Source of the DNA: an uncultured Collinsella sp.
GTDB taxonomy: Bacteria > Actinomycetota > Coriobacteriia > Coriobacteriales > Coriobacteriaceae
Assembly (NCBI GenBank): GCA_900768435.1
Contig: CAAGCW010000003.1
Span: 4,599-68,598, forward strand
DNA length: 64,000 nt
Direction: 5' to 3'
The position numbers and the translations under genes are program-made. This document shows, one piece after another, positions 1 through 64,000 of this stretch. Within the stretch, counting starts at the first letter, position 1; each line of letters opens with the position of its first letter. The notes below the pieces were generated by a model. The model made no database searches and was not told the origin of the DNA. It worked only from the letters and a program-made list of their open reading frames with translations.

Positions 1-966
1 GGCTCCGAGGTCATCGAGCTCGCCGAGCTCCAGGAGGCCTGGGAGAGCGGCATCGAGGGCGTCTTCGCCTACCGCAGCGCCGGCGAGACCCCCGAGGTCG
101 AGACCATCGACTTCCGCGCCAAGGATATCCACGTGTACGGCGGCGCCAAGATCGCCCGCCCGCGCGTGATCATCCCCGTGTTCCCCGGCAACAACTGCGA
201 GTACGACAGCGCCCGCGCCTTCCGTGCCGCCGGTGCCGAGGCCGACACCTTCGTGATCAACAACCTCACGCCCGAGGCCGTCGCCGAGAGCACCCACGAG
301 CTTGCCCGCCGCATCCGTGCAAGCCAGATCGTTATGATCCCCGGCGGCTTCTCGGGCGGCGACGAGCCCGACGGCTCTGCCAAGTTCATCACGGCGTTCT
401 TCCGCGCTCCCGAGGTCACCGAGGCAGTCCGCGACCTGCTCAAGGCCCGCGATGGCCTGATGCTGGGCATCTGCAACGGCTTCCAAGCCCTGATCAAGCT
501 CGGCCTGGTGCCCTACGGCGACATCGTCGACGCCACGCCCGATGCGCCCACGTTGACGTTCAACACCATCGGTCGCCACCAGAGCCGTCTGGTGCGCACC
601 CGCATCTCGTCCAACTTGTCCCCGTGGCTGTCGCAGTGCAGCCTGGACGACCCCTACACCGTCGCCATCAGCCACGGCGAGGGCCGCTTTGTCGCCAATG
701 ACGAAGTGCTCGCCCAGCTGATCGCCAACGGCCAGGTCGCCACGCAGTACGTGGGCGAGAACGGCAAGCCCAGCATGGATCTCTCTGTCAACCCCAACGG
801 CTCCGCACTCGCCATCGAGGGCATCACGAGCCCCGACGGCCGCGTCCTGGGCAAGATGGGCCATGCCGAGCGTCGCGGCGACAACCTGTACCGCAACGTG
901 CCCGAGCATGTCCCCGGCGATAAGTTCATGCCGATCTTTGAGAGCGGCGTGGCCTACTTCGCTTAA
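1..966 (+). CDS. purL: Phosphoribosylformylglycinamidine (FGAM) synthase, large single-chain type. Only the C-terminal glutamine-amidotransferase domain is present; the 5' end lies outside the window.
   Basis: Reading frame is open from nt 1 into the 133..966 ORF. Contains a GICNGFQAL nucleophile-cysteine motif and ends SHGEGRF, as expected of the PurL C-terminal GATase domain. Confidence 0.8.
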   Translation, partial: GSEVIELAELQEAWESGIEGVFAYRSAGETPEVETIDFRAKDIHVYGGAKIARPRVIIPVFPGNNCEYDSARAFRAAGAEADTFVINNLTPEAVAESTHELARRIRASQIVMIPGGFSGGDEPDGSAKFITAFFRAPEVTEAVRDLLKARDGLMLGICNGFQALIKLGLVPYGDIVDATPDAPTLTFNTIGRHQSRLVRTRISSNLSPWLSQCSLDDPYTVAISHGEGRFVANDEVLAQLIANGQVATQYVGENGKPSMDLSVNPNGSALAIEGITSPDGRVLGKMGHAERRGDNLYRNVPEHVPGDKFMPIFESGVAYFA

Positions 967-1002
967 ACCTTTCCCATCGGGTACAATCCCCTCGGGTAAC
1001 AA

Positions 1003-1040
1003 CGCCCGCCACTGGCACACCCGGTGGCGGGTTCTTTTTT
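1003..1040 (+). terminator. Intrinsic terminator after purL
   Basis: GC stem cccgccac/gtggcggg followed by a T7 run. Confidence 0.55.
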
Positions 1041-1065
1041 GCTTCGCGCATACAGGAAGGACATC

Positions 1066-2001
1066 ATGGAAAGCTGCAAGCCGCATCTCGCCACCCTGCC
1101 TGGACTCATCCTGGGCTGTCTTGTTTGTTGCGCGCTCTGGGGGTCGGCTTTCCCCTGCATCAAAATCGGCTATGCACTCTTTGGTATCCCGGCACACGAT
1201 AGCGCCTCGCAGCTGCTCTTTGCAGGTTTGCGCTTCACGCTTGCCGGTATCCTGGTTATCGCCGGTATGAGTGCAGCCCAGCGCCGCCCGCTCGTCCCAC
1301 AGGTACGCGACATTAAGCCCATCTGCATCCTGTCGCTCTTCCAGACTATCGGACAGTATTTCTTTTTCTACCTGGGACTCTCGCGCGCCAGCGCCATGTC
1401 GAGTTCCATCATCGAGGCCAGCGCCAACTTCCTCGCAATCCTCTTTGCCGCCCTGGCATTTCACACCGAGAAGCTCAATACGGCCAAGGTGCTTGGCTGT
1501 GCGCTGGGCTTTGCCGGCGTCGCGCTCGTCAACCTCTCGGGCGCAGATGGCACCTTTGGCTTCAGGCTCGATGGCGAGGGTTTTATCCTGGCATCCACCG
1601 TCGCGGGCGCCCTTTCGACCTGCCTGATCGGCATCTTCTCGCGCGAGCACGACGGCGTCTTGCTTGCCGGCTGGCAGTTCTTGGTCGGCGGCCTCGTCCT
1701 CACTGCTATCGGCTTTTTGATGGGCGGCGTGCTCTCCCCCACCGCGATTGCCCCCGCCATCGCGCTCATCGTCTACATGGCGCTTATCTCCGCGGTCGCC
1801 TACTCGCTGTGGTCGCGTCTGCTTGCCGTCAATCCCGTCAGCCGCGTCTCGGTCTTTGGGTTTATGAATCCGGTCTTTGGCGTACTGCTGAGCGCGCTGC
1901 TGCTCGGCGAGGGCGCCGGCACGAGCCCCGTTACCGTTATCGTTGCCCTGCTGTTGGTCTGCGGCGGCATCATCATCGTCAACAAACCAAAAAAGGCCTA
2001 G
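1066..2001 (+). CDS. DMT/EamA-family transporter
   Basis: About 10 predicted TM helices with a duplicated EamA-like architecture. RBS aggaagg lies 7 nt before the ATG at 1066. Confidence 0.7.
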   Translation: MESCKPHLATLPGLILGCLVCCALWGSAFPCIKIGYALFGIPAHDSASQLLFAGLRFTLAGILVIAGMSAAQRRPLVPQVRDIKPICILSLFQTIGQYFFFYLGLSRASAMSSSIIEASANFLAILFAALAFHTEKLNTAKVLGCALGFAGVALVNLSGADGTFGFRLDGEGFILASTVAGALSTCLIGIFSREHDGVLLAGWQFLVGGLVLTAIGFLMGGVLSPTAIAPAIALIVYMALISAVAYSLWSRLLAVNPVSRVSVFGFMNPVFGVLLSALLLGEGAGTSPVTVIVALLLVCGGIIIVNKPKKA

Positions 2002-2067
2002 CGAACTGCCGCGTTCCGAGAAAAAGACGAGGCGTATCTTCGACAGCCTCTACTGATCCCACAAACG

Positions 2068-2110
2068 CAAAAAGGGCGCACGACCATCAATGCGGTCGTG
2101 CGCTTTTTTC
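2068..2110. terminator. Bidirectional intrinsic terminator between the convergent EamA and GGDEF genes
   Basis: Stem gggcgcacgacc/ggtcgtgcgc with an A-run on the left and a T6 run on the right. Confidence 0.55.
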
Positions 2111-3252
2111 TAGCGGATCCGCGCGCCCGCTTTTTTCTTTTCAGCCTTAACACGATAAAGCTCTGCATCGGCAGTGCGCAGCAAATCCTGCCAGGCCTCA
2201 ACCCCGCTGTCATAGCGTGCGTACCCAATTGACATACAGAGCGGATACGGCACTTCGGCCTGTGCAAGCGCATCGTTGATTGCAGTGCTCAGGTCGACAA
2301 TATCTTGCTCGGTTGCATCTCTCTGCACCACCACAAACTCATCGCCACCATAACGCGCGATAAAGCCACCGGACGGCGAACAGACGTCCTTGAGCACCGA
2401 TGAGATGATTTCCAAGGCATGATCACCTTCGACATGCCCGTAATGGTCGTTAATATGCTTAAAGCCGTCGGCATCCATAATGAGCAGATACGTATCCTCG
2501 GCATGATCAGCACCGGAAAACAGCGTCTGCATATACGTCTCAAAACGATTGCGGTTGTTAAGGCCCGTGAGCGGGTCGGTCGAGATTAGCTGCTCCTGAT
2601 AGATAAGGTAGAGCAAAAGATTACTCGCGGCTATGCCAACGCACAGGCCGGGAATCGACCAAGCGACCTGAACAATTCCACCAATCATGGCAGGAACAGC
2701 AAAAAACGCCAGCGTTCTATAGATCGCCTTTGTCTGCAGACTTTCGACCCGTCGCGACTGCACAAACGCATGCAGGGACGTATGGATGATGTAGCAGTAG
2801 CTAACAACAGGCTGAATCATATAAAGTGCACCGCGACGATACACGCCCTGAGTATCGATGTAGAACAGGGCATGTGTCCAGTAGCTGGTAAAAGCCAGTA
2901 CGACCACCAGCGCCGTGGGCAACGTCGCAAGTGCCAGCCTAGAGGTCGTGGTCAAAAGCCGCGAACCCTGCATGGTCTCGGAATAAAGGAACCAAAAGAG
3001 GCATGCGAGGGCGAACAGCGAAAACGAGACCGCGTTGGAAATCCAGTTGGCAGTGAGGCCCGCCGTGCCGCCCACTCCGTCAGAGAGGGTCCAGATCATA
3101 TCGAAAAAGATATACGCGGCCGACGTGTAGCCGAGCATGCTAAACAAAAGCTGCTGAGTGCTGGAGAACAAGGAGCGACGACTTCGTATGGCAAGTCCGA
3201 TAAGGACAATCATGCACATCAGGAAAATCTCGATCTTGAGTGCCTTAACCAC
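2110..3252 (-). CDS. Membrane-anchored diguanylate cyclase (GGDEF domain)
   Basis: N-terminal half has about 6 TM helices. C-terminal half carries the GGDEF signature (RYGGDEF) with DADGFKHINDHYGH upstream. GTG start with RBS gaggggatgg. Confidence 0.8.
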   Translation of the reverse strand: MVKALKIEIFLMCMIVLIGLAIRSRRSLFSSTQQLLFSMLGYTSAAYIFFDMIWTLSDGVGGTAGLTANWISNAVSFSLFALACLFWFLYSETMQGSRLLTTTSRLALATLPTALVVVLAFTSYWTHALFYIDTQGVYRRGALYMIQPVVSYCYIIHTSLHAFVQSRRVESLQTKAIYRTLAFFAVPAMIGGIVQVAWSIPGLCVGIAASNLLLYLIYQEQLISTDPLTGLNNRNRFETYMQTLFSGADHAEDTYLLIMDADGFKHINDHYGHVEGDHALEIISSVLKDVCSPSGGFIARYGGDEFVVVQRDATEQDIVDLSTAINDALAQAEVPYPLCMSIGYARYDSGVEAWQDLLRTADAELYRVKAEKKKAGARIR

Positions 3253-3441
3253 CAGGTTCCATCCCCTCTATATCCAAGTGGCCAGAATCGCCCGGATCTT
3301 GCCGGACACCAAACACCCCTTACTCCGCAGGGGTATGGGGAATAATAGCAGAGCGCCCGAATGACACTGAATAACAGATGCCGTACGGGCGCTCGGATGG
3401 CGTGAATTGCACACGCCGATTTCATTGGTTCGAAGAGACGA

Positions 3442-4464
3442 TTACTCGCCGTCAATATCGGTCGCGACAGCCTCCTCGATAGCCTCGACACCGGCAACCG
3501 ACAGGTCTTCCTTGCCCTTGCAGAACTTCTTGTCGACCCAGCCGGTCAGGATCGGGGCCATGATCGCCGTGATGATAACGGCGGTAGCGATCTGGGCGTA
3601 CGCGGTGGGCGCAAGTTCGGCATAGCGCGGAGCGACCTCGGCAAGCGCGACCGGCGTGGTCATGGCCGTACCGGCAATGGTGGAGCAGGCAACAGCGGCC
3701 TTGCCGTTGCCGCCGCACAGGCGCTCAAAGGCAAAGGTAATGGGGCCGACGATAAAGAGCGTGATAAGACCCAACAGGATGCCCGAGATGCCGCCGGTAA
3801 TAAAGCTCGACAGGCTCATGGACGCACCAAGCTGAAAACCGATGACGGCAATTGCGGGATTGGCGCCGGGAACCAGCAGGTTCTTGATAAACGGGAACAG
3901 GTTGCCCAAAACCATGCCGATAACGAGCGGCAGGATAGAACCGACGATAGTTCCCAGCGGAATGTTAGCGAGACCCGAGACACCGAGGATGATCATCGTG
4001 ACGGCGGGGCCGGCCGTAAAGAACAGGATACCGACAGCGCCCTGCTCGGACTCATCGCCAAACTCGCCCATGATGCCCGTATAGAGCGCCATGTTGCAAA
4101 ACGTGATGCCGCCGATGATTGAGACCGAGCTCAGGCCCAAAAAGTTATCGTTAAAGAAATACGCAACGCCCAGGCCCAGCGCGGCTGCCACCACAAGCTT
4201 GGGGATCAGCACGACGATGCCGGTCTTGATAGCGCCCGGCGTGGACTTAAAGCTGATGCCGGCACCCACGAAGAGCAGGATCGCGGCAACGATGGTATTG
4301 GAGCCGCCGCGGCAGGCAGCCGTAAAGAAGCCGCCGATCTCAAAGACCTGCGGACAGAAAGTGTTGAGCAAAAGGCCAACGATCATGGGATAGATCATGA
4401 TGTCACCCGGGATACGCGGTACCTTGAATTTCTTTTGCTCGTTGGCGGTCGCTTCCTGTGCCAT
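3442..4464 (-). CDS. kdgT: 2-keto-3-deoxygluconate permease (KdgT family)
   Basis: Polytopic membrane protein closely resembling KdgT-family permeases across the hydrophobic core. Start placed at MAQEATANEQ. Confidence 0.7.
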   Translation of the reverse strand: MAQEATANEQKKFKVPRIPGDIMIYPMIVGLLLNTFCPQVFEIGGFFTAACRGGSNTIVAAILLFVGAGISFKSTPGAIKTGIVVLIPKLVVAAALGLGVAYFFNDNFLGLSSVSIIGGITFCNMALYTGIMGEFGDESEQGAVGILFFTAGPAVTMIILGVSGLANIPLGTIVGSILPLVIGMVLGNLFPFIKNLLVPGANPAIAVIGFQLGASMSLSSFITGGISGILLGLITLFIVGPITFAFERLCGGNGKAAVACSTIAGTAMTTPVALAEVAPRYAELAPTAYAQIATAVIITAIMAPILTGWVDKKFCKGKEDLSVAGVEAIEEAVATDIDGE

Positions 4465-4614
4465 GAAACCCCCATTTCCGCTGACGGGGTACAAAAGCCC
4501 ACGTCACGCTTTGCTACAGTAAAGTTTGACCATGGTACCAGAAGAAATAGACCAGCTCGGTGAAAAACTCGACAAGTTGGGATGGAACGAGATTCGGCGC
4601 CCGCGACGCCACCC

Positions 4615-4941
4615 CTATATAAGGCTCAAGACGATATAGAGTACGATGCCCGAGACGCAGCACCACAGCATCGATTTTGTCTTGACCGCCACGACCACGA
4701 CGCCGGCGGCCGCAATCCAGGGAACCAAGGCAGGCCAGAGCCCCGCGTCGAACGCGCCGGGACTCACCAAGTCGTTGGCGACCAGCGCGGCAAAGGCAGC
4801 GGGCGGGATATAGCCCAGGGCCTCGGTAATACGGGGCGACAGGGTCCGCCCGCGCAAGGCGAACGCCGGCGCGATGCGAAAGAACGCGATAGCAGCCCAC
4901 GACGACAGCCACAGAACCAAGAACTCGTTAACGGGCATCGC
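4615..4941 (-). CDS. azlD: Branched-chain amino acid transport protein AzlD
   Basis: About 105 aa hydrophobic protein. Overlaps the azlC stop by 14 nt, the typical azlCD arrangement. Confidence 0.65.
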   Translation of the reverse strand, partial: AMPVNEFLVLWLSSWAAIAFFRIAPAFALRGRTLSPRITEALGYIPPAAFAALVANDLVSPGAFDAGLWPALVPWIAAAGVVVVAVKTKSMLWCCVSGIVLYIVLSLI

Positions 4942-5620
4942 GGGCACCTCTTCCGTCAAATACAGCATCGCACGCCAGCGCAATGGTAATGCCGACCACG
5001 ACGCTTGCCGGCACGGCAATATTCACGAGGCCCAAGAACTTGCATACGGCGACGGACACCGCGCCCGAAACCGCCGCGACAACGTTGCCGCGCGACAGCC
5101 GCTGCGAAAAGAGCAGGCAGATAAAGAGCGAGGTGCAGACAAAGGCTGCAATGGCGGTGGGAACATCGACAACGGCGCCGACGATGGCGCCCGTCGTACA
5201 CGATACGCCCCATGTTGCGATAAGGATCACGTTGAGCACAAAGGACTCGCGCGGGCCCCAATCCTCCCCTTCAACCAACTTGGCAAGCGAGATGCCATAT
5301 GCCTCCTCGGTAAGTGTCGCGGCAACAGCCAGCGTCTGACGCTTCGAGGCACCCGTCAGATGCGACGTGATCGATGCCGAGTAAAGCGCAAAGCGCGAGG
5401 AGATGGCAGCAACGCTCGCGACGATCGACGCCGCAGGCACACCTGCCAGCCACAGATTGCAGATCATAAACTGCCCGCTGCCCGTCACGAACGTGCTGCT
5501 CAGAGCAAAGACCATCCAGGGTTCCATTCCCGTCTGCCCCATGATCATTCCGCACGGCGCGCCTATTGCAACATAGGTAAGCATCACTGGCCAGACGGTT
5601 CTAACGATTTTGAGCACCAT
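4928..5620 (-). CDS. azlC: AzlC-family branched-chain amino acid permease
   Basis: Polytopic membrane protein with AzlC-like sequence. Start placed at MVLKIVRT (internal ATG of the longer ORF). Confidence 0.65.
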   Translation of the reverse strand: MVLKIVRTVWPVMLTYVAIGAPCGMIMGQTGMEPWMVFALSSTFVTGSGQFMICNLWLAGVPAASIVASVAAISSRFALYSASITSHLTGASKRQTLAVAATLTEEAYGISLAKLVEGEDWGPRESFVLNVILIATWGVSCTTGAIVGAVVDVPTAIAAFVCTSLFICLLFSQRLSRGNVVAAVSGAVSVAVCKFLGLVNIAVPASVVVGITIALACDAVFDGRGARDAR

Positions 5621-5746
5621 ACGCTTCTCATCCTGACAAGGTCTCCGAGCCGCATGTAGCGACACGGCAGAATCATCATCCGACAGCAACCGAGTTCGCC
5701 TACAATTGCCACCGGATCGAAAGACACAACTTTTTAGGAAGTCATT

Positions 5747-6559
5747 ATGACAGCTATCGATCGAGACCGGGCGCGCGCGGCCTTCAAAAGCTACACCGAT
5801 GCCTACGACGCCACCAACCCACGCATCGCGCTCAAAATCGAGCATACGTACCACGTGGCCGAGGCATGCGATGCCGTAGCACGCGAGCAGGGCTGGTCGT
5901 CAGAAGATATTGACCTGGCATGGCTTTGCGGCCTGCTACACGATATGGGCCGCTTTGAGCAGTTGCGGCGCTGGGACACCTTTAAGGACGCCGAGAGCAT
6001 GAGCCATGCAGCGCTGGGCATCGAGGTCCTCTTTGGCGAGAATCCCGCCGATGCACCCGCCGTAACGAGCATCCGCGACTTTATCGATGACCCGGCAGAA
6101 GATGAGCTCATCCGAGCGAGCATTGCCTATCACAGCGATTTTCGTCTACCCGCGCAGCTCGACGAGCGTACGCGGAGCTTCTGCGATATCGTGCGCGATG
6201 GTGACAAGATCGACATTATGCGCACCATCGCCGACAGCACCGTCGACACCATCCTCAAGGTGGATGAGGACGCGTTTCTAGCCAGTCGCTTCTCGGCACC
6301 GACGCTTGCCGCCTTTGACGAGCACCGCTGCGTCACGCGCGATGAGCGCGATGAGCCCGCAGACTACCTGGTGGGACTCATCTGCTTTATGTTTGAGCTC
6401 GTCTATCCAGCGAGCCGCGCGCTGGCGCGCGAACAGGGCGATATCCACCGCCTGCTCGATGCGCCCTTTGGCATTGCACGGCCCTTTACCGACCCCGCCA
6501 CGCAGGCAACCTGGAGCCGCCTAAAGGACGAGATGCGCGACTGGCTGACGCGCGCTTAG
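5747..6559 (+). CDS. HD-domain phosphohydrolase
   Basis: Metal-binding H...HD motif (LLHDMGR) with later DGDKID. RBS aggaag. Confidence 0.7.
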   Translation: MTAIDRDRARAAFKSYTDAYDATNPRIALKIEHTYHVAEACDAVAREQGWSSEDIDLAWLCGLLHDMGRFEQLRRWDTFKDAESMSHAALGIEVLFGENPADAPAVTSIRDFIDDPAEDELIRASIAYHSDFRLPAQLDERTRSFCDIVRDGDKIDIMRTIADSTVDTILKVDEDAFLASRFSAPTLAAFDEHRCVTRDERDEPADYLVGLICFMFELVYPASRALAREQGDIHRLLDAPFGIARPFTDPATQATWSRLKDEMRDWLTRA

Positions 6560-7761
6560 CGCTCAAGCTGAGCCAGCAGCTCCTCAACGATCTCAACGGC
6601 ATCGCCGACGACCTTATACTGGGCAGCACCGAAGATGGGGGCATCCGGGTCCTCATTGATGGCGACAATGCACTCCGCCCCACCGATGCCGGCGAGATGC
6701 TGGATAGCGCCCGAGACACCGATGCTCACGAGGAGCTTGGGCGAGACCGATACACCCGTCTGGCCAATTTGGTGGCGATACTCCAACCAGCCTGCCTCCA
6801 CAATGGGACGCGTGCAACCAAGCTCGGCACCCAGGGCATCGGCGAGCTTTCGCATCAGGGGCAGATTCTTCTTGGAGCCGATGCCGCGGCCCACCACGAC
6901 CAGACGCTCGGCATCGGCAATTGAGGCCTGCTGTCCCCACTCCTCGGCGGGAATCGAGATCTCGACGCGGGCCTTAACGTCATCCGCAAGCACTACCTGG
7001 GTAATCGTGCCGGAGCGGCTATAGTCAAACTCGGGCGCCTTAAAGATGCCGGGGCGCACCGTTGCCATCTGAGGACGGTGGTTGGGGCAGATAATGGTGG
7101 CCATCAGGTTGCCGCCAAACGCCGGGCGTGTCTGCTGCAGCAGACCCGTCTCCGTATCCATCGAAAGCACCGTGCAATCGGCCGTAAGACCCGTCTGCAA
7201 GCGCACGGCCACACCGGGCGCCAGCTCGCGACCAAAGGCGGTCGCGCCGTACAGAATGGCCTCGGGCTTGCGCTCGGCTACCAAATCGCAGATCAAGCGA
7301 GCGTAGACCTCCGCGTCGTTCTGACGCAGGCGCTCGTCACGACAGACCAGAACTTCGTCCGCACCGGCGCAAATCAGATGCTCCAGGTCCCCGAGTGAGC
7401 CCTCGGGGCTCATGCCGACCAGTGCCACCAGACGGCAGCCGCGGGCATCGGCAAGCTCGCGCCCCTTGCCCATGAGCTCGAAGGCCACGGATGCAACGGC
7501 ATCGTGCTCGTCAGTCTGCACGAAGATCCAGATGTCTCGATATGCGTCAAGGTCTGCCGCGCCGGCGGCCTCGTCGCGCTCAATCGAGATGGCGTTGACG
7601 GGGCAGGCATCGACGCACCCACCGCACAGGATACAGCCGTCGGTTACGCGGGCACAGCGATTGGGGCGCTCACCCTCCACCACAATGCCGCCCGAGGCGC
7701 AGGCGCGAACGCAGCGACCGCAGCCGATACAGGCTTCGCTATCGATAATCAGCCCGCTCAT
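6556..7761 (-). CDS. etfA: Electron transfer flavoprotein alpha subunit with N-terminal 2x[4Fe-4S] ferredoxin domain (LctC-like)
   Basis: Two CxxCxxCxxxCP motifs in the first 60 aa, followed by the EtfA FAD-binding region. Its ATG abuts the etfB stop (ATGGCATAGATG). Confidence 0.8.
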   Translation of the reverse strand: MSGLIIDSEACIGCGRCVRACASGGIVVEGERPNRCARVTDGCILCGGCVDACPVNAISIERDEAAGAADLDAYRDIWIFVQTDEHDAVASVAFELMGKGRELADARGCRLVALVGMSPEGSLGDLEHLICAGADEVLVCRDERLRQNDAEVYARLICDLVAERKPEAILYGATAFGRELAPGVAVRLQTGLTADCTVLSMDTETGLLQQTRPAFGGNLMATIICPNHRPQMATVRPGIFKAPEFDYSRSGTITQVVLADDVKARVEISIPAEEWGQQASIADAERLVVVGRGIGSKKNLPLMRKLADALGAELGCTRPIVEAGWLEYRHQIGQTGVSVSPKLLVSIGVSGAIQHLAGIGGAECIVAINEDPDAPIFGAAQYKVVGDAVEIVEELLAQLER

Positions 7762-8583
7762 CTATGCCATCCCCTCAATAATCTTGGCAAGTTTTACCGC
7801 CTGCTCGGACGCCGTTCCCTCAACGGCCTCGCACGTTTGGTCACGGTCGGGCACAAACGAGCGCACGACCTGCGTCGGTGATCCGGCAAGGCCGCAACGC
7901 GAGGGATCGGCGTTTACGTCGGCAGCGCTGGCCACACGCACGTCTGCATCCTCGGCCGCGCGAATACCGGCAATACTCGGCATGCGCAGCTGGCCAATCT
8001 CCTTGGCGGTCGTCATCGCACACGGCATCTCCAGGTACACCGTCTCCTCGCCGGCATCGCAGCCGTGAACGAGCGCCAGCGAGCCACACGTCGTAAATCC
8101 CGCGCTCTGCACACAGCTCACGTCGGTCACGCAGGGGACCCCAAAGGCGACGGCCAGCTCGGGGCCGATCTGGGCCGTATCGCCGTCCACTGCCATCTTG
8201 CCGCAGATGAGCAGGTCAAAGTCCTCATCGAGTGCCTCGATGCCGCATTTGAGGGCATAGGTGGTGGCTAGGGTATCGGCGCCCGCAAAGGCGCGATCGG
8301 TCAGCAGCAGCGCGTCGTCGGCACCGCGGGCGATGCAGTCGCGCAGCAGCGATTCGGTCGCGGGGATGCCCATCGACACCACCGTCACACGCACGTCCAT
8401 GCCAAAGCCGATAAAGTCGTCCTTCAGCGCTAGCGCACATTCGAGGGCACTTGCATCGAAGGGATTAACGACCGCCTGCTTGCCATCACGCACGATAGTA
8501 TTGGTCTTGGGGTCCATCTTGACCTCGGTGCTTCCGGGCACCGCCTTGACGCACACCACCATATGGAAATCACTCATCTTCAC
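7762..8583 (-). CDS. etfB: Electron transfer flavoprotein beta subunit
   Basis: EtfB-like N-terminus MVVCVKAVPGSTEV. GTG start overlaps the TGA stop of the upstream FAD oxidase. Confidence 0.8.
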   Translation of the reverse strand: MKMSDFHMVVCVKAVPGSTEVKMDPKTNTIVRDGKQAVVNPFDASALECALALKDDFIGFGMDVRVTVVSMGIPATESLLRDCIARGADDALLLTDRAFAGADTLATTYALKCGIEALDEDFDLLICGKMAVDGDTAQIGPELAVAFGVPCVTDVSCVQSAGFTTCGSLALVHGCDAGEETVYLEMPCAMTTAKEIGQLRMPSIAGIRAAEDADVRVASAADVNADPSRCGLAGSPTQVVRSFVPDRDQTCEAVEGTASEQAVKLAKIIEGMA

Positions 8584-10181
8584 GCGCCCCCTTTCTGGAC
8601 GAGTTCATCCAAGAGCTTCTCCGTAAACAGGTTGCCGCGACCCAGCTGGCCGGCAGGATCAAGCTGGAGTTTGAGACGCGCCGACTCGACCATGGCCTCG
8701 TGGCCGTACATCGTCTCCAAGAAGCCCGCCTTGATCTTGCCGACGCCGTGTTCGGCAGAAACGGCACCGCCCATGGCCGTGACCTCGGAAGCCCACTGGG
8801 CAAAGAGCTCTCCACCACGACGGTAGTCTTGCGCATCGCGCGGCAGGATGTTCACATGCAGATGGTTGTTCCCGATGTGTCCCCAGGCAGCAGACTCAAG
8901 CCCGCTTTCGGCCAGCGTGCGGCGATAGAGGGCCACGACATCGGCAAGGCGTGCATTGGGCACCGACATATCCGATCCCAGCTTGGTAATGGTGGGGTCG
9001 GTGCGGCGACGCTCGTCAATGAGCATGTTGACGCTCTCGGGCACCGCGTGGCGGAAGAACCGCTGGCACTCGCGATCGACTTCGTTGCGGGCGACCCATG
9101 TCGCATCGTCGCGGCCGCCCGCAAGCTCCAGCACCCATCCCAAGTGGTACAGCTCCTCGGTCGCCTGCGCCTCGTCATCGCAATCGAGCTCCACGTAGAC
9201 ACATACCTTGGCCTCTTTGTCGAGCGCCGGCAGCGAGGCAAACGCCGTCGACTGCTCGCGCTGGCGACGTAGAATATCCAGGGCGCCAGCATCGAAGTAC
9301 TCGATGGCAGCCGCATGGGACAGGACAGGGCGCACGGAATCGGTAAAGGACACCGCCTTGTCCTCGCTATCGAAAAAGCAACTCACACCCCAAACGACCG
9401 CAGGCGCCGCCTGCAGGGCAATCTCAAGCTCGGTGATAACGCCGAGCGTGCCGCACGCGCCGATAAAGAGGTCGATGGCGTCCATATCGTCCGCAACGAA
9501 ATAGCCTGAGGCATTTTTTGTCTCGGGCATGGTATAGCCGGGAAGATCGAGCTCGAGCGTACGGCCCTCTGCCGTCACGAGCGACAGGTGGCGGCCCTGG
9601 GCAAAAGCCTCGCCGCGCTGGAGCTCAAGCAAATCGCCATCAGCCAGCGCGACGTGGAGTCCCGTGATATGTGGGCGCATGGGGCCGTAGGCGTAGCTGC
9701 GGGCACCGGAGGCGTTACATGCCGCCATGCCGCCCAGACAGGCAGACGCCTCGGTGGGATCGGTGGGAAAGAACTGCTCGGGGGCCTCTTGAAACTCATC
9801 GTAGGCCTTAAGCGATGCCTGGTCCCAACCAGCGGTCGGCAGCATCTTCTTGCTCAGCTGCTTGCGCAGCTCCGAGAGCACAACGCCCGGCTCCACGCGC
9901 AGCAAAAATTGGCCTTGTTCATCGCGGCGAAGGCCCAAGTAGCGATTCATACGGGAAGTATTGAGGATATGCCCGCCGTGGGGCACGGCACCGGCGGCAA
10001 GGCCGGTTCGGGCGCCCTGAACCGTTACCGGGACACGCTCGGCATGGAGCGTTTCCAAAATGGCACGGACCTCGTTTTCCGTTGTCGGAAACGAGATGCT
10101 CGATGCTTCGCCCGATGCGCGAGATTCATCGCGGCCATACTCTTCGAACTCGTCGGTGAAGGGTTTGATGGTTGCAGACAC
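8580..10181 (-). CDS. FAD-linked oxidase (GlcD / D-lactate dehydrogenase family; LctD-like)
   Basis: FAD_binding_4-type N-terminal domain (VTVQGARTGLAAGAVP) plus an FAD-oxidase C-terminal domain. Translationally coupled to etfBA. Confidence 0.75.
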   Translation of the reverse strand: MSATIKPFTDEFEEYGRDESRASGEASSISFPTTENEVRAILETLHAERVPVTVQGARTGLAAGAVPHGGHILNTSRMNRYLGLRRDEQGQFLLRVEPGVVLSELRKQLSKKMLPTAGWDQASLKAYDEFQEAPEQFFPTDPTEASACLGGMAACNASGARSYAYGPMRPHITGLHVALADGDLLELQRGEAFAQGRHLSLVTAEGRTLELDLPGYTMPETKNASGYFVADDMDAIDLFIGACGTLGVITELEIALQAAPAVVWGVSCFFDSEDKAVSFTDSVRPVLSHAAAIEYFDAGALDILRRQREQSTAFASLPALDKEAKVCVYVELDCDDEAQATEELYHLGWVLELAGGRDDATWVARNEVDRECQRFFRHAVPESVNMLIDERRRTDPTITKLGSDMSVPNARLADVVALYRRTLAESGLESAAWGHIGNNHLHVNILPRDAQDYRRGGELFAQWASEVTAMGGAVSAEHGVGKIKAGFLETMYGHEAMVESARLKLQLDPAGQLGRGNLFTEKLLDELVQKGGA

Positions 10182-10527
10182 GCGAACTCCCCCTTTAGCT
10201 AACTACAGTGTTTGCAGGGAGATGTTACCGCATCGTTTCGTCGACGTGTTCGAGACCGTCTCCATAATTGGCGATTTTTACGTTCGTGCAATTCGGCGAG
10301 CGGCTGGATTTCCTCGGCAGACGATGCTTTTGACAAATATCGCCCCGCCGTCGCCGATCGCGTAAATGTCGCTCGAAAAAAGTTGAAGTAATTTTTTCCA
10401 CCTTTTACCTGCGGAGATGTCAATCCGTCAAGCATTTGGTCAGAAATTGGTCAAGTAGCGGCTGATACGGTCGGCGTCGACAGCCAAAACCGATAGAAGT
10501 TTTGGCCCCAGAAGCAGGGAGGTTCCC

Positions 10528-10824
10528 ATGGCATATTACTGGCCCCAGTACGGCGTCGCCATCGAGGTCGACGACGATCCCTATCTCCTGCCTTTCGACG
10601 AAGAGGCGTTCCCCGATACGGCGGTCTACCACGTCACCACCGATGTTATCTGCGACCCCGAGTCGTTCTCGGCGCTCGCCCACCACATCGCGCGTATCCA
10701 CGACATCGAGCTCCCTCACGACTTTGACGAGCTCATCTACTCGCGCCGCCTGATGCTTCACATGCTCTTTGGAGCGGACCCGTCCACGTTCGCACGTGTC
10801 TACACCACCAAGGACGCCGCATGA
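10528..10824 (+). CDS. Hypothetical acidic cytoplasmic protein (98 aa)
   Basis: Strong RBS agggagg. ATGA overlap with the next gene. Confidence 0.5.
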   Translation: MAYYWPQYGVAIEVDDDPYLLPFDEEAFPDTAVYHVTTDVICDPESFSALAHHIARIHDIELPHDFDELIYSRRLMLHMLFGADPSTFARVYTTKDAA

Positions 10825-11330
10825 GTGCGAAGAAGCCGCCCCGCCTCGCAGGACTGGGGCGTCGAAAGAAACTCGTCGTTGTCTGTCTGGCTATCGTCTG
10901 CGCCCTCATCGCCGTAGGGCTATACGCCTGGCAGTCGCAGCCCGTGCCCGAAGCGGGCGCCTCAGTCACGACGGCAGAGGGTAAATCGCGACAAGAAATC
11001 CAAGATGAGCTCGATGCCATCGTCCGCGACAACATGATGACGATTTCGGTCGCGCCGGTCGCTCAGCTACAGGAGGACGGCAAGCTGCGCGTCAACGTGC
11101 AAAACGTCCAAGACAATAAATTTCCCCAGCGATTCCGCGTCATCCAAAACGACGAGACCATGTACGAATCCGGTGTGGTCGAGACCGGCAAGACAATCGA
11201 GACGTGCCCCGCCGGCGACATCAAAGAAGGCGAGGCATACATCGAGATCCAGGCACTCGATGCCAAGACCCTCGACAGCCACGGCAATCCGACACGTGTC
11301 AAGGTACGGGTTGAGCAAGCCGAGAACTAG
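10821..11330 (+). CDS. Hypothetical membrane-anchored protein (basic N-terminus, one TM helix, extracytoplasmic domain)
   Basis: KKPPRLAGLGRRKK followed by the TM helix VVVCLAIVCALIAVGLYAW. Translationally coupled to the upstream ORF. Confidence 0.55.
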   Translation: MSAKKPPRLAGLGRRKKLVVVCLAIVCALIAVGLYAWQSQPVPEAGASVTTAEGKSRQEIQDELDAIVRDNMMTISVAPVAQLQEDGKLRVNVQNVQDNKFPQRFRVIQNDETMYESGVVETGKTIETCPAGDIKEGEAYIEIQALDAKTLDSHGNPTRVKVRVEQAEN

Positions 11331-11420
11331 CTTTTTCGGCCGACGCGGCACCGCACGCAATTCACCAGCATTCGTCCAATCATCGCGGGGACGGCCCGCG
11401 GCGAATAGAAAGGAACGACC

Positions 11421-12020
11421 ATGGACATCACCAGGAACATGAACGGAGCCAGAGCGCTCGTCGTGGGCGCAGGGCTCGCGCTCGCGCTCGCAATGGGCGC
11501 CGCCCCGACGCCAGCTCTGGCAGCCGGGCGCGTTGGAACCACGAAAGTAATGGTCAGGACCGAGATCGACAACGTAGAGTTCAAAGTTCCGACGGTTATT
11601 CCCTTCGTCGCCAAGGCCGACGGCACGCTTCAGGGCCCCTCAGAAGACGCGACCACCATCGACAATCATTCGGCCTACGGCATCCATGTCACCAACATGA
11701 AGATCGACGCCATGAACACCTGGACCATTGCCGCCGACGCCAAGGCCGGAACCGCGCAGAATTCCATCGACTTTAAGGTCGGCCCCGACGGCGCACTCCA
11801 GAACGCCAGCGCCGCAATGCAGGAGACGGGCCTCGATCTTTCCAAGAATGCAGCCTTCGACATGGGCTACCAGGGCATTGCCGGCGGCACGGACAAAATT
11901 AAGCTCAAGACAAGCGGAAACGTCGCCCGCGTCACGCGCGACATCTTCCGCGTAACCGGCGAAGGCGATCAAGTTGCAACGATCACCTGGACGGTCGAGC
12001 CCGGTGCGCACACGGCATAA
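11421..12020 (+). CDS. Hypothetical secreted protein (199 aa) with two T-W-T-[IV] motifs
   Basis: Signal peptide ending ALAAGR. Beta-rich composition. Motifs NTWTIAAD and ATITWTVEP. Confidence 0.55.
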   Translation: MDITRNMNGARALVVGAGLALALAMGAAPTPALAAGRVGTTKVMVRTEIDNVEFKVPTVIPFVAKADGTLQGPSEDATTIDNHSAYGIHVTNMKIDAMNTWTIAADAKAGTAQNSIDFKVGPDGALQNASAAMQETGLDLSKNAAFDMGYQGIAGGTDKIKLKTSGNVARVTRDIFRVTGEGDQVATITWTVEPGAHTA

Positions 12021-12285
12021 GGCCGTCGCCCTGGCCACCGCCGTCAGTATCCTAGCGTTTGGGCCAGCCATGGCCTTTGCCCAGCAAGAACAGGCGCAGG
12101 CCGCCACGCAGGTGACGGTCGACCTCTCGGAGCTCGACCGCGGCAACTGCAAGGAACCGTTGGCACAGACAGACGACAGACGATGGCTCTTGGCAGCAGG
12201 CGCCACGGCAGCAGGCGCGGGAACCGCCGGCCTCGGTCTGCACATCAAACGCAGCCAGAAACGAAACACGGACAGGCCGCACTAA
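12004..12285 (+). CDS. Small secreted protein with a C-terminal hydrophobic anchor and basic tail (sorting-signal-like architecture)
   Basis: GTG start gives the signal peptide VRTRHKAVALATAVSILAFGPAMAFA. C-terminus is LAQTDDRRW-LLAAGATAAGAGTAGLGL-HIKRSQKRNTDRPH. Confidence 0.45.
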   Translation: MRTRHKAVALATAVSILAFGPAMAFAQQEQAQAATQVTVDLSELDRGNCKEPLAQTDDRRWLLAAGATAAGAGTAGLGLHIKRSQKRNTDRPH

Positions 12286-12303
12286 ATTAGCTAAGGAGAC
12301 CCC

Positions 12304-13734
12304 ATGGCATCGAAGAACCTTTTGCCCGTCGTCGCACTCTGCGGCGCGCTCGCAACCGGAACGCCTGTCGCCGCTTGGGCGACTCCCGTCATGGCAGACT
12401 CCTTACCAGCAGCCCTAAGCTCCGCACCAAATCCGTCGAGCGCCATTGCGTGCAAGCGTTTTTCGTTCGCACAGGCCGCAATCTCAACCTCGGGATGCCT
12501 TCGTCGTAATACGGACGGCTCGATAGTCGTGGATATCAATCGTTCGAACAAGGCAAACGGCTCCCAGGCGGGGTGCGCCGTCTGCACGTGGCGCTCGATT
12601 GTGCTCGATGCAGATGGCGATCCGTGCGATTTGGGGTTGCGCATCGATATCGCTTCGGTCGATGACTCGGCGAACGGAGCGAAGGTCGCCTTCGACGGTG
12701 CGTTTTTCGAGAAAGGAGGCGGTATATGTCTGGGCTGCGCCGCCGCGAATGCAGACGATGTGCAGCCCACCCTCTCATTCACGGCATCGCTGCGGCTGAC
12801 CAAGGCGGGCACCGATGCCATCGCGGCGGGAGAAGCATCCCTGCTGTTCTACGCCGCCAGCACCGAAGAAACAGACATTCATTTCGAGAAGCCGGCCGGA
12901 TCGCTCAGCCTTACGCGCGGGACGGAGGCAGGCCCTATTGCGATCGATACCCACACGCTAGGCAGGCAACGCATTCTTGCCGACCCGGCGCTTCTCGAGA
13001 TGGAGTGGAACGGATCCGGAGCCGTCGGGATTGTCCCCTCCGCGCTTGACGCCAAGACGCTCCCCTCAAACGACGAACCCATCAACGCAACCATACAAGA
13101 AGAGAGCACGGACAAAGAAGCAGGTGCGGGCGACACGCCGTCGCCGACAAACAGCGTCCCAGCTTCTTTCGAAGCACCGAATGAGCCCGCTACCGGTCCA
13201 AACGATCCCGAGCTCGCGGACAGTCTGGGGCTTGCTGATCCTCAGGAGATCGATGAAGGTAACTGCTGCGTGCTTGCCGCCCTCGACCACACAGAGGTCA
13301 TCGATGCTGCAAACATCGAAGTTGCCGCCGCCAATCAGCCCGTCCGCAAGTCGGCCATCATCGCATTTCCCGAATCCATCGAAGTCGTCTTTTTGCCATC
13401 GGGCGAGGTCGTGGCCCCAACACTGCTCACCTTGTTGGGCGCCAAGAATACTCGAAACGAAATTAAAAAGGTCACGGTTGTCGACCCTGCAACCACCGCT
13501 AAACTGCGTCTATACGCCGTTGCCCCAGACGGAGGCAAGACCTTGGAATTCGATGGCGACACACTTCTAGCCTGGCGACGTCTGGACATTATGCAAGACG
13601 TCTCGTATCAGATCGAACTCGAAGGGTTTGATCGTGCCCGCGATGCCAATATCATCGCCGCGGCTATTGAATCCCCGCAGCGGCTTATGACACTGCGCTT
13701 TGACTACTACCCCTATGTCCCGACAACCACCTGA
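12304..13734 (+). CDS. Large hypothetical secreted protein (476 aa) with a Cys-containing N-terminal region
   Basis: RBS aaggag. Signal peptide MASKNLLPVVALCGALATGTPVAAWA. No recognised domain. Confidence 0.55.
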   Translation: MASKNLLPVVALCGALATGTPVAAWATPVMADSLPAALSSAPNPSSAIACKRFSFAQAAISTSGCLRRNTDGSIVVDINRSNKANGSQAGCAVCTWRSIVLDADGDPCDLGLRIDIASVDDSANGAKVAFDGAFFEKGGGICLGCAAANADDVQPTLSFTASLRLTKAGTDAIAAGEASLLFYAASTEETDIHFEKPAGSLSLTRGTEAGPIAIDTHTLGRQRILADPALLEMEWNGSGAVGIVPSALDAKTLPSNDEPINATIQEESTDKEAGAGDTPSPTNSVPASFEAPNEPATGPNDPELADSLGLADPQEIDEGNCCVLAALDHTEVIDAANIEVAAANQPVRKSAIIAFPESIEVVFLPSGEVVAPTLLTLLGAKNTRNEIKKVTVVDPATTAKLRLYAVAPDGGKTLEFDGDTLLAWRRLDIMQDVSYQIELEGFDRARDANIIAAAIESPQRLMTLRFDYYPYVPTTT

Positions 13735-13852
13735 GGCTTAAATGCTGCGCATCATTCCTAATACCACTTATATAACGTATTAGATGAGTCGCGATGTGCC
13801 TCGCATTTCGTTCTGCTACGATTGCCACGTTGGCATCAATACAGGAGGGCTC

Positions 13853-14569
13853 ATGCCGGGCTTGGGAACAATCATCAACGTTGCGCTTTTAGTTGCGGGC
13901 GGTCTTTTGGGATTAGCGGGCGGCCGCTTCATTACACCGCGCATCCAAGACACGCTCATGAAAGCATCGGGGCTGTGCGTCCTGTTTATCGGCCTGGGCG
14001 GCACCATGCAAAAGATGCTCATCATCGATGGAAAGGCGCTAGCGACCACCGGTACCACCATGCTCATCGTCTCATTTGCGCTCGGTTCGCTCATCGGCGA
14101 GGCCATCAACTTGGAGGCCTCCATCGAGAACCTTGGCGAATGGCTCAAGCGCAAGACTGGCAGTGAGGGCGATAACGAGTTCACCAACGCTTTTGTCTCG
14201 ACTTCACTCACCGTGTGCATCGGCGCCATGGCCATTGTGGGATCGATCCAGGACGGCCTGCTCGGCGACTGGTCAACGCTTGCCCTCAAGGGCGCACTGG
14301 ACTGCATCATCGTCTGCACCATGACGGCGTCGCTCGGACGCGGCTGCATCTTCTCGGCCCTGCCCGTCGCCGTGTTCCAGGGGACGATCACGTTGTTTGC
14401 CGGCGCGCTCTCCCCCATCATGACCACGGCAGCCCTCAACAGCCTTTCGCTCGTAGGCTCCATGCTCATCTTCTGCGTCGGCGTCAACCTCATCCGTCCT
14501 CAGACCTTCCGCACGGCCAATATGCTTCCCTCCGTCGTCATCGCCGTCATATACGCCCTCCTGTTCTAA
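13853..14569 (+). CDS. DUF554-family membrane protein
   Basis: Six-TM protein resembling YdfK/DUF554. RBS aggaggg before the ATG at 13853. Confidence 0.6.
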   Translation: MPGLGTIINVALLVAGGLLGLAGGRFITPRIQDTLMKASGLCVLFIGLGGTMQKMLIIDGKALATTGTTMLIVSFALGSLIGEAINLEASIENLGEWLKRKTGSEGDNEFTNAFVSTSLTVCIGAMAIVGSIQDGLLGDWSTLALKGALDCIIVCTMTASLGRGCIFSALPVAVFQGTITLFAGALSPIMTTAALNSLSLVGSMLIFCVGVNLIRPQTFRTANMLPSVVIAVIYALLF

Positions 14570-14603
14570 ATCTATCAACGCAGCGGTATCTCGAACATCT
14601 GTT

Positions 14604-14653
14604 TGATGCTGTGCTATGATATGAGGTCACCGTAGCTGCGTTCGAGAGGAGGA
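14604..14653 (+). promoter_or_regulatory. Putative sigma70-like promoter and RBS for the TerB-ATPase-helicase operon
   Basis: ttgatg, 11 nt spacer, extended -10 tgctatgat, then RBS gagaggagga before the GTG at 14657. Confidence 0.35.
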
Positions 14654-14656
14654 GCG

Positions 14657-16411
14657 GTGGCCGACCAGGACATCAAGATGCTCATCGAGCGCATTATGGC
14701 CGAGGCCCGGACCCATCAGTCCGCCCGCTTCTCAAACGAAACCTACGCAGACGAGCCGATTCTCAAAACCGGCCGACAGATGCAGAATTTCCTCCCCGAC
14801 CAGTACCGTAAAATGCGCGAGATATCGCGCTGGCAGGATGACCCCAAGGGCGGTGCGGGCCGCTGGCTTTCGGAAGCCGAGCTTTTTTACCGCCAGGGCC
14901 TGCTGATGGCCGGCTTTGAGGACGACTGTCCCTACAACGGCACCTTTAAGTCGTACTTTCCCACCTACAACGCCATGAGCGACCGGCAACTGCGCGGCTA
15001 CTTTACCTGGCGTGCCCAAGTGCGCCGCGGAACCGTCGAGGAAACGTCTACGTCCTTTGCCTTTCTGTATCTCTATGAGCTGATCTGCGGCATTGGCATA
15101 GATGACCCGCTCGATGGTTTTAACAAGATCAAGGCTTTTTGGGATGTCTATCGCGCCTTCGAGCCCGGCATCGACCGGTTTGCGCGCGTGTGGCTGCAAG
15201 ATTACGCCGTGTTCCACGGGCTCGACCCCAAGCTGCTTCGCGACTCTAAAACCGTCATGTTCGATAACGCCCTTATCGAACTGCGGCGCGCGGCACGAGA
15301 CCTTGTACCGGCACCGTCCGGCCAGACCCCTAAGCGTCGCAAAACCTCCGAGCCCACGCTCCCCCTTCCGCCCGATGAGGTGCGCGAGGAGCGACTCATG
15401 GCCGCCATCAACGCCCTCTCCACGTACAACCTAAGTAGCTCGCGGCTCGACCGCAGCCACCACCGCGATCTGCGCCACGTGGCGTGCGCCGTGTATGTCC
15501 GCATGGCGCGCTACTATGACACGCACCGAAAGACCGGCATCGTGGCAAGTTTATTTGGGGAGGAGACGGCAATGCCCTACACCATGTTTGCCTCGGCCGT
15601 ATTCTTTGCGCCCGAGCGCCACGAGGACTGCGAATACCGTCTGGACCCCATCCATATCTACCGTTGCCAAAACGGCTTTTGGGAATGCATGCGTATCCAC
15701 GGTAGTAGGCAAAAGAGCAGCAAGCTCGGTGAAATGATGCGCGCCTGCGACCAACGCCTGCGCCTGGCGCTGGACCCTGCCCATCCCCTTAAGGAAGAAA
15801 AGGCCCCCAAATATCTGGCCAAGATTATCGATGACGAGATTGTGGCATGGCTTTCGTGGGACGCCGCACACCAGCCCGTCAAGATCGATATCGATCTGAG
15901 TCAGCTGGGGCATATTCGGAGCGCCGCCGCACAAACGCGCGAGGCGCTTTTGATTGACGAGGAACGCGAGGACGGCGCGTCCGCAGAAGCCGAGGCAGCG
16001 GACTCAGGGCAACCAGAAGCCGAGCCCGTAGCCGACGCGATGGTCGAGGCGGTCGCGGCGGCTGCAGGGCAGGACGAGTCCGACGAGCCGACCATATCCA
16101 CCGAACAGTTTGGTGTCGTGGCACCGCTTCTCGCGCCGACGCCCGCGTTCGCAGCTGCTACGCCCGCTGACGCCACAAACGAACTCGCGCCCGCCGCAAA
16201 CGCCTATCTCCGCGCTCTGCTCGAGCACAACGCAGTACAGGCGGAATCGGCGGTAGTGCAATCGGAGCAGAGCGAGGACATGCTCGTCGATACCATCAAC
16301 GAGGCGCTCTTTGACCTGGTGGGCGACACCGTAATTGAATTTAGCGCAGCAGGGCCGCAGATTATCGAGGACTACGAAGCAGACGTGAGAGGATACCTAG
16401 ACCATGAGTGA
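14657..16411 (+). CDS. sngA: TerB-N / TerB-C domain protein (Shango SngA-like)
   Basis: N-terminal region with the YFTWR signature (RGYFTWRAQVRRG) typical of TerB-N, and an acidic C-terminal region consistent with TerB-C. ATGA-coupled to the next gene. Confidence 0.6.
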   Translation: MADQDIKMLIERIMAEARTHQSARFSNETYADEPILKTGRQMQNFLPDQYRKMREISRWQDDPKGGAGRWLSEAELFYRQGLLMAGFEDDCPYNGTFKSYFPTYNAMSDRQLRGYFTWRAQVRRGTVEETSTSFAFLYLYELICGIGIDDPLDGFNKIKAFWDVYRAFEPGIDRFARVWLQDYAVFHGLDPKLLRDSKTVMFDNALIELRRAARDLVPAPSGQTPKRRKTSEPTLPLPPDEVREERLMAAINALSTYNLSSSRLDRSHHRDLRHVACAVYVRMARYYDTHRKTGIVASLFGEETAMPYTMFASAVFFAPERHEDCEYRLDPIHIYRCQNGFWECMRIHGSRQKSSKLGEMMRACDQRLRLALDPAHPLKEEKAPKYLAKIIDDEIVAWLSWDAAHQPVKIDIDLSQLGHIRSAAAQTREALLIDEEREDGASAEAEAADSGQPEAEPVADAMVEAVAAAAGQDESDEPTISTEQFGVVAPLLAPTPAFAAATPADATNELAPAANAYLRALLEHNAVQAESAVVQSEQSEDMLVDTINEALFDLVGDTVIEFSAAGPQIIEDYEADVRGYLDHE

Positions 16412-17699
16412 TACCGCATCCGCAGCACCTCGCGTGCCCAAGCGCGTCGCTGCCGTCATTCTCAACTCGCTCAAGGGCGGCGTGGTCCCGCGCATCGGCC
16501 TTCCTTACATCACCGTAGGGCGCGAGGTCGAGATCCGCGCCCTGCTCACCGATCTGAGTCTCATCGCCGACGGTGGCGCGAGCTTCCGCTTTCTGGTCGG
16601 TCGTTACGGCGCCGGCAAGAGCTTTTTGCTCCAGACTATCCGCACGCACGCCATGGGCGAGGGGTTCGTCGTCGCCGATGCCGACCTTTCCCCCGAGCGC
16701 CGACTGCAGGGCGGTCAGGGGCAGGGCCTCGCTACCTACCGCGAACTCATCCGCAACATATCGACCAAGACGCGCCCCGAGGGCGGCGCACTCAACCTTA
16801 TCCTAGATCGTTGGGTTGCCTCGTGTGCCGATGCCGACGAGTCGGCCATCAATGCCCAGCTCGCTCCGCTCGAGGAGATGGTCCACGGCTTCGATTTCAC
16901 CCGTATGCTCCGTCGCTATCGTACGGCCGTCGCAGAGGGAGACGAAGAGGCCATGAGCCGCGTGACTAAATGGATTCGCGGCGAGTATCGCACCAAGAGC
17001 GAGGCGCGCGCCGAGCTAGGCTCCTCGACCATCATCAGCGACGACGACTGGTACGACTACGTCAAGCTCATCGCACGCTTTTTGGTCTGCAGCGGCTACA
17101 AGGGCATGCTGGTGCTCATCGACGAACTTGTAAACCTGTACAAGATTCCCAACGCCATCACGCGCCAATACAACTACGAGAAGATCCTGACCATGTACAA
17201 CGACACGCTCCAGGGCAAGGCGCAGTACCTGGGCATGATCATGGGCGGCACGCCAACCTCCATCGAAGACCGCCGCCGCGGCGTGTTCTCCTACGAGGCC
17301 CTGCGCAGCCGACTCGCTCAGGGCCGCTTTGCGCGCGAAGACCTTAAGGACATGCTCGCGCCCATCATCCGCCTGCAGCCACTCACCTATGAGGAGTTGC
17401 TGGTGCTCATCGAAAAACTCATGCAGATCCATGCCGGCTACTTTGGCTGGACGCCCACGCTTGCCGAAAACGACTTGGTGGACTTTCTCAAGATTGAGTT
17501 TGGTCGCGTGGGAGCCGATACGCACCTTACGCCGCGCGAGGTCATTCGCGACTTTATCGAGCTGCTCGATATCCTGTGTCAGAACCCCGATGCCAACGTG
17601 GCCGAGCTGCTGCAAAGCGTCGGTGGCGATGCTCTCGCGCCGGCCAGCGAGTCGTCCGCATCATCCGACGAGCGCAACTTCGCCGAATTCACCATCTAA
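16404..17699 (+). CDS. sngB: P-loop ATPase (DUF2791/BrxD-like; Shango SngB-like)
   Basis: Walker A GRYGAGKS and a Walker B-like LVLIDE. About 430 aa, consistent with defence-associated ATPases. Confidence 0.6.
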   Translation: MSDTASAAPRVPKRVAAVILNSLKGGVVPRIGLPYITVGREVEIRALLTDLSLIADGGASFRFLVGRYGAGKSFLLQTIRTHAMGEGFVVADADLSPERRLQGGQGQGLATYRELIRNISTKTRPEGGALNLILDRWVASCADADESAINAQLAPLEEMVHGFDFTRMLRRYRTAVAEGDEEAMSRVTKWIRGEYRTKSEARAELGSSTIISDDDWYDYVKLIARFLVCSGYKGMLVLIDELVNLYKIPNAITRQYNYEKILTMYNDTLQGKAQYLGMIMGGTPTSIEDRRRGVFSYEALRSRLAQGRFAREDLKDMLAPIIRLQPLTYEELLVLIEKLMQIHAGYFGWTPTLAENDLVDFLKIEFGRVGADTHLTPREVIRDFIELLDILCQNPDANVAELLQSVGGDALAPASESSASSDERNFAEFTI

Positions 17700-17815
17700 C
17701 CTGCCAAAAAGGGACAGATTTATTTTGGAAGGTTTTATCTGGACAAACGTTAAGACAGCAGCGCAGCCACCCGTTGCCCATCAACCTGAGAGGTTCATTT
17801 TTGAGAGGAGGCCCC

Positions 17816-20254
17816 GTGAACGCCTTTGAGCGGTATGCCCCGTTTATCCAAGACTTCATCTACTCCCACGATTGGGAGAGCCTGCGCTCGATTCAGGTTG
17901 CGGCGGCAGACGCCATCTTTAACACGCAAGACAATGTGCTCCTGACGGCATCCACGGCTTCCGGCAAAACCGAGGCGGCCTTCTTTCCCATCCTGACCGA
18001 GTTTTGGGAAAACCCGCCCGCAAGCGTGGGCACCCTCTACATCGGCCCCCTCAAAGCACTCATCAATGACCAGTTTGTCCGCCTCAACGACCTCTGTGAA
18101 GAGGCCGATATTCCCGTCTGGCACTGGCATGGCGATGTCTCGCAGTCGCACAAGGCCAAGCTCATTAAAAAGCCGAGAGGCATCTTGCAGATTACACCTG
18201 AATCGCTCGAGGCGCTGCTCATTCACAAGCACATGGCGATTCCGCGCATGTTTTGCGACCTGCGCTATGTGGTCATCGACGAGGTGCATTCGCTCATGCG
18301 TGGCGACCGCGGCGGGCAGACGCTCTGCCTGATCGAGCGACTCTCGCGCATGGCCGGCGTGCAGCCCCGTCGCATTGGCCTTTCGGCTACCATCGGCGAC
18401 CCCGAGCGCACAGGCGCCTTTCTCTCGCAGGGAACGGGACGCGACTGCGTTATCCCCCGTTTTGAGGAACCGCGCCGCGTGTGGCGCATTTCCATGGAAC
18501 ACTTCTACAACTCGGGCCCCCAAGCGCAGCAGCGAGGATTCCAGAGCACGGGCCCTCAAGAAGCCGACGTGCTTGCGTGCGAGCGCATCGAGGCCGCGGT
18601 GCCTACGGCATTGCCCGCCGGTACCCAGGACAGACGCCGCGGCGGACAGCGCGCGCAGGAGGAACGCCGTCAGCGTCGCGAACAGGCACAGGGCGAGGCT
18701 ACCCCCAGGGATCACCGCACTTCTTCGGCCCCCGAGGGCGAAGTCGATATCCCGCGAGCAACCGAGCAGGCGCTCCTCAACCCCACCGACACCGCGCCCG
18801 ACAACGCCGACCCCGGCATGGGCTACATCTTTGAACACACGCGTGGCCGCAAGTGCCTGGTCTTTGCCAACTCGCGCGAGGAGGCGGAGGCCGTGTGCTC
18901 CATGCTGCGCAGCTACTGCGAGAACCGACACGAGCCCGACCGCTTTCTCATCCACCACGGCAATCTTTCGGCATCGCTGCGCGAGACGGCCGAGGAGCTG
19001 ATGCGCGACGAAGAGCAGGCGCAGACTACCGTCACCACCTCCACGCTGGAGCTCGGTATTGATATTGGCCGCCTGGAGCGAGCGTTTCAGATCGATGCAC
19101 CGTTTACCGTCAGCTCCTTTTTGCAGCGCATGGGCCGCACGGGACGCCGCGATCTTCCGCCCGAGATGTGGTTTGTCATGCGCGAGGAAGAGCCCGAGCC
19201 GCGCACGATGATGCCCGAGACCATCCCGTGGAAGCTCCTGCAGGGTATCGCACTCGTACAGCTCTATCGCGAGGAAAAGTGGGTCGAGCCGCCCGAGCTC
19301 GATCGACTCCCCTACAGCCTGCTCTATCACCAAACCATGTCGACGCTTGCCAGCACCGGCGAGGCCACGCCGGCCGAACTTGCTCAGCGCGTGCTCACGC
19401 TCAGCTATTTCCATCGCGTCTCGGCCGATGACTATCGCGTGCTGCTGCGCCACCTCATCAAGATCGACCATATTCAGGTTACCGAGGGCGGCGGGCTCAT
19501 CGTGGGTCTCGCGGGCGAGCGCGTCATTAACAACTTTAAGTTCTACGCCGTGTTCCAGGAAAACGAGGAGTTCACCGTTCGCAGCGAGTCGGCCGAGTTG
19601 GGCACGATCGTCAATCCGCCACCGCCCGGCGAGCGCATCGCCATTGCCGGACACTGCTGGATGGTCGAGGAAGTGGACTGGAAGCGTCACACCGTCTTTG
19701 CCACGCAGGTAAAAGGTCGCGTGCCGGCCTACTTTGGCGATTGCCCCGGCGACATCAACACACACGTGCTCGAACGCATGCGCAAGGCGCTGAACGAGCA
19801 CGCGTCATATCCGTACCTCATGGGTAACGCGCGGGCCCGCCTTGCACAGGCTCGTCATACGGCCGAGATTTCGGGCGCGGGAGCCAAGCCGCTCATCAAC
19901 CTGGGCGGCGACACCTGGGTACTCTTCCCCTGGCTGGGCAGCTACGCCTTCCTGGCGCTCGAGCGCATGCTCAAGATTAAATGTGCCGCCGAGCTGGGAC
20001 TTCGAGGGCTCGATCCGTCACGTCCGTACTTTATGCAGTTTAAGATGAAGGCCGACGAAGAGAGGTTCTTTGAGGTGCTCGCCGCCGAGGCCGAGAAGGA
20101 CTTCGATCCCATCGAGCTCGTCTATCCCGGCGAGGTGCCCTACTTTGATCGTTACGACGAGTTCGTTCCCGAGGAGCTTGTGCGCAAGGGCTTTGCCGAA
20201 GGCGTGCTCGACATAGAGGGCATGAAGCAACGCATCCTCAGCTGGACCAGCTAA
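17816..20254 (+). CDS. sngC: DEAD/DEAH-box superfamily-2 helicase (Lhr-like; Shango SngC-like)
   Basis: Motif I TASGKT, DEVH box (VVIDEVHS), SAT (LSAT), a HELICc region (ELGIDIG, QRMGRTGR) and a roughly 290 aa C-terminal extension. GTG start with RBS gagaggagg. Confidence 0.6.
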   Translation: MNAFERYAPFIQDFIYSHDWESLRSIQVAAADAIFNTQDNVLLTASTASGKTEAAFFPILTEFWENPPASVGTLYIGPLKALINDQFVRLNDLCEEADIPVWHWHGDVSQSHKAKLIKKPRGILQITPESLEALLIHKHMAIPRMFCDLRYVVIDEVHSLMRGDRGGQTLCLIERLSRMAGVQPRRIGLSATIGDPERTGAFLSQGTGRDCVIPRFEEPRRVWRISMEHFYNSGPQAQQRGFQSTGPQEADVLACERIEAAVPTALPAGTQDRRRGGQRAQEERRQRREQAQGEATPRDHRTSSAPEGEVDIPRATEQALLNPTDTAPDNADPGMGYIFEHTRGRKCLVFANSREEAEAVCSMLRSYCENRHEPDRFLIHHGNLSASLRETAEELMRDEEQAQTTVTTSTLELGIDIGRLERAFQIDAPFTVSSFLQRMGRTGRRDLPPEMWFVMREEEPEPRTMMPETIPWKLLQGIALVQLYREEKWVEPPELDRLPYSLLYHQTMSTLASTGEATPAELAQRVLTLSYFHRVSADDYRVLLRHLIKIDHIQVTEGGGLIVGLAGERVINNFKFYAVFQENEEFTVRSESAELGTIVNPPPPGERIAIAGHCWMVEEVDWKRHTVFATQVKGRVPAYFGDCPGDINTHVLERMRKALNEHASYPYLMGNARARLAQARHTAEISGAGAKPLINLGGDTWVLFPWLGSYAFLALERMLKIKCAAELGLRGLDPSRPYFMQFKMKADEERFFEVLAAEAEKDFDPIELVYPGEVPYFDRYDEFVPEELVRKGFAEGVLDIEGMKQRILSWTS

Positions 20255-20276
20255 TTTAGGACGGGCAAACGATAGG

Positions 20277-21152
20277 CTAGTCGTGGAGGGCGGTACCGAG
20301 GAAGTCGGCATCGAAGGGCACGGCTTCGGCAAAGGTGTAGTCGCCATCGCTGGCAATGAGCAGGTAGTTTTCCTCGCCGCCGAACTCCGCATCGCCGCAA
20401 GGCACCACCCAAGCGTACTCGAACACCTCAAGCGCCGTGGCAACGCAATCGCGCAGGAACGTCACATCGCTCCCCTCGTTCGCGCTCACGATATTGGCAG
20501 CATAGATACCGCCGGGGTTCAGGCTGCCCCGCACCAAGCGCAGCGCCTCAACCGTTGCCAGCTCGCGCACGGGCTCGGCACCGCCAAAGCAATCGCTCAC
20601 GACCACATCGTAGCGACGATGCCCCACGCTCGTCACACCCAGATACGAGCGCGCCTCAGCGGTAATCACCCGCAAGCGGTCCCCCACCGCGCGCTCCAGC
20701 TCACTCAGGTAGAACCATCGACGTGCCAGACGCGTAATCTCGGCATCGTACTCAACGACGTCCATGTGCAGGCCCTCGTGCGACATCAGCGCGAACTTGG
20801 GATAGGCAAACCCGCCGCCACCCAGCATAAGCATGCGGTCGATGCCGTGGCCATAAGCGCCGCGCATGGCATCCTCGGCCTCAAACACATCGTCAAACGC
20901 ACGATAGTACGCAAAGACCGGCTCCGTCCAACGCTCACCAACGTAGCTCGCGCTTTGATAGACGCCGCCTTGCACCAACACGCGGACTTCGTCGCCGCCC
21001 TCATCGTGCACGCGCTTCACACGCGCTAACCCATTGCGGGTCCTCGCGACCTGCAGACAGGCAGCGCGAACAGCGACGGCGGCCGCACCAAGCGCCGCAG
21101 CGCCCAGGGCAACGCCGGCAACGACGCCAGCAGAAACACTCGGCTTGTTCAT
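20277..21152 (-). CDS. Membrane-anchored spermidine/spermine-synthase-like protein (PABS fold)
   Basis: N-terminal TM helix, then a class I MTase/PABS-like core (VLMLGGGGFAYP; DVVVSD). Its ATG abuts the Elp3 stop. Confidence 0.55.
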   Translation of the reverse strand: MNKPSVSAGVVAGVALGAAALGAAAVAVRAACLQVARTRNGLARVKRVHDEGGDEVRVLVQGGVYQSASYVGERWTEPVFAYYRAFDDVFEAEDAMRGAYGHGIDRMLMLGGGGFAYPKFALMSHEGLHMDVVEYDAEITRLARRWFYLSELERAVGDRLRVITAEARSYLGVTSVGHRRYDVVVSDCFGGAEPVRELATVEALRLVRGSLNPGGIYAANIVSANEGSDVTFLRDCVATALEVFEYAWVVPCGDAEFGGEENYLLIASDGDYTFAEAVPFDADFLGTALHD

Positions 21153-23060
21153 CTAGAGCTCCTTTTGCAGATAGAGTCCGTGGTCGCAAAAACCCAGGTG
21201 GCGATAGTACTCACGCGTGCCGATCGCGCTGATCACGTTGATGCGCGCATAGCCCGCATCCCGGGCAATATCGCACGCGCGCCCCACCAACGACCGTCCC
21301 AGCCCATGGTGCTGCGCCGCCTGACCCTGATCACCCACGCGCGCCGCCATACCATAAACGTGCACCTCGCGAATCATCGCCTCCTCCGGCCCCGTCGGCA
21401 GCTCGTCCGCGTGCGCGGCAACAAACGAACGGTCGGGCAGCGACAGGCGCAAAAAGCCGGCGATCTTGCCTTCGGGCGTCACCCACTGCAAAAAGCGTTC
21501 GCGCGTCACCGGCGTCTCGTACGCCACCTCCTCGTCAAGGATCAGCTCATCCAAGTCGGCGCCCGCCGTGCTGATCTCGCGATAGCGAATCTCACGGACC
21601 TTCGCGCCCGCGCCGCGCGCCGCCAAGCGGTTTTCGACGAGCTGACGCAGGTTGGGCTTCTTGTTGCCCACCATGATGTCGTCTGAGCTAAAGTCGCGAA
21701 TCATACGGCTGATGCGGCAGAACGACGGTGTCACCACGATGTCGTCGGCCAACACGTCGAGTAGCTCTTCCTCGGTATAGGGGCGCCATTCGCCACGCTC
21801 ATAGCAGCCCACCAGGCGCGAGCCCTCGATGAGCGCACACGGGTAGACTTTGACCTCGTCGGGCATAAAGGCCCCCTCGGTCATAAAGCGCTCGTAGTCG
21901 CGCTTGTCCCCCTCGGGTGTGGCGCCCAGCAAGTTGAGCATAAAATGCGCATGGATCTTAAAGCCAAACAGGCGCGCAAGCGAAAACGCCCGCTCAATCT
22001 GCGCCACCGAAATGCGACGCTCGTTGATATCGAGTAGATGCTGGTCAAGGCTTTGGATGCCCATCTGTATCTTGGTGCAGCCCAGGCGGCGGATAAGCGT
22101 AAGCGCCTGCGGCGTTACGGTATCGGGGCGCGTCTCGATAACGAGTCCCACCACGCGATGCTTCGCCGTCTCGTTGATGCGCTGCTGACGCTCGAGCTCC
22201 TCCATCGTTGCCGTCTGCCACTCGGTGACCTCGCCCCACGGCGTACCGGGGCCGTACAGACGACGCACCGCGCGGTTATAGCCGCCCACGGCAGCATCCA
22301 CACGCTCCTGCTCGTCGGCAACGCCGGCAGCGAGCTTGGCCTCGTCTGTCGCAATGCCGGCAGCCCGATAGCACTCGCGGCGCTCTGTTACCACCGGCGG
22401 CAGGGCATCGGCGGGAGCGTCATCGAGCAGGCGCCCCGCCTCGGCACGGCTGATGCCCGGACGCGCCAACATGGGGTTAGCCGCCACACCGGCGACGGCA
22501 TCGTCATTGAGCGCACGGAAAAGCTCCGACATAAACCACGTCTGATACCCTTGCGGATAGTCGCTCCAGGTGCCACCGAGCACGATGAGCTCTATCTTGT
22601 CGGTCGCATGCCCCATCTGCGAAAGCGCGGTCAGACGAGCGCTCACCTGCAAATACGGGTCAAAGCAGTTTTGCTCCGCACGGGCGCATGCCGGCTCGGC
22701 ATGCAGATAGCTTTTGGGCATGCGCAGATCGTTGGGGCAAAACAGGCAATCGCCCGAACAGGGCCACGGCTTGGTGATGACGGTAATGGTCGCCACGCCC
22801 GAAGCCGTGCGGCGCGGCTTCATGCGCAGCACCTGCAGCAGCTGACGCTCCAGCTCGGCATCGACATTCCATCCAGCCCAACGAGCCGGCTTCTCACGTT
22901 TAACCCGCTGGTAGAACGGCAGCAGACGGCGCTTGGCCAGATCTCGTTTGTCGGCACCCTCACGGCGCGCCTCGGCATGTATCAGTTTGACGAGCGCCTT
23001 GTCGTCCACGGTCTCACCGCGACGCAGAGCCTCGAGTATGTTCAAAATAATCTGTTCCAT
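21153..23060 (-). CDS. Elp3-like radical SAM / GNAT acetyltransferase
   Basis: Radical-SAM Cys cluster (CSGDCLFCP) followed by a C-terminal GNAT region (QHHGLGRSLV). Length of about 635 aa is typical of bacterial/archaeal Elp3. Confidence 0.7.
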   Translation of the reverse strand: MEQIILNILEALRRGETVDDKALVKLIHAEARREGADKRDLAKRRLLPFYQRVKREKPARWAGWNVDAELERQLLQVLRMKPRRTASGVATITVITKPWPCSGDCLFCPNDLRMPKSYLHAEPACARAEQNCFDPYLQVSARLTALSQMGHATDKIELIVLGGTWSDYPQGYQTWFMSELFRALNDDAVAGVAANPMLARPGISRAEAGRLLDDAPADALPPVVTERRECYRAAGIATDEAKLAAGVADEQERVDAAVGGYNRAVRRLYGPGTPWGEVTEWQTATMEELERQQRINETAKHRVVGLVIETRPDTVTPQALTLIRRLGCTKIQMGIQSLDQHLLDINERRISVAQIERAFSLARLFGFKIHAHFMLNLLGATPEGDKRDYERFMTEGAFMPDEVKVYPCALIEGSRLVGCYERGEWRPYTEEELLDVLADDIVVTPSFCRISRMIRDFSSDDIMVGNKKPNLRQLVENRLAARGAGAKVREIRYREISTAGADLDELILDEEVAYETPVTRERFLQWVTPEGKIAGFLRLSLPDRSFVAAHADELPTGPEEAMIREVHVYGMAARVGDQGQAAQHHGLGRSLVGRACDIARDAGYARINVISAIGTREYYRHLGFCDHGLYLQKEL

Positions 23061-23078
23061 GCCCCCATTGTAAAGGCA

Positions 23079-23112
23079 AAGGCGCCGGAGCCGATCTCGG
23101 CTTCGGCGCCTT
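23079..23112 (-). terminator. Hairpin downstream of the XRE-DUF4097 operon
   Basis: aaggcgccggagccga / tcggcttcggcgcctt: 16 bp stem with one mismatch. Confidence 0.4.
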
Positions 23113-23159
23113 CATCAAACAGCGCGTCTATATCTTCGCCCAGGCTTTCGTCTGCCTCA

Positions 23160-24062
23160 CTACTCCGAATCAAACGACATGTCGCCCGAATCGACCTCAA
23201 AACGATACGTGGCAGACTTGTCACCGTTATCGAATTCAAGATTCAAAATGGTCTCGCCGTCGTAGCCAAGCGGAAGGAAATCGCTCTCGAAGTCGCCGCT
23301 GCCCAAGGTGAGGCTCGCCTTAAAGCCCGTCGAGTTCGGAACCGTCATCTCCACATCGCCCGAGCCCACACTCACGTCCATCGACTTCGTGGGGGCCTGG
23401 TAAAGCTCGAACGTCACATCGCCCGAACCGACCTCAGCGCTGAGCGCATCAGTCACGCTGCCCGTAAACTCTACATCTCCCGCACCCAGGAAAAGATCGA
23501 AACCATCACAGATGACACCGGCAATCTGCAGATCACCCGAGCCCACGTGCGCGTTGACTCCCTTCAGATGTTCGGCAACACGGCGCGGCAGCTCAACCGT
23601 AACCGAGCGGTCAATTGCCTTACCGTCATCACTTCCAAACTGGGAAACCTTGAGCGTCGAGTCCTCGACGGATGCGATGTTCTGCGTCGCGGCCTTGGAG
23701 GCATCCATACCATTGGCAACGCGTCCCCGCTCGATAACGCGAGCCTTGTTGCCATCAACAACCTTGACGTCCACCGTAGCCGCATTGATATCGAAATCGA
23801 GGTAGCGAAACTCATCGGCATCAAAGGTCGTACACGAAAGCTGCTGAGGCCGAGCGGAATAGTTACCGCCATCGTTCATAAAATCGTCGTCGTCAACCAC
23901 ATCGTCAAAATCAGACAAATGGCCAGATAGAATACCGGTCGTACGCACCATATCAGAATGAGCCAATAGCCGCGAAGTGCCAAAGACAAGCCCGATGATG
24001 AGCACAAACGCTCCGATGCCAACGCCCAAGCGTACCTTGGATTCATGCGAAAGCTTCATCAT
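23160..24062 (-). CDS. DUF4097-family putative adhesin / beta-repeat protein with N-terminal TM
   Basis: Repeated GSGD[VL] beta-strand repeats in the C-terminal half. Start overlaps the XRE stop (ATGATGAAG). Confidence 0.55.
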   Translation of the reverse strand: MMKLSHESKVRLGVGIGAFVLIIGLVFGTSRLLAHSDMVRTTGILSGHLSDFDDVVDDDDFMNDGGNYSARPQQLSCTTFDADEFRYLDFDINAATVDVKVVDGNKARVIERGRVANGMDASKAATQNIASVEDSTLKVSQFGSDDGKAIDRSVTVELPRRVAEHLKGVNAHVGSGDLQIAGVICDGFDLFLGAGDVEFTGSVTDALSAEVGSGDVTFELYQAPTKSMDVSVGSGDVEMTVPNSTGFKASLTLGSGDFESDFLPLGYDGETILNLEFDNGDKSATYRFEVDSGDMSFDSE

Positions 24063-24775
24063 TCATCACCCTCTTTGGCAATCGGCTCAGCGGTAGTCGC
24101 GGTAGCCACGTCAGTATCAACCGCAGCGGAAGCATTCCGAACCCTAGCCACCACCGACGCCGAACCAACCTGAATATCCCCGCGCGCCCAATCGCCATCG
24201 AGCGCACGTGCCACCCAGTGATAGATGGGGATTGTAAAGAAGATCAGTGCGGGAAAGGGGCTGACACCAACCAGGAACATCAGTAAAAAGAACAGCAGCC
24301 AGCACACGGCCCAATACGGGAACGACTGGAACGGACCCTTCACCGGAGTCGGAGCGGCCGCGCCGCCGCCCGTCACCTGCGCCGTCGCCGCATTGGCGGC
24401 CTGCGCACTCCAGCTTGCCGCCTGCGCCGCCTTGGCTGCCGCGTCACTTGCCTGCGTTGCCGCCTCAGTCGCACGCGCCGCTGCCTCATGGGTGCGGGCG
24501 CGCTCTGCCGCCTCGGCCTCGCGCTGGCGGGCGCGGTCCTCGTTCTCAAACTCGATATCATCCTCGATCTCGTCGCTCGGATTAAGCAACTCGTCCAGAC
24601 TCACGTCATAGAGCTTGGCGAGCGAGATCAAATTCTCGGTATCGGGCGAGCTCTCCGCGCGCTCCCATTTACTGACCGCCTGGCGCGACAGGCCCAGCTT
24701 TCGCGCCAACCCCTCTTGGCTAAAACCCTTGCTGCGGCGAAGGTCGGCGAGCCGCTGCGCAGTTTCTACATTCAT
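24059..24775 (-). CDS. XRE-family HTH regulator with C-terminal TM segments
   Basis: HTH LADLRRSKGFSQEGLARKLGLSRQAVSKWE, an Ala-rich linker, then two TM helices. RBS aggagg. Confidence 0.7.
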   Translation of the reverse strand: MNVETAQRLADLRRSKGFSQEGLARKLGLSRQAVSKWERAESSPDTENLISLAKLYDVSLDELLNPSDEIEDDIEFENEDRARQREAEAAERARTHEAAARATEAATQASDAAAKAAQAASWSAQAANAATAQVTGGGAAAPTPVKGPFQSFPYWAVCWLLFFLLMFLVGVSPFPALIFFTIPIYHWVARALDGDWARGDIQVGSASVVARVRNASAAVDTDVATATTAEPIAKEGDE

Positions 24776-25042
24776 GGTTCCTCCTATGCTTTTGCCAGCC
24801 GTGCCGCCGGACCGTTTTTGTTCTTAAGGCGCCTTGCACAGTTAAAATCTATCCGCCACCGCCAAAATCATGCCACCTATTCTAGTGGGATTTTTGACAA
24901 CCAGCGGTTGCGGGCACATATGAGCTGCGGAAATGTGTCCAAACAAAGCATTGATCCGCAGCTCGGTTGTCCCCGTTGCAGCGTTAACGGTAGTATGGAC
25001 GTATTGTTTATTCCGCACCGCCAACGGAGGGAGTTCCGCGCC

Positions 25043-25915
25043 GTGAACCGCGATTTCGCCTCATCGCTCATCCAGCTCAACAATACGTTTTATCGCGAGC
25101 ACTCCGCCTCCTTTTCCGATACGCGCCAGGCCCCGTGGCCCGGCTGGGTGCGCACCATGGATATCGCGCTCGAGCAGCTCGACGTCGCCACCATCGAGCA
25201 TCCCGTCCGCGTCTTCGATCTCGCCTGCGGCAACATGCGATTCGAGAACTTTGCCGCCGGCGGCGCACTTGCCGCCAAGGGCGTCGACGGCGCAAACCCC
25301 TCGGCAGATGCCAGCTGCCCCTTCGAGTTCTATGGCGTCGACTCGTGCCAAGACCTGGCCATCGATGCACATGGCCACGCCCTGCGCATTCCCAACCTGC
25401 ACTTCCAGGAACTCGACGTACTCGATGCCCTCATGAAGCTCAACCCCGCCGAGACACCCGACGTGCTTTTCGACGCCCCGCTCGCCGACATCTCGGTCTG
25501 CTTTGGCTTTATGCACCACGTGCCGTCATGCGAGTACCGCGTACGCGTGCTCGACGCCCTGGTGCGCCAGACGCGCCCAGGCGGCATCATCGCCATCAGC
25601 TTTTGGGAGTTTATGAACGACGAGCGCATGGCGCGCAAGGCCGTTCGCGCCGAAGCCCGCGCCGAGCTCACCCCACCGTTTGAGGGTTACGATTCCGCGC
25701 AGTTTGAAGCCGGCGACCACCTCATTGGCTGGCAAAACGACCGCCACGCCTACCGCTATTGCCATCACTTTGACGATCAGCAGATCACCGACCTGGTGCG
25801 CGGCGTCCGAACGTTCTACAAGAGCGGCGAGGTCCCCGTGCGCGAGCTTGAGCGCTTCCATGCCGACGGTCGCAGCGGCGAGCTCAACCGCTATGTGATC
25901 CTCAAGCGCCTGTAG
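25043..25915 (+). CDS. Class I SAM-dependent methyltransferase
   Basis: Motif I VFDLACGNMRF. GTG start with RBS ggaggg. The N-terminal extension of the 24488 ORF would overlap the XRE gene and is rejected. Confidence 0.55.
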   Translation: MNRDFASSLIQLNNTFYREHSASFSDTRQAPWPGWVRTMDIALEQLDVATIEHPVRVFDLACGNMRFENFAAGGALAAKGVDGANPSADASCPFEFYGVDSCQDLAIDAHGHALRIPNLHFQELDVLDALMKLNPAETPDVLFDAPLADISVCFGFMHHVPSCEYRVRVLDALVRQTRPGGIIAISFWEFMNDERMARKAVRAEARAELTPPFEGYDSAQFEAGDHLIGWQNDRHAYRYCHHFDDQQITDLVRGVRTFYKSGEVPVRELERFHADGRSGELNRYVILKRL

Positions 25916-26034
25916 GCATCGACGACTCGCCGCCGAGCCGCGCCGCATCTTTTGGGTAAGCTATGCCCATCCGTTTTCCAACCCACCGACGGAACGCGCA
26001 GCCACGCGTTCCATACGTATGACCAAGGAGCCTC

Positions 26035-26874
26035 ATGGGAGCCGTCCACGTTCGCACGCCTAAGAACTTTGTGCTCGAAGAGCGCCTGGAGCGCTACGCC
26101 GATGCGATTGAGACGAACCCCGAGGCCTATGCCGGAGATTGGCGCGAGGCTTGCGCGCCAGTTGGCAGCAAGCCCTTCGAACACCTTCACCTGGATCTTG
26201 GCTGTGGCAAGGGAACGTACCTTGTAGAGCGCGCGGCCCGCGAGCCAAACACCCTCTTTATCGGTATGGACCAGGAGCCCATCTGCATCGCCTACGCCGC
26301 ACAGAAAATCTGCGAGCAGGAGCTGTCCAACGCACTCGTCCTGCCCCGAGGCGCCGCATCGCTGCCGCAGCTGTTTGCCGCAGGCGAGCTCGACGCCATA
26401 ACCATCAACTTTCCCACGCCGCAGCCCAAGGCCAAGTACGCCAAAAAACGACTCGTCCATGTCGACCATCTGATGCTCTACCGCCCGCTCTTTTCAGCCG
26501 GCGCCACCGTCACACTGCGAACCGACAGTAAGCCATTGCGCGACTACGCCCTGGGGCAGTTTGCCGCGGCCGGCTACGGCACGCTTTGGGTAAGCGACGA
26601 CGTCCGCCGCGACCATCCCGAGCATCCCGAGACCGAATACGAATGCCGCACGCGCGAGATGGGTGCCGTCGTCTATGGCATTTGCGCCACACCCGGCGCG
26701 CAGCCCAGCAATGAACAGCTCGCGGCGGGCCGCGCGCAGGAGCAAAGCCTTGCCTGCTACCTGCCCGAAAACCTCGATGAGCTCACCTATGTACCTCTGG
26801 GCATGGAAGAGGCCGTCGAGAACTTTAGAAACCGCGCCCGCAAGGGCAAGAAGCGCCTTCCGCAGGAATCCTAG
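26035..26874 (+). CDS. trmB: tRNA (guanine46-N7)-methyltransferase TrmB
   Basis: LDLGCGKGTYLVERA motif and the conserved TrmB C-terminal region. RBS aaggag. Confidence 0.75.
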   Translation: MGAVHVRTPKNFVLEERLERYADAIETNPEAYAGDWREACAPVGSKPFEHLHLDLGCGKGTYLVERAAREPNTLFIGMDQEPICIAYAAQKICEQELSNALVLPRGAASLPQLFAAGELDAITINFPTPQPKAKYAKKRLVHVDHLMLYRPLFSAGATVTLRTDSKPLRDYALGQFAAAGYGTLWVSDDVRRDHPEHPETEYECRTREMGAVVYGICATPGAQPSNEQLAAGRAQEQSLACYLPENLDELTYVPLGMEEAVENFRNRARKGKKRLPQES

Positions 26875-26939
26875 GGGCTTTTGGCGGTCGCGGCATCAAC
26901 AACCAGGCACAAATAGGCGCCGACAAACGACCCCCAAAT

Positions 26940-27062
26940 CTAAGTGAGTAGGCTTTTTGGCAATAGCCAAGCACAACCCGTAGGGCGAAAACTAAAACCG
27001 CAGGTAGAGCCCTTGCACAAAAACCGTGTGCTCGCAATATCGGAGAAAGACTACTCACTTAG
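26940..27062. repeat. 123-bp element bounded by a 13-bp terminal inverted repeat (copy 1)
   Basis: Ends ctaagtgagtagg ... ctactcacttag. Shares an internal aaaaccgcaggtaga block with copies 2 and 3. Confidence 0.7.
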
Positions 27063-27184
27063 TTCGCAACAGCACAAAACGGGTAGGCAGAACGCCCATT
27101 TCCTGCATTTTCTCGCGCGCAGGCACCCCGCGCCGCCGCTACGCCATAATGGATGGCGGACAAACGCGAGAGAAAGTTAACCGC

Positions 27185-29866
27185 ATGACGCAAAGCACGA
27201 CAGATATCGCCGCCAGCACCGTCTCCGGCGCCGGCGCCGCCAGCTCATTCTCGGGCGGCACGGGAACCGAGGCCGAGTTCGGCTCGCTCGGCGCGCTCTC
27301 CCCCACCTGGTGGGAGCCCGAGGACGGCAGCGAGCCCGAACCGTGGCTCACGCCCGACCAGGCCTTCGAACGCTTCTTTGAATGGACGAGCGACCGCGGC
27401 ATTGAGCTGTGGGACCACCAGGAAGAGGCCCTCATGGACCTGGCCGCCGGCGATCACGTCATCCTGGGCACACCGACCGGATCGGGCAAATCGCTCGTCG
27501 CGCTGGGCATGCTCTTTATGGGCATGGCGCAGGGCAAGCGCTGCTATTACACGGCCCCCATCAAGGCCCTGGTCAGCGAAAAGTTCTTCGACCTGGTGCA
27601 GGTGCTCGGCCGCGATAACGTCGGCATGATCACCGGCGACACACACATCAATACCAAGGCGCCCGTCATCTGCTGCACGGCCGAAATCCTTGCCAACGAT
27701 GCACTGCGCGAGGGTGAGGATGCCGACGTGGGCTGCGTGGCCATGGACGAGTTCCACTACTTCGCCGACCCCGACCGCGGTTGGGCCTGGCAGGTGCCGC
27801 TGCTTACCCTTCCCCACACGCAATTTATGCTCATGAGTGCCACGCTCGGCGATGTCACCGCCATCGCCGCCTCACTCGAAGAGCACACCGGCGCCACATG
27901 CGACCTGGTCGTCGATGCCCCGCGTCCTGTTCCGCTGAGCTACGACTATGTGACGACCTCCCTCGAAGGCACGGTCGAGCTCGCCATGCGCCGCGGCGAG
28001 GCCCCGCTCTACATCGTGCACTTTAGTCAGGACGCCGCACTTGCGACGGCGCAGTCGCTCGCCAACTTCGGCATCGCCAGCAAGGAGCAGCGCGAGGCCA
28101 TTAAGGAAGCCGCCAAAGGCACGAGCTTCTCCACGGCCTTTGGCAAGATTCTCAAGCGCCTGCTCGGATGCGGCGTCGGCGTGCACCATGCTGGCATGTT
28201 GCCGCGCTACCGCCTGCTGGTCGAGCGCTTGGCGCAGCAGGGCCTGCTACCCGTCATCTGCGGCACCGATACGCTCGGCGTCGGTATCAACGTGCCCATC
28301 CACACCGTTGTGCTCACCGCGCTCACCAAGTTCGATGGCTACAAGATGCGTCGTCTGCGCGCCCGCGAGTTCCATCAGATTGCCGGTCGTGCCGGCCGCT
28401 CGGGCTTCGATACCGAGGGCATGGTCATCGCCGAGGCACCCGAGCACGAGATCGAGAATGCCAAGCTTATGGCCAAGGCGGGCGACGACCCCAAAAAGCT
28501 CCGCAAGATTAAAAAGAAGAAGGCCCCCGAGGGCTTTGTCACCTGGAACAAGCAGACGTTCGAGCGCCTGATCGAGACGCAGCCCGAGACACTCAAGCCG
28601 CGCCTGCGCATCACGCACTCCATGGTGATTAGCGTGGTCGAGCAGGGTGGCGATGCCCGAGCCCGCGTACACGACCTCATCGAGACGAGCCTGCAGACCC
28701 CCGAGGAAAAGGCTAAGCTCGAGGTTCGTGCCGACGAGATCTTCGCCACGCTCATCGATTCCGGCGTCGTCGTGCGCACCGAGGTGCCGCCCGCACCCGA
28801 CGCTCCGGCTGACGCCGCGCCGGACATCGACTACGCACTGACGGTCGATCTGCCCGAGGACTTCGCGCTCGATCAGCCGCTCTCGCCGTTCTTACTTGCC
28901 GCATTGGAGCTGCTCGATCCCGAGAGCGAGACCTATACCATGGATCTGATCTCAATGGTCGAGGCAACGCTCGAGGATCCCAAGCAGGTGCTGCGCGCAC
29001 AGGAGCGCGCAGCACGCGATCGCGCTATGGCCGAGATGAAAGCCGACGGCATTGAATATGAGGAGCGTCTGGAGCGCATTCAAGACGTCACGTATGAAAA
29101 GCCGCTCGAGGATTTGCTCGACGCCGCCTTTGACAAGTACTGCCAGGAAGTGCCCTGGGCCAACGACTATCAGCTCTCTCCCAAGAGCGTTCTGCGCGAT
29201 ATGCTCGAAAGCGCGAGCGATTTTAAGGGTTACATTCAAAAGCTCGGCATCGCCCGCTCCGAGGGCATTTTGCTGCGCTACCTGGCAGAGGCCTATCGTT
29301 CGCTCGACCGCACCGTGCCCATCGAGAAGCGCGACGAACGCCTGCGCGACATTATCTCGTGGCTGGGCTTTGTGGTGCGCTCGGTGGACTCGAGCCTGGT
29401 GGACGAGTGGGAGAACGCCGGCAACCCCGCTGCACTCGACGCCGCACCGCCGCAGGGCATCGATGAAGTCGTGGCAGACCGCCGTGGCTGCACCCTGCTG
29501 GTGCGCAACGCACTCTTCCGCCGCGTGACCCTTGCCGCCCGCGAGCACATTCGCGACCTGGGCGAACTCGACGACGACTGGGGCATGAGCGAGATCCGCT
29601 GGCAAAAGGCCCTCGATGCCTACCATGAGCAGCATGAGGAAATTCTCACCGACGGAGACGCCCGCAGTGCCGCAATGTTTTCCATCGATGAGTCCGACGA
29701 GAAGACCGCGCACGTATGGCACGTGCACCAGATCTTTGCCGACGAGGATGGCGACCACGATTTTGGCATCATGGGCGATGTCGATCTGGACGCCACGCAA
29801 GACGGCGGCGAGGTAATCTTCAAAAACTACCGCGTCGGCTTTATCGAGGACCTGCTCGAGAACTAG
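27185..29866 (+). CDS. Ski2/DEAD-DEAH-like helicase with C-terminal DUF3516-like region
   Basis: Motif I GTPTGSGKS, DEFH box, SAT, HELICc (QIAGRAGRSG), then a C-terminal extension of about 450 aa. Confidence 0.7.
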   Translation: MTQSTTDIAASTVSGAGAASSFSGGTGTEAEFGSLGALSPTWWEPEDGSEPEPWLTPDQAFERFFEWTSDRGIELWDHQEEALMDLAAGDHVILGTPTGSGKSLVALGMLFMGMAQGKRCYYTAPIKALVSEKFFDLVQVLGRDNVGMITGDTHINTKAPVICCTAEILANDALREGEDADVGCVAMDEFHYFADPDRGWAWQVPLLTLPHTQFMLMSATLGDVTAIAASLEEHTGATCDLVVDAPRPVPLSYDYVTTSLEGTVELAMRRGEAPLYIVHFSQDAALATAQSLANFGIASKEQREAIKEAAKGTSFSTAFGKILKRLLGCGVGVHHAGMLPRYRLLVERLAQQGLLPVICGTDTLGVGINVPIHTVVLTALTKFDGYKMRRLRAREFHQIAGRAGRSGFDTEGMVIAEAPEHEIENAKLMAKAGDDPKKLRKIKKKKAPEGFVTWNKQTFERLIETQPETLKPRLRITHSMVISVVEQGGDARARVHDLIETSLQTPEEKAKLEVRADEIFATLIDSGVVVRTEVPPAPDAPADAAPDIDYALTVDLPEDFALDQPLSPFLLAALELLDPESETYTMDLISMVEATLEDPKQVLRAQERAARDRAMAEMKADGIEYEERLERIQDVTYEKPLEDLLDAAFDKYCQEVPWANDYQLSPKSVLRDMLESASDFKGYIQKLGIARSEGILLRYLAEAYRSLDRTVPIEKRDERLRDIISWLGFVVRSVDSSLVDEWENAGNPAALDAAPPQGIDEVVADRRGCTLLVRNALFRRVTLAAREHIRDLGELDDDWGMSEIRWQKALDAYHEQHEEILTDGDARSAAMFSIDESDEKTAHVWHVHQIFADEDGDHDFGIMGDVDLDATQDGGEVIFKNYRVGFIEDLLEN

Positions 29867-29887
29867 CCAAACATACTGGAACGGAAT

Positions 29888-29929
29888 AAAACGAGGCCGT
29901 TGGCACTATCGCCAGCGGCCCCGTTTTTG
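29888..29929. terminator. Bidirectional terminator between the convergent helicase and DUF2130 genes
   Basis: ggccgttggc / gccagcggcc stem flanked by an A-run and a T5 run. Confidence 0.5.
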
Positions 29930-29945
29930 CACTATCCGCTATGCC

Positions 29946-31703
29946 TTACTCGGCATCCTCGACCTCATACGAATCCGCCTCGGCTGGCTCATCGTTCGTC
30001 TCTGTCGCGGCCCCGCGCGCCTCGTCAAACGCTGCTTTCATGGTCTTGTTGCCCCACGTGAGCTTGCGAATGGTAAGATCGTCGGCTTTCTTGTTGGCAA
30101 GGCGCAGATTGTTCTCGGAGGACAGCAACGCCTCCTTGGTTTTCTGCAGATGGCTAATCGTCTTGTCGATCTCATCGATTGCCGTTTGGAACTTGCGGCT
30201 CGCGATCTCGTAGTTGCGGCCGAAATCGTTCTTGAACTTCTCCATCTTGGCTTCGAAGTTCGTGACATCGATATTCTGCTGCTTGTACTCCGCCAGCTCC
30301 TGCTTATAGCGAAGCGAACCCATGGCGGCATTGCGTAGCAGCGTAATGATGGGAATGAAGAACTGCGGGCGGATCACATACATCTTCTCGTAGCGATAGC
30401 TCACGTCCACGATTCCCGCGTTGTAAAGCTCGCTCTCGGGCTCGAGCAGCGTGCAGAGCACCGCGTACTCACAGCCTTTCTGGCGACGATCGTGATCGAG
30501 TTTCTTAAAGAAGTCCTCGTTTTTATGCTTGGTCGCGGTCTCGTCGTTCTCGTTTTTCATCTCGAACATAATCGAAATGACCTCGTTGCCGCTCGCGTCG
30601 CGCTCACGGAAAATGAAGTCTCCCTTGGTGCCCTCGGATGCATCGTTATCTTTCTCGAAGTACGCATTGGGAAACGCCGTCATGCGCAGACGGTTAAACT
30701 CGGTCTCGCAGTGCTGCTCGAGCGACTCGCCCACCATCTTGGTGGACAGGCGAACCTTCATGTCCTTAAGGCGCTCAATCTCTTCATCCTTGTAGCGAAT
30801 CAGGTCATCGCTCGCGCGCTTGGCCTGCGCAAGCTCGAGCTCGTGTGCCGCCTTGGCTTGCTCCTCGCGAGAATCGCGCACCGCCAGCTCGCTCGTCAGT
30901 TTGGCACGTGCCTCATCGCGTTCTCGCTCCGCCGCGGCGACCGCCTCTGACAGGTTCATTTTTGCCATCAGTTCCTGCTCGCGCAGCTGGGCACGCAGGC
31001 CCTCGGCCTCTTGCTCGGACTGAGCCTTTGCGGCGGAAAACTTCTCTTGCACCTTCGCGCGATAGTCAGTAAGCGCGCGCTCGGCCTCGCTGCGAGCGGC
31101 ATCGAGCTCACGCTGCGACTCTGCCGCGGCAGCGGCAAGCGCCATCTCCTGGGCCTTGTCCGCCGCGGCGATCCTGGCCTGCAGCTCGGCAATCTGAGCG
31201 TCGCGCGCGGACAGGTCGTTTTGAGCAGCATTGCGTGCCGCCGCCTCGGCAAGCCTGGCTTCATCATCTTTGCGCTCCAACTGCGCACGTAAATTGTCGA
31301 TCTCGCGCTGAAGCTCGGCATTCTCCTTTTGAGCATCGGAACGGGCCTCAACCGCCGCGCGCTGACTTGCACTCTCGCGCTCTGCGGCAGCGCCTTCGAG
31401 CTTGGCGTGCAGCTCGGCAAGCTCAGCGTCGCGCTTGGCAACCTCTTGTGCCAGCTGCTGAGCTGCAGCGTTCTTCTGCTCGACAAGCTGAGCGTCGCGC
31501 TGAGACTCTGCCTTTTGCAAAGCAGCCGTCGAGCGCGAGCGCTCAAGCTCCAGTGCCTGCTCGCCCTCGCGCTGGACCGCCTTCACGCGCTCATCCAGGT
31601 CGCGCGAGAACTCGGCATCGCGCACCTGCTTGACGATATCCGCATAACCGGACGCATCGACCTTAAAAACTTCGCCGCAATGCGGGCACTTGATCTCGTT
31701 CAT
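29946..31703 (-). CDS. DUF2130-family protein: zinc ribbon, long coiled coil and a PD-(D/E)xK-like nuclease-type C-terminal domain (RmuC-like organisation)
   Basis: CPHCGEVF start, about 300 aa of A/E/R/Q coiled coil, then GDFIFRERD...EMK. RBS gaggag. Confidence 0.6.
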
Positions 31704-31796
31704 GGCAGCTCCTCGATGGACGCAAATATCAATCGTCTACACTCTACCGCGCCGCACGGACAAAAAAGACGCCGCCGCCACAATGGCAACAGCGCC

Positions 31797-31837
31797 AAAA
31801 CCACCACAAAGGGGACAGGCACCTTTGTGGTGGTTTA
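31797..31837. terminator. Bidirectional terminator (perfect 15-bp stem)
   Basis: aaaccaccacaaagg / cctttgtggtggttt. Confidence 0.55.
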
Positions 31838-31842
31838 AGTTC

Positions 31843-32607
31843 TTACAGGTCGCGGTAGTCGATCAGGCGAAGATCGGGCTGAGACTCGAGCCAAGCGCGA
31901 AGCTCAGGATCGATCAGTGCATCGACTTCCTTGGTACGATCGGTCGTAAGCGAGCTGTTCTCGAGGATAAAACGATCGAGGTAGCCCGGATGGCAAACAA
32001 AGACGACCGTCTCGCCGTCCACCATCTCGCGAACCGTCTGCATAATTGCCTCTTTGGGCTCGTAGCCCGGCTCCATCGAGCGCATCACCATGCGTAGGCC
32101 GGTATCTCCGCAATGCACCACCGCCGTGGAGTCGAAGCTCGCCTTTTGCTCCTTAAGACCCAGCTCCTGGGCAACCGCCGAGATCGCTCGGTTAAGGTTT
32201 TCGCTCATGACGGCATGGGCCTCAAAGTAATCGGGCTCGCGGCCCACAATCTCGACAAAGCGGTCATGCTGCGCGCGGATCTCGATGCAGGCCTCGTCAA
32301 AGTCTACCAACTCCTCGCCGCGCTTAAAGTGCTCGCGGAAGGTACGGCTGCTATGGAACTCGCCGCGTTCGTCGAGCATGCTCGGAATGAGCGCCGGGTC
32401 GGCGCAGGGCTTGCCCAGGCACACATTGGTATGTTGACCCACCGCAATGCCGGCATCCGCCACGAGCGACCAGCCGCGTTCGGCCTCGGGCATATTCGGC
32501 ATAAGGCCAGCCGAGCGTACCAGACCCTCGTTGACGCTGCGGGCGATCCCCAAGTCAACGGCATACGAATAACCGATATCATCGGCACGAATAAGCAGTT
32601 GCTTCAC
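31843..32607 (-). CDS. ChbG/YdjC-family carbohydrate deacetylase
   Basis: YdjC-like N-terminus RADDIGYS with conserved His/Asp positions. GTG start. Confidence 0.7.
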   Translation of the reverse strand: MKQLLIRADDIGYSYAVDLGIARSVNEGLVRSAGLMPNMPEAERGWSLVADAGIAVGQHTNVCLGKPCADPALIPSMLDERGEFHSSRTFREHFKRGEELVDFDEACIEIRAQHDRFVEIVGREPDYFEAHAVMSENLNRAISAVAQELGLKEQKASFDSTAVVHCGDTGLRMVMRSMEPGYEPKEAIMQTVREMVDGETVVFVCHPGYLDRFILENSSLTTDRTKEVDALIDPELRAWLESQPDLRLIDYRDL

Positions 32608-32684
32608 AACGACTCCAATCTATGGAAAAGGGCACCTGGAGCGTAGCCAAGTGCCCCGGTAATTCTCCTACTTAAGCAGATGCC

Positions 32685-34133
32685 TTAAGCCCTGGCGGCG
32701 GCAGCATCTTCCTCGAGCTGCTCCTTGGTAAAGCCAAAGAAGTAGGCGATGGCAGCAGCGGCAACGAATGCAGCGCCCGACGCAACGCATCCCCATACGA
32801 GATTAGAGGTTCCGCCGGCAACAAATCCAGTGATGCCCAGGATATTAGTCGCGCCCAAAACATACGTCGTCACATTGGTGAGAGCAGCGATCAGGCCACC
32901 GATAGCACCGCCGGCAACCATGGCGCCCAGGCAGCGGGTGTACTTAAAGCCGCAGCCATACAGCGCGGGCTCCGTCACGCCGCCGACAATGCCGGAGAGC
33001 GAGAAACCAAGCATGGCGCCCTTTTCGTCGGTCTCCTTCAGGCGCAGGAAGGCGCCGAAGGCCATGCCCCACGTAGCGAACTGAGCGATGCCGCCCGCGA
33101 CCATAACGCAGGAGTCAGAGCCCAAGGTGAGCAGCTGCACAATGCCAAGGGTAAGCAGAACCTGGTGCATGCCGGTCATAACCAGGAACTCCCAAAGTGC
33201 GGCAATGGCAACGAGGGAGAGGATCGTGACGATGCCGCCGGCGTTGCCGAGGCCGAACATGAAGTTACCAACCACATTACCCAAGATGGAGCCAATCGGA
33301 GCCAGCGCACACAGCGAAACGGGAATCATAACGGCCATGGTGCACACGGGCACAAATACCGTAGAGAGCATGTCGGGAATGACCTTCTTCATGAACTTCT
33401 CGACGACCATGAGCACCGGCATGGACAAAACCATGGGGAGCACGGTGGCAGAATAGTTGTTCAGCTGGGCCGGCAGCACGCCATAAACCATCGTGGTCGT
33501 AGCGCCCGAATCCGCTGCTGCGTTAACCAGCGTCATGAACTCGGGGGCAATGAGCACGCCACCGAGCATCATGCCGAGCGGCTGACTGCAGCCGAGCTGC
33601 TTTGCGGCAGCCCAACCCAGATAGACAGGAAGGAAATAATAGCCGGCGTTGTAAATCCAGTTGTAGAAGAAGTTATAAATGTCGGAATCGGCAGCCCAGA
33701 TACCGAGCATACCGTCACCGCAAAGTACGGCAATGGTACGGAACATGGCGGCGCCCATGATGATGGGGATCGTCATGACCATTGTCTTGGACAGGTAGTT
33801 AAGGGTCTTCTTGCCCGCAGTCTTAAGCGTCAGCGGCTCCTTGGTGCCGTCATCGAGATTCTCGTCAATGGAGCCTTCGCCCTTAACGCCCAGCGCAATG
33901 GCAGCGTCATAGACCTTTGGCACGTTCTGGCCAATGATGACCTGATACTGGCCGCCAGACCACTGCGCACCCAGCACGCCCTTGATCTTCTTAACCTCGT
34001 CGTCATTGGGGATGGACTGATCCTTGAGGTTCAGACGCAGGCGGGTCATGCAGTGCGTCGCGTTCGTCACATTGGAGGCGCCGCCGACGGCAGCGAGCAC
34101 GTCCTCGGCAATCTTCTTGTTATCGACAGCCAT
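32685..34133 (-). CDS. PTS EIIBC component (glucose/beta-glucoside superfamily)
   Basis: N-terminal EIIB with the phospho-Cys motif CMTRLR, then a 10-TM EIIC. ATG at MAVDNKK with RBS agaaggga. Confidence 0.75.
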   Translation of the reverse strand: MAVDNKKIAEDVLAAVGGASNVTNATHCMTRLRLNLKDQSIPNDDEVKKIKGVLGAQWSGGQYQVIIGQNVPKVYDAAIALGVKGEGSIDENLDDGTKEPLTLKTAGKKTLNYLSKTMVMTIPIIMGAAMFRTIAVLCGDGMLGIWAADSDIYNFFYNWIYNAGYYFLPVYLGWAAAKQLGCSQPLGMMLGGVLIAPEFMTLVNAAADSGATTTMVYGVLPAQLNNYSATVLPMVLSMPVLMVVEKFMKKVIPDMLSTVFVPVCTMAVMIPVSLCALAPIGSILGNVVGNFMFGLGNAGGIVTILSLVAIAALWEFLVMTGMHQVLLTLGIVQLLTLGSDSCVMVAGGIAQFATWGMAFGAFLRLKETDEKGAMLGFSLSGIVGGVTEPALYGCGFKYTRCLGAMVAGGAIGGLIAALTNVTTYVLGATNILGITGFVAGGTSNLVWGCVASGAAFVAAAAIAYFFGFTKEQLEEDAAAARA

Positions 34134-34154
34134 GTCGAATCCCTTCTCTTCCAA

Positions 34155-34474
34155 CTAAAAGCTCGTGGGGCTTCACGACGCCAAGACACACGATTCTGCT
34201 CGCACCTGCGCAGCGCGCGATGCCCGTTGGCAAGAGATTTCATTGCATGTGATTCCCGGGTGGATCGACATGAAAAAAGCCCCGCGCACAACCGACAGAG
34301 ACCCAATAATGGCCTCGGCAGAATCGGTAGTGCCTCTCGGAGCTGCGCCGTGAGTAACACCCAACACACGGCGAGTATATACGGCAGACTCGTTCGCCGC
34401 GGATCAGATTACCGACGAACGGTAGCAAATGAACCGCGAACGGTCGTCGTGACAGAGGAGAAACGCCAGAAACC
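34155..34474 (-). promoter_or_regulatory. Leader region between licT-like and PTS genes with a putative RAT/terminator attenuator
   Basis: Minus-strand transcript contains GGGTGTTACTCACGGCGCAG, resembling the RAT consensus GGATTGTTACTG. A downstream GC-rich segment is followed by a T6 run. Confidence 0.35.
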
Positions 34475-35311
34475 CTAGTTATCCTGGCTGTTAGGAGCCA
34501 CGCGATTCACGTGCATGATCAGATAGACGAGCTCCTCTTGGGCCAAGGGCTCGCCAAAGGTCTCTTGAATCAGGGCGTCGACACGATGAGCACAACGCGA
34601 TGCCGCTGGATACTGCTCCACGAGCACGTCGTAGAGACCGGAGTTCTCGGTATCGATCGGTTCCTTCTTTGCCACGCGGTCGAGTAGATAGCGCACATGA
34701 GTGGCAAAGCGAGTAAAGGCGAACGACGAGCGATCGACCGTCACACCCAGCTCTTCTTGAATAATCGCGACCGTCATATCGAGCAGCCGTTCCTCGTGCT
34801 GCTCGGCAAGCACGCGCCGTTCGCTCGGCTTAACCGATGCGTTGACAATCGACATGGCAATGCCCGCGGCCTCGCTTCGGGGCATACGCACACGGAAGCT
34901 TTTCTGAATACCGCGAACAGCCAACTCGCCCAAGCGGTATTCGATGGGATGCAGCTGCTCCAGATCGCGCTCGAGCGGCAGCGACACCACCATATGCTCA
35001 CGGGCGCGCTTAATGGCAAACTGAATATGGTCTGCCAATGTAATGGGAAGATTAGGGCTCAATTCGTACGAAAGCTGTCCGGTTGCGATATCGGCCAGCT
35101 GAGCAGAAAACTCCAGCACCTCGGGATCGACCTCGTCGATAAACGCCAGGTACTTTGAATCGATGCCGTAAAAGGTGCGTGTAATAACATCCAGATCGAC
35201 CTCGTGCGGCATCTCGCCAAAACCGATGCCGCGACCCAGCGCGATAAGCTGACGCCCTGCGCCGTCTTCACAGATGGCAGCATTGTGGTTAATGCGCTGG
35301 ATAGCCCTCAT
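34475..35311 (-). CDS. BglG/LicT-family transcription antiterminator (CAT domain plus two PRDs)
   Basis: N-terminal CAT RNA-binding region and two PRD regions with conserved His. RBS aggagcg. Confidence 0.75.
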   Translation of the reverse strand: MRAIQRINHNAAICEDGAGRQLIALGRGIGFGEMPHEVDLDVITRTFYGIDSKYLAFIDEVDPEVLEFSAQLADIATGQLSYELSPNLPITLADHIQFAIKRAREHMVVSLPLERDLEQLHPIEYRLGELAVRGIQKSFRVRMPRSEAAGIAMSIVNASVKPSERRVLAEQHEERLLDMTVAIIQEELGVTVDRSSFAFTRFATHVRYLLDRVAKKEPIDTENSGLYDVLVEQYPAASRCAHRVDALIQETFGEPLAQEELVYLIMHVNRVAPNSQDN

Positions 35312-35384
35312 GAAATCTTCGCTCCTACTAAAAAGCGCCGCGCAGACCATCCACGCAGCGCGTTCATTCTACCTGCACTTGCAG

Positions 35385-35930
35385 CTATAGTCCAAAGAAG
35401 CCCAGGATCTGGTCGCGGCTTACGGGCTTGTAGCCATTGGCGTCGAGACCGACATCGTAGCGAAAGACAGGGCGCTCGCGATCGCGATTGCGCGCATTGG
35501 TGCGGTCTCCCCTACTATGGATATGCCCGTGCAGCATGATGGCGCCGCGCGCCTTGCCGTTCCAGCTGAGCATGGGGTAATGGCTCATCACCAGGCGATG
35601 GCCCTTCGCGTAACCGGGAGCGATCTCCAGATAATCGCGCACCTCATCCCAAATCTGCGGCGCGTCCGGATCCTCCCAATCGCCGTCATGGTTACCACGG
35701 ATAAGCGTCACATTCTGACATTCGATGCGCTTACGCAGGTGCACCGCCTCCGCCATGGGTAATCGATACGTAAAGTCTCCCAGGATATAGAGGCGGTCGT
35801 CCGCAGCCGCGCACTCGTTAATGGCATCGATGACCTTACGATTCATTTCCTCGACCGAGGCAAACGGCCGATCCATGTCGTGCAAGATATTCGTATCGCC
35901 CAGGTGCAGGTCGGCGGTAAACCACATCAT
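35385..35930 (-). CDS. Calcineurin-like metallophosphoesterase
   Basis: DLHLGD, GDFT, GNHD and GHIH metallophosphatase motifs. Confidence 0.65.
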   Translation of the reverse strand: MMWFTADLHLGDTNILHDMDRPFASVEEMNRKVIDAINECAAADDRLYILGDFTYRLPMAEAVHLRKRIECQNVTLIRGNHDGDWEDPDAPQIWDEVRDYLEIAPGYAKGHRLVMSHYPMLSWNGKARGAIMLHGHIHSRGDRTNARNRDRERPVFRYDVGLDANGYKPVSRDQILGFFGL

Positions 35931-35996
35931 TGTCTCTGTCCCCATTTCGCTGTGCGTATAAGACCTGTTTAGTATACAGACGCAGCGATGCGACAG

Positions 35997-36176
35997 TTAT
36001 CCAAAGAGCCCGCCGAACAAGCCTCGGCGGCGCTTGTCCTGCTTTTTCGAAGCGTCGCCCTGGGCTTGCTTGTCCTGCCGCTTTTTACGGTCCTGCTCCA
36101 GCTCATCGTCATCGAGCAGCTGATCCCACTCAAACGGATCATCTGTCAGATCGAACAGGTCGTCGTCATCAAACAT
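35997..36176 (-). CDS. Small highly acidic protein (59 aa) not in the ORF track
   Basis: MFDDDDLFDLTDDPFEWDQLLDDDELEQDRKKRQDKQAQGDASKKQDKRRRGLFGGLFG. RBS ggagg 6 nt before the ATG. Lies directly downstream of the HIRAN gene. Confidence 0.3.
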   Translation of the reverse strand: MFDDDDLFDLTDDPFEWDQLLDDDELEQDRKKRQDKQAQGDASKKQDKRRRGLFGGLFG

Positions 36177-36194
36177 GACCGCCTCCCTTCCCAG

Positions 36195-36521
36195 CTAGCG
36201 AGCATCCACCACATAGAGGCCAACGCGAACCTGATGCCACGGGCTGCGCTCGGGCGCAACCTGTTGCACACGAGCCTCAAATACGCCCTCGTGCCCGTAA
36301 TACATCATCAAGGACAGCGGGCCAACCTCGTTTCCCGGAACATACCCAAGCTTGGTCTTGCCGTAATAGATCGCAACCGCCTCGGGGTCGTGAGGGTTAT
36401 CGCGCTCGGCACACAGCGTCAGTCTATCGCCCACCTTAAGATCGCCCAGGACCAAGGCGCCGTCGGCATACTGAAATCCCGCGATATGAAATGACAGAAG
36501 AACACGTGAAGGCTCGTACAT
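36195..36521 (-). CDS. HIRAN-domain protein
   Basis: FHIAGFQYADG...ERDNPHDPEAVAIY matches the HIRAN signature. RBS agaggag. Confidence 0.6.
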   Translation of the reverse strand: MYEPSRVLLSFHIAGFQYADGALVLGDLKVGDRLTLCAERDNPHDPEAVAIYYGKTKLGYVPGNEVGPLSLMMYYGHEGVFEARVQQVAPERSPWHQVRVGLYVVDAR

Positions 36522-36596
36522 AGCAGCTCCTCTAACGGCCGGATAAACCGGCATCTAACCTTATTGAGAAGTCTACGGGCCCGTGCGGACACAATT

Positions 36597-37976
36597 CTAA
36601 TGCACGAACATGCGCACAAACTTGTGCTTCCAGCTTGCATACGGGGCGTAGCGGAACGGTACGTCGAGCCACGTCGCCTTGTTCACGATGCTCTTCTTGT
36701 GGCTAAACGTATCGAAGCTCTCGCGTCCATGGTATTGCCCCATGCCGCTCGCGCCCATGCCGCCAAAGCCCATATGGCTCGTGGCCAAGTGCATGATCGT
36801 GTCGTTGACGCATCCGCCGCCAAAGGGCACATAGCGCACAAAGCGCTGCTGAGTTGCACGGTCTTGGCTAAAGACATACAGGGCCAGCGGCGTCGGGCGA
36901 TCCGTGATAAACGTCTCGGCCTCGTCTAGGCTCTCAAACGTCAGCACCGGCAAGATAGGACCGAAAATCTCCTCCTGCATCACGGCGTCATCGGGGGCCA
37001 CACCGTCCAAAATCGTCGGCTCAATCTTGAGCGAAGCCTCGCGCGCGCCACCTCCAAGCACGACCTTATCGGGATCGAGCAGCCCGCGAACGCGAGCAAA
37101 ATGCTTGGCGTTGACGATATGCCCGTAATCCTCGTTGTCGAGCGGATGCTCACCAAACATGCGGCGGACTTCCTCCTTGATGAGGTCCAGCAGCTCGTCG
37201 TGCACGCGCGCATCGACCAGCAGGTAGTCGGGTGCCACGCAGGTCTGCCCCACGTTGAGCCATTTGCCAAAGGCGATACGCCGTGCCGCGACCTGCAGGT
37301 TTGCCGTCGCATCCACGATGCAGGGGCTCTTTCCGCCCAGCTCAAGCGTCACGGGCGTAAGGTTTTTACTCGCGCGCTCCATGACGAGCTTGCCGACCGG
37401 AACGCTACCGGTAAAGAAGATTTTGTCCCAGCACTCATCGAGGAGCGCCTCGTTCTCGGCGCGGCCACCCTCCACAACCGTCACCAGGCGCGGGTCGAAT
37501 GTCTCTTCGCAGATTTGTTTGAGCACCGCGCTCGATGCCGGAGCATAGGCACTCGGCTTGATGACCACGGTATTGCCCGCGGCAAGGGCGCCGGCGAGCG
37601 GCTCGAGCGTCAGCAAGAACGGATAGTTCCATGGAGCCATGATAAGCGTGACGCCATAGGGTACGGCCTGCGTCTTGCACACGCTCACGGCGTTGGCGAG
37701 GTCGCACGGGCGCAGGCGCGGACGACTCCATCGAGCCACGTGCGCAATCTGATGACGGATCTCGGAAAGCGAGGTGCCGATCTCGCACATATAGGCTTCG
37801 TCATGTGACTTACCCAGATCGGTCTTGAGCGCATGGGCAATATCGGCTTCGTGCGCCCGCACTGCGTCGCGCAAGCTCACGAGCGCGCGACGGCGAGCGT
37901 TGACATCAAACGTGGCGTGCGTCTTAAAATAGGCGCGCTGATCGGCAACGATGCGCGCGATTTCCTCGGTGTTCAT
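36597..37976 (-). CDS. NAD(P)-dependent aldehyde dehydrogenase
   Basis: ALDH family with ELGGKSP and a catalytic Cys region (GQTCVAPDY). Confidence 0.8.
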   Translation of the reverse strand: MNTEEIARIVADQRAYFKTHATFDVNARRRALVSLRDAVRAHEADIAHALKTDLGKSHDEAYMCEIGTSLSEIRHQIAHVARWSRPRLRPCDLANAVSVCKTQAVPYGVTLIMAPWNYPFLLTLEPLAGALAAGNTVVIKPSAYAPASSAVLKQICEETFDPRLVTVVEGGRAENEALLDECWDKIFFTGSVPVGKLVMERASKNLTPVTLELGGKSPCIVDATANLQVAARRIAFGKWLNVGQTCVAPDYLLVDARVHDELLDLIKEEVRRMFGEHPLDNEDYGHIVNAKHFARVRGLLDPDKVVLGGGAREASLKIEPTILDGVAPDDAVMQEEIFGPILPVLTFESLDEAETFITDRPTPLALYVFSQDRATQQRFVRYVPFGGGCVNDTIMHLATSHMGFGGMGASGMGQYHGRESFDTFSHKKSIVNKATWLDVPFRYAPYASWKHKFVRMFVH

Positions 37977-37984
37977 GGGCCCTC

Positions 37985-39205
37985 CTAGTTCTCGTCTTCA
38001 AACATACCACCCGCAACGACCTCGTACATATGCTCGAGCTCCAAACGGTCCATTAAAAGCGGAACGGGGTACAGGGGATTGGCCTCGGCATCGGCATGCG
38101 CCGCCATCTCAGGAATGTCGGAGCGGCGAATGCCCGTCACATATTTGGGTATGCCCAAGGCGGCGTTCATGCGGTCGACCCAATCGATAAAGGCCTCAGC
38201 AGCCACGTTGTCCAGCGCATTAGCCGGCGCAATGCCGGCCATGCGGGCGAGATCGGCGAGCTTGGGAGCAGCAGCTTCGCCATAGGCACGAAGCATATGC
38301 GGCAGGATGATAGCGTTGGCCAAGCCGTGCGGAATCCCGTAACGCCCGCCCAAGCTGTGTGCGATGGCATGCACATATCCAACATAGGAGCGCGTAAAGG
38401 CAACACCCGCCTTATACGCCGCCGAAAGCATATTGCGGCGCGCACGCATGTTCTCCCCGTGCTCATAGGCCTCGAGCAAATTGTCGTGGATGAGCTGCAC
38501 CGCCTGGCGCGCCATCTTGCGCGTGTAGGGCGTGGTGCTACGGCCGATAAAGGCCTCGACGGCATGCGTCAGGGCATCCATACCCGTCTGCCCCGTAATG
38601 GAGGCGGGCAGGCCACGTGTAAACTCGGGGTCGTGCACCGCAAAGCGCGGGATCAGCACAAAGTCGTTAATGGGATACTTGTAGTGCGTCTCGTCGTCGG
38701 TAATTACCGCTGCAAGCGTGACCTCGCTTCCCGTGCCCGCCGTGGTGGGAACGGCGATGAGCAGCGGCAGGCGACGATGGATACGCAACAGGCCGCGCAT
38801 CTTGTTGATGGGCTTCTTTGGCTGCGCGATGCGCGCGCCCACGCCCTTGGCGCAGTCCATGGCCGAACCGCCGCCAAAGCCGATAATGGCCTGGCAGGCG
38901 CTCTCTCGATACAGAGATGCCGCTTCCTCCACGTTTGAGACCGTGGGGTTCGCACGCGTTTCGGCATAGACCGCAGCGCTAATTCCCTTGGACGCGAGCG
39001 CTGTCTCGAGCGGTGCCGTGAGCCCCAGACGGGCAATGCCGGGATCTGTCACGATAAGAACATGGTGTATTGAACGCTTTTGAAGCACTGCGGGCACTTC
39101 CTCAGCGTGCTCTAAAATGCGTGGCTCGGTATAGGGCAGCACCGGCAATGCGATGCGAAAAACCGTTTGATACGTTCGGCACCAGGCGCGGCGGGCTAGA
39201 TGCAT
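37985..39205 (-). CDS. Iron-containing alcohol dehydrogenase
   Basis: Fe-ADH family motifs (GGGSAMD, HAIAHSLGG). Start at MHLARR with RBS gaaggag. Confidence 0.8.
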   Translation of the reverse strand: MHLARRAWCRTYQTVFRIALPVLPYTEPRILEHAEEVPAVLQKRSIHHVLIVTDPGIARLGLTAPLETALASKGISAAVYAETRANPTVSNVEEAASLYRESACQAIIGFGGGSAMDCAKGVGARIAQPKKPINKMRGLLRIHRRLPLLIAVPTTAGTGSEVTLAAVITDDETHYKYPINDFVLIPRFAVHDPEFTRGLPASITGQTGMDALTHAVEAFIGRSTTPYTRKMARQAVQLIHDNLLEAYEHGENMRARRNMLSAAYKAGVAFTRSYVGYVHAIAHSLGGRYGIPHGLANAIILPHMLRAYGEAAAPKLADLARMAGIAPANALDNVAAEAFIDWVDRMNAALGIPKYVTGIRRSDIPEMAAHADAEANPLYPVPLLMDRLELEHMYEVVAGGMFEDEN

Positions 39206-39222
39206 AAAGGAAGCTCCTTCAT

Positions 39223-39240
39223 TTGTTGATTGGTCAACAT
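39223..39240. promoter_or_regulatory. 18-bp palindrome TTGTTGA-TTGG-TCAACAT immediately upstream of the adh RBS
   Basis: Inverted repeat seen directly. Lies in the adh / rubrerythrin divergent region. Confidence 0.35.
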
Positions 39241-39461
39241 TTGCTCGACCGATTGTACTCATCGGAGGTCGCACGAGGTCTAGCAATCGTTAATCAATCA
39301 ACATCTACACATGCTTAAATTGTTTTATTAAAAATCATTCCTAATAGGCTTCACATTCGGTCTCATTTATGGATAATAGAACTCGTCAAGACGCACGTCC
39401 GGAGAGGGCCCTTACGGGACCGGACGAGCGCACCATCGCCATCGATCGAAAGGATCGAATC

Positions 39462-40022
39462 ATGAAGTTTGTTTGCCCCGTTTGCGGTTATGTGGAAGAG
39501 TTCGACGGCGACCAGCTGCCCGAGGATTTCAAGTGCCCCCAGTGCGGCGTTCCCGGCTCTCGCTTCCTGAAGCAGGAGGAGGGCCAGCTCGAGTGGGCTG
39601 CCGAGCACGTCGTGGGCGTCGCCAAGATGGAGGGCGTCTCCGAGGACATCGTTGCCGATCTGCGCGCCAACTTTGAGGGCGAGTGCTCTGAGGTCGGTAT
39701 GTACCTGGCCATGGCTCGCGTCGCTCATCGCGAGGGCTATCCCGAGATCGGCCTGTACTGGGAGAAGGCTGCCCACGAGGAGGCCGAGCATGCCGCCAAG
39801 TTCGCTGAGCTCCTGGGCGAGGTCGTGACCGACTCCACCAAGAAGAACCTCGAGATGCGCGTTGAGGCCGAGAACGGTGCCACCGCCGGCAAGACCGATC
39901 TCGCCAAGCGCGCCAAGGCCGCTGGTCTCGATGCCATCCACGACACCGTGCACGAGATGGCTCGCGACGAGGCTCGCCACGGCAAGGCTTTCGCCGGTCT
40001 GCTCAAGCGCTACTTCGGCTAA
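39462..40022 (+). CDS. rbr: Rubrerythrin (reverse type: N-terminal rubredoxin-like domain, C-terminal ferritin-like domain)
   Basis: CPVCG...CPQCG at the N-terminus, then a four-helix diiron E..H-motif region. Confidence 0.8.
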
Positions 40023-40055
40023 GCCAACCGCCTGAGAGATAATCTCTAGCTCAAT

Positions 40056-40087
40056 GAGGCCCGGACCGCACGGTTCGGGCCTTTTTC
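40056..40087 (+). terminator. Intrinsic terminator after rubrerythrin
   Basis: ggcccgga / tcgggcc stem followed by T5. Confidence 0.5.
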
Positions 40088-40153
40088 GTGCCTCGCGCAG
40101 TTCTTAACGGCCCAAAATAGGACCGGCCACGGCATCAACCCCCCCGTCAAAAA

Positions 40154-40276
40154 CTAAGTGAGTAGGTCGTTTGGAAAATCTCAAGCAGACCGATTATCTT
40201 GTTTTGTAAAACCGCAGGTAGATAGCTTGTTGTAAAACGGTCTGGTCGGCAAAACGCGAATAGCCTACTCACTTAG
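40154..40276. repeat. 123-bp TIR-bounded element (copy 2)
   Basis: ctaagtgagtagg ... cctactcacttag. About 85% identical to copy 3. The right TIR encodes the L-S-E-stop end of the DUF559-like gene. Confidence 0.75.
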
Positions 40277-41398
40277 ATCGGTGACCGTCCACGATTGGGC
40301 CTTCTTGTATCTAACGGGCTTCCTTTTGTCGATTTCTCCCAGTTTTGACCAGTCAATGAATAGCTCAGACCGGAGTAGCGTCTCGGCCCTTTGCTCCTCC
40401 GGGCTTTTATCGCGATATTCAACATCGAGCATCCTGCATATGGCCTTCACGATCGCTCGAAATCTATCCGCATCGGATATCTGTCCGTGAGTCAGGAGAA
40501 GCACGTCGTAGCCCATGGCCTGTAGCGCCGTCATGCGATCGGCATCACGCAAACCGTCCCCCGCTCGCCCATGCGAGGCCTTTCCCTGGCATTCAATAGC
40601 AACCTGTCGCTCTCCGTCCGGCGAAGACAGAAGTAGGTCTATGTATACGCGGGACTTTCCTACAATCGCTCGAGCACTTGTGCTTAGCGCCACTTCGACA
40701 TTAAGTTCTATGCCGCAAAAACCTTCGCCTCCCAGGGATCGTGGCAACCCAAGCAACAAATACGTCTCAACCTCAAAAGGCGATGCTGCGCCCAGTGGAA
40801 CGAGATGCGATACCGCGACAAATCGCTTGCCGTAACGCATCCCACAAACATCTGAACAAAAACGGTCAAGATCTTCGCCCAAAACCAAAGCCTCGCGCCG
40901 CCACATATCTGAAGCGGTCCCGTCCTCGGACGGACAGCATGTCCAGCCAAAGTCTGCCGGAATCGACTTCGAATCAATTGCGCGCGAAAGCTCCGCCTCA
41001 AGTGCCGCCGGCAAGGCACACACCGCAAACAAGCCGCACACCTCTGCCAATACCAAAAGAAGCTGCAGATCCGTCAGATGCCGCGACATGATGAATGCCG
41101 TCAGCAGAGGAGACGTAACCAAAAACCCATGTTCCGTTTCTAGCACGGATTCCCTGGGGAGCTCGTCTAGGAACAGCCGCTGCCTAATGCTGACAGGGCA
41201 AGTCCGCTTGTTTCTCGTCCGAACCAATGTATACAATGGCAAGCCGAGTGCAACCGCAGCCGTCGGATTATGGACGAGGTCATGTCGCAGTCGGTCTTCT
41301 TCCGGCCGTGGAAGTGGCGGGCACAGAGCAAGGACCTGAGGGGGCAAGCGCCAGTATCTAAAAGCCGATATGTCACAAAGTAAGTCCTTCATAGACAC
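40265..41398 (-). CDS. DUF559 / Vsr-like endonuclease-domain protein
   Basis: C-terminal region VYIDLLL...IECQG..HGRAGDGLRDADRMTALQAMGYDVLLLT resembles the restriction-endonuclease-like DUF559 fold. Flanked by repeat copies 2 and 3. Confidence 0.45.
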   Translation of the reverse strand: MSMKDLLCDISAFRYWRLPPQVLALCPPLPRPEEDRLRHDLVHNPTAAVALGLPLYTLVRTRNKRTCPVSIRQRLFLDELPRESVLETEHGFLVTSPLLTAFIMSRHLTDLQLLLVLAEVCGLFAVCALPAALEAELSRAIDSKSIPADFGWTCCPSEDGTASDMWRREALVLGEDLDRFCSDVCGMRYGKRFVAVSHLVPLGAASPFEVETYLLLGLPRSLGGEGFCGIELNVEVALSTSARAIVGKSRVYIDLLLSSPDGERQVAIECQGKASHGRAGDGLRDADRMTALQAMGYDVLLLTHGQISDADRFRAIVKAICRMLDVEYRDKSPEEQRAETLLRSELFIDWSKLGEIDKRKPVRYKKAQSWTVTDLSE

Positions 41399-41573
41399 AG
41401 GGAAACACGAATTTCAACCCGGGCGCTCACGCATTGGCGCGAACGCACCGAAAAGGGGGCTGAACGGACTGCTGAGTTTTCAACAGCCCTGCCCAGCTGA
41501 CCAAAAGCTTGCCAAGAGCTGGACGGAGCACTGTTGAAAACCTGATGTTTCTCTCGCGCGGAAGCTTTGCGCA

Positions 41574-41696
41574 GCAAGTGAGTAGGCTTCTTGGAGCATC
41601 CCGAGCAGACAGTTCATCTTGTTTTGCAAAGCCGCAGGTAGACGGCTTGCTGCAAAACGGTCTGGTCGCCACCGCGCCAAAAGCCTACTCACTTAG
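41574..41696. repeat. 123-bp TIR-bounded element (copy 3)
   Basis: gcaagtgagtagg ... cctactcacttag. The right TIR encodes the L-S-E-stop end of pdxR. Confidence 0.75.
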
Positions 41697-43124
41697 GTTG
41701 GAGGGCGCGCCCATTAGCTCCAATTCCAGAGTATTTAGCGAGTTTGGACTCAAATTGTCGTACTGGACAAGGATTCGAGTCGAGTTTGAAGAGCCAAGTG
41801 CGCCATCGGGACACCAAAAACAGTCATTGATATCGATGTAAGGGATACTCGAGCGCGTGAGGGCGCGTGTAAAAGAGCTTCCGCCCGTATCACGCTGCGC
41901 AACTACGACGCAGTAGAGGCCGGCATCCGCGTGCTCGACCAAAAACTCCCCCGTCGGAAATGCCTTCCGCACAAGCGCTGCCAGACCATCGCGCGCCTCG
42001 CGAGCACGAACGCGCACGCGGTTCACATGCCGCTCGTAATCGCCCGATTCCAACAAACGCGCCAAAGCAACCTGGTCAACAGAACTCACCGATGAGGCAT
42101 AAAAGCCAAGGTCGCGCCTAAACCGCCTCATCAGCTCATCGGGCAACACCATGTATGCCAAACGCAACGCCGATGAAAGGCTCTTCGAAAACGTGTTGGT
42201 GTAGATAACCGACTGAGCGGCATCGATCGATGCGAGCGCGGGAATCGGCTTGCCGGCAAGGCGAAACTCACAATCGAAGTCATCTTCGATGAGATACCGA
42301 CCCGGCTGCTCGGCGGCCCAGCTCAGCAGCGCATAGCGACGCGCAATGCTCGTCACAAGGCCGGTCGGATACTGATGCGACGGCATCAGGTGAAGAACGT
42401 CTGCCTCAGCATTCAGCAGCTCACCCAAGCAAACGCCCTCGTTATCCAGCGGGATATGTCGAACTTCGCAACCCATAGCCTGATAGATGCGCGTCAGACG
42501 CAAATAGCCCGGATCCTCGACGGCATACACCTTGTCCGCGCCAAGCAACTGAACCAACATGGTATCGAGCAGCTGGGCACCTGCGCCGATTACGATGTTG
42601 TCAGGGTCGACATTCATACCCCTTGTCCCACGCAGATGACGCGCGATTGCTCGTCGTAGCCGAGCGGTGCCCTGCGCCGGAGCAGGCGAAAAGATTTCAC
42701 GTTCGTCTTCGGACGTCAGTGTCGCCCGAAGCGCACTTTGCCAAAGCCGCGCCGCCTCCAAAGCGGAAGGAGAAAGTGCGTCAAATCGCTCGGCCGGATC
42801 ATCGGCATCATGCGCGCCGGCGCCCATGGGAGCAGCATCTCGGTCGATATCCCCCGCAGCCAAAGCCAAAACCGGTGCATCCGGAAGCTCGCACGCGTAG
42901 TAGCCACGACGCGGCTTTGAGCAGATATAGCCCTCGGCAAGCAACTGGCTATATGCATTCTCGATGGTAATGACACTGATTCCCAGATGACTCGCAAAGG
43001 CGCGCTTGGACGGCAGATGCTCCCCCGCCGCAATGCGTCCGGCAACAATATCATCTCGAATTTGCTGGTAAACATATTCATAGAGCGATGATTCGCCACG
43101 ATTTTCCAAATTATAGTCAAGCAT
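41685..43124 (-). CDS. pdxR: MocR/GntR-family PLP-dependent regulator, likely PdxR
   Basis: N-terminal GntR HTH plus a class-I aminotransferase-like domain. Divergent from pdxST, the arrangement expected of PdxR. RBS aggtga. Confidence 0.7.
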   Translation of the reverse strand: MLDYNLENRGESSLYEYVYQQIRDDIVAGRIAAGEHLPSKRAFASHLGISVITIENAYSQLLAEGYICSKPRRGYYACELPDAPVLALAAGDIDRDAAPMGAGAHDADDPAERFDALSPSALEAARLWQSALRATLTSEDEREIFSPAPAQGTARLRRAIARHLRGTRGMNVDPDNIVIGAGAQLLDTMLVQLLGADKVYAVEDPGYLRLTRIYQAMGCEVRHIPLDNEGVCLGELLNAEADVLHLMPSHQYPTGLVTSIARRYALLSWAAEQPGRYLIEDDFDCEFRLAGKPIPALASIDAAQSVIYTNTFSKSLSSALRLAYMVLPDELMRRFRRDLGFYASSVSSVDQVALARLLESGDYERHVNRVRVRAREARDGLAALVRKAFPTGEFLVEHADAGLYCVVVAQRDTGGSSFTRALTRSSIPYIDINDCFWCPDGALGSSNSTRILVQYDNLSPNSLNTLELELMGAPSNLSE

Positions 43125-43269
43125 GAGTTTGTCACCTGACCTTATCGAGCTATTCAATCTGGTATTAGTCTGACCTTGTTATTATCTTCAAAACTGAGTA
43201 TTCCGCCATACCCAGCTCCCCGATAGGATGTTCCGTCAAGCAATGCACATGCCAACCAAGGGAGCAACC

Positions 43270-44160
43270 ATGGCAGAACAGATCAGCAGGGCCGATCGTG
43301 TCAAACTCAATCGCGAGCTCGCGCAGATGCTCAAGGGCGGCGTCATCATGGACGTCACCACGCCCGAGCAGGCACGCATCGCCGAAGAGGCGGGCGCCTG
43401 CGCCGTCATGGCACTCGAGCGCATCCCGGCCGACATCCGTGCCGCAGGCGGCGTCTCGCGCATGAGCGATCCCAAGATGATCAAGGGCATCCAAGAGGCT
43501 GTCTCCATCCCCGTTATGGCCAAGTGCCGCATCGGCCACATTGTCGAGGCGCAGATCCTGCAGGCCATCGAAATCGACTACATCGACGAGTCCGAGGTGC
43601 TCTCCCCCGCCGATGATGTCTATCACATCGACAAGACCCAGTTTGACGTGCCGTTTGTCTGCGGCGCCCGCGATCTGGGCGAGGCGTTGCGCCGTGTTGC
43701 CGAGGGCGCCACGATGATTCGTACCAAGGGCGAGCCGGGCACGGGCGACGTCGTTCAGGCCGTGCGCCATATGCGCAAGATCCAAAAGCAGATCCGCGAC
43801 GTTGTTGCTCTGCGCGACGACGAGCTCTTTGAGGCAGCCAAGCAGCTACAGGTTCCGGTCGAGCTGGTGCGCGAGGTCCATGCCACGGGCAAGCTCCCCG
43901 TCGTAAACTTTGCCGCCGGCGGAGTCGCGACCCCCGCCGACGCCGCGCTGATGATGCAGCTGGGCGCCGAGGGCGTCTTTGTTGGCTCGGGCATCTTTAA
44001 GAGCGGCGACCCCGCCAAGCGCGCCGCCGCCATCGTCAAGGCCGTGGCAAACTTCACCGACGCCAAGCTCATCGCCGAGCTTTCGGAGGACCTGGGCGAG
44101 GCCATGGTGGGCATCAACGCCGACGAAATCGAGATCATCATGGAGGAGCGCGGGCACTAG
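43270..44160 (+). CDS. pdxS: Pyridoxal 5'-phosphate synthase lyase subunit PdxS
   Basis: Near-canonical PdxS sequence (GGVIMDV, AKCRIGH). RBS aagggag. Confidence 0.9.
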
Positions 44161-44180
44161 TCCAGCAGAAAGGATCGCAC

Positions 44181-44768
44181 ATGAGCGATTATGCAGACCA
44201 AACGGTCGCCGTGCTGGCGGTACAGGGCGCTTTTGCCGAGCACGAGGCAAGACTGTCCGAGCTGGGCGCACGTTGTATCGAGCTGAGGCAGGCGGCCGAT
44301 TTGCAGCAGAACTTTGACCGCCTGGTCCTCCCCGGCGGCGAGTCCACCGTTCAAGGGAAACTGCTTGATGAGTTGGGCATGCTCGAGGAGCTTCGTACCC
44401 GTATCGCTGAAGGCATGCCCGTCCTGGGCACCTGCGCCGGCCTGATTCTGCTGGCTCACGACCTTGCCGCTCATGACGATAAGGGCACGCCGCGTTTGGC
44501 AACCATGGATGTGCTCGTTGAGCGCAATGCCTATGGCAGACAGCTCGGCAGTTTTCGCACCAAGGGACAGGTAGACGGCATCGACGGTGAAGTGCCGCTG
44601 ACATTTATCCGCGCGCCCCGCATCGTCGAGGTCCACGGCGACGCCAAGGCCTTGGCAGAGGTCGATGGCCGCATCGTCGCCGCCCGCCAGGGCAACCAGC
44701 TCGGCGTCACCTTCCACCCCGAGCTCGACGAAGACACCCGCCTCCACGAACTGTTCCTGCAAATGTAG
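44181..44768 (+). CDS. pdxT: Pyridoxal 5'-phosphate synthase glutaminase subunit PdxT
   Basis: Class I GATase with the nucleophile Cys in GTCAG. Confidence 0.85.
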   Translation: MSDYADQTVAVLAVQGAFAEHEARLSELGARCIELRQAADLQQNFDRLVLPGGESTVQGKLLDELGMLEELRTRIAEGMPVLGTCAGLILLAHDLAAHDDKGTPRLATMDVLVERNAYGRQLGSFRTKGQVDGIDGEVPLTFIRAPRIVEVHGDAKALAEVDGRIVAARQGNQLGVTFHPELDEDTRLHELFLQM

Positions 44769-44810
44769 GCAGAGTAGAAACGAGCGTGGATTTCCGGACA
44801 CAGAACAAAT

Positions 44811-44874
44811 GAGAGTGGATAATCTCCCACTTTGAGCTTGAATGCAGGCTCAAACCGGGAGATTATCCACTCTC
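44811..44874. repeat. Long hairpin 1 (18-bp perfect stem plus 7-bp inner stem)
   Basis: gagagtggataatctccc ... gggagattatccactctc. Confidence 0.7.
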
Positions 44875-44884
44875 ATCCTATGTA

Positions 44885-44936
44885 GTCGTTGGGGACGTTC
44901 TTAAACGACTAGTCAAACAAGAACGTCCCCAACGAC
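44885..44936. repeat. Long hairpin 2 (18-bp perfect stem; loop contains the gactagtc palindrome)
   Basis: gtcgttggggacgttctt ... aagaacgtccccaacgac. Confidence 0.7.
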
Positions 44937-45065
44937 CATATTGCGATAGACGACCACGTTTGCCCAGATAAAACCGACCAAATAAACCTGTCCCCTTTTG
45001 GTAGGTTTGGATCAAGGCAACGCCGATGTTTTGGCAACGCCAGCGAGCGCCGCCCAGGGCGAACA

Positions 45066-45108
45066 AGTTGGCATGAAAAAGGCAAGGCATAGACCTTCTG
45101 GTCATGCC
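45066..45108. terminator. Bidirectional intrinsic terminator
   Basis: aaaaaggcaaggcat ... atgccttgccttttg: perfect 14-bp stem with A and T tails. Confidence 0.6.
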
Positions 45109-45189
45109 TTGCCTTTTGAATGACAAATTGTCGCCCTGGGTGGCGCGCAGCGTCAACTAGTTACGCGGTTTGATAAAACCGCGTAACCC

Positions 45190-46098
45190 CTAAAAGCGGT
45201 TGCCGCGGAAGCCGCCACCGTTGCGGCCGCCACGGTCGCCACCGCGACCGCCGCGGTCGTTACCACGGTTGCCGCCGAAGCCACCACGGTTGCCACCGCG
45301 ATCGCCATAGCCACCACGGTTGCCACCAAAGCCGCCGCGACCGCCACGGTCGCCGCCACGGTCGCCAAAGCCGCCACGGCCACCGCGATCGCCACCGCGA
45401 CCGCCGCGGTCACCGCCACGGCCACCGCGATCGCCAAAGCCGCCGCGACCGCCACGGTCGCCGCCACGGCCACCGCGCTCGTCACGGCCGCCGCGAGGAC
45501 CGCGGTCCTCGTCCAGGCCCATGGCGACGAGCGGAGCGATAACCTTATCGAGAGCGGCCATCAGCTCGGTGGCCTCCTCGTAAGAAAGCTCGGGCAGGAG
45601 CTTCTCCTTCTTGTTGGCAAGCTCGGTCAGGCCCTCAGCGGCATCCTCGGCAGCGAAGACAACGATCTTGCGCATATCGCCCTCGGCGTCGTCGATGCGG
45701 CCGACCAGATCGGCAGCCTCGGCCTCGGCCATCAGGCCATCGAGCTCACGAAGGCGCATGCCCAGCAGGTCGGACATTTCCTTCTGCTCCATCTTGGGCT
45801 TGAGGTCAAGAAGCTTGATGGCGCGCTCGATGTTCGCCATGCGCTCGGCCTTGGCCTCCTCCTCCTTGGAAATAGCAAAGCGACGGCTGCGCAGCAGGCG
45901 GGCGGCCTTCTGCATCTTGTCCATCAGCTCTTCGTCATCGTAATCAGCGGCGGCCTCGACAACCTCGGCCTCCTCGGCGGAAACCTCGTCAGCAGCCTCA
46001 ACCTCAGCAGCTTCGGTCTCCACGGTCTCGACTGCCTCGACCTCGGCAGCCATGGTCTCGTTCTCGGTCTCGTTCATGATCTCTTCGTTCTCAGACAT
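45190..46098 (-). CDS. Protein with acidic N-terminus and C-terminal RGG/GRGGD tandem repeats (possible nucleic-acid-binding protein)
   Basis: About 20 repeats of the G[DF]RGGRGG type at the C-terminus, with the corresponding periodic DNA repeats at 45195..45490. RBS ggagtc. Confidence 0.55.
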   Translation of the reverse strand: MSENEEIMNETENETMAAEVEAVETVETEAAEVEAADEVSAEEAEVVEAAADYDDEELMDKMQKAARLLRSRRFAISKEEEAKAERMANIERAIKLLDLKPKMEQKEMSDLLGMRLRELDGLMAEAEAADLVGRIDDAEGDMRKIVVFAAEDAAEGLTELANKKEKLLPELSYEEATELMAALDKVIAPLVAMGLDEDRGPRGGRDERGGRGGDRGGRGGFGDRGGRGGDRGGRGGDRGGRGGFGDRGGDRGGRGGFGGNRGGYGDRGGNRGGFGGNRGNDRGGRGGDRGGRNGGGFRGNRF

Positions 46099-46250
46099 GA
46101 GACTCCTTCTTGGCCCTCTCGGGCATCATCGCCCCATTCGCGGGGCCCGTCGCGCACTCTTTGCGCCTTATACATTCATGCCTCTCGGCAAAACGTCCAT
46201 TAGTTTATGGTGTCGCCATCCAATCTAGCTGCAGAATCTATGTGCACACA

Positions 46251-47666
46251 TTAATGCGACATGTGCGACTCGCGGCGAGCGTACACCAGCGACACCGCGA
46301 ACCCGACAACGGCAATCACGGCCGCCACGCGCACGGCGGCTGCAAATCCTATCGCCTGGGCAACGTCCGACGCAACGCCCGCGGCGCCAGCAGCCACCGC
46401 AGAACTCGAAAGCAGGCCGATAAACAGCGACGGACCAAACGACGCGGCAATCATGTTCCACGTGTTGAGCAATGCCGTTCCGTGAGGATGCTCAGCGGCG
46501 GGCAACGTCTCCAGGCCGGCCGTCTGCGAGGGGCTCAGCACCAAACCGACACCGGCATACACCACAACGGTCAGCAGCACGACAACGCCGATGTTCATGC
46601 TTGCCGCGGTCATCGAGATTGCCGTCTGCCCCACAGCGATCAGGGCAAAGCCGACCGGCAGCAGCGGCCACGCACCACGGGCATCCATCACGCGTCCGCC
46701 CACAATCGAGGTCACGGCGTTGCAGGCGATCGCCGGCAAAATGAGCAAACCCGCGACAAGTGCGGTCATGCCGTATGCGCCCTCAAAATAGAGCGGCAAC
46801 AAAACGCTCATCGAGAACGTTGTCATCATCGACACCACCACAAGCAAACACGCAGGCCAAAAACGAACGCTCGCCATGGGACGCACGTTAAGCACCGGAT
46901 GCTCGAGCCTGAGCTGACGGACCGCAAACAGGCCGAGCAGCACAACGGCGACGAAAAGCGTCGCGATGCCGGCAATCAGATTGGTCGAGAACTCGCCTAC
47001 GGAATACACAAATGCCGTAATGCCGGCGGCGAGCAAAACAACCGACAGAATATCAAGCGTGGTGTTCGAGCGCTCTCCGACATTCTGAACGAGCTTTACA
47101 CCCGCAGCAGCAACCACAATGCCGCCCACCAGCGGCACTACGAACACCGCCCTCCAGCCAAACAACGTGCACATAAGACCGCTGATCACGGGTCCAAACG
47201 CCGGCCCCAGCGTAATACAGGCACCGCCCAGGCTCAGATACAGACCAAGCTTCTCGCGCGGGGCGCAAGACAGCACCACGTTCATCATGAGCGGGAACAA
47301 GATGCCCGATCCCGCAGCCTGCAAAATACGGCTTGGCAGCAAAACGCTAAATGACGGAGCGAACAGGCACAGGACTTCGCCGGCGACCATGCATCCGCAT
47401 GCGAAAAACAGCAGCCTGCGCGTCGAGAAACGGCCGGACAGGAAGGCCATGATGGCCGTAAAGATCGACGTCACGATCATGTAGCCCGAAACGAGCCACT
47501 GCGCCGTGGTGGCACTCACCGAAAAGGCTGCCATAATGTCGTGCAACGCCACGTTAATGATGTTCTCGTTAAACGCGGCAACAAAGGCTGCAATATACAT
47601 AACGACGAGAATCGCCGCAGTGGCCGATGGCCTTACTTTAACTTGTTGCTGAGATTTGCTCCCCAT
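46251..47666 (-). CDS. MFS transporter (14-TM, DHA2-like)
   Basis: Fourteen hydrophobic segments. Start at MGSKSQQQ with RBS gaggaagg. The longer 607 aa ORF extension is rejected. Confidence 0.7.
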   Translation of the reverse strand: MGSKSQQQVKVRPSATAAILVVMYIAAFVAAFNENIINVALHDIMAAFSVSATTAQWLVSGYMIVTSIFTAIMAFLSGRFSTRRLLFFACGCMVAGEVLCLFAPSFSVLLPSRILQAAGSGILFPLMMNVVLSCAPREKLGLYLSLGGACITLGPAFGPVISGLMCTLFGWRAVFVVPLVGGIVVAAAGVKLVQNVGERSNTTLDILSVVLLAAGITAFVYSVGEFSTNLIAGIATLFVAVVLLGLFAVRQLRLEHPVLNVRPMASVRFWPACLLVVVSMMTTFSMSVLLPLYFEGAYGMTALVAGLLILPAIACNAVTSIVGGRVMDARGAWPLLPVGFALIAVGQTAISMTAASMNIGVVVLLTVVVYAGVGLVLSPSQTAGLETLPAAEHPHGTALLNTWNMIAASFGPSLFIGLLSSSAVAAGAAGVASDVAQAIGFAAAVRVAAVIAVVGFAVSLVYARRESHMSH

Positions 47667-47871
47667 GCATTTCCTTCCTCTTGGAACGACAGTCGCATCG
47701 CCCCAGAGGAACAGTCCAGGGCGAAAAATGAGCCCTAGACTTACGCCAGACGCCGCACACGACGAGTCTGACAACATGGTCCAACGTCGATAGATTGTAA
47801 CGCGGACGCACAGCTTTCCTTCCGCGCTATTATTAAAAGTCCACGAAAGCATAAGACATGAGGAGCCCACC

Positions 47872-48279
47872 ATGATACCCATCATGAAATCCGAGTTCTT
47901 TTTGCGCCTGCCTTCCGAAGACGCGGGACCCGACGACGCCGCGACCGGGCAGGACCTCCTGGATACGCTCCACGAGCATGAGCACGAGTGCGTGGGCCTC
48001 GCCGCCAACATGATCGGCGTGCGCAAACGCATCATCTGCGTAAAGGACGGCAACAGGACACTCCTGATGTACAACCCTCAAATTCTTGAGCAGGTCAATG
48101 CCTATCAGACGAGCGAAGGATGTCTCTCGCTGATCGGCGAGCGTCCCTGTACACGCTATCGCCGCATTAAGGTTGAGTATTTGGACGAGAACTTCGTCCA
48201 CCGCATCAAAAACTTCTCGGGCTACACCGCCGAGATCATCCAGCACGAAATCGACCACTGCAACGGCGTCGTGGTTTAG
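47872..48279 (+). CDS. Short peptide-deformylase-like protein (motif 1 Gln replaced by Met)
   Basis: Carries GLAANMIG, EGCLS and HEIDHCNG. At 135 aa it lacks the usual C-terminal helix. Confidence 0.6.
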   Translation: MIPIMKSEFFLRLPSEDAGPDDAATGQDLLDTLHEHEHECVGLAANMIGVRKRIICVKDGNRTLLMYNPQILEQVNAYQTSEGCLSLIGERPCTRYRRIKVEYLDENFVHRIKNFSGYTAEIIQHEIDHCNGVVV

Positions 48280-48315
48280 GCCACCTGACAAAATGAGGGT
48301 ACCGGAGGCCTCCCT

Positions 48316-49239
48316 ATGGATATCAGCCGCTTTGGCGAATTCGCCATCTTAGCGCAGTCACGCACGTTTCTCGATGCGGCGGAACTGCTTTTCATGTCGC
48401 AATCAACCCTCTCCAAGCACATCATGGCAATGGAGCACGAACTCGGCTGCAAGCTCATCGATCGAAGCAAGCGCCACGTAACACTCACCGCGCAAGGTGA
48501 AGCGCTCCTCCCCTATGCGCAAAAAATTGCGACGCTTCAGCATCGCTATCTTGCCGCCATTCAAATAGGTGCAGATGAGCCGCTCGAGCACCTCACCGTC
48601 GGTTCTATCCCCATTATGGCCCCTTATGGGATTACGGACGCCGTCATCGATTTTCAGCAGGCGAACCCCTCATATTCTGTCGAGCTCATCGAAGGCGAGG
48701 GCGACACACTCAAGCGCATGCTCCTGCACGAGGACATTGACCTGGCCTTCATCCGCGACAGCGGCGCCATCGAGCCGGAGTTCAAAAAGATTCCCTTTAC
48801 GACCGACCGGCTCGTGGCCGTCCTTTCGCTCGACCATCCACTCGCCGAACGTGACACCGTCGAGATAGACGACCTTATCGACGAGAATTTCCTCATGCTT
48901 CCCCAAGGCTCGTTCGTAAGCGAGCTCGTCCTTTCCCTTTGTCGCAAAGCTGGATTTGGCCCACGTGTTACGTTCACCGGCAAACGAGCCGAGAACATCA
49001 TCTCTCTTGTCGCACGCGGCGCCGGTGTCTCATTCCTCATGCGCAAGCCGGCGGAATCGCTTGCCAGCGGAAAGGTAGCCCTGGTGCCGCTTGAGCCCGC
49101 GACGACCTCCGAGGTCAGGCTCTACCTCAAGCGGAACGCCGCGCACTCGCAGGCGGTCGTCTCGTTCATCGGCTTCCTCCCCTACCGTCAGCTCCTGCAG
49201 GGCGACCGTGCGTCTTCCACCGCGGCACGACCGTCATAA
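48316..49239 (+). CDS. LysR-family transcriptional regulator
   Basis: N-terminal LysR HTH (TLSKHIMAMEHELGCKL) and a C-terminal substrate-binding domain. Confidence 0.75.
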   Translation: MDISRFGEFAILAQSRTFLDAAELLFMSQSTLSKHIMAMEHELGCKLIDRSKRHVTLTAQGEALLPYAQKIATLQHRYLAAIQIGADEPLEHLTVGSIPIMAPYGITDAVIDFQQANPSYSVELIEGEGDTLKRMLLHEDIDLAFIRDSGAIEPEFKKIPFTTDRLVAVLSLDHPLAERDTVEIDDLIDENFLMLPQGSFVSELVLSLCRKAGFGPRVTFTGKRAENIISLVARGAGVSFLMRKPAESLASGKVALVPLEPATTSEVRLYLKRNAAHSQAVVSFIGFLPYRQLLQGDRASSTAARPS

Positions 49240-49301
49240 TCCCCGTTGCTCCACAACCGCAGGCTTGTGTCCGCAAACACGCTGACAACGGCACAAAACA
49301 C

Positions 49302-49341
49302 AAATATGCCTCGGGCGGCACGTCACCGTCCGAGGCATATT
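49302..49341. terminator. Bidirectional terminator (13-bp perfect stem)
   Basis: aaatatgcctcgg ... ccgaggcatattt. Confidence 0.55.
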
Positions 49342-49362
49342 TAGTTAAAGTGTGCAGACAGA

Positions 49363-50802
49363 CTAGTCCACCGAGATGTTGAGCGCCTTACCGCCCTCGT
49401 CCTTCCTGGTACCGATCACCATAGCGGCGACAAGAGCCAGAACGAAAGCGACCACACCGGAGATGACAAGGCCGATAAAGCCCGTGTCGATGCCGGCAGG
49501 GTTAATAAAGCTCGGGAAACCGAGCGGGCCGGAGGCACCGAAGGCATAGAGTTTGGCACCCATGAGGCCGGCGATGGCGCCGCCTACACCAGCGGAAATA
49601 AAGGTTACCCACATAAGGCGCTTACGCGGCAGCAAGATGGCGTAAAGCGCAGGCTCGTTGACACCGAAAATCGAAGAGACAAGGGCGGGAATGTTGACGG
49701 CAGCATTTTCCTCGGAATCCTTGGTTCGGATGACCATGCCAAGCACAGCACCGGCGATGGCACAACCGCCTGCATACACGAGCGGGTTAATGAGGTCATA
49801 GCCGTAGGTTGCGACATCGAGAAACCACAGCGGGATGATACCCCAGTGCAGGCCGAACATGACGAGCAGGCTCCAGAACGTGCCGATGACGAAGCCGGCG
49901 ATGGCGGGCTGGAAGTTGATGAGCATCAAGATGATCTGGGCAACGATGTTGGAGAGGACCGTCATGACTGGACCGACCACAAGCAGGCCAAGGATGCCGC
50001 AAATGAGGAGCGTCAGGATGTTGGAGAAGAACGAGCTCACAAGCGCGGGCAGCGCGTTAGAAAGGGCCTTGTGCACCTTGGAGGCAATCCAGACGATAAA
50101 GATCGCAGGCAGAATCGTCGATGAGTAATTCTGCATGATCAGCGGGATGCCAAAAATATCACCGTAGACATTGGACTCGAAGACCGTACCGGCGCCGAGC
50201 GTGTAGAGCGGATCTCCGCCCATAAGGGCAACGAGCGTCGGGTAGACGAGGATACCGCCGAGCGCCATTCCCATAACGGGCTTAAGTCCGAACTTCTTGG
50301 CCGACGTCCAGCCAATGATTAGCGGAAAGTAATAGAAGACCGAATCTCCGATTGCCGAGAGCGTCACATACGTATTGCTGTCCTTGGCAAGCCAACCGGC
50401 AACCGTGCAGAGCGCGAGCATCGACTTGATAAAGCCACCGGCCATAAGCACGCCAAGAACCGGCTGCAGAATCTCGGAAATGATGGCGAGCAGACGCGAG
50501 AATGGATCGCCCTTTTTGACGTCGTCGCCCTCATCGATATCGAGTGCGGGTTTGGAGTCGAACCCGCCAATCTGAACAAGGTCGTTGTAGACGGCCTCGA
50601 CAGTGGCACCAATCACGACCTGATACTGTCCGCCGGCCTGGATGACGTCAACGACGCCCTTCGTCGCCTTAAGTTCATTGGTCTGGGCGAGCGATTCATC
50701 CTTGAGGTGGAAGCGGAGACGCGTAATGCAGTGGCTCACGTCTAACACATTGTCTCGACCACCGACCTTTGTGATGATTTCATCGCAAAGCTTCTGGTAT
50801 TT
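49363..50802 (-). CDS. PTS EIIBC component (glucose/glucoside superfamily; MurP/BglF-like domain order)
   Basis: EIIB motif CITRLR at the N-terminus followed by EIIC. Start at MKYQ with RBS aaggag. Confidence 0.7.
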   Translation of the reverse strand, partial: KYQKLCDEIITKVGGRDNVLDVSHCITRLRFHLKDESLAQTNELKATKGVVDVIQAGGQYQVVIGATVEAVYNDLVQIGGFDSKPALDIDEGDDVKKGDPFSRLLAIISEILQPVLGVLMAGGFIKSMLALCTVAGWLAKDSNTYVTLSAIGDSVFYYFPLIIGWTSAKKFGLKPVMGMALGGILVYPTLVALMGGDPLYTLGAGTVFESNVYGDIFGIPLIMQNYSSTILPAIFIVWIASKVHKALSNALPALVSSFFSNILTLLICGILGLLVVGPVMTVLSNIVAQIILMLINFQPAIAGFVIGTFWSLLVMFGLHWGIIPLWFLDVATYGYDLINPLVYAGGCAIAGAVLGMVIRTKDSEENAAVNIPALVSSIFGVNEPALYAILLPRKRLMWVTFISAGVGGAIAGLMGAKLYAFGASGPLGFPSFINPAGIDTGFIGLVISGVVAFVLALVAAMVIGTRKDEGGKALNISVD

Positions 50803-50998
50803 CATGGAATTCTCCTTTTTCTGAGCGGGGCATAGCGTAGATTTCAGGCCTCCGTAGTCGACGTGGGAGGGCAAGGAACCCACTTCCCCCTTTGAAATCC
50901 GCGGACGCACGTACGCCCGGGATAGGAAACGGCAGAGAAGATGGAAGATGCCGATCACATGGCAGCGAGCCTCATTAGCCCATGTCACGCAATCAGGT

Positions 50999-52117
50999 CT
51001 ACAGACGCGAATCTGCTGCGCCGAGAAGTCTCGTCGTCTGGCAGAACTTGTCACACAGACGTTCCGGTTCGCCCTGGGGAATCTGAGTACGCTCGGTCTC
51101 AAAGGAGAGGCCGTACTCGCGTGCCGGAAGGAAATACTCGAAATAGCCGTTGGTGTAACCGCAAACTATTCCCTCGACCGGACATTCGCGCTTCATGCGA
51201 ATACCCAGGTCGCTGCCGAGCTCACTCGGGAACACAAAGAGATGCAGGCCGCCCAAACTGATGACGGCACACTTAAGCGTGAGCGAAAAGTCGTCATGGG
51301 CAACGGTGTGATAGAACGTCTGAGGCTCGATGCGGTCAAGAACGACCTCGCGATCGAGCTTGATCTGGGAAATCGCCTCGGCAAGACCGGTCGAAACACG
51401 CTCAACCTCGGGAATGCCGCGTCCCTGGCGAAAATTGCGGTCGCTACAGTCGCCAGCAGCACCGACGACCATGGCCGGATAGTAACCAAGACTCTGAGCG
51501 AGCTTTTTGCCGGTAAGACCGGCGAGTTCGCTCGTGAGCTCCGTGCAGTCGGGTCCGACACAGGCAGAATGCACCGCCCAGTTCACAAAGCCCGCAAACG
51601 ATTTGCCTTCGTCATCGAAGAACGACACCACGATAACCTCATTGTCGGCAAGCTCTCCGGGAATGATGCGGTTGTCGTAGAAACCGGTGATGACTTTTTT
51701 GCCCATGCGGCAGGTCGCAGGTCGCGCGTTGGCGCGGCACTCTTCGAAGCATTGACAGATGGTATCGAGGAACCAGCGATAGTAGTCCTCGTTGAATTTT
51801 CCCGTCCACCAGCTGCGATGGTAGGCGACGATCGAAGTGTGGTCGTGCGTCGCGGAGAGCAGAACGCAATCACGGTCGATTCCGTAGCGCTCGGCGAGCA
51901 TCGTCTTAACCTCCTCGGCCATGCTCTCCTCAAACTCGAGAACATCGGCGTTAAAGAGAAAAACTTCGCGGTCGTCCTGTTGGAAAAGAATCGCGTTGGC
52001 GAAGACGTCGTCATGGACGCCTGTCGCAGGCTCCAGACGGTTGGGGAGGTTACGGTATCCGATTAGATAGATGTCGCCTTGCGGGGTAATCTTGCGGCGT
52101 GCATGTCCGATATTCAT
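50999..52117 (-). CDS. Neutral/alkaline ceramidase-like N-terminal-domain hydrolase (uncharacterised bacterial family)
   Basis: GHARRKITPQGDIYLIGY...GVHDDVFANAILF...VLLSATHDHTS matches the ceramidase N-terminal pattern G.A..DITP..G..L.GY...GVHD...ARA...SATHTHSGP. ATGA-coupled to the upstream paralog. Confidence 0.5.
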   Translation of the reverse strand: MNIGHARRKITPQGDIYLIGYRNLPNRLEPATGVHDDVFANAILFQQDDREVFLFNADVLEFEESMAEEVKTMLAERYGIDRDCVLLSATHDHTSIVAYHRSWWTGKFNEDYYRWFLDTICQCFEECRANARPATCRMGKKVITGFYDNRIIPGELADNEVIVVSFFDDEGKSFAGFVNWAVHSACVGPDCTELTSELAGLTGKKLAQSLGYYPAMVVGAAGDCSDRNFRQGRGIPEVERVSTGLAEAISQIKLDREVVLDRIEPQTFYHTVAHDDFSLTLKCAVISLGGLHLFVFPSELGSDLGIRMKRECPVEGIVCGYTNGYFEYFLPAREYGLSFETERTQIPQGEPERLCDKFCQTTRLLGAADSRL

Positions 52118-53382
52118 GCAAGGTCTCCTTTTTGTCGCGCCGCGTTTAAAGCGGCAAGGATGGTTTGGAGGAGGCGCTCATGGGAACCGGCGGCAAAGCC
52201 GGAGTTCATGGCCTCATAGGTGATTTTCTCGTACGCATCGGGGGCCGGCAGATACTTCTGCCCTCCGTTGACAAGCGTGGCAAAGAGCACGGGGCAGAAT
52301 CGGGCGGCGCGCACGGCGGCGCCAAACGAGCTCGAAACCTCGGGCTGGATACCAACGAACTCGGCATTTCCCAGCCGAAGTAAATAGACCCTCGTACGCT
52401 GTTCGCCCGCCGCATGAAACTCATAAGTTCGATGCGGGGCCAATGAGCAGAAGTCGGCGCGCGTCTGGGCGGGCAAAAGGACGTCGACCGTGCGAGCATC
52501 GACGCCGATGGCATCGTCCTCACGCGCCGCACGGACGGCCTCAATCAACGCATCGCTCAGAACGCGACCCTGTCGATGCAGCATGCGATATCCACTCTCG
52601 TGAGCATCTAACGTTTGCTTCGCCCCGGTCGAATCAAACGCAACGGTCACGGCGCGCTCCGCCGGACTCTGATCCCCCGCGGCACCGGGCAGCAGCAACA
52701 CGACTCCGCCCAATTCGCGCTCGAGAGCCATGGCGGCAAAGCCAAAGAGGTCCCCGCTCACCACGCGCTTCCCTTGAGAATCGTGCGATCCGTCGAGCAC
52801 GGAAGACTGGACATCAGCCGTCGCAAGCATGGCAACGAGCCCGCCCTCGGCATCCCTCGCGACAAGTACGGGCATCGCGTGGTCGGCAAACCCCTTGGGG
52901 TCTACTCCCAGCCACCAGCCGGCCGGCGTCTCAATGTCGCGGTTAACGTTCACAGGACAGTGGCCCTCCGCCGAGGCGAGCGTGACAGAGCGAATGCCCG
53001 CAACCGCCTGCTCAACAGCCGCGCGTGTCGCGGCGATGAGCGCGGCACGATAGCGCTCATTTCGATCGCGGGCATCGGTGTCGGCCAGATGCCCAGGGGT
53101 GCGCACGTGAGGCGCAGAAAACGTGTGGGTCGGGACCACCCAAGAAAAGGCGCCGTCGCAATTGGAGACATCCTTGACAACCTCACGCAGATCGGCGAGT
53201 AGGGCCGGAGCGATCGAGGTAACCTCAAGTGAAAGGATGCAAGCGCGCCGCCCCATCCCTTCGACCACGAAGGCACGGACAAAGATTTCATGACGGAGTG
53301 CGTCGAAACCGTCGAACGGCAATACGTCCTCTAAGTTAATGGCCACCCGGGCGGCTCCGGCCTTCATCTCTCCCTTATCCAT
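52114..53382 (-). CDS. Paralogous ceramidase-like hydrolase
   Basis: AGAARVAINLED...VRAFVVE...VVPTHTFSAPH follows the same pattern. RBS aaggaggg. Confidence 0.45.
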   Translation of the reverse strand: MDKGEMKAGAARVAINLEDVLPFDGFDALRHEIFVRAFVVEGMGRRACILSLEVTSIAPALLADLREVVKDVSNCDGAFSWVVPTHTFSAPHVRTPGHLADTDARDRNERYRAALIAATRAAVEQAVAGIRSVTLASAEGHCPVNVNRDIETPAGWWLGVDPKGFADHAMPVLVARDAEGGLVAMLATADVQSSVLDGSHDSQGKRVVSGDLFGFAAMALERELGGVVLLLPGAAGDQSPAERAVTVAFDSTGAKQTLDAHESGYRMLHRQGRVLSDALIEAVRAAREDDAIGVDARTVDVLLPAQTRADFCSLAPHRTYEFHAAGEQRTRVYLLRLGNAEFVGIQPEVSSSFGAAVRAARFCPVLFATLVNGGQKYLPAPDAYEKITYEAMNSGFAAGSHERLLQTILAALNAARQKGDLA

Positions 53383-53408
53383 GGCGAACGCCCTCCTTTA
53401 TCTGTCGC

Positions 53409-54443
53409 TCACTCGATGCCGTACAGGCGCTGTGCCGTGCCGCCAAGTATAAGGTCCTTGTCCGTATCACTTAAATCCGTGGCGCGGACGCAGGCGACAC
53501 CCTCTGTTAGCCACTCGCGTTTAACGGGATAACTCGTACCAAAGACAATATGGTCTGCACCAAGGACTTCAACCGCACAGGCAAGAAGTGTCTCGCCCCA
53601 GGGCTGAGCATGGGACATGTCGAAATAAACGTTGTTCTCAAGACGCTTGGAGACCGTCTCGGTATCGGTCTGGAAGCGACCCGAGGCATCTGGACGCTTG
53701 GGACCGTGCGGCAGCAGCATCTCCTTAAACGCAAAATAAGCGCCACCGAGCATGGAGTGGACCATCTTGACGTTGGGATAACGCTCGAAGAAGTCGCTGA
53801 AGATTTCACGACCGATCACCGTGGTCTGGTCGACGCAACGGCCGTAGGAGCGACGCAGGTTGTCGTATGCGAGCAGCGACGTATGCTCGACCGGTACGGG
53901 CACATGGTGCACGTAAACGGTGACGCTGCGTTCGTTCAGTCGCTCAAAAAAGCCCGAAAAGATCGGATCGTCAAGATAGCGCTTGCCGTAGTGGGCGCAG
54001 AGTTGCACGCCCGCGAAACCCTCGTCGAGCCTGCGATCGAGTTCCTCAAGGTTCGCCTCGGTGCCAAAGGGAGGCACGGCGACAAGCGGTATCAAGCGAC
54101 CGTTCGACGCTTTTGCGTCAGCGGCCATACCATCGTTGAAGCGCCGGCACATCTCGAGTGACATCCACTCATGGCAGCCGGGGAGTTTGAGAATCGCTTT
54201 ATCGACCCCCGCCTCGTCCATGTCTGCCAGACGCTTCTCAAGGGTGTAGTCTCCCTCGATATAGTTGAGGCCCGGGAAGCCAGCGGGCTTTTCGATCACA
54301 ATCTGTCGCTTGCCCGTGGGGCTTACGGTCAGGTAGCCCTCGGTGTCGTAAGCGCGGGGCACCTCGGCCAAAAACTGTTCACAGAGTGTCTCGTCATGGA
54401 AGATGCGCTCGTCAAACCAGTAGGAATTTGCATCGATAATCAT
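53409..54443 (-). CDS. Amidohydrolase_2 (ACMSD-like) TIM-barrel metal-dependent hydrolase
   Basis: MIIDANSYWFDE start, HHV...HY and D..E metal-ligand pattern. Start at internal ATG with RBS gaaaggcgg. Confidence 0.6.
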   Translation of the reverse strand: MIIDANSYWFDERIFHDETLCEQFLAEVPRAYDTEGYLTVSPTGKRQIVIEKPAGFPGLNYIEGDYTLEKRLADMDEAGVDKAILKLPGCHEWMSLEMCRRFNDGMAADAKASNGRLIPLVAVPPFGTEANLEELDRRLDEGFAGVQLCAHYGKRYLDDPIFSGFFERLNERSVTVYVHHVPVPVEHTSLLAYDNLRRSYGRCVDQTTVIGREIFSDFFERYPNVKMVHSMLGGAYFAFKEMLLPHGPKRPDASGRFQTDTETVSKRLENNVYFDMSHAQPWGETLLACAVEVLGADHIVFGTSYPVKREWLTEGVACVRATDLSDTDKDLILGGTAQRLYGIE

Positions 54444-54670
54444 TGGTGGGGACCGCCTTTCATCTTGTCGAGAACATTCTAAAAAAGCGGACACACGGAC
54501 ATCAATTCCAGTTGAAGCACACTGTATTCCATTTTGGAATACAGTTTTCCGTTCACACGCGAACCCCACTCACCCAAACGATCGAGACGCCGACAACGCG
54601 AGCTTTAACAGAAAACGGGCGACCCGAATCTGTTACGGGCCGCCCGTTAAATGACAAACTATCTCTGTCG

Positions 54671-56191
54671 TTATGATTGACGGTAATGGTCAAAAAAGTC
54701 GGCGAGATCTTCGAGGGACTCTTTGAGCACTTCCATGCGCGGCAGGTACACGATACGGAAGTGGTCGGGCTCAGCCCAGTTAAAGCCGCCGCCGCGCGTG
54801 ATCAGGATCTTCTTCTCGTGCAGCAGGTCAAGGGCGAACTGCTCGTCATCGGTAATGTTGAACTTCTTCACATCCATCTTGGGGAAGATGTAGAACGCCG
54901 CACGGGGCTTGACCACCGAGATGCCGTCAATCTTGTTGAGCGCCTCATACACAAAGTTGCGCTGCTCGTAGACACGGCCGCCGGGGCGGATGTAGTCGTT
55001 GACGGACTGATGGCCACCGAGCGCCGTCTGAACGATCGACTGAGCCGGCACGTTGGAGCACAGGCGCATGTTGGAGAGCATGTTGATGCCCATGATGAAG
55101 TCGCTCATGCAGCGCTGGTTGCCCGAAAGCACCATCCAGCCAATACGATAGCCCGCGATCATGTGCGACTTGGACAGACCGCTAAAGGTAACGCAGGGTA
55201 GGTCGGGGGCGAGCGAGGCAATCGAGACGTGCTCGTAGCCGTCCATGCACAGGCGGTCGTAGATCTCATCGGCAAAGATCATCAGCTGATGCCTGCGTGC
55301 AACCTCGACGATGCCCTCGAGCACCTCGCGCGGATAGACGGAACCCGTGGGGTTGTTGGGGTTGATGATGACGAGGGCTTTGGTCGCGCTCGTGATCTTG
55401 GACTCCATATCCTCCAGGTCGGGATACCAATCCGCTTGCTCATCACACAAATAATGTACGGGATGACCGCCGGCAAGGGTTGCGCACGCCGTCCAGAGCG
55501 GATAGTCGGGGCTGGGGATCAGAATCTCGTCGCCATTGTCGAGCAGCGCGTTCATCGAAAGCTGAATGAGCTCGGATACGCCGTTGCCTGTGTAGATATG
55601 CTCCATCTGAACGTTGGGCAAGCCCTTGATCTGCGAATACTGCATGATCGCCTTGCGCGCGGAGAACAGGCCACGCGAGTTGGAATAGCCTTCGCAGTCG
55701 GGCAGCTGCTGGCGCATGTCCTTGATGACCTCATCGGGCGTGCGGAAACCGAAGGGCGCCGGGTTGCCGATATTGAGCTTGAGGATGCGCTCGCCCTCGT
55801 CCTCCATACGGGCGGCCTCGTCGACGACGGGACCGCGCACGTCATACAGGACGTTATCGAGCTTGGTGGATTTAGAAAAAGTACGCATGGTGGCGCTCCT
55901 TGCAATTTGAGCTGAGGGATGGGGTTCGGGCTTGGAATCGTTGCGGGGAGATGATTCCTCGCCTTGGTCGGCGTCACCGGCGAGCAGCCAGGTAACATCG
56001 ACCTCCAAAATACGGGCGAGCAGCTCTGCCACATCGCGCCGCGGAATCGTCTTGCCGCTCACATATTGGCTCATCTGACTCTTGCCGAATTTTTTACCGA
56101 GCATCTCCGATGCGCGGATTACGTCCGACTGGCGAACGTCGCGATCGGACATAGTCTGTCGCAGGCGATCGCTAAACGTCTCTTGGGCCAC
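54671..56191 (-). CDS. Fusion of an N-terminal XRE-type HTH domain to an AlaA-like glutamate-pyruvate aminotransferase
   Basis: Residues from about 115 onward align closely with E. coli AlaA (KLNIGNPAPFGF, SKSHMIAGYRIGW). The N-terminal 100 aa form an XRE HTH (LRQTMSDRDVRQSDV...VSGKTIPRRDVAELLARIL). GTG start with RBS aaggagg. A second RBS (gcaaggag) precedes an internal ATG at the canonical AlaA start (about 55890). Confidence 0.7.
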   Translation of the reverse strand: MAQETFSDRLRQTMSDRDVRQSDVIRASEMLGKKFGKSQMSQYVSGKTIPRRDVAELLARILEVDVTWLLAGDADQGEESSPRNDSKPEPHPSAQIARSATMRTFSKSTKLDNVLYDVRGPVVDEAARMEDEGERILKLNIGNPAPFGFRTPDEVIKDMRQQLPDCEGYSNSRGLFSARKAIMQYSQIKGLPNVQMEHIYTGNGVSELIQLSMNALLDNGDEILIPSPDYPLWTACATLAGGHPVHYLCDEQADWYPDLEDMESKITSATKALVIINPNNPTGSVYPREVLEGIVEVARRHQLMIFADEIYDRLCMDGYEHVSIASLAPDLPCVTFSGLSKSHMIAGYRIGWMVLSGNQRCMSDFIMGINMLSNMRLCSNVPAQSIVQTALGGHQSVNDYIRPGGRVYEQRNFVYEALNKIDGISVVKPRAAFYIFPKMDVKKFNITDDEQFALDLLHEKKILITRGGGFNWAEPDHFRIVYLPRMEVLKESLEDLADFFDHYRQS

Positions 56192-56203
56192 AGGAACCTC
56201 CTT

Positions 56204-56300
56204 GCTGGCAAAGTTCAATTTATAGAACACGAATTGAACCAGGGTTCAATTTAGCAAGCAGTATAGCGCGGCACCTCATTTGAAAGTTCAATTTCAAAAA
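56204..56300 (-). promoter_or_regulatory. Promoter/operator region: -10 TATACT plus four GTTCAATT-type repeats, including the palindrome GAATTGAACC-AGG-GTTCAATTT
   Basis: Motifs at 56211-56221, 56231-56252 and 56284-56294. The -10 on the minus strand lies at about 56262-56267. Confidence 0.4.
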
Positions 56301-56354
56301 TAAAATGAGCCAAACCTCGAGATTTATCCCAAAGCGTCAACGGCGTGCGCTCAT

Positions 56355-57212
56355 TTAGAGGTATTCAATGAATCGAGCGGCGGCAAGTGAAACATCGGCC
56401 GTTCGATATATGGCGTTGATCTGCCGATGGGGATGTCCTTCGAGCGAACGAATGGCGACATTGAACTGGCAGCGGCGCAAGATGAGCGCCGGAAGGACGC
56501 TCACGCCCAGGCCGTCCTCGACCATGGCCATAATCGCATAGTCATCCCAGGTCGACAGCTTTGAGCGCACGGTCAGCCCCGCCCGACGGAACAGCGGCGT
56601 AATCTCGTCATCGGTGCCGCGTTCCAGCAGAATAAACTGCTCGTTGGCCAAATCGGCAAGAGAGACGACCTCTTCAGTGGCAAGCAAAGAGTCTGCCGGC
56701 ACTACCGCCATCAACTCGTCGCGCACCAAAGACCGCGACGTCATGCCATTTTCTCGGGGCTCATGCGGGATAAAGCCCAGATCGCAGCGGCCCTCTGCCA
56801 CCCATTGTTCAATCTCTGAATAGTCGCCCATCAGCAACTCGTAATCAATGTCTGGATAATCGGCACGAAAACGAGCAATCACCGGCGGCAGCACGTGGGT
56901 CGCCACGCTCGAAAACGTACCGATGCAGATTTTGCCGCGCATGAGCCCACGCATCTCATCCACGCGTCGCTGCAAGCGAACGAATTCCTCGCAGAGCGCC
57001 TCGACAGCCGGCATGACCTGCCGCCCGTCAGCAGAAAGAACCACACCCTCGCGACTGCGGTCGAGCACCTTAAAGCCCCAATCGGCCTCAAGATCGGCCA
57101 CCATGCGGCTCACGCCCGATTGCGAATAGCTCAGGCGCTCGGCGGCGCGCGTAAAGCTTCCGGCGCGCACTGTCTCGAGCAGCACCTGCATCTTTTGAAT
57201 ATTCGTTTCCAC
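56355..57212 (-). CDS. LysR-family transcriptional regulator
   Basis: LysR HTH (FTRAAERLSYSQSGVSRMV). GTG start preceded by ggagg. Divergent from the EamA gene. Confidence 0.7.
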   Translation of the reverse strand: METNIQKMQVLLETVRAGSFTRAAERLSYSQSGVSRMVADLEADWGFKVLDRSREGVVLSADGRQVMPAVEALCEEFVRLQRRVDEMRGLMRGKICIGTFSSVATHVLPPVIARFRADYPDIDYELLMGDYSEIEQWVAEGRCDLGFIPHEPRENGMTSRSLVRDELMAVVPADSLLATEEVVSLADLANEQFILLERGTDDEITPLFRRAGLTVRSKLSTWDDYAIMAMVEDGLGVSVLPALILRRCQFNVAIRSLEGHPHRQINAIYRTADVSLAAARFIEYL

Positions 57213-57330
57213 GGCAGTCCTCCATCCTTGCATGAGCTTTTGTCATGTCTGCCATGCATTATATTCGCTTTTCTTCTAAAGCCAGTTCACCCATAGTGAA
57301 GATGCTCGGATATAGAGGGGATGTCAGCGC

Positions 57331-58242
57331 ATGAACAACGGACTGTTTACGTACTTAGCAGCATTGCTATTGTTTGGCTCCAACGGCATCATCGCCGCTG
57401 CCATCGCGCTGCCGAGCTCCGATATCGTGCTACTACGCACGTTTTTGGGCGCACTCTCGCTTGTCACCATCCTCGCCATCACCCAACGCCATAAGTTGCA
57501 GGCGCCATCTCGCCCCCGCGAAGCCGCAGCCCTCCTCCTCTCGGGAGCCGCGCTGGGCGCCAGCTGGATTTTTCTATTCCGCGCCTACCAGACGATCGGC
57601 GTCGGCGTATCCTCGCTGCTGTACTACTGCGGCCCCATCATTGTCATGGCGCTCTCCCCGCTCATCTTTGGCGAAAAGCTGACCGGTGGCAAAATCGCCG
57701 GCTTCATCGCCGTTGCTTGCGGTGCTTTTCTCATTGCAGCGCAAGGTCTAGGCGGCAATATGCCCATTGCTGGTATCGCTTGCGGAATCGCCTCGGCATT
57801 TTGCTATGCGCTGATGGTCATCGCTAGCAAGGGTGCGCCACACATCGAAGGCCTCGAAAACTCCACGCTCCAGGTGAGCGCCGGCTTTGTGACCGCACTG
57901 GTCCTCACGCTCATCACGCAGGGCGTCCCCTCATTCCTGTCCGCCGGCGTCGCCGCCGGTATTGATTGGCGCGCCGTCGTCATGCTCGGCGTCGTCAACA
58001 CCGGCATCGGTTGCCTGCTCTACTTTAGTGCCGTCGCCAAACTGCCCGTCCAGACCGTCGCGGTTGTCGGCTACCTCGAGCCGCTTTCGGCCGTCGTGTT
58101 CTCCGCCGTCCTTTTAGGCGAAGCCATAACACCGGTCCGCCTGATGGGCGCCGCACTTATCATCGGCGGTGCGATCTTTTGCGAACTCGCCGGTAAGCGC
58201 GCAAGCGCCAAGGCCGGTATCGCCCAGGCAGTACGTGCCTAA
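57331..58242 (+). CDS. DMT/EamA-family transporter
   Basis: Ten TM helices with duplicated EamA halves. Confidence 0.7.
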   Translation: MNNGLFTYLAALLLFGSNGIIAAAIALPSSDIVLLRTFLGALSLVTILAITQRHKLQAPSRPREAAALLLSGAALGASWIFLFRAYQTIGVGVSSLLYYCGPIIVMALSPLIFGEKLTGGKIAGFIAVACGAFLIAAQGLGGNMPIAGIACGIASAFCYALMVIASKGAPHIEGLENSTLQVSAGFVTALVLTLITQGVPSFLSAGVAAGIDWRAVVMLGVVNTGIGCLLYFSAVAKLPVQTVAVVGYLEPLSAVVFSAVLLGEAITPVRLMGAALIIGGAIFCELAGKRASAKAGIAQAVRA

Positions 58243-58345
58243 ACGCCCCTCTTCAGTTCAAAGCAGGGGTGCGTCCGCGATTAACACACTGCAGCAAACC
58301 ATACAGCGGATACGCCCCTGTTTTGAAATGCTACCTGCGTACATG

Positions 58346-58369
58346 AATAATCCCCAGCTGGGGATTATT
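58346..58369 (+). promoter_or_regulatory. Perfect 11-bp-arm palindrome in the kup leader
   Basis: aataatcccc-agc-tggggattatt. Preceded by alternative CCCCT/AGGGG pairing segments at 58250-58325. Confidence 0.3.
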
Positions 58370-58450
58370 GTCTAAAACACCCCGATGTGCCAAACTGCTC
58401 TTAAATGTATAAAGATGGCATAAAGGTCTACTGCTCTTTGCAGAGGCCAG

Positions 58451-60700
58451 ATGTCCAAGGGAGTCCACGTGGCACACAACAAGCTGGAGGCAAGCCTCCA
58501 AGACCAGCATAGTCAGGGCGGGCATGGCGCCATCCCCCTCTCCGCTGGCATGTTGCTCGTAACGCTCGGCGTCGTCTACGGCGACATCGGCACGAGCCCC
58601 ATGTACACCATGAAGTCAATCGTCGCCAACAACGGCGGCATCGGAACCGTCAGCGAGGACATGATCCTGGGCGCGCTTTCACTCGTTATCTGGACCATGA
58701 CGCTCGTGACCACGGTCAAGTACGTGCTGATCGCCATGAAGGCCGATAACCATAACGAAGGCGGCATCTTCGCCCTGTTCAGCCTCGTACGCAAGGTGGC
58801 ACCATGGCTGATTCTACCCGCCATGATCGGCGGCGCGGCGCTGCTCGCCGACGGCATCCTCACCCCCGCCGTCACGGTTACCACGGCCATCGAGGGCTTG
58901 CGCACCATCGAGTGGGGCCATGCGCTTTTGGGTGACGGCCAGACCAACGTCATCATCATCACCATCATCATTATCTGCGGCCTATTTGCCATGCAGCGCG
59001 CCGGTACCTCGTCAATCGGCAAGCTGTTCGGCCCGCTCATGACGCTGTGGTTCCTGTTCCTGGCAGGCGCCGGTCTGTTCAACATGCTCGGCAACCTGTC
59101 CATCTTGCGCGCGCTCAACCCCATCCGCGGCATTATGTTCCTGTTCTCGCCCATCAACCACTCGGGCATCATGGTGCTCGGCTTTGTCTTCCTGTCGACA
59201 ACCGGTGCCGAGGCGCTCTACTCGGACATGGGTCATGTGGGCAAGGCCAACATCTATGCATCCTGGCCGTTTGTTAAGGCGGCCCTTATCCTCAACTATC
59301 TAGGTCAGGGAGCCTGGCTGCTCGCCAATAACTCCAACCCCCAAATGCTCGCGATGGATATCGTCAACCCGTTCTACATGATGCTTCCCGAGCCCCTGCG
59401 CCCCTTTGCCATCGTGCTTTCGGCCGTGGCGGCCATCATCGCCTCGCAGGCGCTCATCACCGGCTCGTTCTCGCTGGTATCCGAGGCAACCCGTCTCAAT
59501 CTCATGCCGCACCTGCGCATCCACTACCCCAGCGACACCAAGGGTCAGCTCTATATTCCGCTCGTCAACAACATCATGTGGGTCGGCTGCATCTTCATTG
59601 TGCTGCTGTTCCAGAACTCCGAGCGCATGGAAAGCGCCTATGGCCTCGCCATCACCGTGACCATGCTCATGACCACGACGCTTTTGACGAGCTATATCGC
59701 CGGCATTCTCAAGCACAAGCTGGGCGCCTGCATCTTCGCCCTGCTTTTCGGTGCCATTGAGCTGTGCTTCTTCGCCTCGTGCCTTACCATGTTCTTTGAC
59801 GGCGGCTATGTGATGATCTTCCTGGCCTCGCTGCTGTTTGGCCTTATGTACGTGTGGCGCCGCGGCACCGCCATCGAGCGCACGCAAACGATCCTGCTGC
59901 CCGTCTCCAAGTACATCGATCAGCTCAACCGCCTGCGCAACGACGAAACCTACCCCGTGCTCGCCGACAATCTGGTGTTCCTCACCAACAGCCCCGATCC
60001 GCTCACGCTCGACCGCGACGTGCTCTATTCCATCCTGGACAAGCATCCCAAGCGCGCCAAGGCATACTGGTTCATCAACGTGCACGTTACCGACGAGCCC
60101 TATACGCACGAGTATTCCGTTGAGACCTTTGGCACGGACTTCTTGTTCCGCGTGCGCTTGGACCTGGGCTTTAAGGTCAACCAGCGCGTTAACGCCTACC
60201 TGCGCCAGATTGTTGGCGACCTGATGGCATCGGGCGAGCTGCCGCCACAGCACCACACCTACTCCATCTACGAGACGCGCGGAAACGTGGGCGACTTCCG
60301 TTTTTGCATGCTGCGCAAGATGCTTGCCCCCGAAACGGACATCAACCGCAACGACCACCGCGTGATGGCCATCAAGTACGCCGTCCGCCGCGCCTGCGGA
60401 AGCCCGGCACGTTGGTATGGTCTCGAGAACTCGGCCATCATCATCGAGTACGTGCCGCTGTTTGCCCGCATGCGCCCAGCCGTTAAGCTCGTGCGCACCC
60501 AGGTGCCGCTCGAGGTTCAGATCGAAGAGGCCGAAGAAATGGAAGTCGACATCTTCTCGGACGACTTGGTCAACGGCAACGAGGCCGGTAGGGACATGAA
60601 CGTCGATCCCACTGAGCTGCTCGAGAGCGTCGCAGATACGCCCGAACAGCAACAGCTCGACGGCCTCGAGAGCGAACAACTCAACGACGCCAACTTCTAG
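58451..60700 (+). CDS. kup: KUP/HAK/KT-family potassium uptake transporter
   Basis: Signature GVVYGDIGTSPMY, 12 TM helices and a long cytoplasmic C-terminal domain. Confidence 0.85.
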   Translation: MSKGVHVAHNKLEASLQDQHSQGGHGAIPLSAGMLLVTLGVVYGDIGTSPMYTMKSIVANNGGIGTVSEDMILGALSLVIWTMTLVTTVKYVLIAMKADNHNEGGIFALFSLVRKVAPWLILPAMIGGAALLADGILTPAVTVTTAIEGLRTIEWGHALLGDGQTNVIIITIIIICGLFAMQRAGTSSIGKLFGPLMTLWFLFLAGAGLFNMLGNLSILRALNPIRGIMFLFSPINHSGIMVLGFVFLSTTGAEALYSDMGHVGKANIYASWPFVKAALILNYLGQGAWLLANNSNPQMLAMDIVNPFYMMLPEPLRPFAIVLSAVAAIIASQALITGSFSLVSEATRLNLMPHLRIHYPSDTKGQLYIPLVNNIMWVGCIFIVLLFQNSERMESAYGLAITVTMLMTTTLLTSYIAGILKHKLGACIFALLFGAIELCFFASCLTMFFDGGYVMIFLASLLFGLMYVWRRGTAIERTQTILLPVSKYIDQLNRLRNDETYPVLADNLVFLTNSPDPLTLDRDVLYSILDKHPKRAKAYWFINVHVTDEPYTHEYSVETFGTDFLFRVRLDLGFKVNQRVNAYLRQIVGDLMASGELPPQHHTYSIYETRGNVGDFRFCMLRKMLAPETDINRNDHRVMAIKYAVRRACGSPARWYGLENSAIIIEYVPLFARMRPAVKLVRTQVPLEVQIEEAEEMEVDIFSDDLVNGNEAGRDMNVDPTELLESVADTPEQQQLDGLESEQLNDANF

Positions 60701-60721
60701 CGACGCCGCGAATCGACGACA

Positions 60722-60759
60722 GCGGCCCTGCACCTCACGAGAGATGCAGGGCCGCTTTG
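60722..60759. terminator. Bidirectional terminator between the convergent kup and BSH-like genes
   Basis: gcggccctgca ... tgcagggccgc, then tttg. Confidence 0.5.
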
Positions 60760-60779
60760 CGTTGCAGTAAAGCTAACGG

Positions 60780-61745
60780 CTACGAACGACGCGGCTCGGG
60801 AACCACGAGCCTATCGGGGCTCGCGCCCTCGGCATCCATCAGGCTCACGTAGCGAATCGACGGATCCTCATACATCGCGTAGTAATAATTGCCCGTGCGC
60901 GCGCTAAAGCATCCGGTGTAGATAGTCTTCTCGAACTTGCCGTCGCCCATCCTGGACGCCCCCTCAATCATCACCACGCCCTCGAGTGAACGGAACATGC
61001 GGACGACGTTTTCGACCTCGCTCTCCTTTTGCGGGTAATTGGCATTGAGGTACGCCGCCTTTACAAAACGGCTCGGTGAATAGCAGTCACCCGGAATACC
61101 GCGCATGCCGGCACCCGCGCCATAGGGCTTGAGCTCGGCGCCACGCCATGTCGCCGTCTGCGGAAAATCGCTTGTGGCTGTGATATAGGTGCGCAGGTTT
61201 TCCATGTGCCACGGGAAGGTCGGCTGGTTGGCAAGGGTGTCGACCGGATCGTCGTATACATGCAGGCCGTCAGCCATCATCTCGACCACGATGCTGCGCT
61301 GGCTGTCGCCGATAATCCAATGGAGCAGCGACACGCCCAGCCCCTCTCCGGCAGATTTGGCGACAATCACCGTGTCGCGCAGCGCAGCCTCGACCTCATC
61401 GACCGTCGAGAACGTCGCTGCCACCCACAGGGGAAACTCATAGGCCGCGATATTGGTCTTGCCGTCAACCGGGCCCTCAGCATACTTGGCATAGCCGGGA
61501 AAGTTGAGCCCCGCCACGGCGAGGCCCGCATCGTTGCCGCAGTCGAAGAACATAGGGTAGTTCTTGTAATCGATGCACATACCGATCACCGCGTGTGCCG
61601 CTGTCGTGTCGTCGATAAACGAATACGGAATGTGAAACCCACGCGGCATCACGCGAACCTGTTGGCCGTAGTCAAAGCTCCAGTCGAGGTTGCGGCCCAG
61701 ATACATGTTGCCGGAATTATCGGTAAATCGAATGCTCGTACACAT
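60780..61745 (-). CDS. Choloylglycine hydrolase / bile-salt-hydrolase-family Ntn hydrolase
   Basis: Mature start MCTSIRF (Cys2 nucleophile) and conserved RNLD. RBS aggagg. The upstream ORF extension is rejected. Confidence 0.75.
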   Translation of the reverse strand: MCTSIRFTDNSGNMYLGRNLDWSFDYGQQVRVMPRGFHIPYSFIDDTTAAHAVIGMCIDYKNYPMFFDCGNDAGLAVAGLNFPGYAKYAEGPVDGKTNIAAYEFPLWVAATFSTVDEVEAALRDTVIVAKSAGEGLGVSLLHWIIGDSQRSIVVEMMADGLHVYDDPVDTLANQPTFPWHMENLRTYITATSDFPQTATWRGAELKPYGAGAGMRGIPGDCYSPSRFVKAAYLNANYPQKESEVENVVRMFRSLEGVVMIEGASRMGDGKFEKTIYTGCFSARTGNYYYAMYEDPSIRYVSLMDAEGASPDRLVVPEPRRS

Positions 61746-61876
61746 AGCGCCTCCTAGCTTTACGTTCTTGCTAAGGTTATTGTCACCAAACAAAAAGGCG
61801 CTAAACACAAAAGCCCGGACATGACAACAATGTCACGCCCGGACCAAAAACGACGAAGTGCGGTGCTGTGGTCGCC

Positions 61877-62295
61877 CTAGACAAGCTTGCCAAGACAGTG
61901 ATCGATCATATGCTGGATCATCTGCGCCTCGAAGCCCACAAAGTCCTGCTTGCGCTCGCGCATCTTGCCGTCGACGATCACGTCATAAGCGACCTTGCAC
62001 TTGATATAGCGCGTGGACTTGGTGACCTCCTCGTGCGTCAGGCAGCTCTCCTCCATCTTGCTGGCGCCCAGGCCAAACACCAGGCGGGGGTTGTAGAGCA
62101 CGTGGGGCTCGCCGGCGTCGTCCAGGTAGACGCAGACCTTCTTGGTAACGCCAATCTGGTTAGCGGCAAGGCAGCCGGCATCGTCGAGCGACTTGATGGT
62201 ATCGATCAGGTCCTGAGCAACCGACTCGTCCTCGACGGTCGCAACCTCGCAACGCTGGGACAGGATAGCCTCGTCGTGGCAAAGCTCTTTAATCA
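61877..62295 (-). CDS. Short peptide-deformylase-like protein (HEXXH Glu replaced by Met)
   Basis: Carries GCLAANQIG, EESCLT and QHMIDHCLG. RBS ggagg before MIKEL. Confidence 0.55.
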
Positions 62296-62488
62296 TACGT
62301 TCCTCCATAGGGTCGTTGTAACCGCTTAAGTATACGGTACCCACACATTTTCATGCGTAAAATACCGTCCGTCTGCTACAAAGCGCCGAACATCAACATG
62401 CGAGGAACAGCAAGGTTGTAAAGACGATATAGTAAGTGAGTTCGTGTCAATCGGCCTAAACTCGGGGCCGAACAAGGAAAGGGTATGC

Positions 62489-63802
62489 ATGGACGAACTT
62501 TTTCACGTCAGTGAGCGCAAGTCCACAATCGGGACCGAACTTCGCGCTGGACTGACAACATTCCTGGCGATGGCCTACATCATCGCCGTCAACCCCGCAG
62601 TGCTCTCGGGCGCTGGCATCGATGCGGGAGCGCTCGCCTGCGCCACCTGCCTGGGCGCCGGCATCATGACCATCTGCATGGGTATCTTCGCCAACCGCCC
62701 GCTCGCCTGTGCGTCGGGTCTGGGCATCAACGCCATGATTGCGGGCATCGCCACCACCATGTGCGGCGGCGACTGGCACGTGGCCATGAGCGTTATCTTC
62801 CTCGAGGGCGTCGTCATCTTGCTGCTCGTCCTTTGCGGCCTGCGCGAGGCCATCATGGACGCCATCCCCGTGGTCCTGCGCCACGCCATCTCGGTGGGCC
62901 TGGGCCTGTTTATCGCCATGATCGGCCTGTGCGACGCCGGCATCATCACCGCTGGCGCCGGCACGCTCGTCGGCTTGGGTGACATCACCTCCCCCACCTT
63001 TATCGTCGGCATCATCTCCATCGTCGTGACGGTTGCCCTGGCTTCCCGCAACGTGCCGGGCTCGCTGCTCATCGGCATCATCGTCGCCGTTATCGCCGGT
63101 ATCCCGCTGGGCGTCACCCATGCGCCCGAGGGCCTCATCGCACCGCTCGACTTCTCGACCTTTGGCGCCCCGTTTGCCAGCACCGCCGACGGCAACATGG
63201 CCATCGTGAAGGTCCTGACCGACCCGATGCTGCTCGTCGTTGCCTTCTCGCTGCTCATGAGCGACTTCTTCGACACCATGGGCACCGCGATGGCCGTCGC
63301 CAAGCAGGGCGAGTTCCTGACCGAGGACGGCAATGTCGAGGACATCCGTCCCATCCTGGTCGTCGACTCCGTGGCCGCTGCTGCCGGTGGCTTTATGGGC
63401 GTCTCCTCCATCACCACCTTCGTCGAGTCCACCTCTGGCGCTGCCGACGGTGGCCGCACGGGCCTCACCTCCGTCACCACCGGCGTGCTGTTCATTCTCG
63501 CCGCGTTCTTCTCCCCCATCGTCACCATCGTTTCCAGCGCCGCCACCTGCGGTGCTCTGGTCTACGTCGGCTACCTCATGATGAGCGAGGCCTCCGAGAT
63601 CGACTGGTCCGACGTGTCGCAGGGCTTCCCGGCGTTCATGATTGTCGCCGGCGTGCCCTTCACCTACTCCATCTCTGCCGGCATTGGTCTGGGCTTTATC
63701 GCCTACGTGGTCGTCGCGCTCTTTAAGGGCGAGGCATCCAAGATCAAGCCGCTCATGTGGATCGCAGCCCTTGCCTTCCTCGTCTACTTCTTTGTAGCGT
63801 AG
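62489..63802 (+). CDS. NCS2/AzgA-family purine (adenine/guanine/hypoxanthine) permease
   Basis: AzgA-like N-terminus KSTIGTELRAGLTTFLAMAYIIAVNP with 12-14 TM helices. Confidence 0.75.
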   Translation: MDELFHVSERKSTIGTELRAGLTTFLAMAYIIAVNPAVLSGAGIDAGALACATCLGAGIMTICMGIFANRPLACASGLGINAMIAGIATTMCGGDWHVAMSVIFLEGVVILLLVLCGLREAIMDAIPVVLRHAISVGLGLFIAMIGLCDAGIITAGAGTLVGLGDITSPTFIVGIISIVVTVALASRNVPGSLLIGIIVAVIAGIPLGVTHAPEGLIAPLDFSTFGAPFASTADGNMAIVKVLTDPMLLVVAFSLLMSDFFDTMGTAMAVAKQGEFLTEDGNVEDIRPILVVDSVAAAAGGFMGVSSITTFVESTSGAADGGRTGLTSVTTGVLFILAAFFSPIVTIVSSAATCGALVYVGYLMMSEASEIDWSDVSQGFPAFMIVAGVPFTYSISAGIGLGFIAYVVVALFKGEASKIKPLMWIAALAFLVYFFVA

Positions 63803-63826
63803 GCGCAAGATTCGCAATACCAAACA

Positions 63827-63869
63827 GCAAAGCGCGGAGTCGCATCGAGCGGCTCCGCGCTTTGCTTTT
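63827..63869 (+). terminator. Intrinsic terminator
   Basis: gcaaagcgcggag ... ctccgcgctttgc followed by tttt. Confidence 0.55.
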
Positions 63870-64000
63870 AAAGCCAGGCGCCACACGGACGCGCGATGTA
63901 TTGCTTCGCAAGTTTTGGACGTTTTGCTCTCCAAACGGCACTACCGCCGGCTACATCCTGCAGATATGCTGGGCGTAATCGCATAGGCCCTATGAGGATG

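Follow-up and report, generated by a model that had tools for sequence, protein, structure and literature searches.

The closest described systems to the operon considered here are the WxL/Csc systems of Lactobacillales, Listeria and Enterococcus (CscA-D, SwpA/LwpA/DufA and the Elr operon; PMC9772566, PMC1534035). In these, as in the present operon, genes for exported proteins combine a small (~160-180 aa when mature) one-domain beta-rich protein (predicted to be so in our case) carrying two Trp-x-aliphatic motifs, the second of them C-terminal, with a large variable protein, an accessory protein anchored in the membrane and a second small protein that bears a sorting signal of the LPxTG type, and both occur in gut commensals. 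Other systems resemble parts of the operon or of its relatives. The class-B-type sortase of C. difficile cuts at (S/P)PXTG motifs, of which SPKTG is one example (PMC4155245), LAXTG is a documented class-E sortase signal in Actinobacteria (PMC5148588), and in the TapA-TasA biofilm fibres of Bacillus subtilis a small wall-associated accessory protein has a strand like the N-terminal strand of the main subunit (PMC10151520).

The operon lies in a stretch of 64,000 nucleotides (hereafter the window) from an uncultured Collinsella sp. and uses three protein families that are described in no database. We consider it reasonably probable that it codes for a complex of several proteins at the cell surface of Collinsella aerofaciens, a common inhabitant of the human gut, or of a close relative.

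Layout and products of the operon

Five co-directional plus-strand ORFs (g1 to g5) make up the operon, and their positions, sizes and tight spacing agree with the original prediction. The features are as follows.

10182..10527, no strand: divergent intergenic region, AT-richer, with the presumed promoters of the g1-g5 operon and of the FAD-oxidase/Etf operon
10528..10824, + strand: g1, 98-aa acidic cytoplasmic protein, lineage-specific and outside the module core (from ORF, pI and relatives)
10821..11330, + strand: g2, 169-aa type-II membrane protein, the module's conserved first gene (from ORF, hydrophobicity and relatives)
11421..12020, + strand: g3, secreted 199-aa protein with a single domain, here the founder of an undescribed family (from ORF and profile search)
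11718..11729, + strand: first Trp motif of g3, T-W-T-I, residues 100-103 (read from the sequence)
11985..11996, + strand: second Trp motif of g3, T-W-T-V, residues 189-192, 7 residues from the C-terminus (read from the sequence)
12004..12285, + strand: g4, 93-aa small sorted protein with a GTG start (from ORF and conserved frame)
12160..12282, + strand: putative C-terminal sorting signal of g4, LAQTD, DRRWLLAAGATAAGAGTAGLGLHI, KRSQKRNTDRPH (read from the sequence)
12304..13734, + strand: g5, 476-aa secreted large variable protein (from ORF and alignment)

The g1 and g2 frames overlap by 4 nt (ATGA) and the start of g4 overlaps the end of g3, while gaps of 90 and 18 nt separate g2 from g3 and g4 from g5, respectively. 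A FAD-oxidase/EtfB/EtfA-ferredoxin operon runs divergently from the other side of the intergenic region, and the expected AT-richness of that region was borne out by a GC of 0.49-0.53 versus ~0.60-0.63 in the flanks. Within 10182-10527 there was a single weak sigma-70-like promoter match (10241-10268), not above shuffle expectation, and no Rfam family at E<=1.

The same five genes occur in the same order in six long contigs, the g4 ORF is present in 79 of 80 Collinsella genome loci, and the proteins are conserved in a different Collinsella species (L010), which together indicate that g1-g5 are real genes and not chance ORFs. Identity to that species falls from 79% for LDH to 70% (g1), 63% (g2), 57% (g3) and 31% (g5), so that g5 is the fastest-diverging gene of the operon, and its alleles are mosaic, with 100% identity falling to 18% inside one protein pair. 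This gradient, together with the mosaic g5 alleles and their hypervariable linker, fits an increasing surface exposure. The five proteins were rightly described as unrecognised, since none matched Pfam, NCBIfam or PDB sequences, and targeted searching of the literature turned up no experimental data on them.

Signal or anchor segments on g2-g5 are consistent with the earlier view of mostly exported products, the calls being based on hydrophobicity, the -3/-1 rule (applied by eye) and conservation of A32/A34 across the g3 family. N-terminal n-h-c signal-like segments open g3, g4 and g5 and end in ALA (at residue 34), AFA and AWA, respectively. In g2, a Lys/Arg-rich basic head is followed by one transmembrane segment (~residues 12-40; Kyte-Doolittle 19-residue mean up to 2.9) and a ~130-aa acidic ectodomain; seven members of its family gave no Pfam match and no credible PDB relative. 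The g1 protein (pI 4.4) has no hydrophobic segment, gave no match in PADLOC either, and no homologue of it was found in seven other cluster types (see below). The g5 protein consists of a signal peptide (1-26), a Cys-rich N-terminal domain (~30-245), a hypervariable acidic linker (~246-315) and a C-terminal domain (316-476); it has 10 Cys, with two CxxC in the N-terminal domain, which has a homologue in the N-terminus of the large protein encoded by a related cluster, L007 (blastp 1.2e-5, six-protein database).

The g3 domain and its recurrence in related clusters

Clustered at 50% identity, the g3 family retrieved by profile search numbers 416 representatives when the threshold is E<=1e-3 and 218 when it is tightened to E<=1e-10. 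In the assembly index, 13,496 blocks list the g3 protein itself in identical form. None of 120 members matched Pfam or NCBIfam for this domain. Among these 120, N82 is invariant, followed by G68 (119), P57 (118) and S84 (117). The two predicted T-W-T-[IV] motifs are indeed present in g3 and are reflected in its family: column 101 holds W in 65 and F in 46 of the 120 members and column 103 holds I, L, F or V in 109, while column 190 is W in 102 and column 192 is V, F, L or I in 114. Judged from its sequence, the g3 domain would be beta-rich; AF2 structure prediction returned a pLDDT of 37 for g3 and 44 for g5.

Eight further cluster types (L010, L007, L092, L094, L095/96, L098, L099 and L100; 34-66% GC), one of them on a plasmid-like contig, repeat the layout in the constant order g2-like, g3-like, g4-like (missing only in L094) and large protein. 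In L010, L007, L092, L094, L096, L098, L099 and L100 a g2-like gene immediately precedes the g3-like gene, with g2 HMM E-values that include 8e-54 and 6e-53, and a g4-like gene follows the g3-like gene in seven of the eight types (L010, L007, L092, L095, L098, L099 and L100). The large protein is variable and adhesin-like, although reduced to DUF285 fragments in L098. The g3 domain occurs alone or fused, at the N- or C-terminus, to DUF285/PARCEL, BspA-type LRR and DUF6273 modules, and large proteins with a full or partial g3-like domain are found in L007, L092, L094, L097, L099 and L100. As contigs bearing the g3 family span 34-66% GC, the family is probably not restricted to a single phylum, which eases the earlier worry that such a cluster would be speculative for an actinobacterium.

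The C-terminus of g4 and the sortases of related clusters

The g4 protein comprises a signal peptide, a mature part of ~30 aa with the strand ATQVTVDLS, and the putative sorting signal, in which LAQTD (nt 12160-12174) precedes a hydrophobic, Ala/Gly-rich stretch and the tail KRSQKRNTDRPH. Its frame and the extension coding for the signal peptide are conserved in L001-L006 and L010, whereas a 71-aa ATG call has no signal peptide; an alternative TTG start at 11974 would give 103 aa. In the related clusters, g4-like proteins share a signal peptide, a short T-x-V-x-V strand, a spacer, and an end in which xxxT[GDA] precedes a hydrophobic stretch and then a basic tail, their remaining sequence being unalignable.

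Of the 80 Collinsella loci, 54 carry LAQTD and 25 LAQTG, while the divergent clusters have LAQTA, LGQTG, SPKTG, IPKTG, LVNTG, LDETG or YGKTG. Four of these clusters (L007, L095, L098 and L099) have an adjacent class-B-like sortase. The prediction of a sorting-signal-like C-terminus has thus gained ground, and the LAQTG alleles, the xxxTG variants elsewhere and the four linked sortases support it as a genuine sorting-signal position. The best family for three of the sortases is class B (TIGR03064, E 3e-23 to 9e-33) and their His/Cys/Arg triad aligns, with scores of 82-113 bits that lie under the equivalog cut-off of 153.75; the L099 sortase is 38% identical to that of L095. The unusual LDETG motif is common to two proteins beside the L099 sortase, the g4-like protein and a large adhesin anchored in the wall.

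The relatives' sortases and motifs resemble the C. difficile SrtB system (PMC4155245), whereas the window's cluster has LAQT[DG] and no sortase. No sortase gene was found within the 64-kb window, nor within 8-10 kb of the operon in ~90 Collinsella loci. The LAQTG form, with its Ala/Gly-rich segment and basic tail, is an exact LAXTG and fits the class-E signal of Actinobacteria (PMC5148588), from which the window's own allele differs by its Asp. In this allele, as in the 54 LAQTD loci, Asp stands where Gly normally follows the cleavage site. We know of no sortase that accepts LAQTD, and it is therefore conceivable that g4 stays simply membrane-tethered in most strains.

A proposed surface complex and its competing readings

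In the proposed complex g4 would be the anchor, kept in the membrane after export by its C-terminal signal (LAQTG/LAQTD, hydrophobic stretch and basic tail), and its mature peptide of ~30 residues would then be joined to peptidoglycan by a sortase, at least for the LAQTG alleles. This enzyme would probably be a housekeeping class-E-type sortase encoded elsewhere, since LAXTG fits that class and since the class-B-like sortase dedicated to the cluster in its relatives has been lost here. Neither g3 nor g5 has an anchor of its own, and both may stay at the surface without a covalent link, through binding to g4, to the ectodomain of the membrane-anchored g2 and/or to the wall. The small secreted g3 domain would then be accompanied by g5 as the exposed component (ligand-binding or antigenically variable) and by g2 as a membrane-bound assembly or holding factor, with g1 as a presumably lineage-specific cytoplasmic add-on. 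The weakest link is the retention of g5, because no g3-like domain is demonstrable in it (the similarity of its C-terminal domain to g3 is not significant).

The original prediction had likened the operon to WxL-type surface clusters, and the parallel in cluster logic holds (PMC9772566), whereas g3 fails the standard WxL-domain tests: neither g3 nor 119 diverse relatives match PF13731, the signature D-x-R-G-T-x-A-G-W with its turn is absent, and the conserved N82 and S84 are missing in WxL proteins. That the operon is nevertheless genuinely homologous to the Firmicute clusters, though very divergent from them (with g3 as a small WxL protein binding peptidoglycan non-covalently, g4 as a CscD-type small LPxTG protein, g5 as the large partner and g2 in place of the DUF916 protein), seems doubtful, yet it has several points in its favour. 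The gene layout is identical (PMC9772566), mature g3 (~165 aa) has the size of a small WxL protein, and its two aromatic-x-aliphatic motifs, of which the second is at the extreme C-terminus, are spaced by 89 residues, compared to 92 in the E. faecalis WxL protein P0395. An hhalign comparison of 80 g3-family members with 58 true WxL proteins was collinear and brought together the strands at the N-terminus, the 'F-x-V-P / dFG' strand and the two Trp motifs; the first Trp motif aligned with the first WxL motif, and the second with the C-terminal LTWTL solely in the permissive alignment. With signal peptides the probability was 72% (E 3.5e-5); without them the score was 20.8 (P 0.0095), a value above the scores of all 200 column shuffles (mean 10.3, sd 2.3, maximum 17.7) and the highest among ten cross-family comparisons, but the probability was then just 4.3% and a reversed-sequence control scored 15.2. 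Moreover, the cluster has no DUF916/DUF3324 protein, its g2 being N-terminally anchored and unrelated in sequence; the g3 domain can be N-terminal in large proteins, where WxL is always C-terminal (PMC9772566); dedicated sortases, as found beside four related clusters, are not part of WxL locus descriptions; and the host is a high-GC member of the Coriobacteriia. Because the g3-WxL similarity is collinear but weak (P ~0.01), the cluster is called a WxL/Csc-like analogue here and not a member, although its relatives' large proteins do combine the g3 domain with adhesin/LRR modules.

The small size of mature g4 allows another, on balance unlikely, reading by analogy, in which the wall-anchored peptide would act as a 'donor strand' that completes or augments a g3-type beta-sheet, thereby tethering g3 and the large protein or nucleating a g3 polymer, as TapA does with TasA or the N-terminal extensions do in chaperone-usher pilins. 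Ahead of its motif, the ~30-residue g4 peptide contains a single element conserved between species, A-T-[QE]-V-T-V-D-L-S, and in five of six clusters examined the mature N-terminus of the g4-like protein carries T-x-[VL]-x-[VIL], a pattern that echoes the first strand of the adjacent g3-like protein (SGTTEVKV in g3 vs TGSTDVTV in g4 for L007; TGTTDVTV vs VATTDVYI for L098). The large proteins of L099 and L100, furthermore, start after the signal peptide at the second g3-like strand, without the first. TapA-TasA provides a precedent in which a minor protein with an anchoring or chaperoning role complements a strand (PMC10151520), and its mechanism is a possible model for g4 and g3. However, g4 without its signal peptide scores only ~1 bit against the g3 HMM and the short motif was defined post hoc, while g3 possesses a first strand and could thus be a self-complemented monomer. 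In addition, g3 and g4 are unrelated in sequence to TasA, camelysin and TapA, no TasA/camelysin or SipW homology was found, and the g4 anchor is a sortase-type signal.

The sortases adjoining the module in related clusters, the SpaA/TED-type adhesins beside it in L007 and the wall-anchored adhesin beside it in L099 recall a classical pilus, with g3, g4 and g5 as pilins joined covalently by a pilin-specific sortase. This is highly improbable, as a sorting signal is present on g4 alone, none of the three proteins has pilin Pfam domains (SpaA, GramPos_pilinD1 or the pilin motif), and the relatives' sortases are class-B-like instead of class C, with none at all in the window. It also seems very unlikely that g1-g5 are functionally unrelated secreted or hypothetical proteins that are simply neighbours, even though no function is known for any of them and g1 falls outside the conserved module, given that the ordered g2-g3-g4-large-protein module recurs in clusters of very different base composition and that the start and stop codons in the operon overlap or lie close together.

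Layout and conservation of the operon

The five genes very probably encode a cell-surface protein complex with a sortase-type anchor protein, in an organisation like that of the WxL/Csc clusters of Firmicutes, and the operon is one of a wider group of class-B-sortase-linked clusters that had not been recognised before. In the arrangement proposed here, g4 would be the candidate covalent anchor, g3 the scaffold, g5 the hypervariable exposed protein and g2 the assembly factor. The features concerned are the following.

6556-10181, minus strand: FAD-linked oxidase (lactate-dehydrogenase-like; FAD_binding_4 and FAD-oxidase_C), EtfB, and a fusion of EtfA with ferredoxin-type 4Fe-4S domains
Start of 10182-13734, 346 bp: AT-richer intergenic stretch (GC 0.49-0.53)
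10528-10824, plus strand: g1, small acidic protein, 98 aa
10821-11330, plus strand: g2, membrane-anchored protein, 169 aa
11421-12020, plus strand: g3, secreted protein with two Trp motifs, 199 aa
12004-12285, plus strand: g4, small sorted protein, 93 aa from GTG (103 aa from TTG 11974)
12304-13734, plus strand: g5, large variable protein, 476 aa

The original prediction of a five-gene operon was accurate, in that its reading frames, signal and transmembrane segments, Trp motifs and LAQTD tail were all found, and the divergent lactate-dehydrogenase/Etf operon is indeed present on the opposite strand across the AT-richer gap. The genes are tightly packed: g1 and g2 overlap at ATGA, the 3' end of g3 is overlapped by g4, and g2 and g3 are separated by 90 nt and g4 and g5 by 18 nt. 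Signal-peptide-like N-termini end in ALA (g3), AFA (g4) and AWA (g5).

Six long contigs share an identical gene order, both for the five genes and for the Etf genes on one side and the genes 3' of g5 on the other, and the assembly index lists the exact g3 protein in 13,496 blocks. A search for related loci with alignment A1 returned solely Collinsella loci, at an identity of at least 99%. The locus of a different Collinsella species (L010) is syntenic, with identities to the window of 79% for the lactate-dehydrogenase-like protein, 70% for g1, 63% for g2, 57% for g3 and 31% for g5. Promoter and terminator scans gave matches that did not exceed shuffle expectation. A riboswitch or other RNA element in the leader or spacers was also considered and dropped, because Rfam gave no element at E<=1 in the leader and spacers and the g2-g3 spacer folded no better than its shuffles (z = 0.18).

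Pfam and NCBIfam searches with all of g1-g5 gave no match at meaningful E-values. The g1 protein (pI 4.4, without a hydrophobic segment) has an N-terminus, YYWPQYGVAIEVDDD, with a weak Pfam match to PvuRts1I-like_N, a restriction-endonuclease N-terminal domain (E 0.22); it is confined to Collinsella-type loci, and no counterpart was found in the other clusters examined. That g1 might be a detached cytoplasmic domain of g2 was rejected, as it does not resemble the long extensions that g2-like proteins of the L092 and L100 clusters carry at their N-termini. The g2 protein consists of a Lys/Arg-rich head and a single strong transmembrane segment. Proteins like it form a separate undescribed family (alignment A7), for which Pfam searches with seven members found no relatives and a PDB profile search gave chance-level matches. 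A g2-like gene lies 5' of the g3-like gene in each cluster with upstream sequence to hand, and from gene position alone g2 is proposed to act as a membrane-bound assembly or holding factor.

Few Actinobacteria are as prevalent in the human gut as Collinsella aerofaciens and, to our knowledge, almost nothing is known about how it presents surface proteins. The operon and its wider family provide a concrete set of surface components, including three domain families that are absent from Pfam and NCBIfam.

Some observations concern the neighbouring genes. The combination of FAD oxidase, EtfB and EtfA-ferredoxin recalls electron-bifurcating lactate dehydrogenase/Etf complexes. Directly 3' of the operon lies a Shango anti-phage trio (PADLOC; 14657-20254, plus strand), kept in all six long contigs, in which SngA is a TerB_N/TerB_C protein (E 7e-75), SngB a BrxD-like ATPase (E 5e-170) and SngC a DEAD/BrxH-like helicase (E 3e-275). 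A DUF554 membrane protein (Pfam E 3e-66; 13784-14569, plus strand) is encoded between this trio and g5 and is syntenic across all Collinsella loci examined, with nothing to tie it to either system; PADLOC gave no match for g1 or the DUF554 protein.

The g3 domain family and its relation to WxL proteins

A g3 profile built from 18 Collinsella sequences and run against 1.84 billion cluster representatives matched 416 proteins at E<=1e-3, of which 218 remained at E<=1e-10; each stands for one 50%-identity cluster. The family consensus starts with a signal peptide, G-x-T-x-V-T-V, a variable linker, L-x-F-x-V-P-T-x-I-x-F and ADGTL-x-GPS, and continues with I-x-N-x-S-x-F-x-IHV, [WF]-x-[ILFV]-V-x-D, N, GP, WNM, G and A-T-I-x-W-[TY]-[VFL]-x-x-G. 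N82 is present in 120 of 120 members, and P57, G68 and S84 are close to invariant. No Pfam or NCBIfam model for the g3 domain matched any of these 120, and PDB sequence and profile searches with g3 and with the family alignment (A4) gave chance-level matches only; g3 founds a sizeable domain family that is undescribed in Pfam and NCBIfam. An AlphaFold2 model of g3 from the 18-sequence alignment was unusable (pLDDT 37).

Some larger members carry DUF285/PARCEL repeats, BspA-type LRR_5 or DUF6273 on one or the other side of the g3 domain. These are typical surface or adhesion modules, and the fusions suggest that the g3 domain is a portable module for surface retention or assembly. One g3-like subfamily (A6, P0281-P0377) carries an Asp/Gly-rich insertion of very variable length, GEYGGT...NPD-x-DGDG-x-GDN, between the first strand and the remaining domain (examples are L097 and L094 5411-6088); it resembles a calcium-binding loop.

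The original prediction likened the operon to a WxL-type cluster. WxL loci always combine two WxL proteins, one small and one large, with a DUF916(+DUF3324) protein, and often include a small LPxTG protein; the WxL domain itself measures ~160-190 aa and has two Trp-x-Leu motifs, which lie on neighbouring strands and of which the second is placed at the extreme C-terminus, with a conserved Asp (W1-8), an Arg (W1-6) and a GTxAG turn before the first motif (PMC9772566). A further trait of these clusters is that the domain binds peptidoglycan non-covalently. The Trp motifs of g3 are TWTI at residues 100-103 and TWTV at residues 189-192, of 199 residues in all. Across the 120 family members, column 101 is W in 65 and F in 46 and column 190 is W in 102, and the third position of the motif is mostly I, L, V or F, not strictly Leu. 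The D-x-R-G-T-x-A-G turn, which reads VTDxRGTGAGW in an alignment of true WxL proteins (A5), is absent: g3 has HVTNMKIDAMNTW at this place, and the family consensus is IHV....V.....W. Unlike in WxL proteins, the g3 domain is N-terminal in some large proteins. Neither g3 (E<=1) nor the 120 family members (E<=0.01) matched PF13731. The same library did recognise a WxL consensus sequence used as positive control (157 bits to PF13731); this consensus also retrieved 120 proteins with a precomputed PF13731 annotation, 58 of which were aligned as A5.

Comparison of the g3 family with the WxL proteins (hhalign, A4 versus A5) gave a probability of 72% (E 3.5e-5) with signal peptides included in the alignment and, without them, a collinear alignment with a score of 20.8, a probability of 4.3% and P 0.0095. 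This alignment pairs the first strands, the F-x-V-P strand with the dFG strand, and the first Trp motif, to which a permissive alignment adds the WNM / G-x-W position and the C-terminal ITWTV / LTWTL. All 200 column-shuffle controls stayed below this score (mean 10.3, sd 2.3, maximum 17.7), the reversed control scored 15.2, and in ten cross-comparisons among five exported families the g3-WxL pair had the top score, with the others at 11.0-17.8. The g3 family and WxL domains could possibly share a common ancestry.

DUF916 and DUF3324 were found neither in g1-g5 nor in seven members of the g2 family, which leaves positional analogues only. The small LPxTG-type protein of WxL/Csc clusters is present, as g4 and as its counterparts in seven other cluster types. 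Of the proposed likeness, the layout, the exported families without a Pfam or NCBIfam match and the small sorted protein stood: the operon is WxL/Csc-like in layout, and g3 is not established as a WxL protein. The design principle of WxL/Csc clusters occurs outside low-GC Bacilli and can couple to class-B-like sortases.

Related clusters, sorting signals and sortases

In divergent clusters holding g3 relatives, the gene order is always g2-like, g3-like, g4-like (missing only from L094) and large protein, the last being reduced to DUF285 fragments in L098.

Table. Divergent clusters with g3 relatives (locus, GC content, contents)
L007; GC 60%; TED/SpaA adhesin with LPQTG, g2-like, g3-like, g4-like (tail LGQTG, hydrophobic stretch, RKRG), 571-aa large protein, 242-aa sortase
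L092; GC 58%; g2-like, g3-like, g4-like with SPKTG, 992-aa DUF285/LRR protein with a C-terminal g3 domain
L094; GC 48%; g2-like, g3-like, 575-aa protein (internal g3 domain, DUF5648, Flg_new), without g4
L095/L096; GC 38-39%; g2-like, g3-like, g4-like (PKD-like spacer, IPKTG), DUF285 protein, sortase
L098; GC 36%; sortase, g2-like, g3-like, g4-like with LVNTG, DUF285 fragments, ParA, ParB, SSB, NikA-like
L099; GC 65%; adhesin ending in LDETG, sortase, g2-like, g3-like, g4-like with LDETG, 424-aa large protein
L100; GC 62%; g2-like, g3-like, g4-like with YGKTG, 1087-aa large protein

The large protein of L007 shows homology to the N-terminal domain of g5 at its own N-terminus (blastp 1.2e-5) and a match to the g3 profile in its C-terminal part (E 3e-6). 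Class-B-like sortases adjoin the module in L007, L095, L098 and L099. Those of L007, L095 and L098 align at the catalytic His, Cys and Arg and have the class B model TIGR03064 as best match (E 3e-23 to 9e-33, below its equivalog cut-off), and the L099 sortase is 38% identical to that of L095. The motifs of the sortase-bearing clusters resemble the (S/P)PXTG signals that are cleaved by the class-B-type enzyme of C. difficile (PMC4155245).

From GTG 12004, g4 begins with MRTRHKAVALATAVSILAFGPAMAFA followed by QQ, a signal-peptide-like extension that is conserved in other loci. Its C-terminus consists of LAQTD (12160-12174), an Ala/Gly-rich hydrophobic stretch (WLLAAGATAAGAGTAGLGLHI) and KRSQKR. 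The hydrophobic stretch is modest (under the 1.6 Kyte-Doolittle threshold); Ala/Gly-rich hydrophobic segments are usual in actinobacterial sorting signals. A published criterion for sorting signals places an LPXTG-like pentapeptide 17-45 residues from the C-terminus (PMC4155245), and the g4 motif begins 41 residues from it. What the g4-like proteins have in common is a signal peptide, a short strand, xxxT[GDA] with a hydrophobic stretch and a basic tail, and their position in the operon; otherwise they cannot be aligned. That the form is retained although the sequence is not speaks strongly for the tail being a functional sorting signal.

Of 80 Collinsella loci (L012-L091), 54 share the LAQTD motif of the window and 25 have LAQTG; L010 has LAQTA. 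This D/G dimorphism is linked to other changes in g4 (GNCKEP versus GDREEP, KRSQKR versus KHSQKQ). We know of no documented sortase signal with Asp after the scissile Thr. The LAQTG alleles are an exact instance of LAXTG, the signal of the class E (housekeeping) sortase of Actinobacteria (PMC5148588). Searches with three sortases (tblastn) found none across the 64-kb window and the 8-10-kb flanks of ~90 Collinsella loci, and we infer that the dedicated enzyme was lost in the Collinsella lineage and that a housekeeping sortase acts on g4 in trans. The g4 of LAQTD alleles may simply stay membrane-tethered, and the dimorphism is a natural experiment on the need for covalent anchoring.

Two of the related clusters show features of their own. 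In L098 (1-16079), a low-GC copy of the module lies beside ParA, ParB, SSB and a NikA-like gene, which points to a plasmid or another mobile element as its carrier; a tblastn search of PLSDB with a plasmid-like g3 relative gave no match. In L099 (2-5426), a large wall-anchored adhesin and the g4-like protein share the unusual LDETG motif next to a class-B-like sortase, and one sortase probably serves both.

Possible modes of assembly and the variable g5 protein

How the parts would be put together can be compared with known surface structures. A SpaA-type sortase-assembled pilus does not fit, as g3 and g5 carry neither sorting signals nor pilin Pfam domains, the window is without a sortase, and the sortases of the relatives are class-B-like, not class C. 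TasA/camelysin fibres with TapA and SipW were rejected as well, since no Peptidase_M73/TasA-type domain and no SipW-type signal peptidase was matched by Pfam or NCBIfam in g1-g5 or in the 120 g3 relatives. The TapA-TasA pair does offer an analogue of strand complementation (PMC10151520). After signal-peptide removal and cleavage at LAQT, the mature g4 is predicted to be a peptide of ~30 residues, QQEQAQAATQVTVDLSELDRGNCKEPLAQT, of which AT[QE]VTVDLS is the only part kept between species. In five of six clusters examined, the g4-like protein has T-x-[VL]-x-[VIL] at its mature N-terminus, similar to the first strand of the g3-like protein encoded beside it, and the large proteins of L099 and L100 start, after the signal peptide, at the second strand of a g3-like half-domain, with the first strand absent. 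This likeness and these missing first strands suggest, by analogy with TapA-TasA, that anchored g4 might act by strand donation or edge-strand pairing, a reading that we rate as unlikely. Against it, the apparent matches of g4 to the g3 HMM (E 6.5e-5 to 1.6e-3) stem from signal peptides, and mature g4 scores ~1 bit.

Slightly more doubtful again is the full proposal of a new Gram-positive surface-assembly system made up of g2, g3, g4 and the large protein, in which a sortase-anchored g4, hardly more than a donor beta-strand, would complete incomplete g3-type adhesin domains in trans or prime their polymerisation. If it were true, exchangeable and fast-evolving adhesins would be docked non-covalently, but very stably, on one covalent wall anchor. 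Strand donation would give the enigmatic small sorted proteins a simple role and, if the similarity between g3 and WxL domains is real, the same mechanism could explain what the small LPxTG proteins do in WxL/Csc clusters.

The g5 protein is the variable partner in the proposed arrangement. PDB searches with it gave chance-level matches only, and an AlphaFold2 model from 23 sequences was unusable (pLDDT 44). One allele matches the window at 100% identity up to approximately alignment column 200, falls to 18% within the acidic linker and reaches 52-74% across its C-terminal domain; a second is ~98% identical at each end and 28-48% in mid-protein. Such mosaics (P0175, P0195-P0203), in which blocks of 98-100% identity abut blocks of 18-50%, have their most variable part in the acidic linker (residues ~246-315), and the pattern is as would be expected of recombination and diversifying pressure on an exposed protein. 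By eye, the C-terminal domain has some likeness to g3 (FPESIEVVFLPSGEVVAP to VPTVIPFVAKADGTLQGP, and LMTLRFDY to ATITWTVE); as a divergent g3-like domain it is unproven, with an hhalign score of 14-15 and a probability below 1%.

Ten cysteines are present in g5, including two CxxC motifs (CAVC, residues 91-94, 12574-12585; CLGC, residues 142-145, 12727-12738) and one CC (residues 321-322). The CxxC and CC motifs and several further cysteines are conserved among g5 proteins, most of them invariantly and C91 nearly so, but the homologous L007 domain does not keep them. The host is an obligate anaerobe, and the cysteines of g5 could possibly serve in metal binding or in disulfides.

Follow-up and report, generated by a model that had tools for sequence, protein, structure and literature searches.

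Three adjacent genes of an uncultured Collinsella sp. encode a TerB_N/TerB_C protein, an ATPase and a helicase, and the question raised by this locus is whether they form a Shango (SngABC) anti-phage system and whether they are mobile defence cargo or a resident part of the chromosome. The window, i.e. the whole stretch of DNA analysed, comprises 64,000 nucleotides. The triad is almost certainly Shango (SngA-SngB-SngC), complete and intact, and chromosomal in a bacterium of the Collinsella aerofaciens group. It is a further copy of an already described system, real and largely ordinary, because the system is known and is here an old, conserved chromosomal part and not mobile cargo. Shango is annotated automatically by the usual defence finders. 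The features of the locus are as follows.

14570..14656, + strand, spacer upstream of sngA with the ribosome binding site GAGAGGAGGAG (14644-14654); direct reading, 94.6% identity across Collinsella loci
14657..16411, + strand, sngA, 584-aa TerB_N/TerB_C protein; PADLOC SngA (7e-75), Pfam
14849..15244, + strand, SngA TerB_N core (aa 65-196), motif RGYFTWR...VR.G; Pfam PF13208
15377..15949, + strand, SngA central alpha/beta domain (aa 241-431)
15962..16177, + strand, SngA disordered acidic Ala/Glu-rich linker (aa 436-507); pLDDT below 50
16190..16402, + strand, C-terminal module of SngA (aa 512-582), winged-helix-like, possible adaptor to SngB/SngC
16404..17699, + strand, sngB, 431-aa BrxD-like ORC/Cdc6-type AAA+ ATPase; PADLOC SngB (5.2e-170), Pfam
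16599..16622, + strand, sngB Walker A, GRYGAGKS (aa 66)
17109..17126, + strand, sngB Walker B, LVLIDE (aa 236)
17700..17815, + strand, sngB-sngC spacer with the ribosome binding site of sngC; direct reading, 78% nucleotide identity across loci
17816..20254, + strand, sngC, 812-aa Lhr/BrxHI-like SF2 DExH helicase; PADLOC SngC (1.7e-275, aa 2-805), Pfam
18515..18814, + strand, SngC inter-lobe insert (RecA1/RecA2; aa 234-333), disordered, lineage-specific and R/Q/E/A/P-rich
19223..20251, + strand, SngC C-terminal accessory region; AF2 secondary structure, PADLOC BrxHI match

The genes are co-directional, and their products of 584, 431 and 812 aa agree exactly with the lengths given in the initial annotation. 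The coupling of sngA and sngB by an overlap also holds, with 8 nt (ATGAGTGA, 16404-16411) in place of the 4-nt ATGA first described. A gap of 116 nt (17700-17815) separates sngB from sngC, whereas the two abut or overlap in distant canonical triads. Both sngA and sngC start with GTG, sngB with ATG; ribosome binding sites precede sngB (GAGAGGA, 16387-16393) and sngC (GAGAGGAGG, 17803-17811). Position 14604, from which the triad had been counted, lies in the upstream spacer, the first in-frame start codon being at 14657. A scan of this spacer for sigma-70-type promoters gave no match.

The assignment was made with PADLOC models, Pfam and NCBIfam equivalog cut-offs. All three proteins match their PADLOC Sng models nearly end to end, each far above the next family, in agreement with the Shango architecture proposed at the outset. 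Chance is ruled out by the HMM E-values of 7e-75, 5e-170 and 2e-275. The ATPase and helicase motifs are all intact, and the catalytic motifs are invariant among homologues.

The SngA match covers residues 30-579 of the protein and 54-525 of the 528 model positions, and the protein is collinear with distant SngA homologues (AF2 model, pLDDT 84.4). In the hmmscan proposed as a check of the first gene both TerB_N (8.8e-31) and TerB_C (5.7e-15) were matched; there is no Pfam match to TerB (PF05099). The predicted YFTWR signature occupies aa 115-119, and R113, Y115, F116, R119, R123 and G125 are invariant among 72 homologues. The acidic C-terminal region noted earlier is Ala/Glu-rich with a net charge of -19 over about aa 431-535. 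Within the sngA coding sequence, variability is highest around the linker, at positions 15947-16261 (85% nucleotide identity).

SngB scores 564 bits with its PADLOC model vs 134 bits (2.5e-39) with BrxD, and matches Pfam BrxC_BrxD at 1.3e-149. The BREX_BrxD equivalog requires 350 bits, and SngB scores 134. Its Walker A and Walker B motifs bear out the description of the second gene as a Walker-type ATPase.

SngC reaches 914 bits vs 407 bits for BrxHI (4.5e-122, aa 338-804) and contains Pfam DEAD and Helicase_C domains with the motifs GKT (50-52), DEVH (155), SAT (190) and QRMGRTGR (437). In the AF2 model (pLDDT 80.9, pTM 0.79) the accessory region consists of a winged helix (about aa 470-563), a beta-barrel (about 586-632) and an alpha+beta C-terminal domain (about 649-812), with approximate boundaries set by the analyst from the model. 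This layout agrees with the published architecture of BrxHI (PMC12839542). No Pfam domain, nuclease or zinc ribbon was found in the C-terminal region. SngC contains no CxxC motif and therefore no four-Cys ribbon of the DUF1998 type, as had been stated. An insert between the RecA lobes, described as R/Q/E-rich at 18600-18730, is present and wider (18515-18814). Its about 100 aa compare with a much shorter linker in most aligned SngC representatives; pLDDT is below 50 over aa 236-329, one helix at 277-291 excepted, and of 32 differences between this SngC and the Collinsella consensus the insert holds 19. It amounts to a linker of low-complexity sequence, disordered and evolving fast, at a site where the SngC family varies in length, and SngC proteins normally have no DUF1998 zinc ribbon. 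On these grounds the suggestion of a divergent helicase subtype was rejected.

The neighbours were correctly named at first reading as a DUF554 membrane protein (3e-66), a spermidine-synthase-like protein (NF037959, 2.3e-19) and an Elp3-like protein (TIGR01211, 4e-120). The placement of the triad among them had been taken as typical of defence cargo, a view that does not hold. SngC is 95-96% identical in at least 596 species-level Collinsella genomes. Gene order is identical in all 80 loci inspected, and a full-length SngC ORF was recovered in 80 of 80 species-representative loci. Among 78 testable metagenome loci, picked by the upstream DUF554 gene alone, SngA directly follows DUF554 in 75, the remaining three carry SngA too, and no empty (Shango-free) site was found. 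No tRNA, integrase, flanking repeat or GC shift was detected at the locus; together with the constant synteny and the lack of an empty site this led to rejection of mobile defence cargo. The dN/dS values are 0.129 (sngA), 0.053 (sngB) and 0.049 (sngC); dS of the sng genes (0.19-0.44) is similar to that of their flanks (0.11-0.42). C. tanakaei has the three sng ORFs at the same locus with a 5-kb insertion between sngB and sngC; identity to the window is 78% for SngB, 79% for SngC and 65% for Elp3. About 10 of the 78 metagenome contigs carry sng frameshifts, at least five of them at low coverage (0.9x-3.6x), and some may be real pseudogenes.

The Shango locus is fixed in the Collinsella core genome, vertically inherited and under strong purifying selection. 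Such fixation is unusual for a defence system. A survey of gut genomes (HRGM2) places Shango in the core genomes of Actinobacteriota, and RM and Cas systems likewise at core locations (10.1101/2024.12.11.627901). The Collinsella Shango would most likely still be a system against phages or foreign DNA, a reading held with fair confidence. Fixation, constraint and the absence of a mobile-element or defence-island context are all atypical of defence and fit a housekeeping role equally well.

For the way in which SngABC may act, a tentative proposal is offered, which as a whole is rather doubtful. SngC would be the motor, an Lhr-core-like 3'-to-5' ssDNA translocase/helicase without nuclease, contacting DNA through its winged helix, small beta-barrel and Lhr-CTD-like DNA-binding domain; its 100-aa insert would be a flexible inter-lobe linker, to which no role is assigned. 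SngB, as a standalone ORC/Cdc6-type AAA+ ATPase and BrxD homologue, may oligomerise and then load or activate SngC where DNA is abnormal, for instance at replication or recombination intermediates of a phage; these roles are modelled on what has been proposed for BrxD and BrxHI in type 2 BREX. SngA would act as sensor or regulator, its conserved Arg/aromatic TerB_N and central alpha/beta domain recognising an infection cue, while its C-terminal winged-helix module, on the disordered acidic tether, would dock onto the SngB-SngC engine or DNA. Since no recognisable toxic, pore-forming or nuclease effector was found across the three proteins, protection would be due to phage replication intermediates being unwound or stripped at the expense of ATP and possibly passed on to host nucleases, and not to cell killing. 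The literature view of TerB proteins as 'membrane surveillance' components differs from this DNA-centred proposal; SngA has no predicted membrane segment.

Several features of the locus would also suit a domesticated genome-maintenance module, with SngABC serving mainly host DNA metabolism (crosslink or replication-fork repair, R-loop removal) and an anti-phage effect as secondary. Core-genome status with constant synteny (80/80 loci, no empty site in 78), dN/dS of 0.05-0.13 like that of the housekeeping flanks, and 78-79% identity of SngB and SngC between C. aerofaciens and C. tanakaei, where Elp3 has 65%, all point this way, as do the persistence of the genes despite the operon split in C. 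tanakaei, the lack of a nuclease or toxin effector, the repair helicases Lhr and MrfA as nearest solved structures, and the housekeeping genes that likewise surround three distant canonical triads. However, Shango of E. coli and of P. aeruginosa protects against phages, SngC falls in an immune clade with BrxHI, DruE and DpdJ (PMC12278908), and RM and Cas systems also occupy core locations. A housekeeping Lhr/RecQ helicase with conserved synteny had been named as contrary evidence; the synteny is indeed conserved, but SngC lies widely below all Lhr/RecQ NCBIfam equivalog cut-offs (e.g. 193 vs 850 bits). Genome maintenance as the main role is judged unlikely. The same tallies bear on a decaying relic, non-functional and simply retained in the chromosome, to which the frameshifted contigs and the uncoupling of sngB from sngC (by 5 kb in C. 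tanakaei) could be ascribed; dN/dS of 0.05-0.13 at dS of about 0.2-0.4, intact catalytic motifs, full-length SngC in 80/80 loci and the 0.9x-3.6x coverage of five or more of the ten contigs with frameshifts make it very improbable.

Homology of SngB and SngC to BrxD (2.5e-39) and BrxHI (4.5e-122), which type 2 BREX carries as a tightly linked pair (PMC12839542), raises a further reading, the remnant of a type 2 BREX (Pgl) system that has lost its methyltransferase and PglZ core. The Sng models score far higher (564 vs 134 and 914 vs 407 bits), SngB at 134 bits misses the BrxD cut-off of 350, and the coupled upstream TerB_N/TerB_C gene is a Shango signature. Another 40 window ORFs, among them all of at least 270 aa, were scanned with Pfam and gave no PglX, PglZ, PglW or BrxC, so the BREX context that was to speak against Shango is absent from them, and none of the 160 genome and metagenome loci inspected has adjacent BREX core genes; the remnant is hardly credible. 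An abortive-infection Shango, in which SngA senses phage perturbation of the envelope through TerB-related domains and the ATPase and helicase shut down the cell, draws on reports that TerB proteins are membrane-associated and on the grouping of Shango with 'membrane surveillance' systems. It is improbable: SngA has TerB_N and TerB_C yet no TerB (PF05099) match, none of the three proteins has a transmembrane or hydrophobic segment (maximum 19-residue Kyte-Doolittle mean 1.07-1.41), and no pore-forming or other toxic effector is encoded. The published defence data for the family (10.1101/2022.05.11.491447) in our reading also argue against simple abortive infection. The combined explanation, with Shango identity, core-genome fixation, a defence role and the proposed mechanism taken together, is held to be somewhat probable.

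In 2012 Anantharaman, Iyer and Aravind reportedly predicted a DNA-processing role for a triad of TerB-N/TerB-C protein, AAA+ ATPase and SF2 helicase, and the Collinsella triad appears to be that one. From the Ter (tellurite-resistance) cluster it differs in that SngA lacks TerB (PF05099) and no Ter-family domain occurs among the scanned window ORFs; it is therefore not a tellurite-resistance locus.

The closest structures to SngC in Foldseek are Mycobacterium smegmatis Lhr-core with ssDNA (5v9x, E 1.3e-27, TM 0.61), the top match, and MrfA/YprA (6znp, E 3e-23), which are also its best PDB sequence matches at merely 15-19% identity. Lhr is a 3'-to-5' ssDNA translocase, and both are DNA-repair enzymes (PMC5758891). 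They share with SngC the DExH motor, winged helix and beta-barrel. SngC misses all Lhr-type NCBIfam cut-offs and lacks both the C-terminal tetramerisation/glycosylase half of Lhr and a DUF1998 four-Cys domain. Its gene partners are SngA and SngB, not Nei2 or MrfB. The clade to which SngC belongs, marked out by immune functions, also contains the defence helicases BrxHI, DruE and DpdJ (PMC12278908).

In type 2 BREX (Pgl) a homologous ORC/Cdc6-type ATPase, BrxD, stands beside a Ski2/Lhr-like helicase, BrxHI, which has the winged helix, beta-barrel and Lhr-CTD-like domain in the same layout as SngC. BrxD is tightly paired with BrxHI and, in a computational proposal, its loader or activator (PMC12839542). 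The homologous pair and shared layout make the same loader-plus-motor logic likely in Shango. Unlike type 2 BREX, the Collinsella locus lacks PglX, PglZ, PglW and BrxC, SngB is below the BrxD equivalog cut-off, and the partner of SngB-SngC is a TerB_N/TerB_C protein. The B-C pair is constant among relatives and the first gene varies, encoding TerB_N/C, a 461-aa protein with no Pfam match that resembles SngA in the C-terminal module only, or a 108-aa protein, or being absent.

Shango family members of E. coli and P. aeruginosa protect against phages (Millman 2022, 10.1101/2022.05.11.491447; Johnson et al. 2023). The P. aeruginosa system lies in the variable defence hotspot cDHS1, the Collinsella copy in the core chromosome. 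The Collinsella host is an anaerobic gut actinobacterium, and its copy differs in the about 100-aa disordered inter-lobe insert of SngC, the lineage-specific low-complexity linkers of SngA and the 116 nt between sngB and sngC, which do not abut. The systems of E. coli and P. aeruginosa PA14 and that of Collinsella have in common the three families, their order, their shared strand and the translational coupling of the first two genes.

Three adjacent genes on the + strand, in the order A-B-C from 14657 to 20254, form the Shango (SngABC) locus of this Collinsella sp.:

14657-16411, +, gene 1, sngA: GTG start, RBS GAGAGGAGGAG at 14644-14654; TerB_N/TerB_C protein of 584 aa
16404-17699, +, gene 2, sngB: ATG start, RBS GAGAGGA at 16387-16393; BrxD-like ATPase of 431 aa
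17816-20254, +, gene 3, sngC: GTG start, RBS GAGAGGAGG at 17803-17811; SF2 DExH helicase of 812 aa

The protein lengths of 584, 431 and 812 aa agree exactly with those of the initial annotation, which had described a 4-nt ATGA overlap between the first two genes; the actual overlap is 8 nt (ATGAGTGA), and a gap of 116 nt lies between sngB and sngC. Taken mechanically, the longest sngC ORF would begin at 17576 (892 aa). This start was rejected: sngC would then share 124 nt with sngB, the additional 80 aa are Arg-rich, close homologues begin with MNAFERYAPF and distant ones align from there, and an RBS precedes the GTG at 17816 instead. An antisense ORF within the sngC region (17795-19801, -, 668 aa) was treated as a high-GC artefact because all homology lies in the sense frame. 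A scan of 13700-20500 found no sigma-70 promoters and terminator-like sites only at chance rate; the Rfam scan of the whole window gave no matches.

All three proteins match, essentially end to end, the PADLOC Sng profiles, which here stand in for the validated proteins of E. coli and PA14. SngA matches at 7e-75 (aa 30-579 vs model positions 54-525 of 528) with no next-best family, SngB at 5.2e-170 and 564 bits (aa 9-429 vs 4-437 of 439) with BrxD as next-best family at 134 bits, and SngC at 1.7e-275 and 914 bits (aa 2-805 vs 2-715 of 720) with BrxHI next at 407 bits. No NCBIfam model was passed by any of the three. In Pfam, the TerB_N and TerB_C domains expected for gene 1 were both found above cut-off (107.7 bits, 8.8e-31, cut-off 25; and 56.3 bits, 5.7e-15, cut-off 26.3); SngB matches BrxC_BrxD (PF10923, 1.3e-149, 499 bits), and SngC matches DEAD and Helicase_C, with no Pfam domain C-terminal of aa 460. 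Every motif named in the initial annotation is present: YFTWR at aa 115 of SngA, Walker A GRYGAGKS and Walker B LVLIDE (both intact) in SngB, and GKT, DEVH, SAT and QRMGRTGR in SngC. The four-Cys zinc ribbon said to be missing from SngC is indeed missing, as the protein has no CxxC motif anywhere and no DUF1998 match in Pfam. Because the PADLOC matches are nearly end to end and no NCBIfam model was passed, the triad is identified as Shango. With adjacent, co-directional genes in A-B-C order, the observation in the initial annotation is confirmed and its Shango reading is supported; the triad is an uncharacterised new copy of an already known system. Shango was described in E. coli by Millman et al. 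2022 (10.1101/2022.05.11.491447) and in P. aeruginosa PA14 by Johnson et al. 2023 (10.1101/2022.11.11.516204).

Among genomes taken one per GTDB species, a scan found at least 596 loci with SngC relatives, of which the best 80 all belong to Collinsella or Coriobacteriaceae (95-96% identity). As far as each locus extends, the gene order is the same in all 80: FAD-oxidase ... DUF554 - sngA - sngB - sngC - spermidine-synthase-like - Elp3 ... DUF3516 helicase. Since this sample is conditioned on the presence of SngC, metagenome contigs were scanned with the upstream DUF554 protein alone, a scan that samples the C. aerofaciens group only. Among the 78 DUF554-anchored loci with room downstream, sngA follows immediately in 75 and is present as frameshifted HSPs in the other three; none is an empty site. 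Frameshifted HSPs of sngA, sngB or sngC occur in about ten metagenome contigs (L103, L107, L111, L115, L118, L120, L121, L132, L143 and L148 of the loci collected). These are probably assembly errors because at least five of the contigs have a coverage of only 0.9x to 3.6x; L118 (10.5x) and L120 (multiple shifts, in all three sng genes) could be real pseudogenes.

The cluster of SngC sequences at 96% identity holds 26,009 members. Pairwise Nei-Gojobori estimates with the window as reference gave dN/dS values of 0.129 for sngA (dS 0.19), 0.053 for sngB (dS 0.39) and 0.049 for sngC (dS 0.44), next to 0.02-0.10 for seven flanking genes (dS 0.11-0.42); by these estimates the sng coding sequences are under purifying selection. 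The 64-kb window contains no tRNA or tmRNA, the triad is not flanked by meaningful repeats, direct or inverted, and GC content (0.58-0.63, as in the flanks) and skew show no discontinuity there. PADLOC found no defence gene among the neighbouring genes except for a generic XRE-type HTH match. The initial annotation had taken the triad for defence cargo; constant synteny in 80 of 80 loci, the lack of an empty site in 78, and the absence of any integrase, tRNA, repeat or GC-shift hallmark of mobility speak against this. Shango is here part of the core Collinsella chromosome, fixed genus-wide, and not cargo. This fixation is the one unusual property of the copy and is not a new observation: Shango in core genomes of Actinobacteriota has already been remarked at survey level (HRGM2, 10.1101/2024.12.11.627901).

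Further features of the window are the following:

11640-12269, -, and 12304-13734, +: divergent ORFs of 209 and 476 aa, no Pfam, NCBIfam or PADLOC match
23160-24062, -, and 24059-24775, -: DUF4097 'toastrack' protein, 3'-adjacent to an XRE-type HTH protein
27026-29866, +: second Ski2/Hel308-type helicase, 946 aa, DUF3516 (2.7e-184), 7 kb downstream of Shango
29946-31703, -: 585-aa protein, strong DUF2130 match (1.7e-91) in the C-terminal half, no PADLOC match
40265-41398, -: 377-aa ORF, sub-threshold MTES_1575 restriction-endonuclease-like match (6.6e-6, 26.5 bits vs cut-off 38.2), no PADLOC or NCBIfam match
60780-61808, -: gene of the choloylglycine (bile-salt) hydrolase family (8e-90), as would fit a Collinsella from the gut

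In 80 Collinsella loci, most copies of the 209- and 476-aa ORFs are either 56-65% or 88-100% identical to those of the window, with a few intermediates, a pattern that points to two diverged alleles of a region whose place, shortly upstream of DUF554, is fixed. The DUF4097 protein likewise splits the loci into two groups by identity (64-77% and 83-96%), and its XRE-type HTH neighbour has generic RmrA, RstR and C-protein HTH matches; the two could be a variable regulator/effector pair. The DUF3516 helicase is probably a housekeeping enzyme, as its only PADLOC matches are partial ones to the HamB and SngC helicase cores.

In Collinsella tanakaei (loci L081-L083) sngA-sngB and sngC occupy the corresponding site, Elp3 and the DUF3516 helicase again follow downstream, and three unrelated genes of about 5 kb in total are inserted exactly in the sngB-sngC spacer (a Fe-hydrogenase-like protein, an NMT1-type binding protein and an ABC ATPase; locus positions about 3050-8000). 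The ORFs of sngA, sngB and sngC are all intact despite the insertion. Over this genus-level distance, identity with the window is 78% for SngB, 79% for SngC, 79% for as much of the DUF3516 helicase as the C. tanakaei locus contains, 65% for Elp3, 46% for the spermidine-synthase-like neighbour and 47% for SngA.

Outside this group the first gene varies. Three distant loci (43-45% SngC identity) have the canonical TerB_N/TerB_C gene followed by abutting sngB and sngC, among housekeeping neighbours, and relatives of the B-C pair (L084-L086, L168-L169 and L174) have no TerB_N/TerB_C gene. A 67%-identity SngC relative has no TerB gene upstream of the pair, a 36%-identity relative has a 108-aa ORF there, and a 50%-identity relative, beside Mrr/Uma2/nSTAND-like genes, has a 461-aa protein without Pfam match, whose sole detectable similarity to SngA lies in the last 40 residues of SngA. 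An ISL3 transposase lies near the relative with nothing upstream of its pair. We infer from these arrangements that SngB and SngC may form a constant engine with the first gene as an exchangeable partner; speculatively, the C-terminal module of SngA would be the adaptor.

The SngA model, built from 72 diverse homologues (pLDDT 84.4), comprises a helical TerB_N domain with an invariant R113-G-Y-F-T-W-R119 ... R123-x-G125 patch, a central alpha/beta domain modelled with confidence (aa 241-431), an acidic linker predicted to be disordered (aa 436-507) and a C-terminal module (aa 512-582) with the order H-H-H-E-E-H, a secondary structure that hints at a winged-helix-like module. No membrane-like hydrophobic segment was detected in SngA, SngB or SngC, no nuclease or toxin was found in the triad, and SngC in particular has no nuclease domain.

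SngC has 1,409 representative relatives at E <=1e-30 in a library-wide HMMER search; full-length ones at 35-50% identity mostly measure 700-770 aa. They align in two blocks (about aa 1-235 and aa 336-805), between which the window protein carries an insert of about 100 residues (aa 234-333, nt 18515-18814). In a 12-sequence alignment most relatives have a much shorter linker there and three have inserts of intermediate length and unrelated sequence, so that the linker between the lobes is a hotspot of length variation in the SngC family. Within Collinsella no part of SngC varies more than the insert, which accounts for 19 of 32 differences from the consensus and has a nucleotide identity of 82% vs 92% for the rest of sngC. 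AlphaFold2 (pLDDT 80.9, pTM 0.79) predicts aa 236-329 as disordered except for one short helix (277-291). Variability, length differences and predicted disorder together lead us to interpret the insert as a flexible, relaxed linker. The initial annotation had seen in it a possible sign of a divergent subtype, a claim that is not supported for a disordered, fast-varying linker at a length-variable site of the family. Outside the insert the model predicts RecA1-RecA2, a winged helix, a small beta-barrel and an alpha+beta C-terminal domain. The best Foldseek match is M. smegmatis Lhr-core on ssDNA (5v9x; E 1.3e-27; TM 0.61 normalised to the query, 0.64 to the target), followed by MrfA and Hel308/Brr2, and the sequence search is in line with this.

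Phage resistance has been demonstrated for the E. coli and P. aeruginosa homologues only; for the Collinsella copy it is predicted. In the mechanism proposed here, SngA would sense the trigger and dock via its C-terminal module, oligomers of SngB would bring SngC onto DNA intermediates that are aberrant or foreign, or switch it on there, and the cell would be protected, without killing itself, by the ATP-driven remodelling of replication intermediates of the phage. A BREX study places BrxD, the relative of SngB, among the standalone AAA+ ATPases of ORC/Cdc6 type and proposes that it is the loader or activator of BrxHI, with which it is tightly paired (PMC12839542); Lhr moves along ssDNA in the 3'-to-5' direction and unwinds duplexes (PMC5758891). 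The main rival explanation, which fits the same data but which we consider unlikely, is that Shango in Collinsella is a domesticated genome-maintenance system. Its more specific form, to which we give less credence still, would make the SngB-SngC loader-plus-helicase essentially a housekeeping device, kept through the history of the genus even when split, and SngA an exchangeable, fast-evolving sensor attached to it by a C-terminal winged-helix module. If this were true, 'Shango' would be a general DNA-surveillance module with anti-phage activity as one output among several, and Collinsella a natural system for finding its cellular substrate.

As a discovery the locus adds little, Shango being catalogued and such loci being labelled automatically by DefenseFinder or PADLOC. 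As a model it has modest value: C. aerofaciens is an abundant human gut commensal in which Shango is fixed and strongly constrained, and as it is never lost, Collinsella offers a clean background for asking two things: if Shango acts against viruses alone or helps to maintain host DNA as well, and how a TerB_N/TerB_C protein communicates with a BrxD/BrxHI-type engine common to type 2 BREX. The comparison of loci points to a modularity that lends itself to testing, with a constant B-C pair, a variable first gene and a shared C-terminal SngA module.

Pfam scans covered 40 window ORFs beyond the triad, including every ORF of at least 270 aa (the longest has 946 aa), and delivered metabolic, transport and regulatory genes only. 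The BREX context that the initial annotation had weighed against Shango is not seen, as no PglX, PglZ, PglW or BrxC occurs among these 40 ORFs; in type 2 BREX (Pgl), pglX, pglZ, brxC/pglY and pglW accompany the pair, whereas none lies beside the B-C pair here, and SngB reaches 134.3 bits on NF033438 (BREX_BrxD) vs a cut-off of 350. Ter-family domains were found by Pfam in none of the scanned window ORFs, and SngA differs from the Ter tellurite-resistance cluster in matching TerB_N and TerB_C only, not TerB (PF05099). Since TerB annotation is also absent from the 120 listed homologues of a distant SngA, the 'TerB domain' that reviews give for Shango means TerB_N/TerB_C. SngC stays far below the cut-offs for the ligase-associated DEXH helicase (TIGR04121, 193.5 bits vs 850), the Lhr-type models PRK13767 (164.5 vs 849) and PRK09751 (Lhr; 83.8 vs 1496) and the helicase model TIGR03817 (110.7 vs 874), and it differs from MrfA by lacking the DUF1998 four-Cys zinc domain. 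The Lhr-core fold (RecA1-RecA2-WH-domain 4) is predicted for SngC as a resemblance at fold level only. The published layout of BrxHI, with Ski2-like SF2 core, wHTH, HAS barrel and Lhr-CTD-like domain, matches the SngC model (PMC12839542), and in the phylogeny of the Hachiman paper SngC, BrxHI, DruE and DpdJ fall together into what may be a separate clade of defence helicases (PMC12278908).

Follow-up and report, generated by a model that had tools for sequence, protein, structure and literature searches.

What is a 123-bp repeat doing at the ends of genes, and does the gene enclosed by two of its copies have any part in it? The question is raised by a 64,000-nucleotide stretch of DNA (the window) from Collinsella, a gut bacterium. 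Three copies lie in it, each exactly 123 bp long and each on the plus strand as set by its centre motif, at the positions given in the original prediction. Copy 1 (locus A, 26940-27062) is a solo palindrome between genes for a TrmB-like methyltransferase and a DUF3516 DEAD-box helicase. Copy 2 (locus B, 40154-40276) separates the convergent genes for rubrerythrin (39369-40022, plus strand) and a nuclease-like protein of 377 aa (40265-41398, minus strand). Copy 3 (locus C, 41574-41696) lies between the start of the nuclease-like gene and the end of a gene for a 490-aa regulator of the PdxR/MocR type (GntR plus aminotransferase; 41685-43157, minus strand), so that copies 2 and 3 bracket the 377-aa gene, as had been claimed.

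The inverted ends are well supported. Their motif, CTAAGTGAGTAGG, occurs six times in the window at up to two mismatches, against 0.46 occurrences expected, and six was reached in 0 of 100 shuffles. The 13-nt arms are perfect in copy 2, with one mismatch in the right arm of copy 1 and two in the left arm of copy 3, whose left end is GCAAG rather than CTAAG; its orthologues share this GCAAG or ACAAG left end. The internal block AAAACCGCAGGTAGA is common to all three copies in one orientation, with one mismatch in copy 3. The centre motif AAAACCGCAGGTA lies at 40208-40220 (plus strand) in copy 2, with its axis at element base 62 (ACC-GCA-GGT), and its equivalents are at 26994-27006 and 41628-41640. 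An inner block in the left arm of copy 2 (40182-40190, plus strand; element positions 29-37, CAAGCAGAC) pairs in register with positions 87-95 (40240-40248). Other details of the original prediction did not hold: copies 2 and 3 are 79.7% identical without gaps instead of about 85%, the upstream flank said to be shared by copies 1 and 2 comes down to one common 10-mer that is not collinear in orthologues, and the end-like TAAGTGAGT near 62432 is an isolated short match without a partner arm, probably due to chance.

Beyond the window, copy 1 (nhmmer, 88 bits) has orthologous copies in 18 metagenome loci, and copy 2 has them in C. aerofaciens ATCC 25986 (L014:1027) and at L027:5330. In total, 193 full-length copies were found in 161 fetched loci, and these loci contained no internal fragments and no truncated or decayed copies. 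This establishes the predicted dispersed family bounded by inverted repeats, and its placement at gene 3' ends, mostly between convergent genes. About 13 orthologous sites hold all copies in all the Collinsella DNA fetched, and subfamilies are lineage-specific, with G, H and I in one MAG and A-E, J and K in the aerofaciens group.

Each copy, 123 ± 1 bp long, is a composite palindrome centred at base 62. From the outside inwards it consists of an outer block (1-19/105-123), then an inner block (29-37/87-95), and finally an asymmetric centre, AAAACCGCAGGT. Within the three blocks every pair joins position i to 124-i, in strict register, and the spacers between them are unpaired but of constant length. 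Positions 1-19 and 105-123 pair in nearly all copies, giving arms of 13-19 nt, and the family consensus of the inner block is GAGCAC/GTGCTC, or GAGTAGA/TCTACTC in other lineages. Exact 10-nt cores and their spacing are retained in all 38 copies that had not been selected for by the search pattern. Within-locus diversity rises from 0.000 (core) through 0.056 (centre) and 0.076 (inner block) to 0.14-0.17 (spacers), the flanks standing at 0.15-0.17. Purifying selection acts in place on core, inner block and centre; the spacers change as fast as the flanks. The three copies of the window are members of a small, strongly conserved palindrome family in Collinsella. Judged from the sequences, in-register blocks with unpaired spacers of fixed length are the pattern expected of protein sites on duplex DNA. 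Changes on both sides are seen at positions 2/122, 13/111 and 35/89, the last switching from C-G to G-C; covariation of this kind in an inverted repeat is equally expected for a hairpin or a cruciform.

The elements supply the stop codons of the genes that run into them, as predicted. Both minus-strand reading frames, 40265-41398 (..TDLSE*) and 41685-43157 (..NLSE*), end with TAG inside a right arm; in copy 2 (40264-40276) the minus strand reads CTA AGT GAG TAG, i.e., L-S-E-stop, and the equivalent arm of copy 3 is at 41684-41696. The 11-mer TAAGTGAGTAG contains TAA, TGA and TAG, one per frame, and each of the three is used by different strains at the 377-aa gene and at pdxR. LSE-type ends without the repeat had been named as evidence against this origin of the C-termini. 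This test applies in part: all Collinsella orthologues have LSE-type ends, always with the repeat present, and in more distant orthologues the C-terminus comes about 22 residues earlier. Arms of other lineages lack the three-frame stop. This Collinsella-specific feature looks like a side effect, and TAAGTGAGTAG may act as a lineage-specific translational backstop for abutting genes rather than as the primary function of the arms.

We then considered the bracketed gene. Its protein scores 26.5 bits against Pfam PF18741, below the gathering score of 38.2; its homologues reach 18-23 bits, with one DUF559 match at 18.4 against 20.6. The DUF559 label of the original prediction is therefore not carried by Pfam but is supported by structure comparison. 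The predicted structure is of high confidence, and among solved folds it is closest to the catalytic domain of I-Bth0305I; a DUF559 protein, Vsr, AbiEi, TnsA and Hjc come next. The protein models as an AbiEi-like N-terminal part joined to a Vsr/DUF559-fold nuclease domain, and the Vsr-like catalytic fold of the model carries conserved acidic and histidine residues. Across 75 homologues, down to 25% identity, the putative catalytic residues D254, E269, H276 and D285 do not vary. Unlike the AbiEi antitoxin of type IV toxin-antitoxin systems, the protein has a C-terminal nuclease fold, no AbiEii-type partner gene adjoins its gene, and a PADLOC search gave no match; PHROG gave no match of note. 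The order pdxS-pdxR-gene-rubrerythrin is kept in the lineages of the 43% and 51% orthologues, and pdxR-gene-rubrerythrin synteny extends from 43% to 100% identity.

Our main new finding is about this gene, which the original prediction had treated as a bystander: its homologues adjoin palindromes in distant lineages. In nine of ten other lineages (28-51% protein identity) a palindrome of 120-165 bp lies immediately upstream and/or downstream of the homologue, at identities of 51, 51, 43, 36, 36, 34, 33, 30 and 28% (loci L162, L165, L163, L164/L174, L166, L169, L173, L171 and L172); L170 has none. Six of these homologue loci (~40 kb) contain no palindrome matching at 13 or more of its 14 terminal positions other than those that adjoin the gene. 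The outer arms vary by lineage (AAGTGAGTAGG, AAGTGAGTCGG, AAGGTGAGCTTC, CAAATGTTG, GATGTGTGTACC, ATAGGGACCCTTG and others) and match between two copies that flank one gene. On the palindrome axis, beside homologues of 28-51% identity, sits a centre motif that agrees with the 13-nt Collinsella motif at 9-12 positions in L162, L163, L165, L171, L172 and L174, is looser or offset in L166 and L169, and is absent in L173. High-GC lineages with 36% identity or more retain the inner block GAGTAGA, which is not evident in L169, L171 and L172. Palindromes stand on both sides of the gene in the window, L014, L027, L162, L165, L164/L174 and L166, and the centre motif points one way relative to the gene in some lineages and the other way in others. 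At least six genomic contexts are represented: pdxR/rubrerythrin, dnaK operon/ferredoxin, kup/nitroreductase, upstream of pth, Hpt/PfkB and AMP-binding/TetR. In these comparisons the bracketed gene is the palindromes' conserved partner, across lineages and at protein identities as low as 28%.

How should this partnership be read? The original prediction offered a MITE with an insertion preference for gene 3' ends, or a structured RNA or terminator module. An ordinary MITE derived from a DDE insertion sequence (e.g., IS630/Tc1-mariner inserting at CTAG with TA duplication), unrelated to the gene and retained at tolerant 3' intergenic sites, would account for the terminal inverted repeats, the 123-bp length, the intergenic location, the lineage-specific subfamilies and the fact that most copies end in C-TA-...-TA-G. 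Positions 2 and 122, however, change together (T-A 78, C-G 25, with C-A 25 and T-G 9 as both one-sided intermediates), so the TA at 2-3/121-122 is part of the palindrome and not a duplication. At the ~13 loci no direct repeat lies outside the 123 bp, and no flank contains a longer duplication. Empty sites are missing as well, with no junction-spanning match to joined flanks among the 161 loci; the only presence/absence case, locus E (absent from L009 and L036), involves replacement of the whole intergenic region. The 1.2 Mb of fetched DNA yielded neither isolated ends spaced as in an IS nor another, distant pair of ends, nor any transposase carrying such ends. The copies fall into only about 13 orthologous sites, none of them is decayed or partial, and they keep their conserved blocks and strict length in place as the spacers drift; the palindromes of the homologues have quite different ends around mostly the same centre. 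We regard the MITE origin as very improbable, and the lack of target duplication and empty sites also rules against a decaying MITE. Among bacterial MITEs, RUP is derived from IS630-Spn1 and Correia elements belong to Neisseria. The Collinsella elements resemble both in being small (~100-150 bp) with terminal inverted repeats, in lying between genes and in affecting the ends of their neighbours; they differ in having no target duplication, known parent insertion sequence or decayed copies, and in their very low copy number, in-place purifying selection on blocks and length, and conserved nuclease partner gene. Integron attC sites were also considered and rejected: the ends are CTAAGTGAG/CTCACTTAG and not RYYYAAC/GTTRRRY core sites, the copies are scattered among core genes, and there is no integrase near copies 1-3.

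A structured RNA, or a bidirectional transcription-terminator and translation-stop module acting at the RNA level at gene ends, fits the position of the copies, often beside or between terminators, the three-frame stops used by the strains, and whole copies that fold better than shuffles (z -4 to -7). For the predicted long hairpin, z is -4.0, -5.0 and -6.9 in the three copies, a signal due chiefly to the outer 19 bp and one inner block; in most copies the inner 85 nt are no more stably folded than shuffled sequence. Mismatches of the G-T and A-C kinds are balanced (243 vs 236), with no wobble strand bias overall and no locus consistently biased, and Rfam gave no match, either at its gathering score or with E relaxed to 1; an evident RNA was set aside on these grounds. 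Furthermore, neither a U-tract nor a terminator-like call was found at the copies, the 10-nt cores are invariant and not compensated, the three-frame stop is missing from the arms of other lineages, and the centre motif flips relative to the gene. RNA-level action thus seems highly doubtful. AbiEi binds inverted repeats and autoregulates, and the palindromes could likewise be operator or architectural sites for an AbiEi-like protein that acts as a DNA-binding regulator only, with no mobility or cleavage, the solo copies being further regulatory or insulating sites. Fixed orthologous sites under purifying selection, a copy upstream of the gene in several lineages and the fact that no movement was observed are all consistent with this. 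Most copies, however, lie downstream of genes or between convergent genes and not at promoters, the invariance of the putative catalytic residues argues for retained nuclease chemistry, and the occurrence of the palindrome-gene-palindrome unit in at least six unrelated contexts points to its relocation. A purely regulatory role is accordingly unlikely in our judgement.

The explanation we propose, with about even confidence, is that the 123-bp elements are double-stranded DNA recognition sites of the nuclease-like protein encoded between copies 2 and 3, in a partnership of the REPIN-RAYT type that would be mostly inherited vertically. In this layout, one cognate gene would have its own repeats on its flanks, and a few further repeats would stand alone in 3' intergenic regions. 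From the constrained architecture, the gene-palindrome association and the predicted fold, we infer that the protein binds the palindrome as a dimer or higher oligomer. The AbiEi-like winged-helix part may contact the GAGTAGA-type inner blocks, which lie ~26-33 bp from the axis on each side, the outer arms specific to each lineage, or both; the Vsr-fold catalytic domains may occupy the asymmetric centre, the conserved AAAACC-GCA-GGT. A nick or cut at this centre, followed by repair or recombination, could then lead to the repeats and the palindrome-gene-palindrome unit being copied, moved or maintained. Several observations count against the partnership. If the nuclease is active, the intact sites beside it would have to be protected in some way, or it would have to have a mode in which it does not cut. 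Copy number is far below that of typical REPIN populations, and no clean insertion/empty-site pair was found in the 161 loci; in addition, L170 has no palindrome and the centre motif is missing in L173 and weak in L166 and L169.

REPIN-RAYT systems pair REP doublets that form hairpins with REP-associated tyrosine transposases; the cognate gene is flanked by its own repeats, with vertical inheritance and conserved synteny, the repeat sequence tracks the gene lineage, and solo repeats lie in extragenic 3' regions (PMC3337134, PMC3116915, bioRxiv 10.1101/2022.05.22.493013). The present repeat likewise consists of two inverted conserved motifs around a variable spacer and can form a hairpin, its cognate gene is flanked by its own repeats and vertically inherited in conserved synteny, repeat sequence follows gene lineage, and solo repeats are extragenic and in 3' regions. 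The arrangement thus resembles a known partnership of repeat and enzyme, but with a different kind of enzyme: a Vsr/DUF559 (PD-(D/E)XK) fold with an AbiEi-like N-terminal part, as opposed to the HUH tyrosine transposase of IS200/IS605 type in RAYT. The repeats are three-block palindromes of 120-165 bp with a conserved asymmetric centre, in contrast to REP pairs of ~20-25 nt; they occupy ~13 sites in all the Collinsella DNA fetched, compared with tens to hundreds, and their mobility is presumed.

The nearest structural relative, I-Bth0305I, is an EDxHD/Vsr-like homing endonuclease encoded in a phage group I intron, which cuts the intron-less allele. The 377-aa gene, by contrast, is chromosomal and free-standing between housekeeping genes, gave no notable match in PHROG and has intact presumed sites on its flanks, and a homing endonuclease of the EDxHD family was rejected for these reasons. 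Identity between the two proteins is only 18%, and nuclease activity of the 377-aa protein is putative. I-Bth0305I is a multidomain homodimer with a footprint of ~60 bp and a 14-bp pseudopalindrome at its cleavage site (PMC3239194), and the span from inner block through centre to inner block in the Collinsella elements, ~67 bp, is of the same scale.

All three copies of the repeat (copies 1, 2 and 3, at 26940-27062, 40154-40276 and 41574-41696 of the window) lie where predicted, and each is exactly 123 bp long. Their inverted ends were confirmed with the 13-nt sequence CTAAGTGAGTAGG, which has six matches at up to two mismatches against 0.46 expected by chance, and the internal block AAAACCGCAGGTAGA is common to all three copies in identical orientation. 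As had been proposed, two genes stop within the right arm of an element: the 377-aa nuclease-like ORF bracketed by copies 2 and 3 (40265-41398, minus strand) and the 490-aa GntR/aminotransferase ORF of the PdxR type (41685-43157, minus strand) both finish CTA AGT GAG TAG, so that their C-termini (..TDLSE* and ..NLSE*, respectively) are encoded by the arms. Other details of the original prediction needed correction. Copies 2 and 3 are 79.7% identical rather than ~85%; the upstream flank said to be shared by copies 1 and 2 is a single 10-mer, non-collinear among orthologues; and the 9-mer near 62432, read as a partial end, is without a partner arm and is probably a chance match. The 10-mer, CGGCATCAAC, lies at window 26885-26894 and 40131-40140 and reads CGGCRTCGGC in other strains; the left flanks of the orthologous sites A and B both keep it, at differing distances from the element (~46 nt vs ~22 nt). 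For the DUF3516/DEAD helicase gene, the longest reading frame opens with a GTG inside copy 1 (window 27026-27140); as no helicase domain is reached before about residue 126, translation probably begins downstream of the copy instead.

An arm-pair scan at the right spacing, covering one genome per prokaryotic species, gave 35 Collinsella loci. Spread across phyla was rejected, since the five Planctomycetes loci that also matched are artefacts, namely tandem heptamer arrays of the GTGAGTA type. In these MAGs (L005, L007, L015, L023 and L039) the arrays, GTGAGTA/GGTGAGT with the complement opposite, surround short unique segments, and their composition makes them match the Collinsella arm pattern by chance. 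The sole viral match (L161) is AT-rich and was likewise rejected as chance. A looser scan of metagenomes gave at least 120 loci, from human-gut assemblies wherever the record names state a source. Across the 1.2 Mb fetched, a profile search recovered 193 complete elements, all of 122-124 bp, besides one partial match and one element truncated at the edge of a contig; it gave neither internal fragments nor solitary ends. Only ~13 orthologous sites host all of these copies: A, B and C (window copies 1, 2 and 3), D and E (a pair 3 kb apart), J, K, K2, M and N, and G, H and I in a single divergent MAG. Housekeeping genes surround the sites, most of which fall between a convergent pair of genes; the rest are downstream of a gene.

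The element is a palindrome with its axis at base 62, in which three blocks pair in the strict register i/124-i. These are an outer block (element positions 1-19/105-123), an inner block (29-37/87-95) and a centre, ACC-GCA-GGT, set within the conserved asymmetric motif AAAACCGCAGGT. The 9-nt and 20-nt spacers between the blocks are unpaired and free in sequence, while constant in length. In the aerofaciens group the inner block reads GAGCAC/GTGCTC or GAGCAG/CTGGTC; at sites G, H and I and in the left arm of N it reads GAGTAG/CTACTC. Two-sided changes occur at 2/122 (T-A to C-G), 13/111 (G-C to A-T) and 35/89 (C-G to G-C). Within orthologous sites, nucleotide diversity is 0.000 in the 10-nt cores, which belonged to the search pattern, 0.056 in the centre and 0.076 in the inner block, compared with 0.14-0.17 in the spacers and 0.15-0.17 in the flanks. 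Exact cores were also present in 38/38 copies found only as the second copy in a locus, which were not selected by the pattern. Together, the constraint on cores, centre and inner block and these unselected cores argue that the elements are maintained in place and are not decaying relics. Symmetric conserved blocks, fixed spacing and free spacers have the look of protein sites on duplex DNA.

Family sites differ among Collinsella lineages and the variants are lineage-specific, which points to a turnover that happens, but slowly. Two Collinsella genomes are without element E (L009:1552-1748 and L036:442-652), and in both the whole intergenic region has been exchanged for ~190 bp of unrelated sequence carrying its own terminator-like hairpin, rather than altered by precise insertion or deletion. 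On a short metagenome contig (L148:1-3267, element at 687-810), the left flank of site J, comprising an FtsX-like permease gene and its terminator, is joined to a C-type element and then pdxR, the changeover falling inside 24 nt common to the arms of J and C. The junction would represent either recombination between family copies or an assembly chimera. At sites E and D (L002:1783-2065 and 4832-5100) similarity extends past the 123 bp, by ~55 bp on one side, including a small GACCCC..GGGGT hairpin, and by ~15 bp on the other, which suggests a duplicated unit of ~200 bp. Paralogous upstream genes were ruled out as the cause, the two genes being unrelated.

The original prediction had offered two readings of the elements, a MITE-like insertion or a structured RNA/terminator module. 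For an ordinary DDE-type MITE, the ends C-TA-[..]-TA-G could be taken as an IS630-type TA duplication at a CTAG target; this was rejected, since positions 2/122 covary as a base pair and sites J, M and N carry CA..TG, so the terminal TA is part of the palindrome. No other target duplication was present at the element sites, a joined-flank probe of 161 loci found no empty sites, and with fragments also lacking a MITE is very improbable. An rve-type (DDE) integrase gene lies at L174:468-1703, ~8 kb from a unit of palindrome, gene and palindrome in a lineage with a dnaK context, and no link between it and the palindromes was found.

On four counts, nothing was found to speak for a role at the RNA level. 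Mismatches in the paired blocks are balanced between G-T and A-C (243 vs 236), with a consistent bias at no locus; RNAalifold on 154 unique copies returned the outer stem only, on either strand, and inner fold z-scores lie mostly between 0 and -2, leaving the interior no better folded than shuffled sequence; no U-tract or terminator-like call was made at the elements; and no Rfam family matched, either at the gathering score or with E relaxed to 1. We therefore give an RNA or terminator module as little credence as a MITE. Hairpin or cruciform extrusion may have a role, and the centre C-GCA-G fits the stable GNA type of DNA triloop. A purely regulatory role, with the palindromes as operators for an AbiEi-like binder, is less remote than either, and still unlikely; specific evidence counts against each of the three.

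The main result concerns homologues of the 377-aa protein. DNA around them was fetched from ten other lineages. Palindromes of 123 bp lie on both sides of the gene in L162 (51% protein identity; arms AAGTGAGTAGG and AAGTGAGTAAG), where the TGA stop of the gene again sits within a palindrome arm, and in L164/L174 (36%; arm CAAATGTTG); L165 (51%; ~122-123 bp, arm CAAGTGAGTCGG) and L166 (36%; arm GATGTGTGTACC) also have one on each side. The palindrome is downstream only in L163 (43%; arm AAGGTGAGCTTC, centre AAAACCACAGGT), downstream in L169 (34%; centre AAAGCCGCAGG) and in L173 (33%; without the centre motif), and upstream in L171 (30%, GC 45%; centre AAAAGCGCAGGTCA) and L172 (28%, GC 45%; centre AAAAGCCCAGGTAGA). 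No palindrome was seen in L170 (30%), where the contig stops short on the upstream side. In six of these loci, over ~40 kb, palindromes with at least 13/14 terminal matches occur only adjacent to the gene; the chance of all six lying there would be of the order of 1e-6, taking 400 bp on each side of the gene as ~12% of the sequence. The outer arms are wholly different among lineages, yet match between the two copies around one gene. The centre agrees with the Collinsella motif at 9-12/13 positions in six lineages and is looser or offset in L166 and L169, and a GAGTAGA inner block, ~26-33 bp from the axis, is common to the high-GC lineages of at least 36% identity, not to L169. The context pdxS-pdxR-gene-rubrerythrin is kept from 43% to 100% identity, and elsewhere the unit lies beside the dnaK operon, kup, pth, an Hpt/PfkB pair or a TetR gene. 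Gene order thus suggests vertical inheritance over long periods, as well as relocation.

The bracketed gene has no annotation as a defence-system or phage component, and such identities were set aside. Its product has only a sub-threshold Pfam match (PF18741, 26.5 vs 38.2 bits), nothing in NCBIfam or PADLOC, a marginal PHROG match and no significant match among PDB sequences. An exhaustive, profile-free search (E up to 0.001) returned 1831 cluster representatives, a large family that Pfam, NCBIfam, PADLOC and PHROG all leave without an above-threshold assignment. Members are typically ~350 aa and align to residues 3-355, suggesting that the last ~22 residues in Collinsella are an extension reaching the arm stop; the extension is also the low-confidence part of an AlphaFold2 model that otherwise scores well (pLDDT 92, pTM 0.92). 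Close homologues (at least 78% identity) are from Collinsella wherever named, and mostly end in ..LSE, with a frame-shifted minority (..ARI*) using the TAA of the arm. Across strains, the stop used in the arm is TAG in 24 and TAA in 5 for the nuclease-like gene, and TAG in 19, TGA in 8 and TAA in 2 for pdxR. The three-frame stop TAAGTGAGTAG in Collinsella arms is real and used in all three frames. The arms of other lineages lack it, so we see it as a side effect, or a secondary adaptation, specific to Collinsella.

A partnership between a repeat and its cognate enzyme is the best-supported reading: the encoded nuclease, with an AbiEi-like domain joined to a Vsr fold, would have the palindromes as its DNA sites. 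Its binding to them, a cut at the centre and any mechanism of copying are inferred. In scale this fits the one characterised structural relative, I-Bth0305I, a multidomain homodimer whose footprint covers ~60 bp and which cuts at a central pseudopalindrome (PMC3239194). Its footprint compares with ~67 bp from inner block through centre to inner block in the elements. In genomic lifestyle the system resembles REPIN-RAYT, for which the published accounts (PMC3337134, PMC3116915, bioRxiv 10.1101/2022.05.22.493013) describe a gene flanked by its own repeats and passed on vertically, repeats whose sequence is specific to the lineage, and solo copies in 3' extragenic DNA. The Collinsella elements and gene match all four features so described. 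They differ in enzyme class, repeat architecture and copy number, and for this reason we do not file them under REPIN-RAYT.

It is possible, if short of probable, that a new class of repeat system is represented here, in which composite palindromes are copied, moved or maintained by a dedicated nuclease with an AbiEi-like domain and a Vsr fold, encoded between two of them. Such palindromes would be of 120-165 bp, with lineage-specific arms, a GAGTAGA-type inner block in high-GC lineages and usually the conserved centre AAAASCSCAGGT. The class would stand beside REPIN-RAYT as its PD-(D/E)XK counterpart, or else be an insertion sequence of a new kind in which a homing-endonuclease-like enzyme served as 'transposase', and it would be widespread, given the ~1800 cluster representatives of the protein family. 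A search of open-access papers and preprints found no description of the element, of a Collinsella repeat family or of Collinsella MITEs, no DUF559/Vsr-fold protein paired with palindromic repeats, and nothing relevant on AbiEi with DUF559 or Vsr-like proteins with REP. To our knowledge, persistent, vertically inherited bacterial partnerships of repeat and enzyme are known essentially from REPINs and HUH-type RAYTs. If the proposal is true, a second, unrelated enzyme class has this lifestyle and the partnership evolved more than once; a function would be assigned to a large uncharacterised family; and a ready-made pair of enzyme and site would be at hand, the site being long, symmetric and modular, with arms that look reprogrammable by lineage. 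For annotation, it matters that neighbouring genes take their C-termini from the elements in a common human gut genus, where one gene ends at the TAG, TGA or TAA of one repeat arm depending on the strain.

Elsewhere in the window, a replication origin or terminus was ruled out by a uniformly negative GC skew, and the other long inverted repeats (20194-20331, 45047-45146 and 45246-45411) are unrelated to the elements. The stretch at 45200-45425 is highly repetitive and GC-rich, with many near-repeats of GCCACCGCG/ACCGCCACGG; it was detected solely by scoring as a long inverted repeat, and on the minus strand it probably codes for an Arg/Gly-rich tail.
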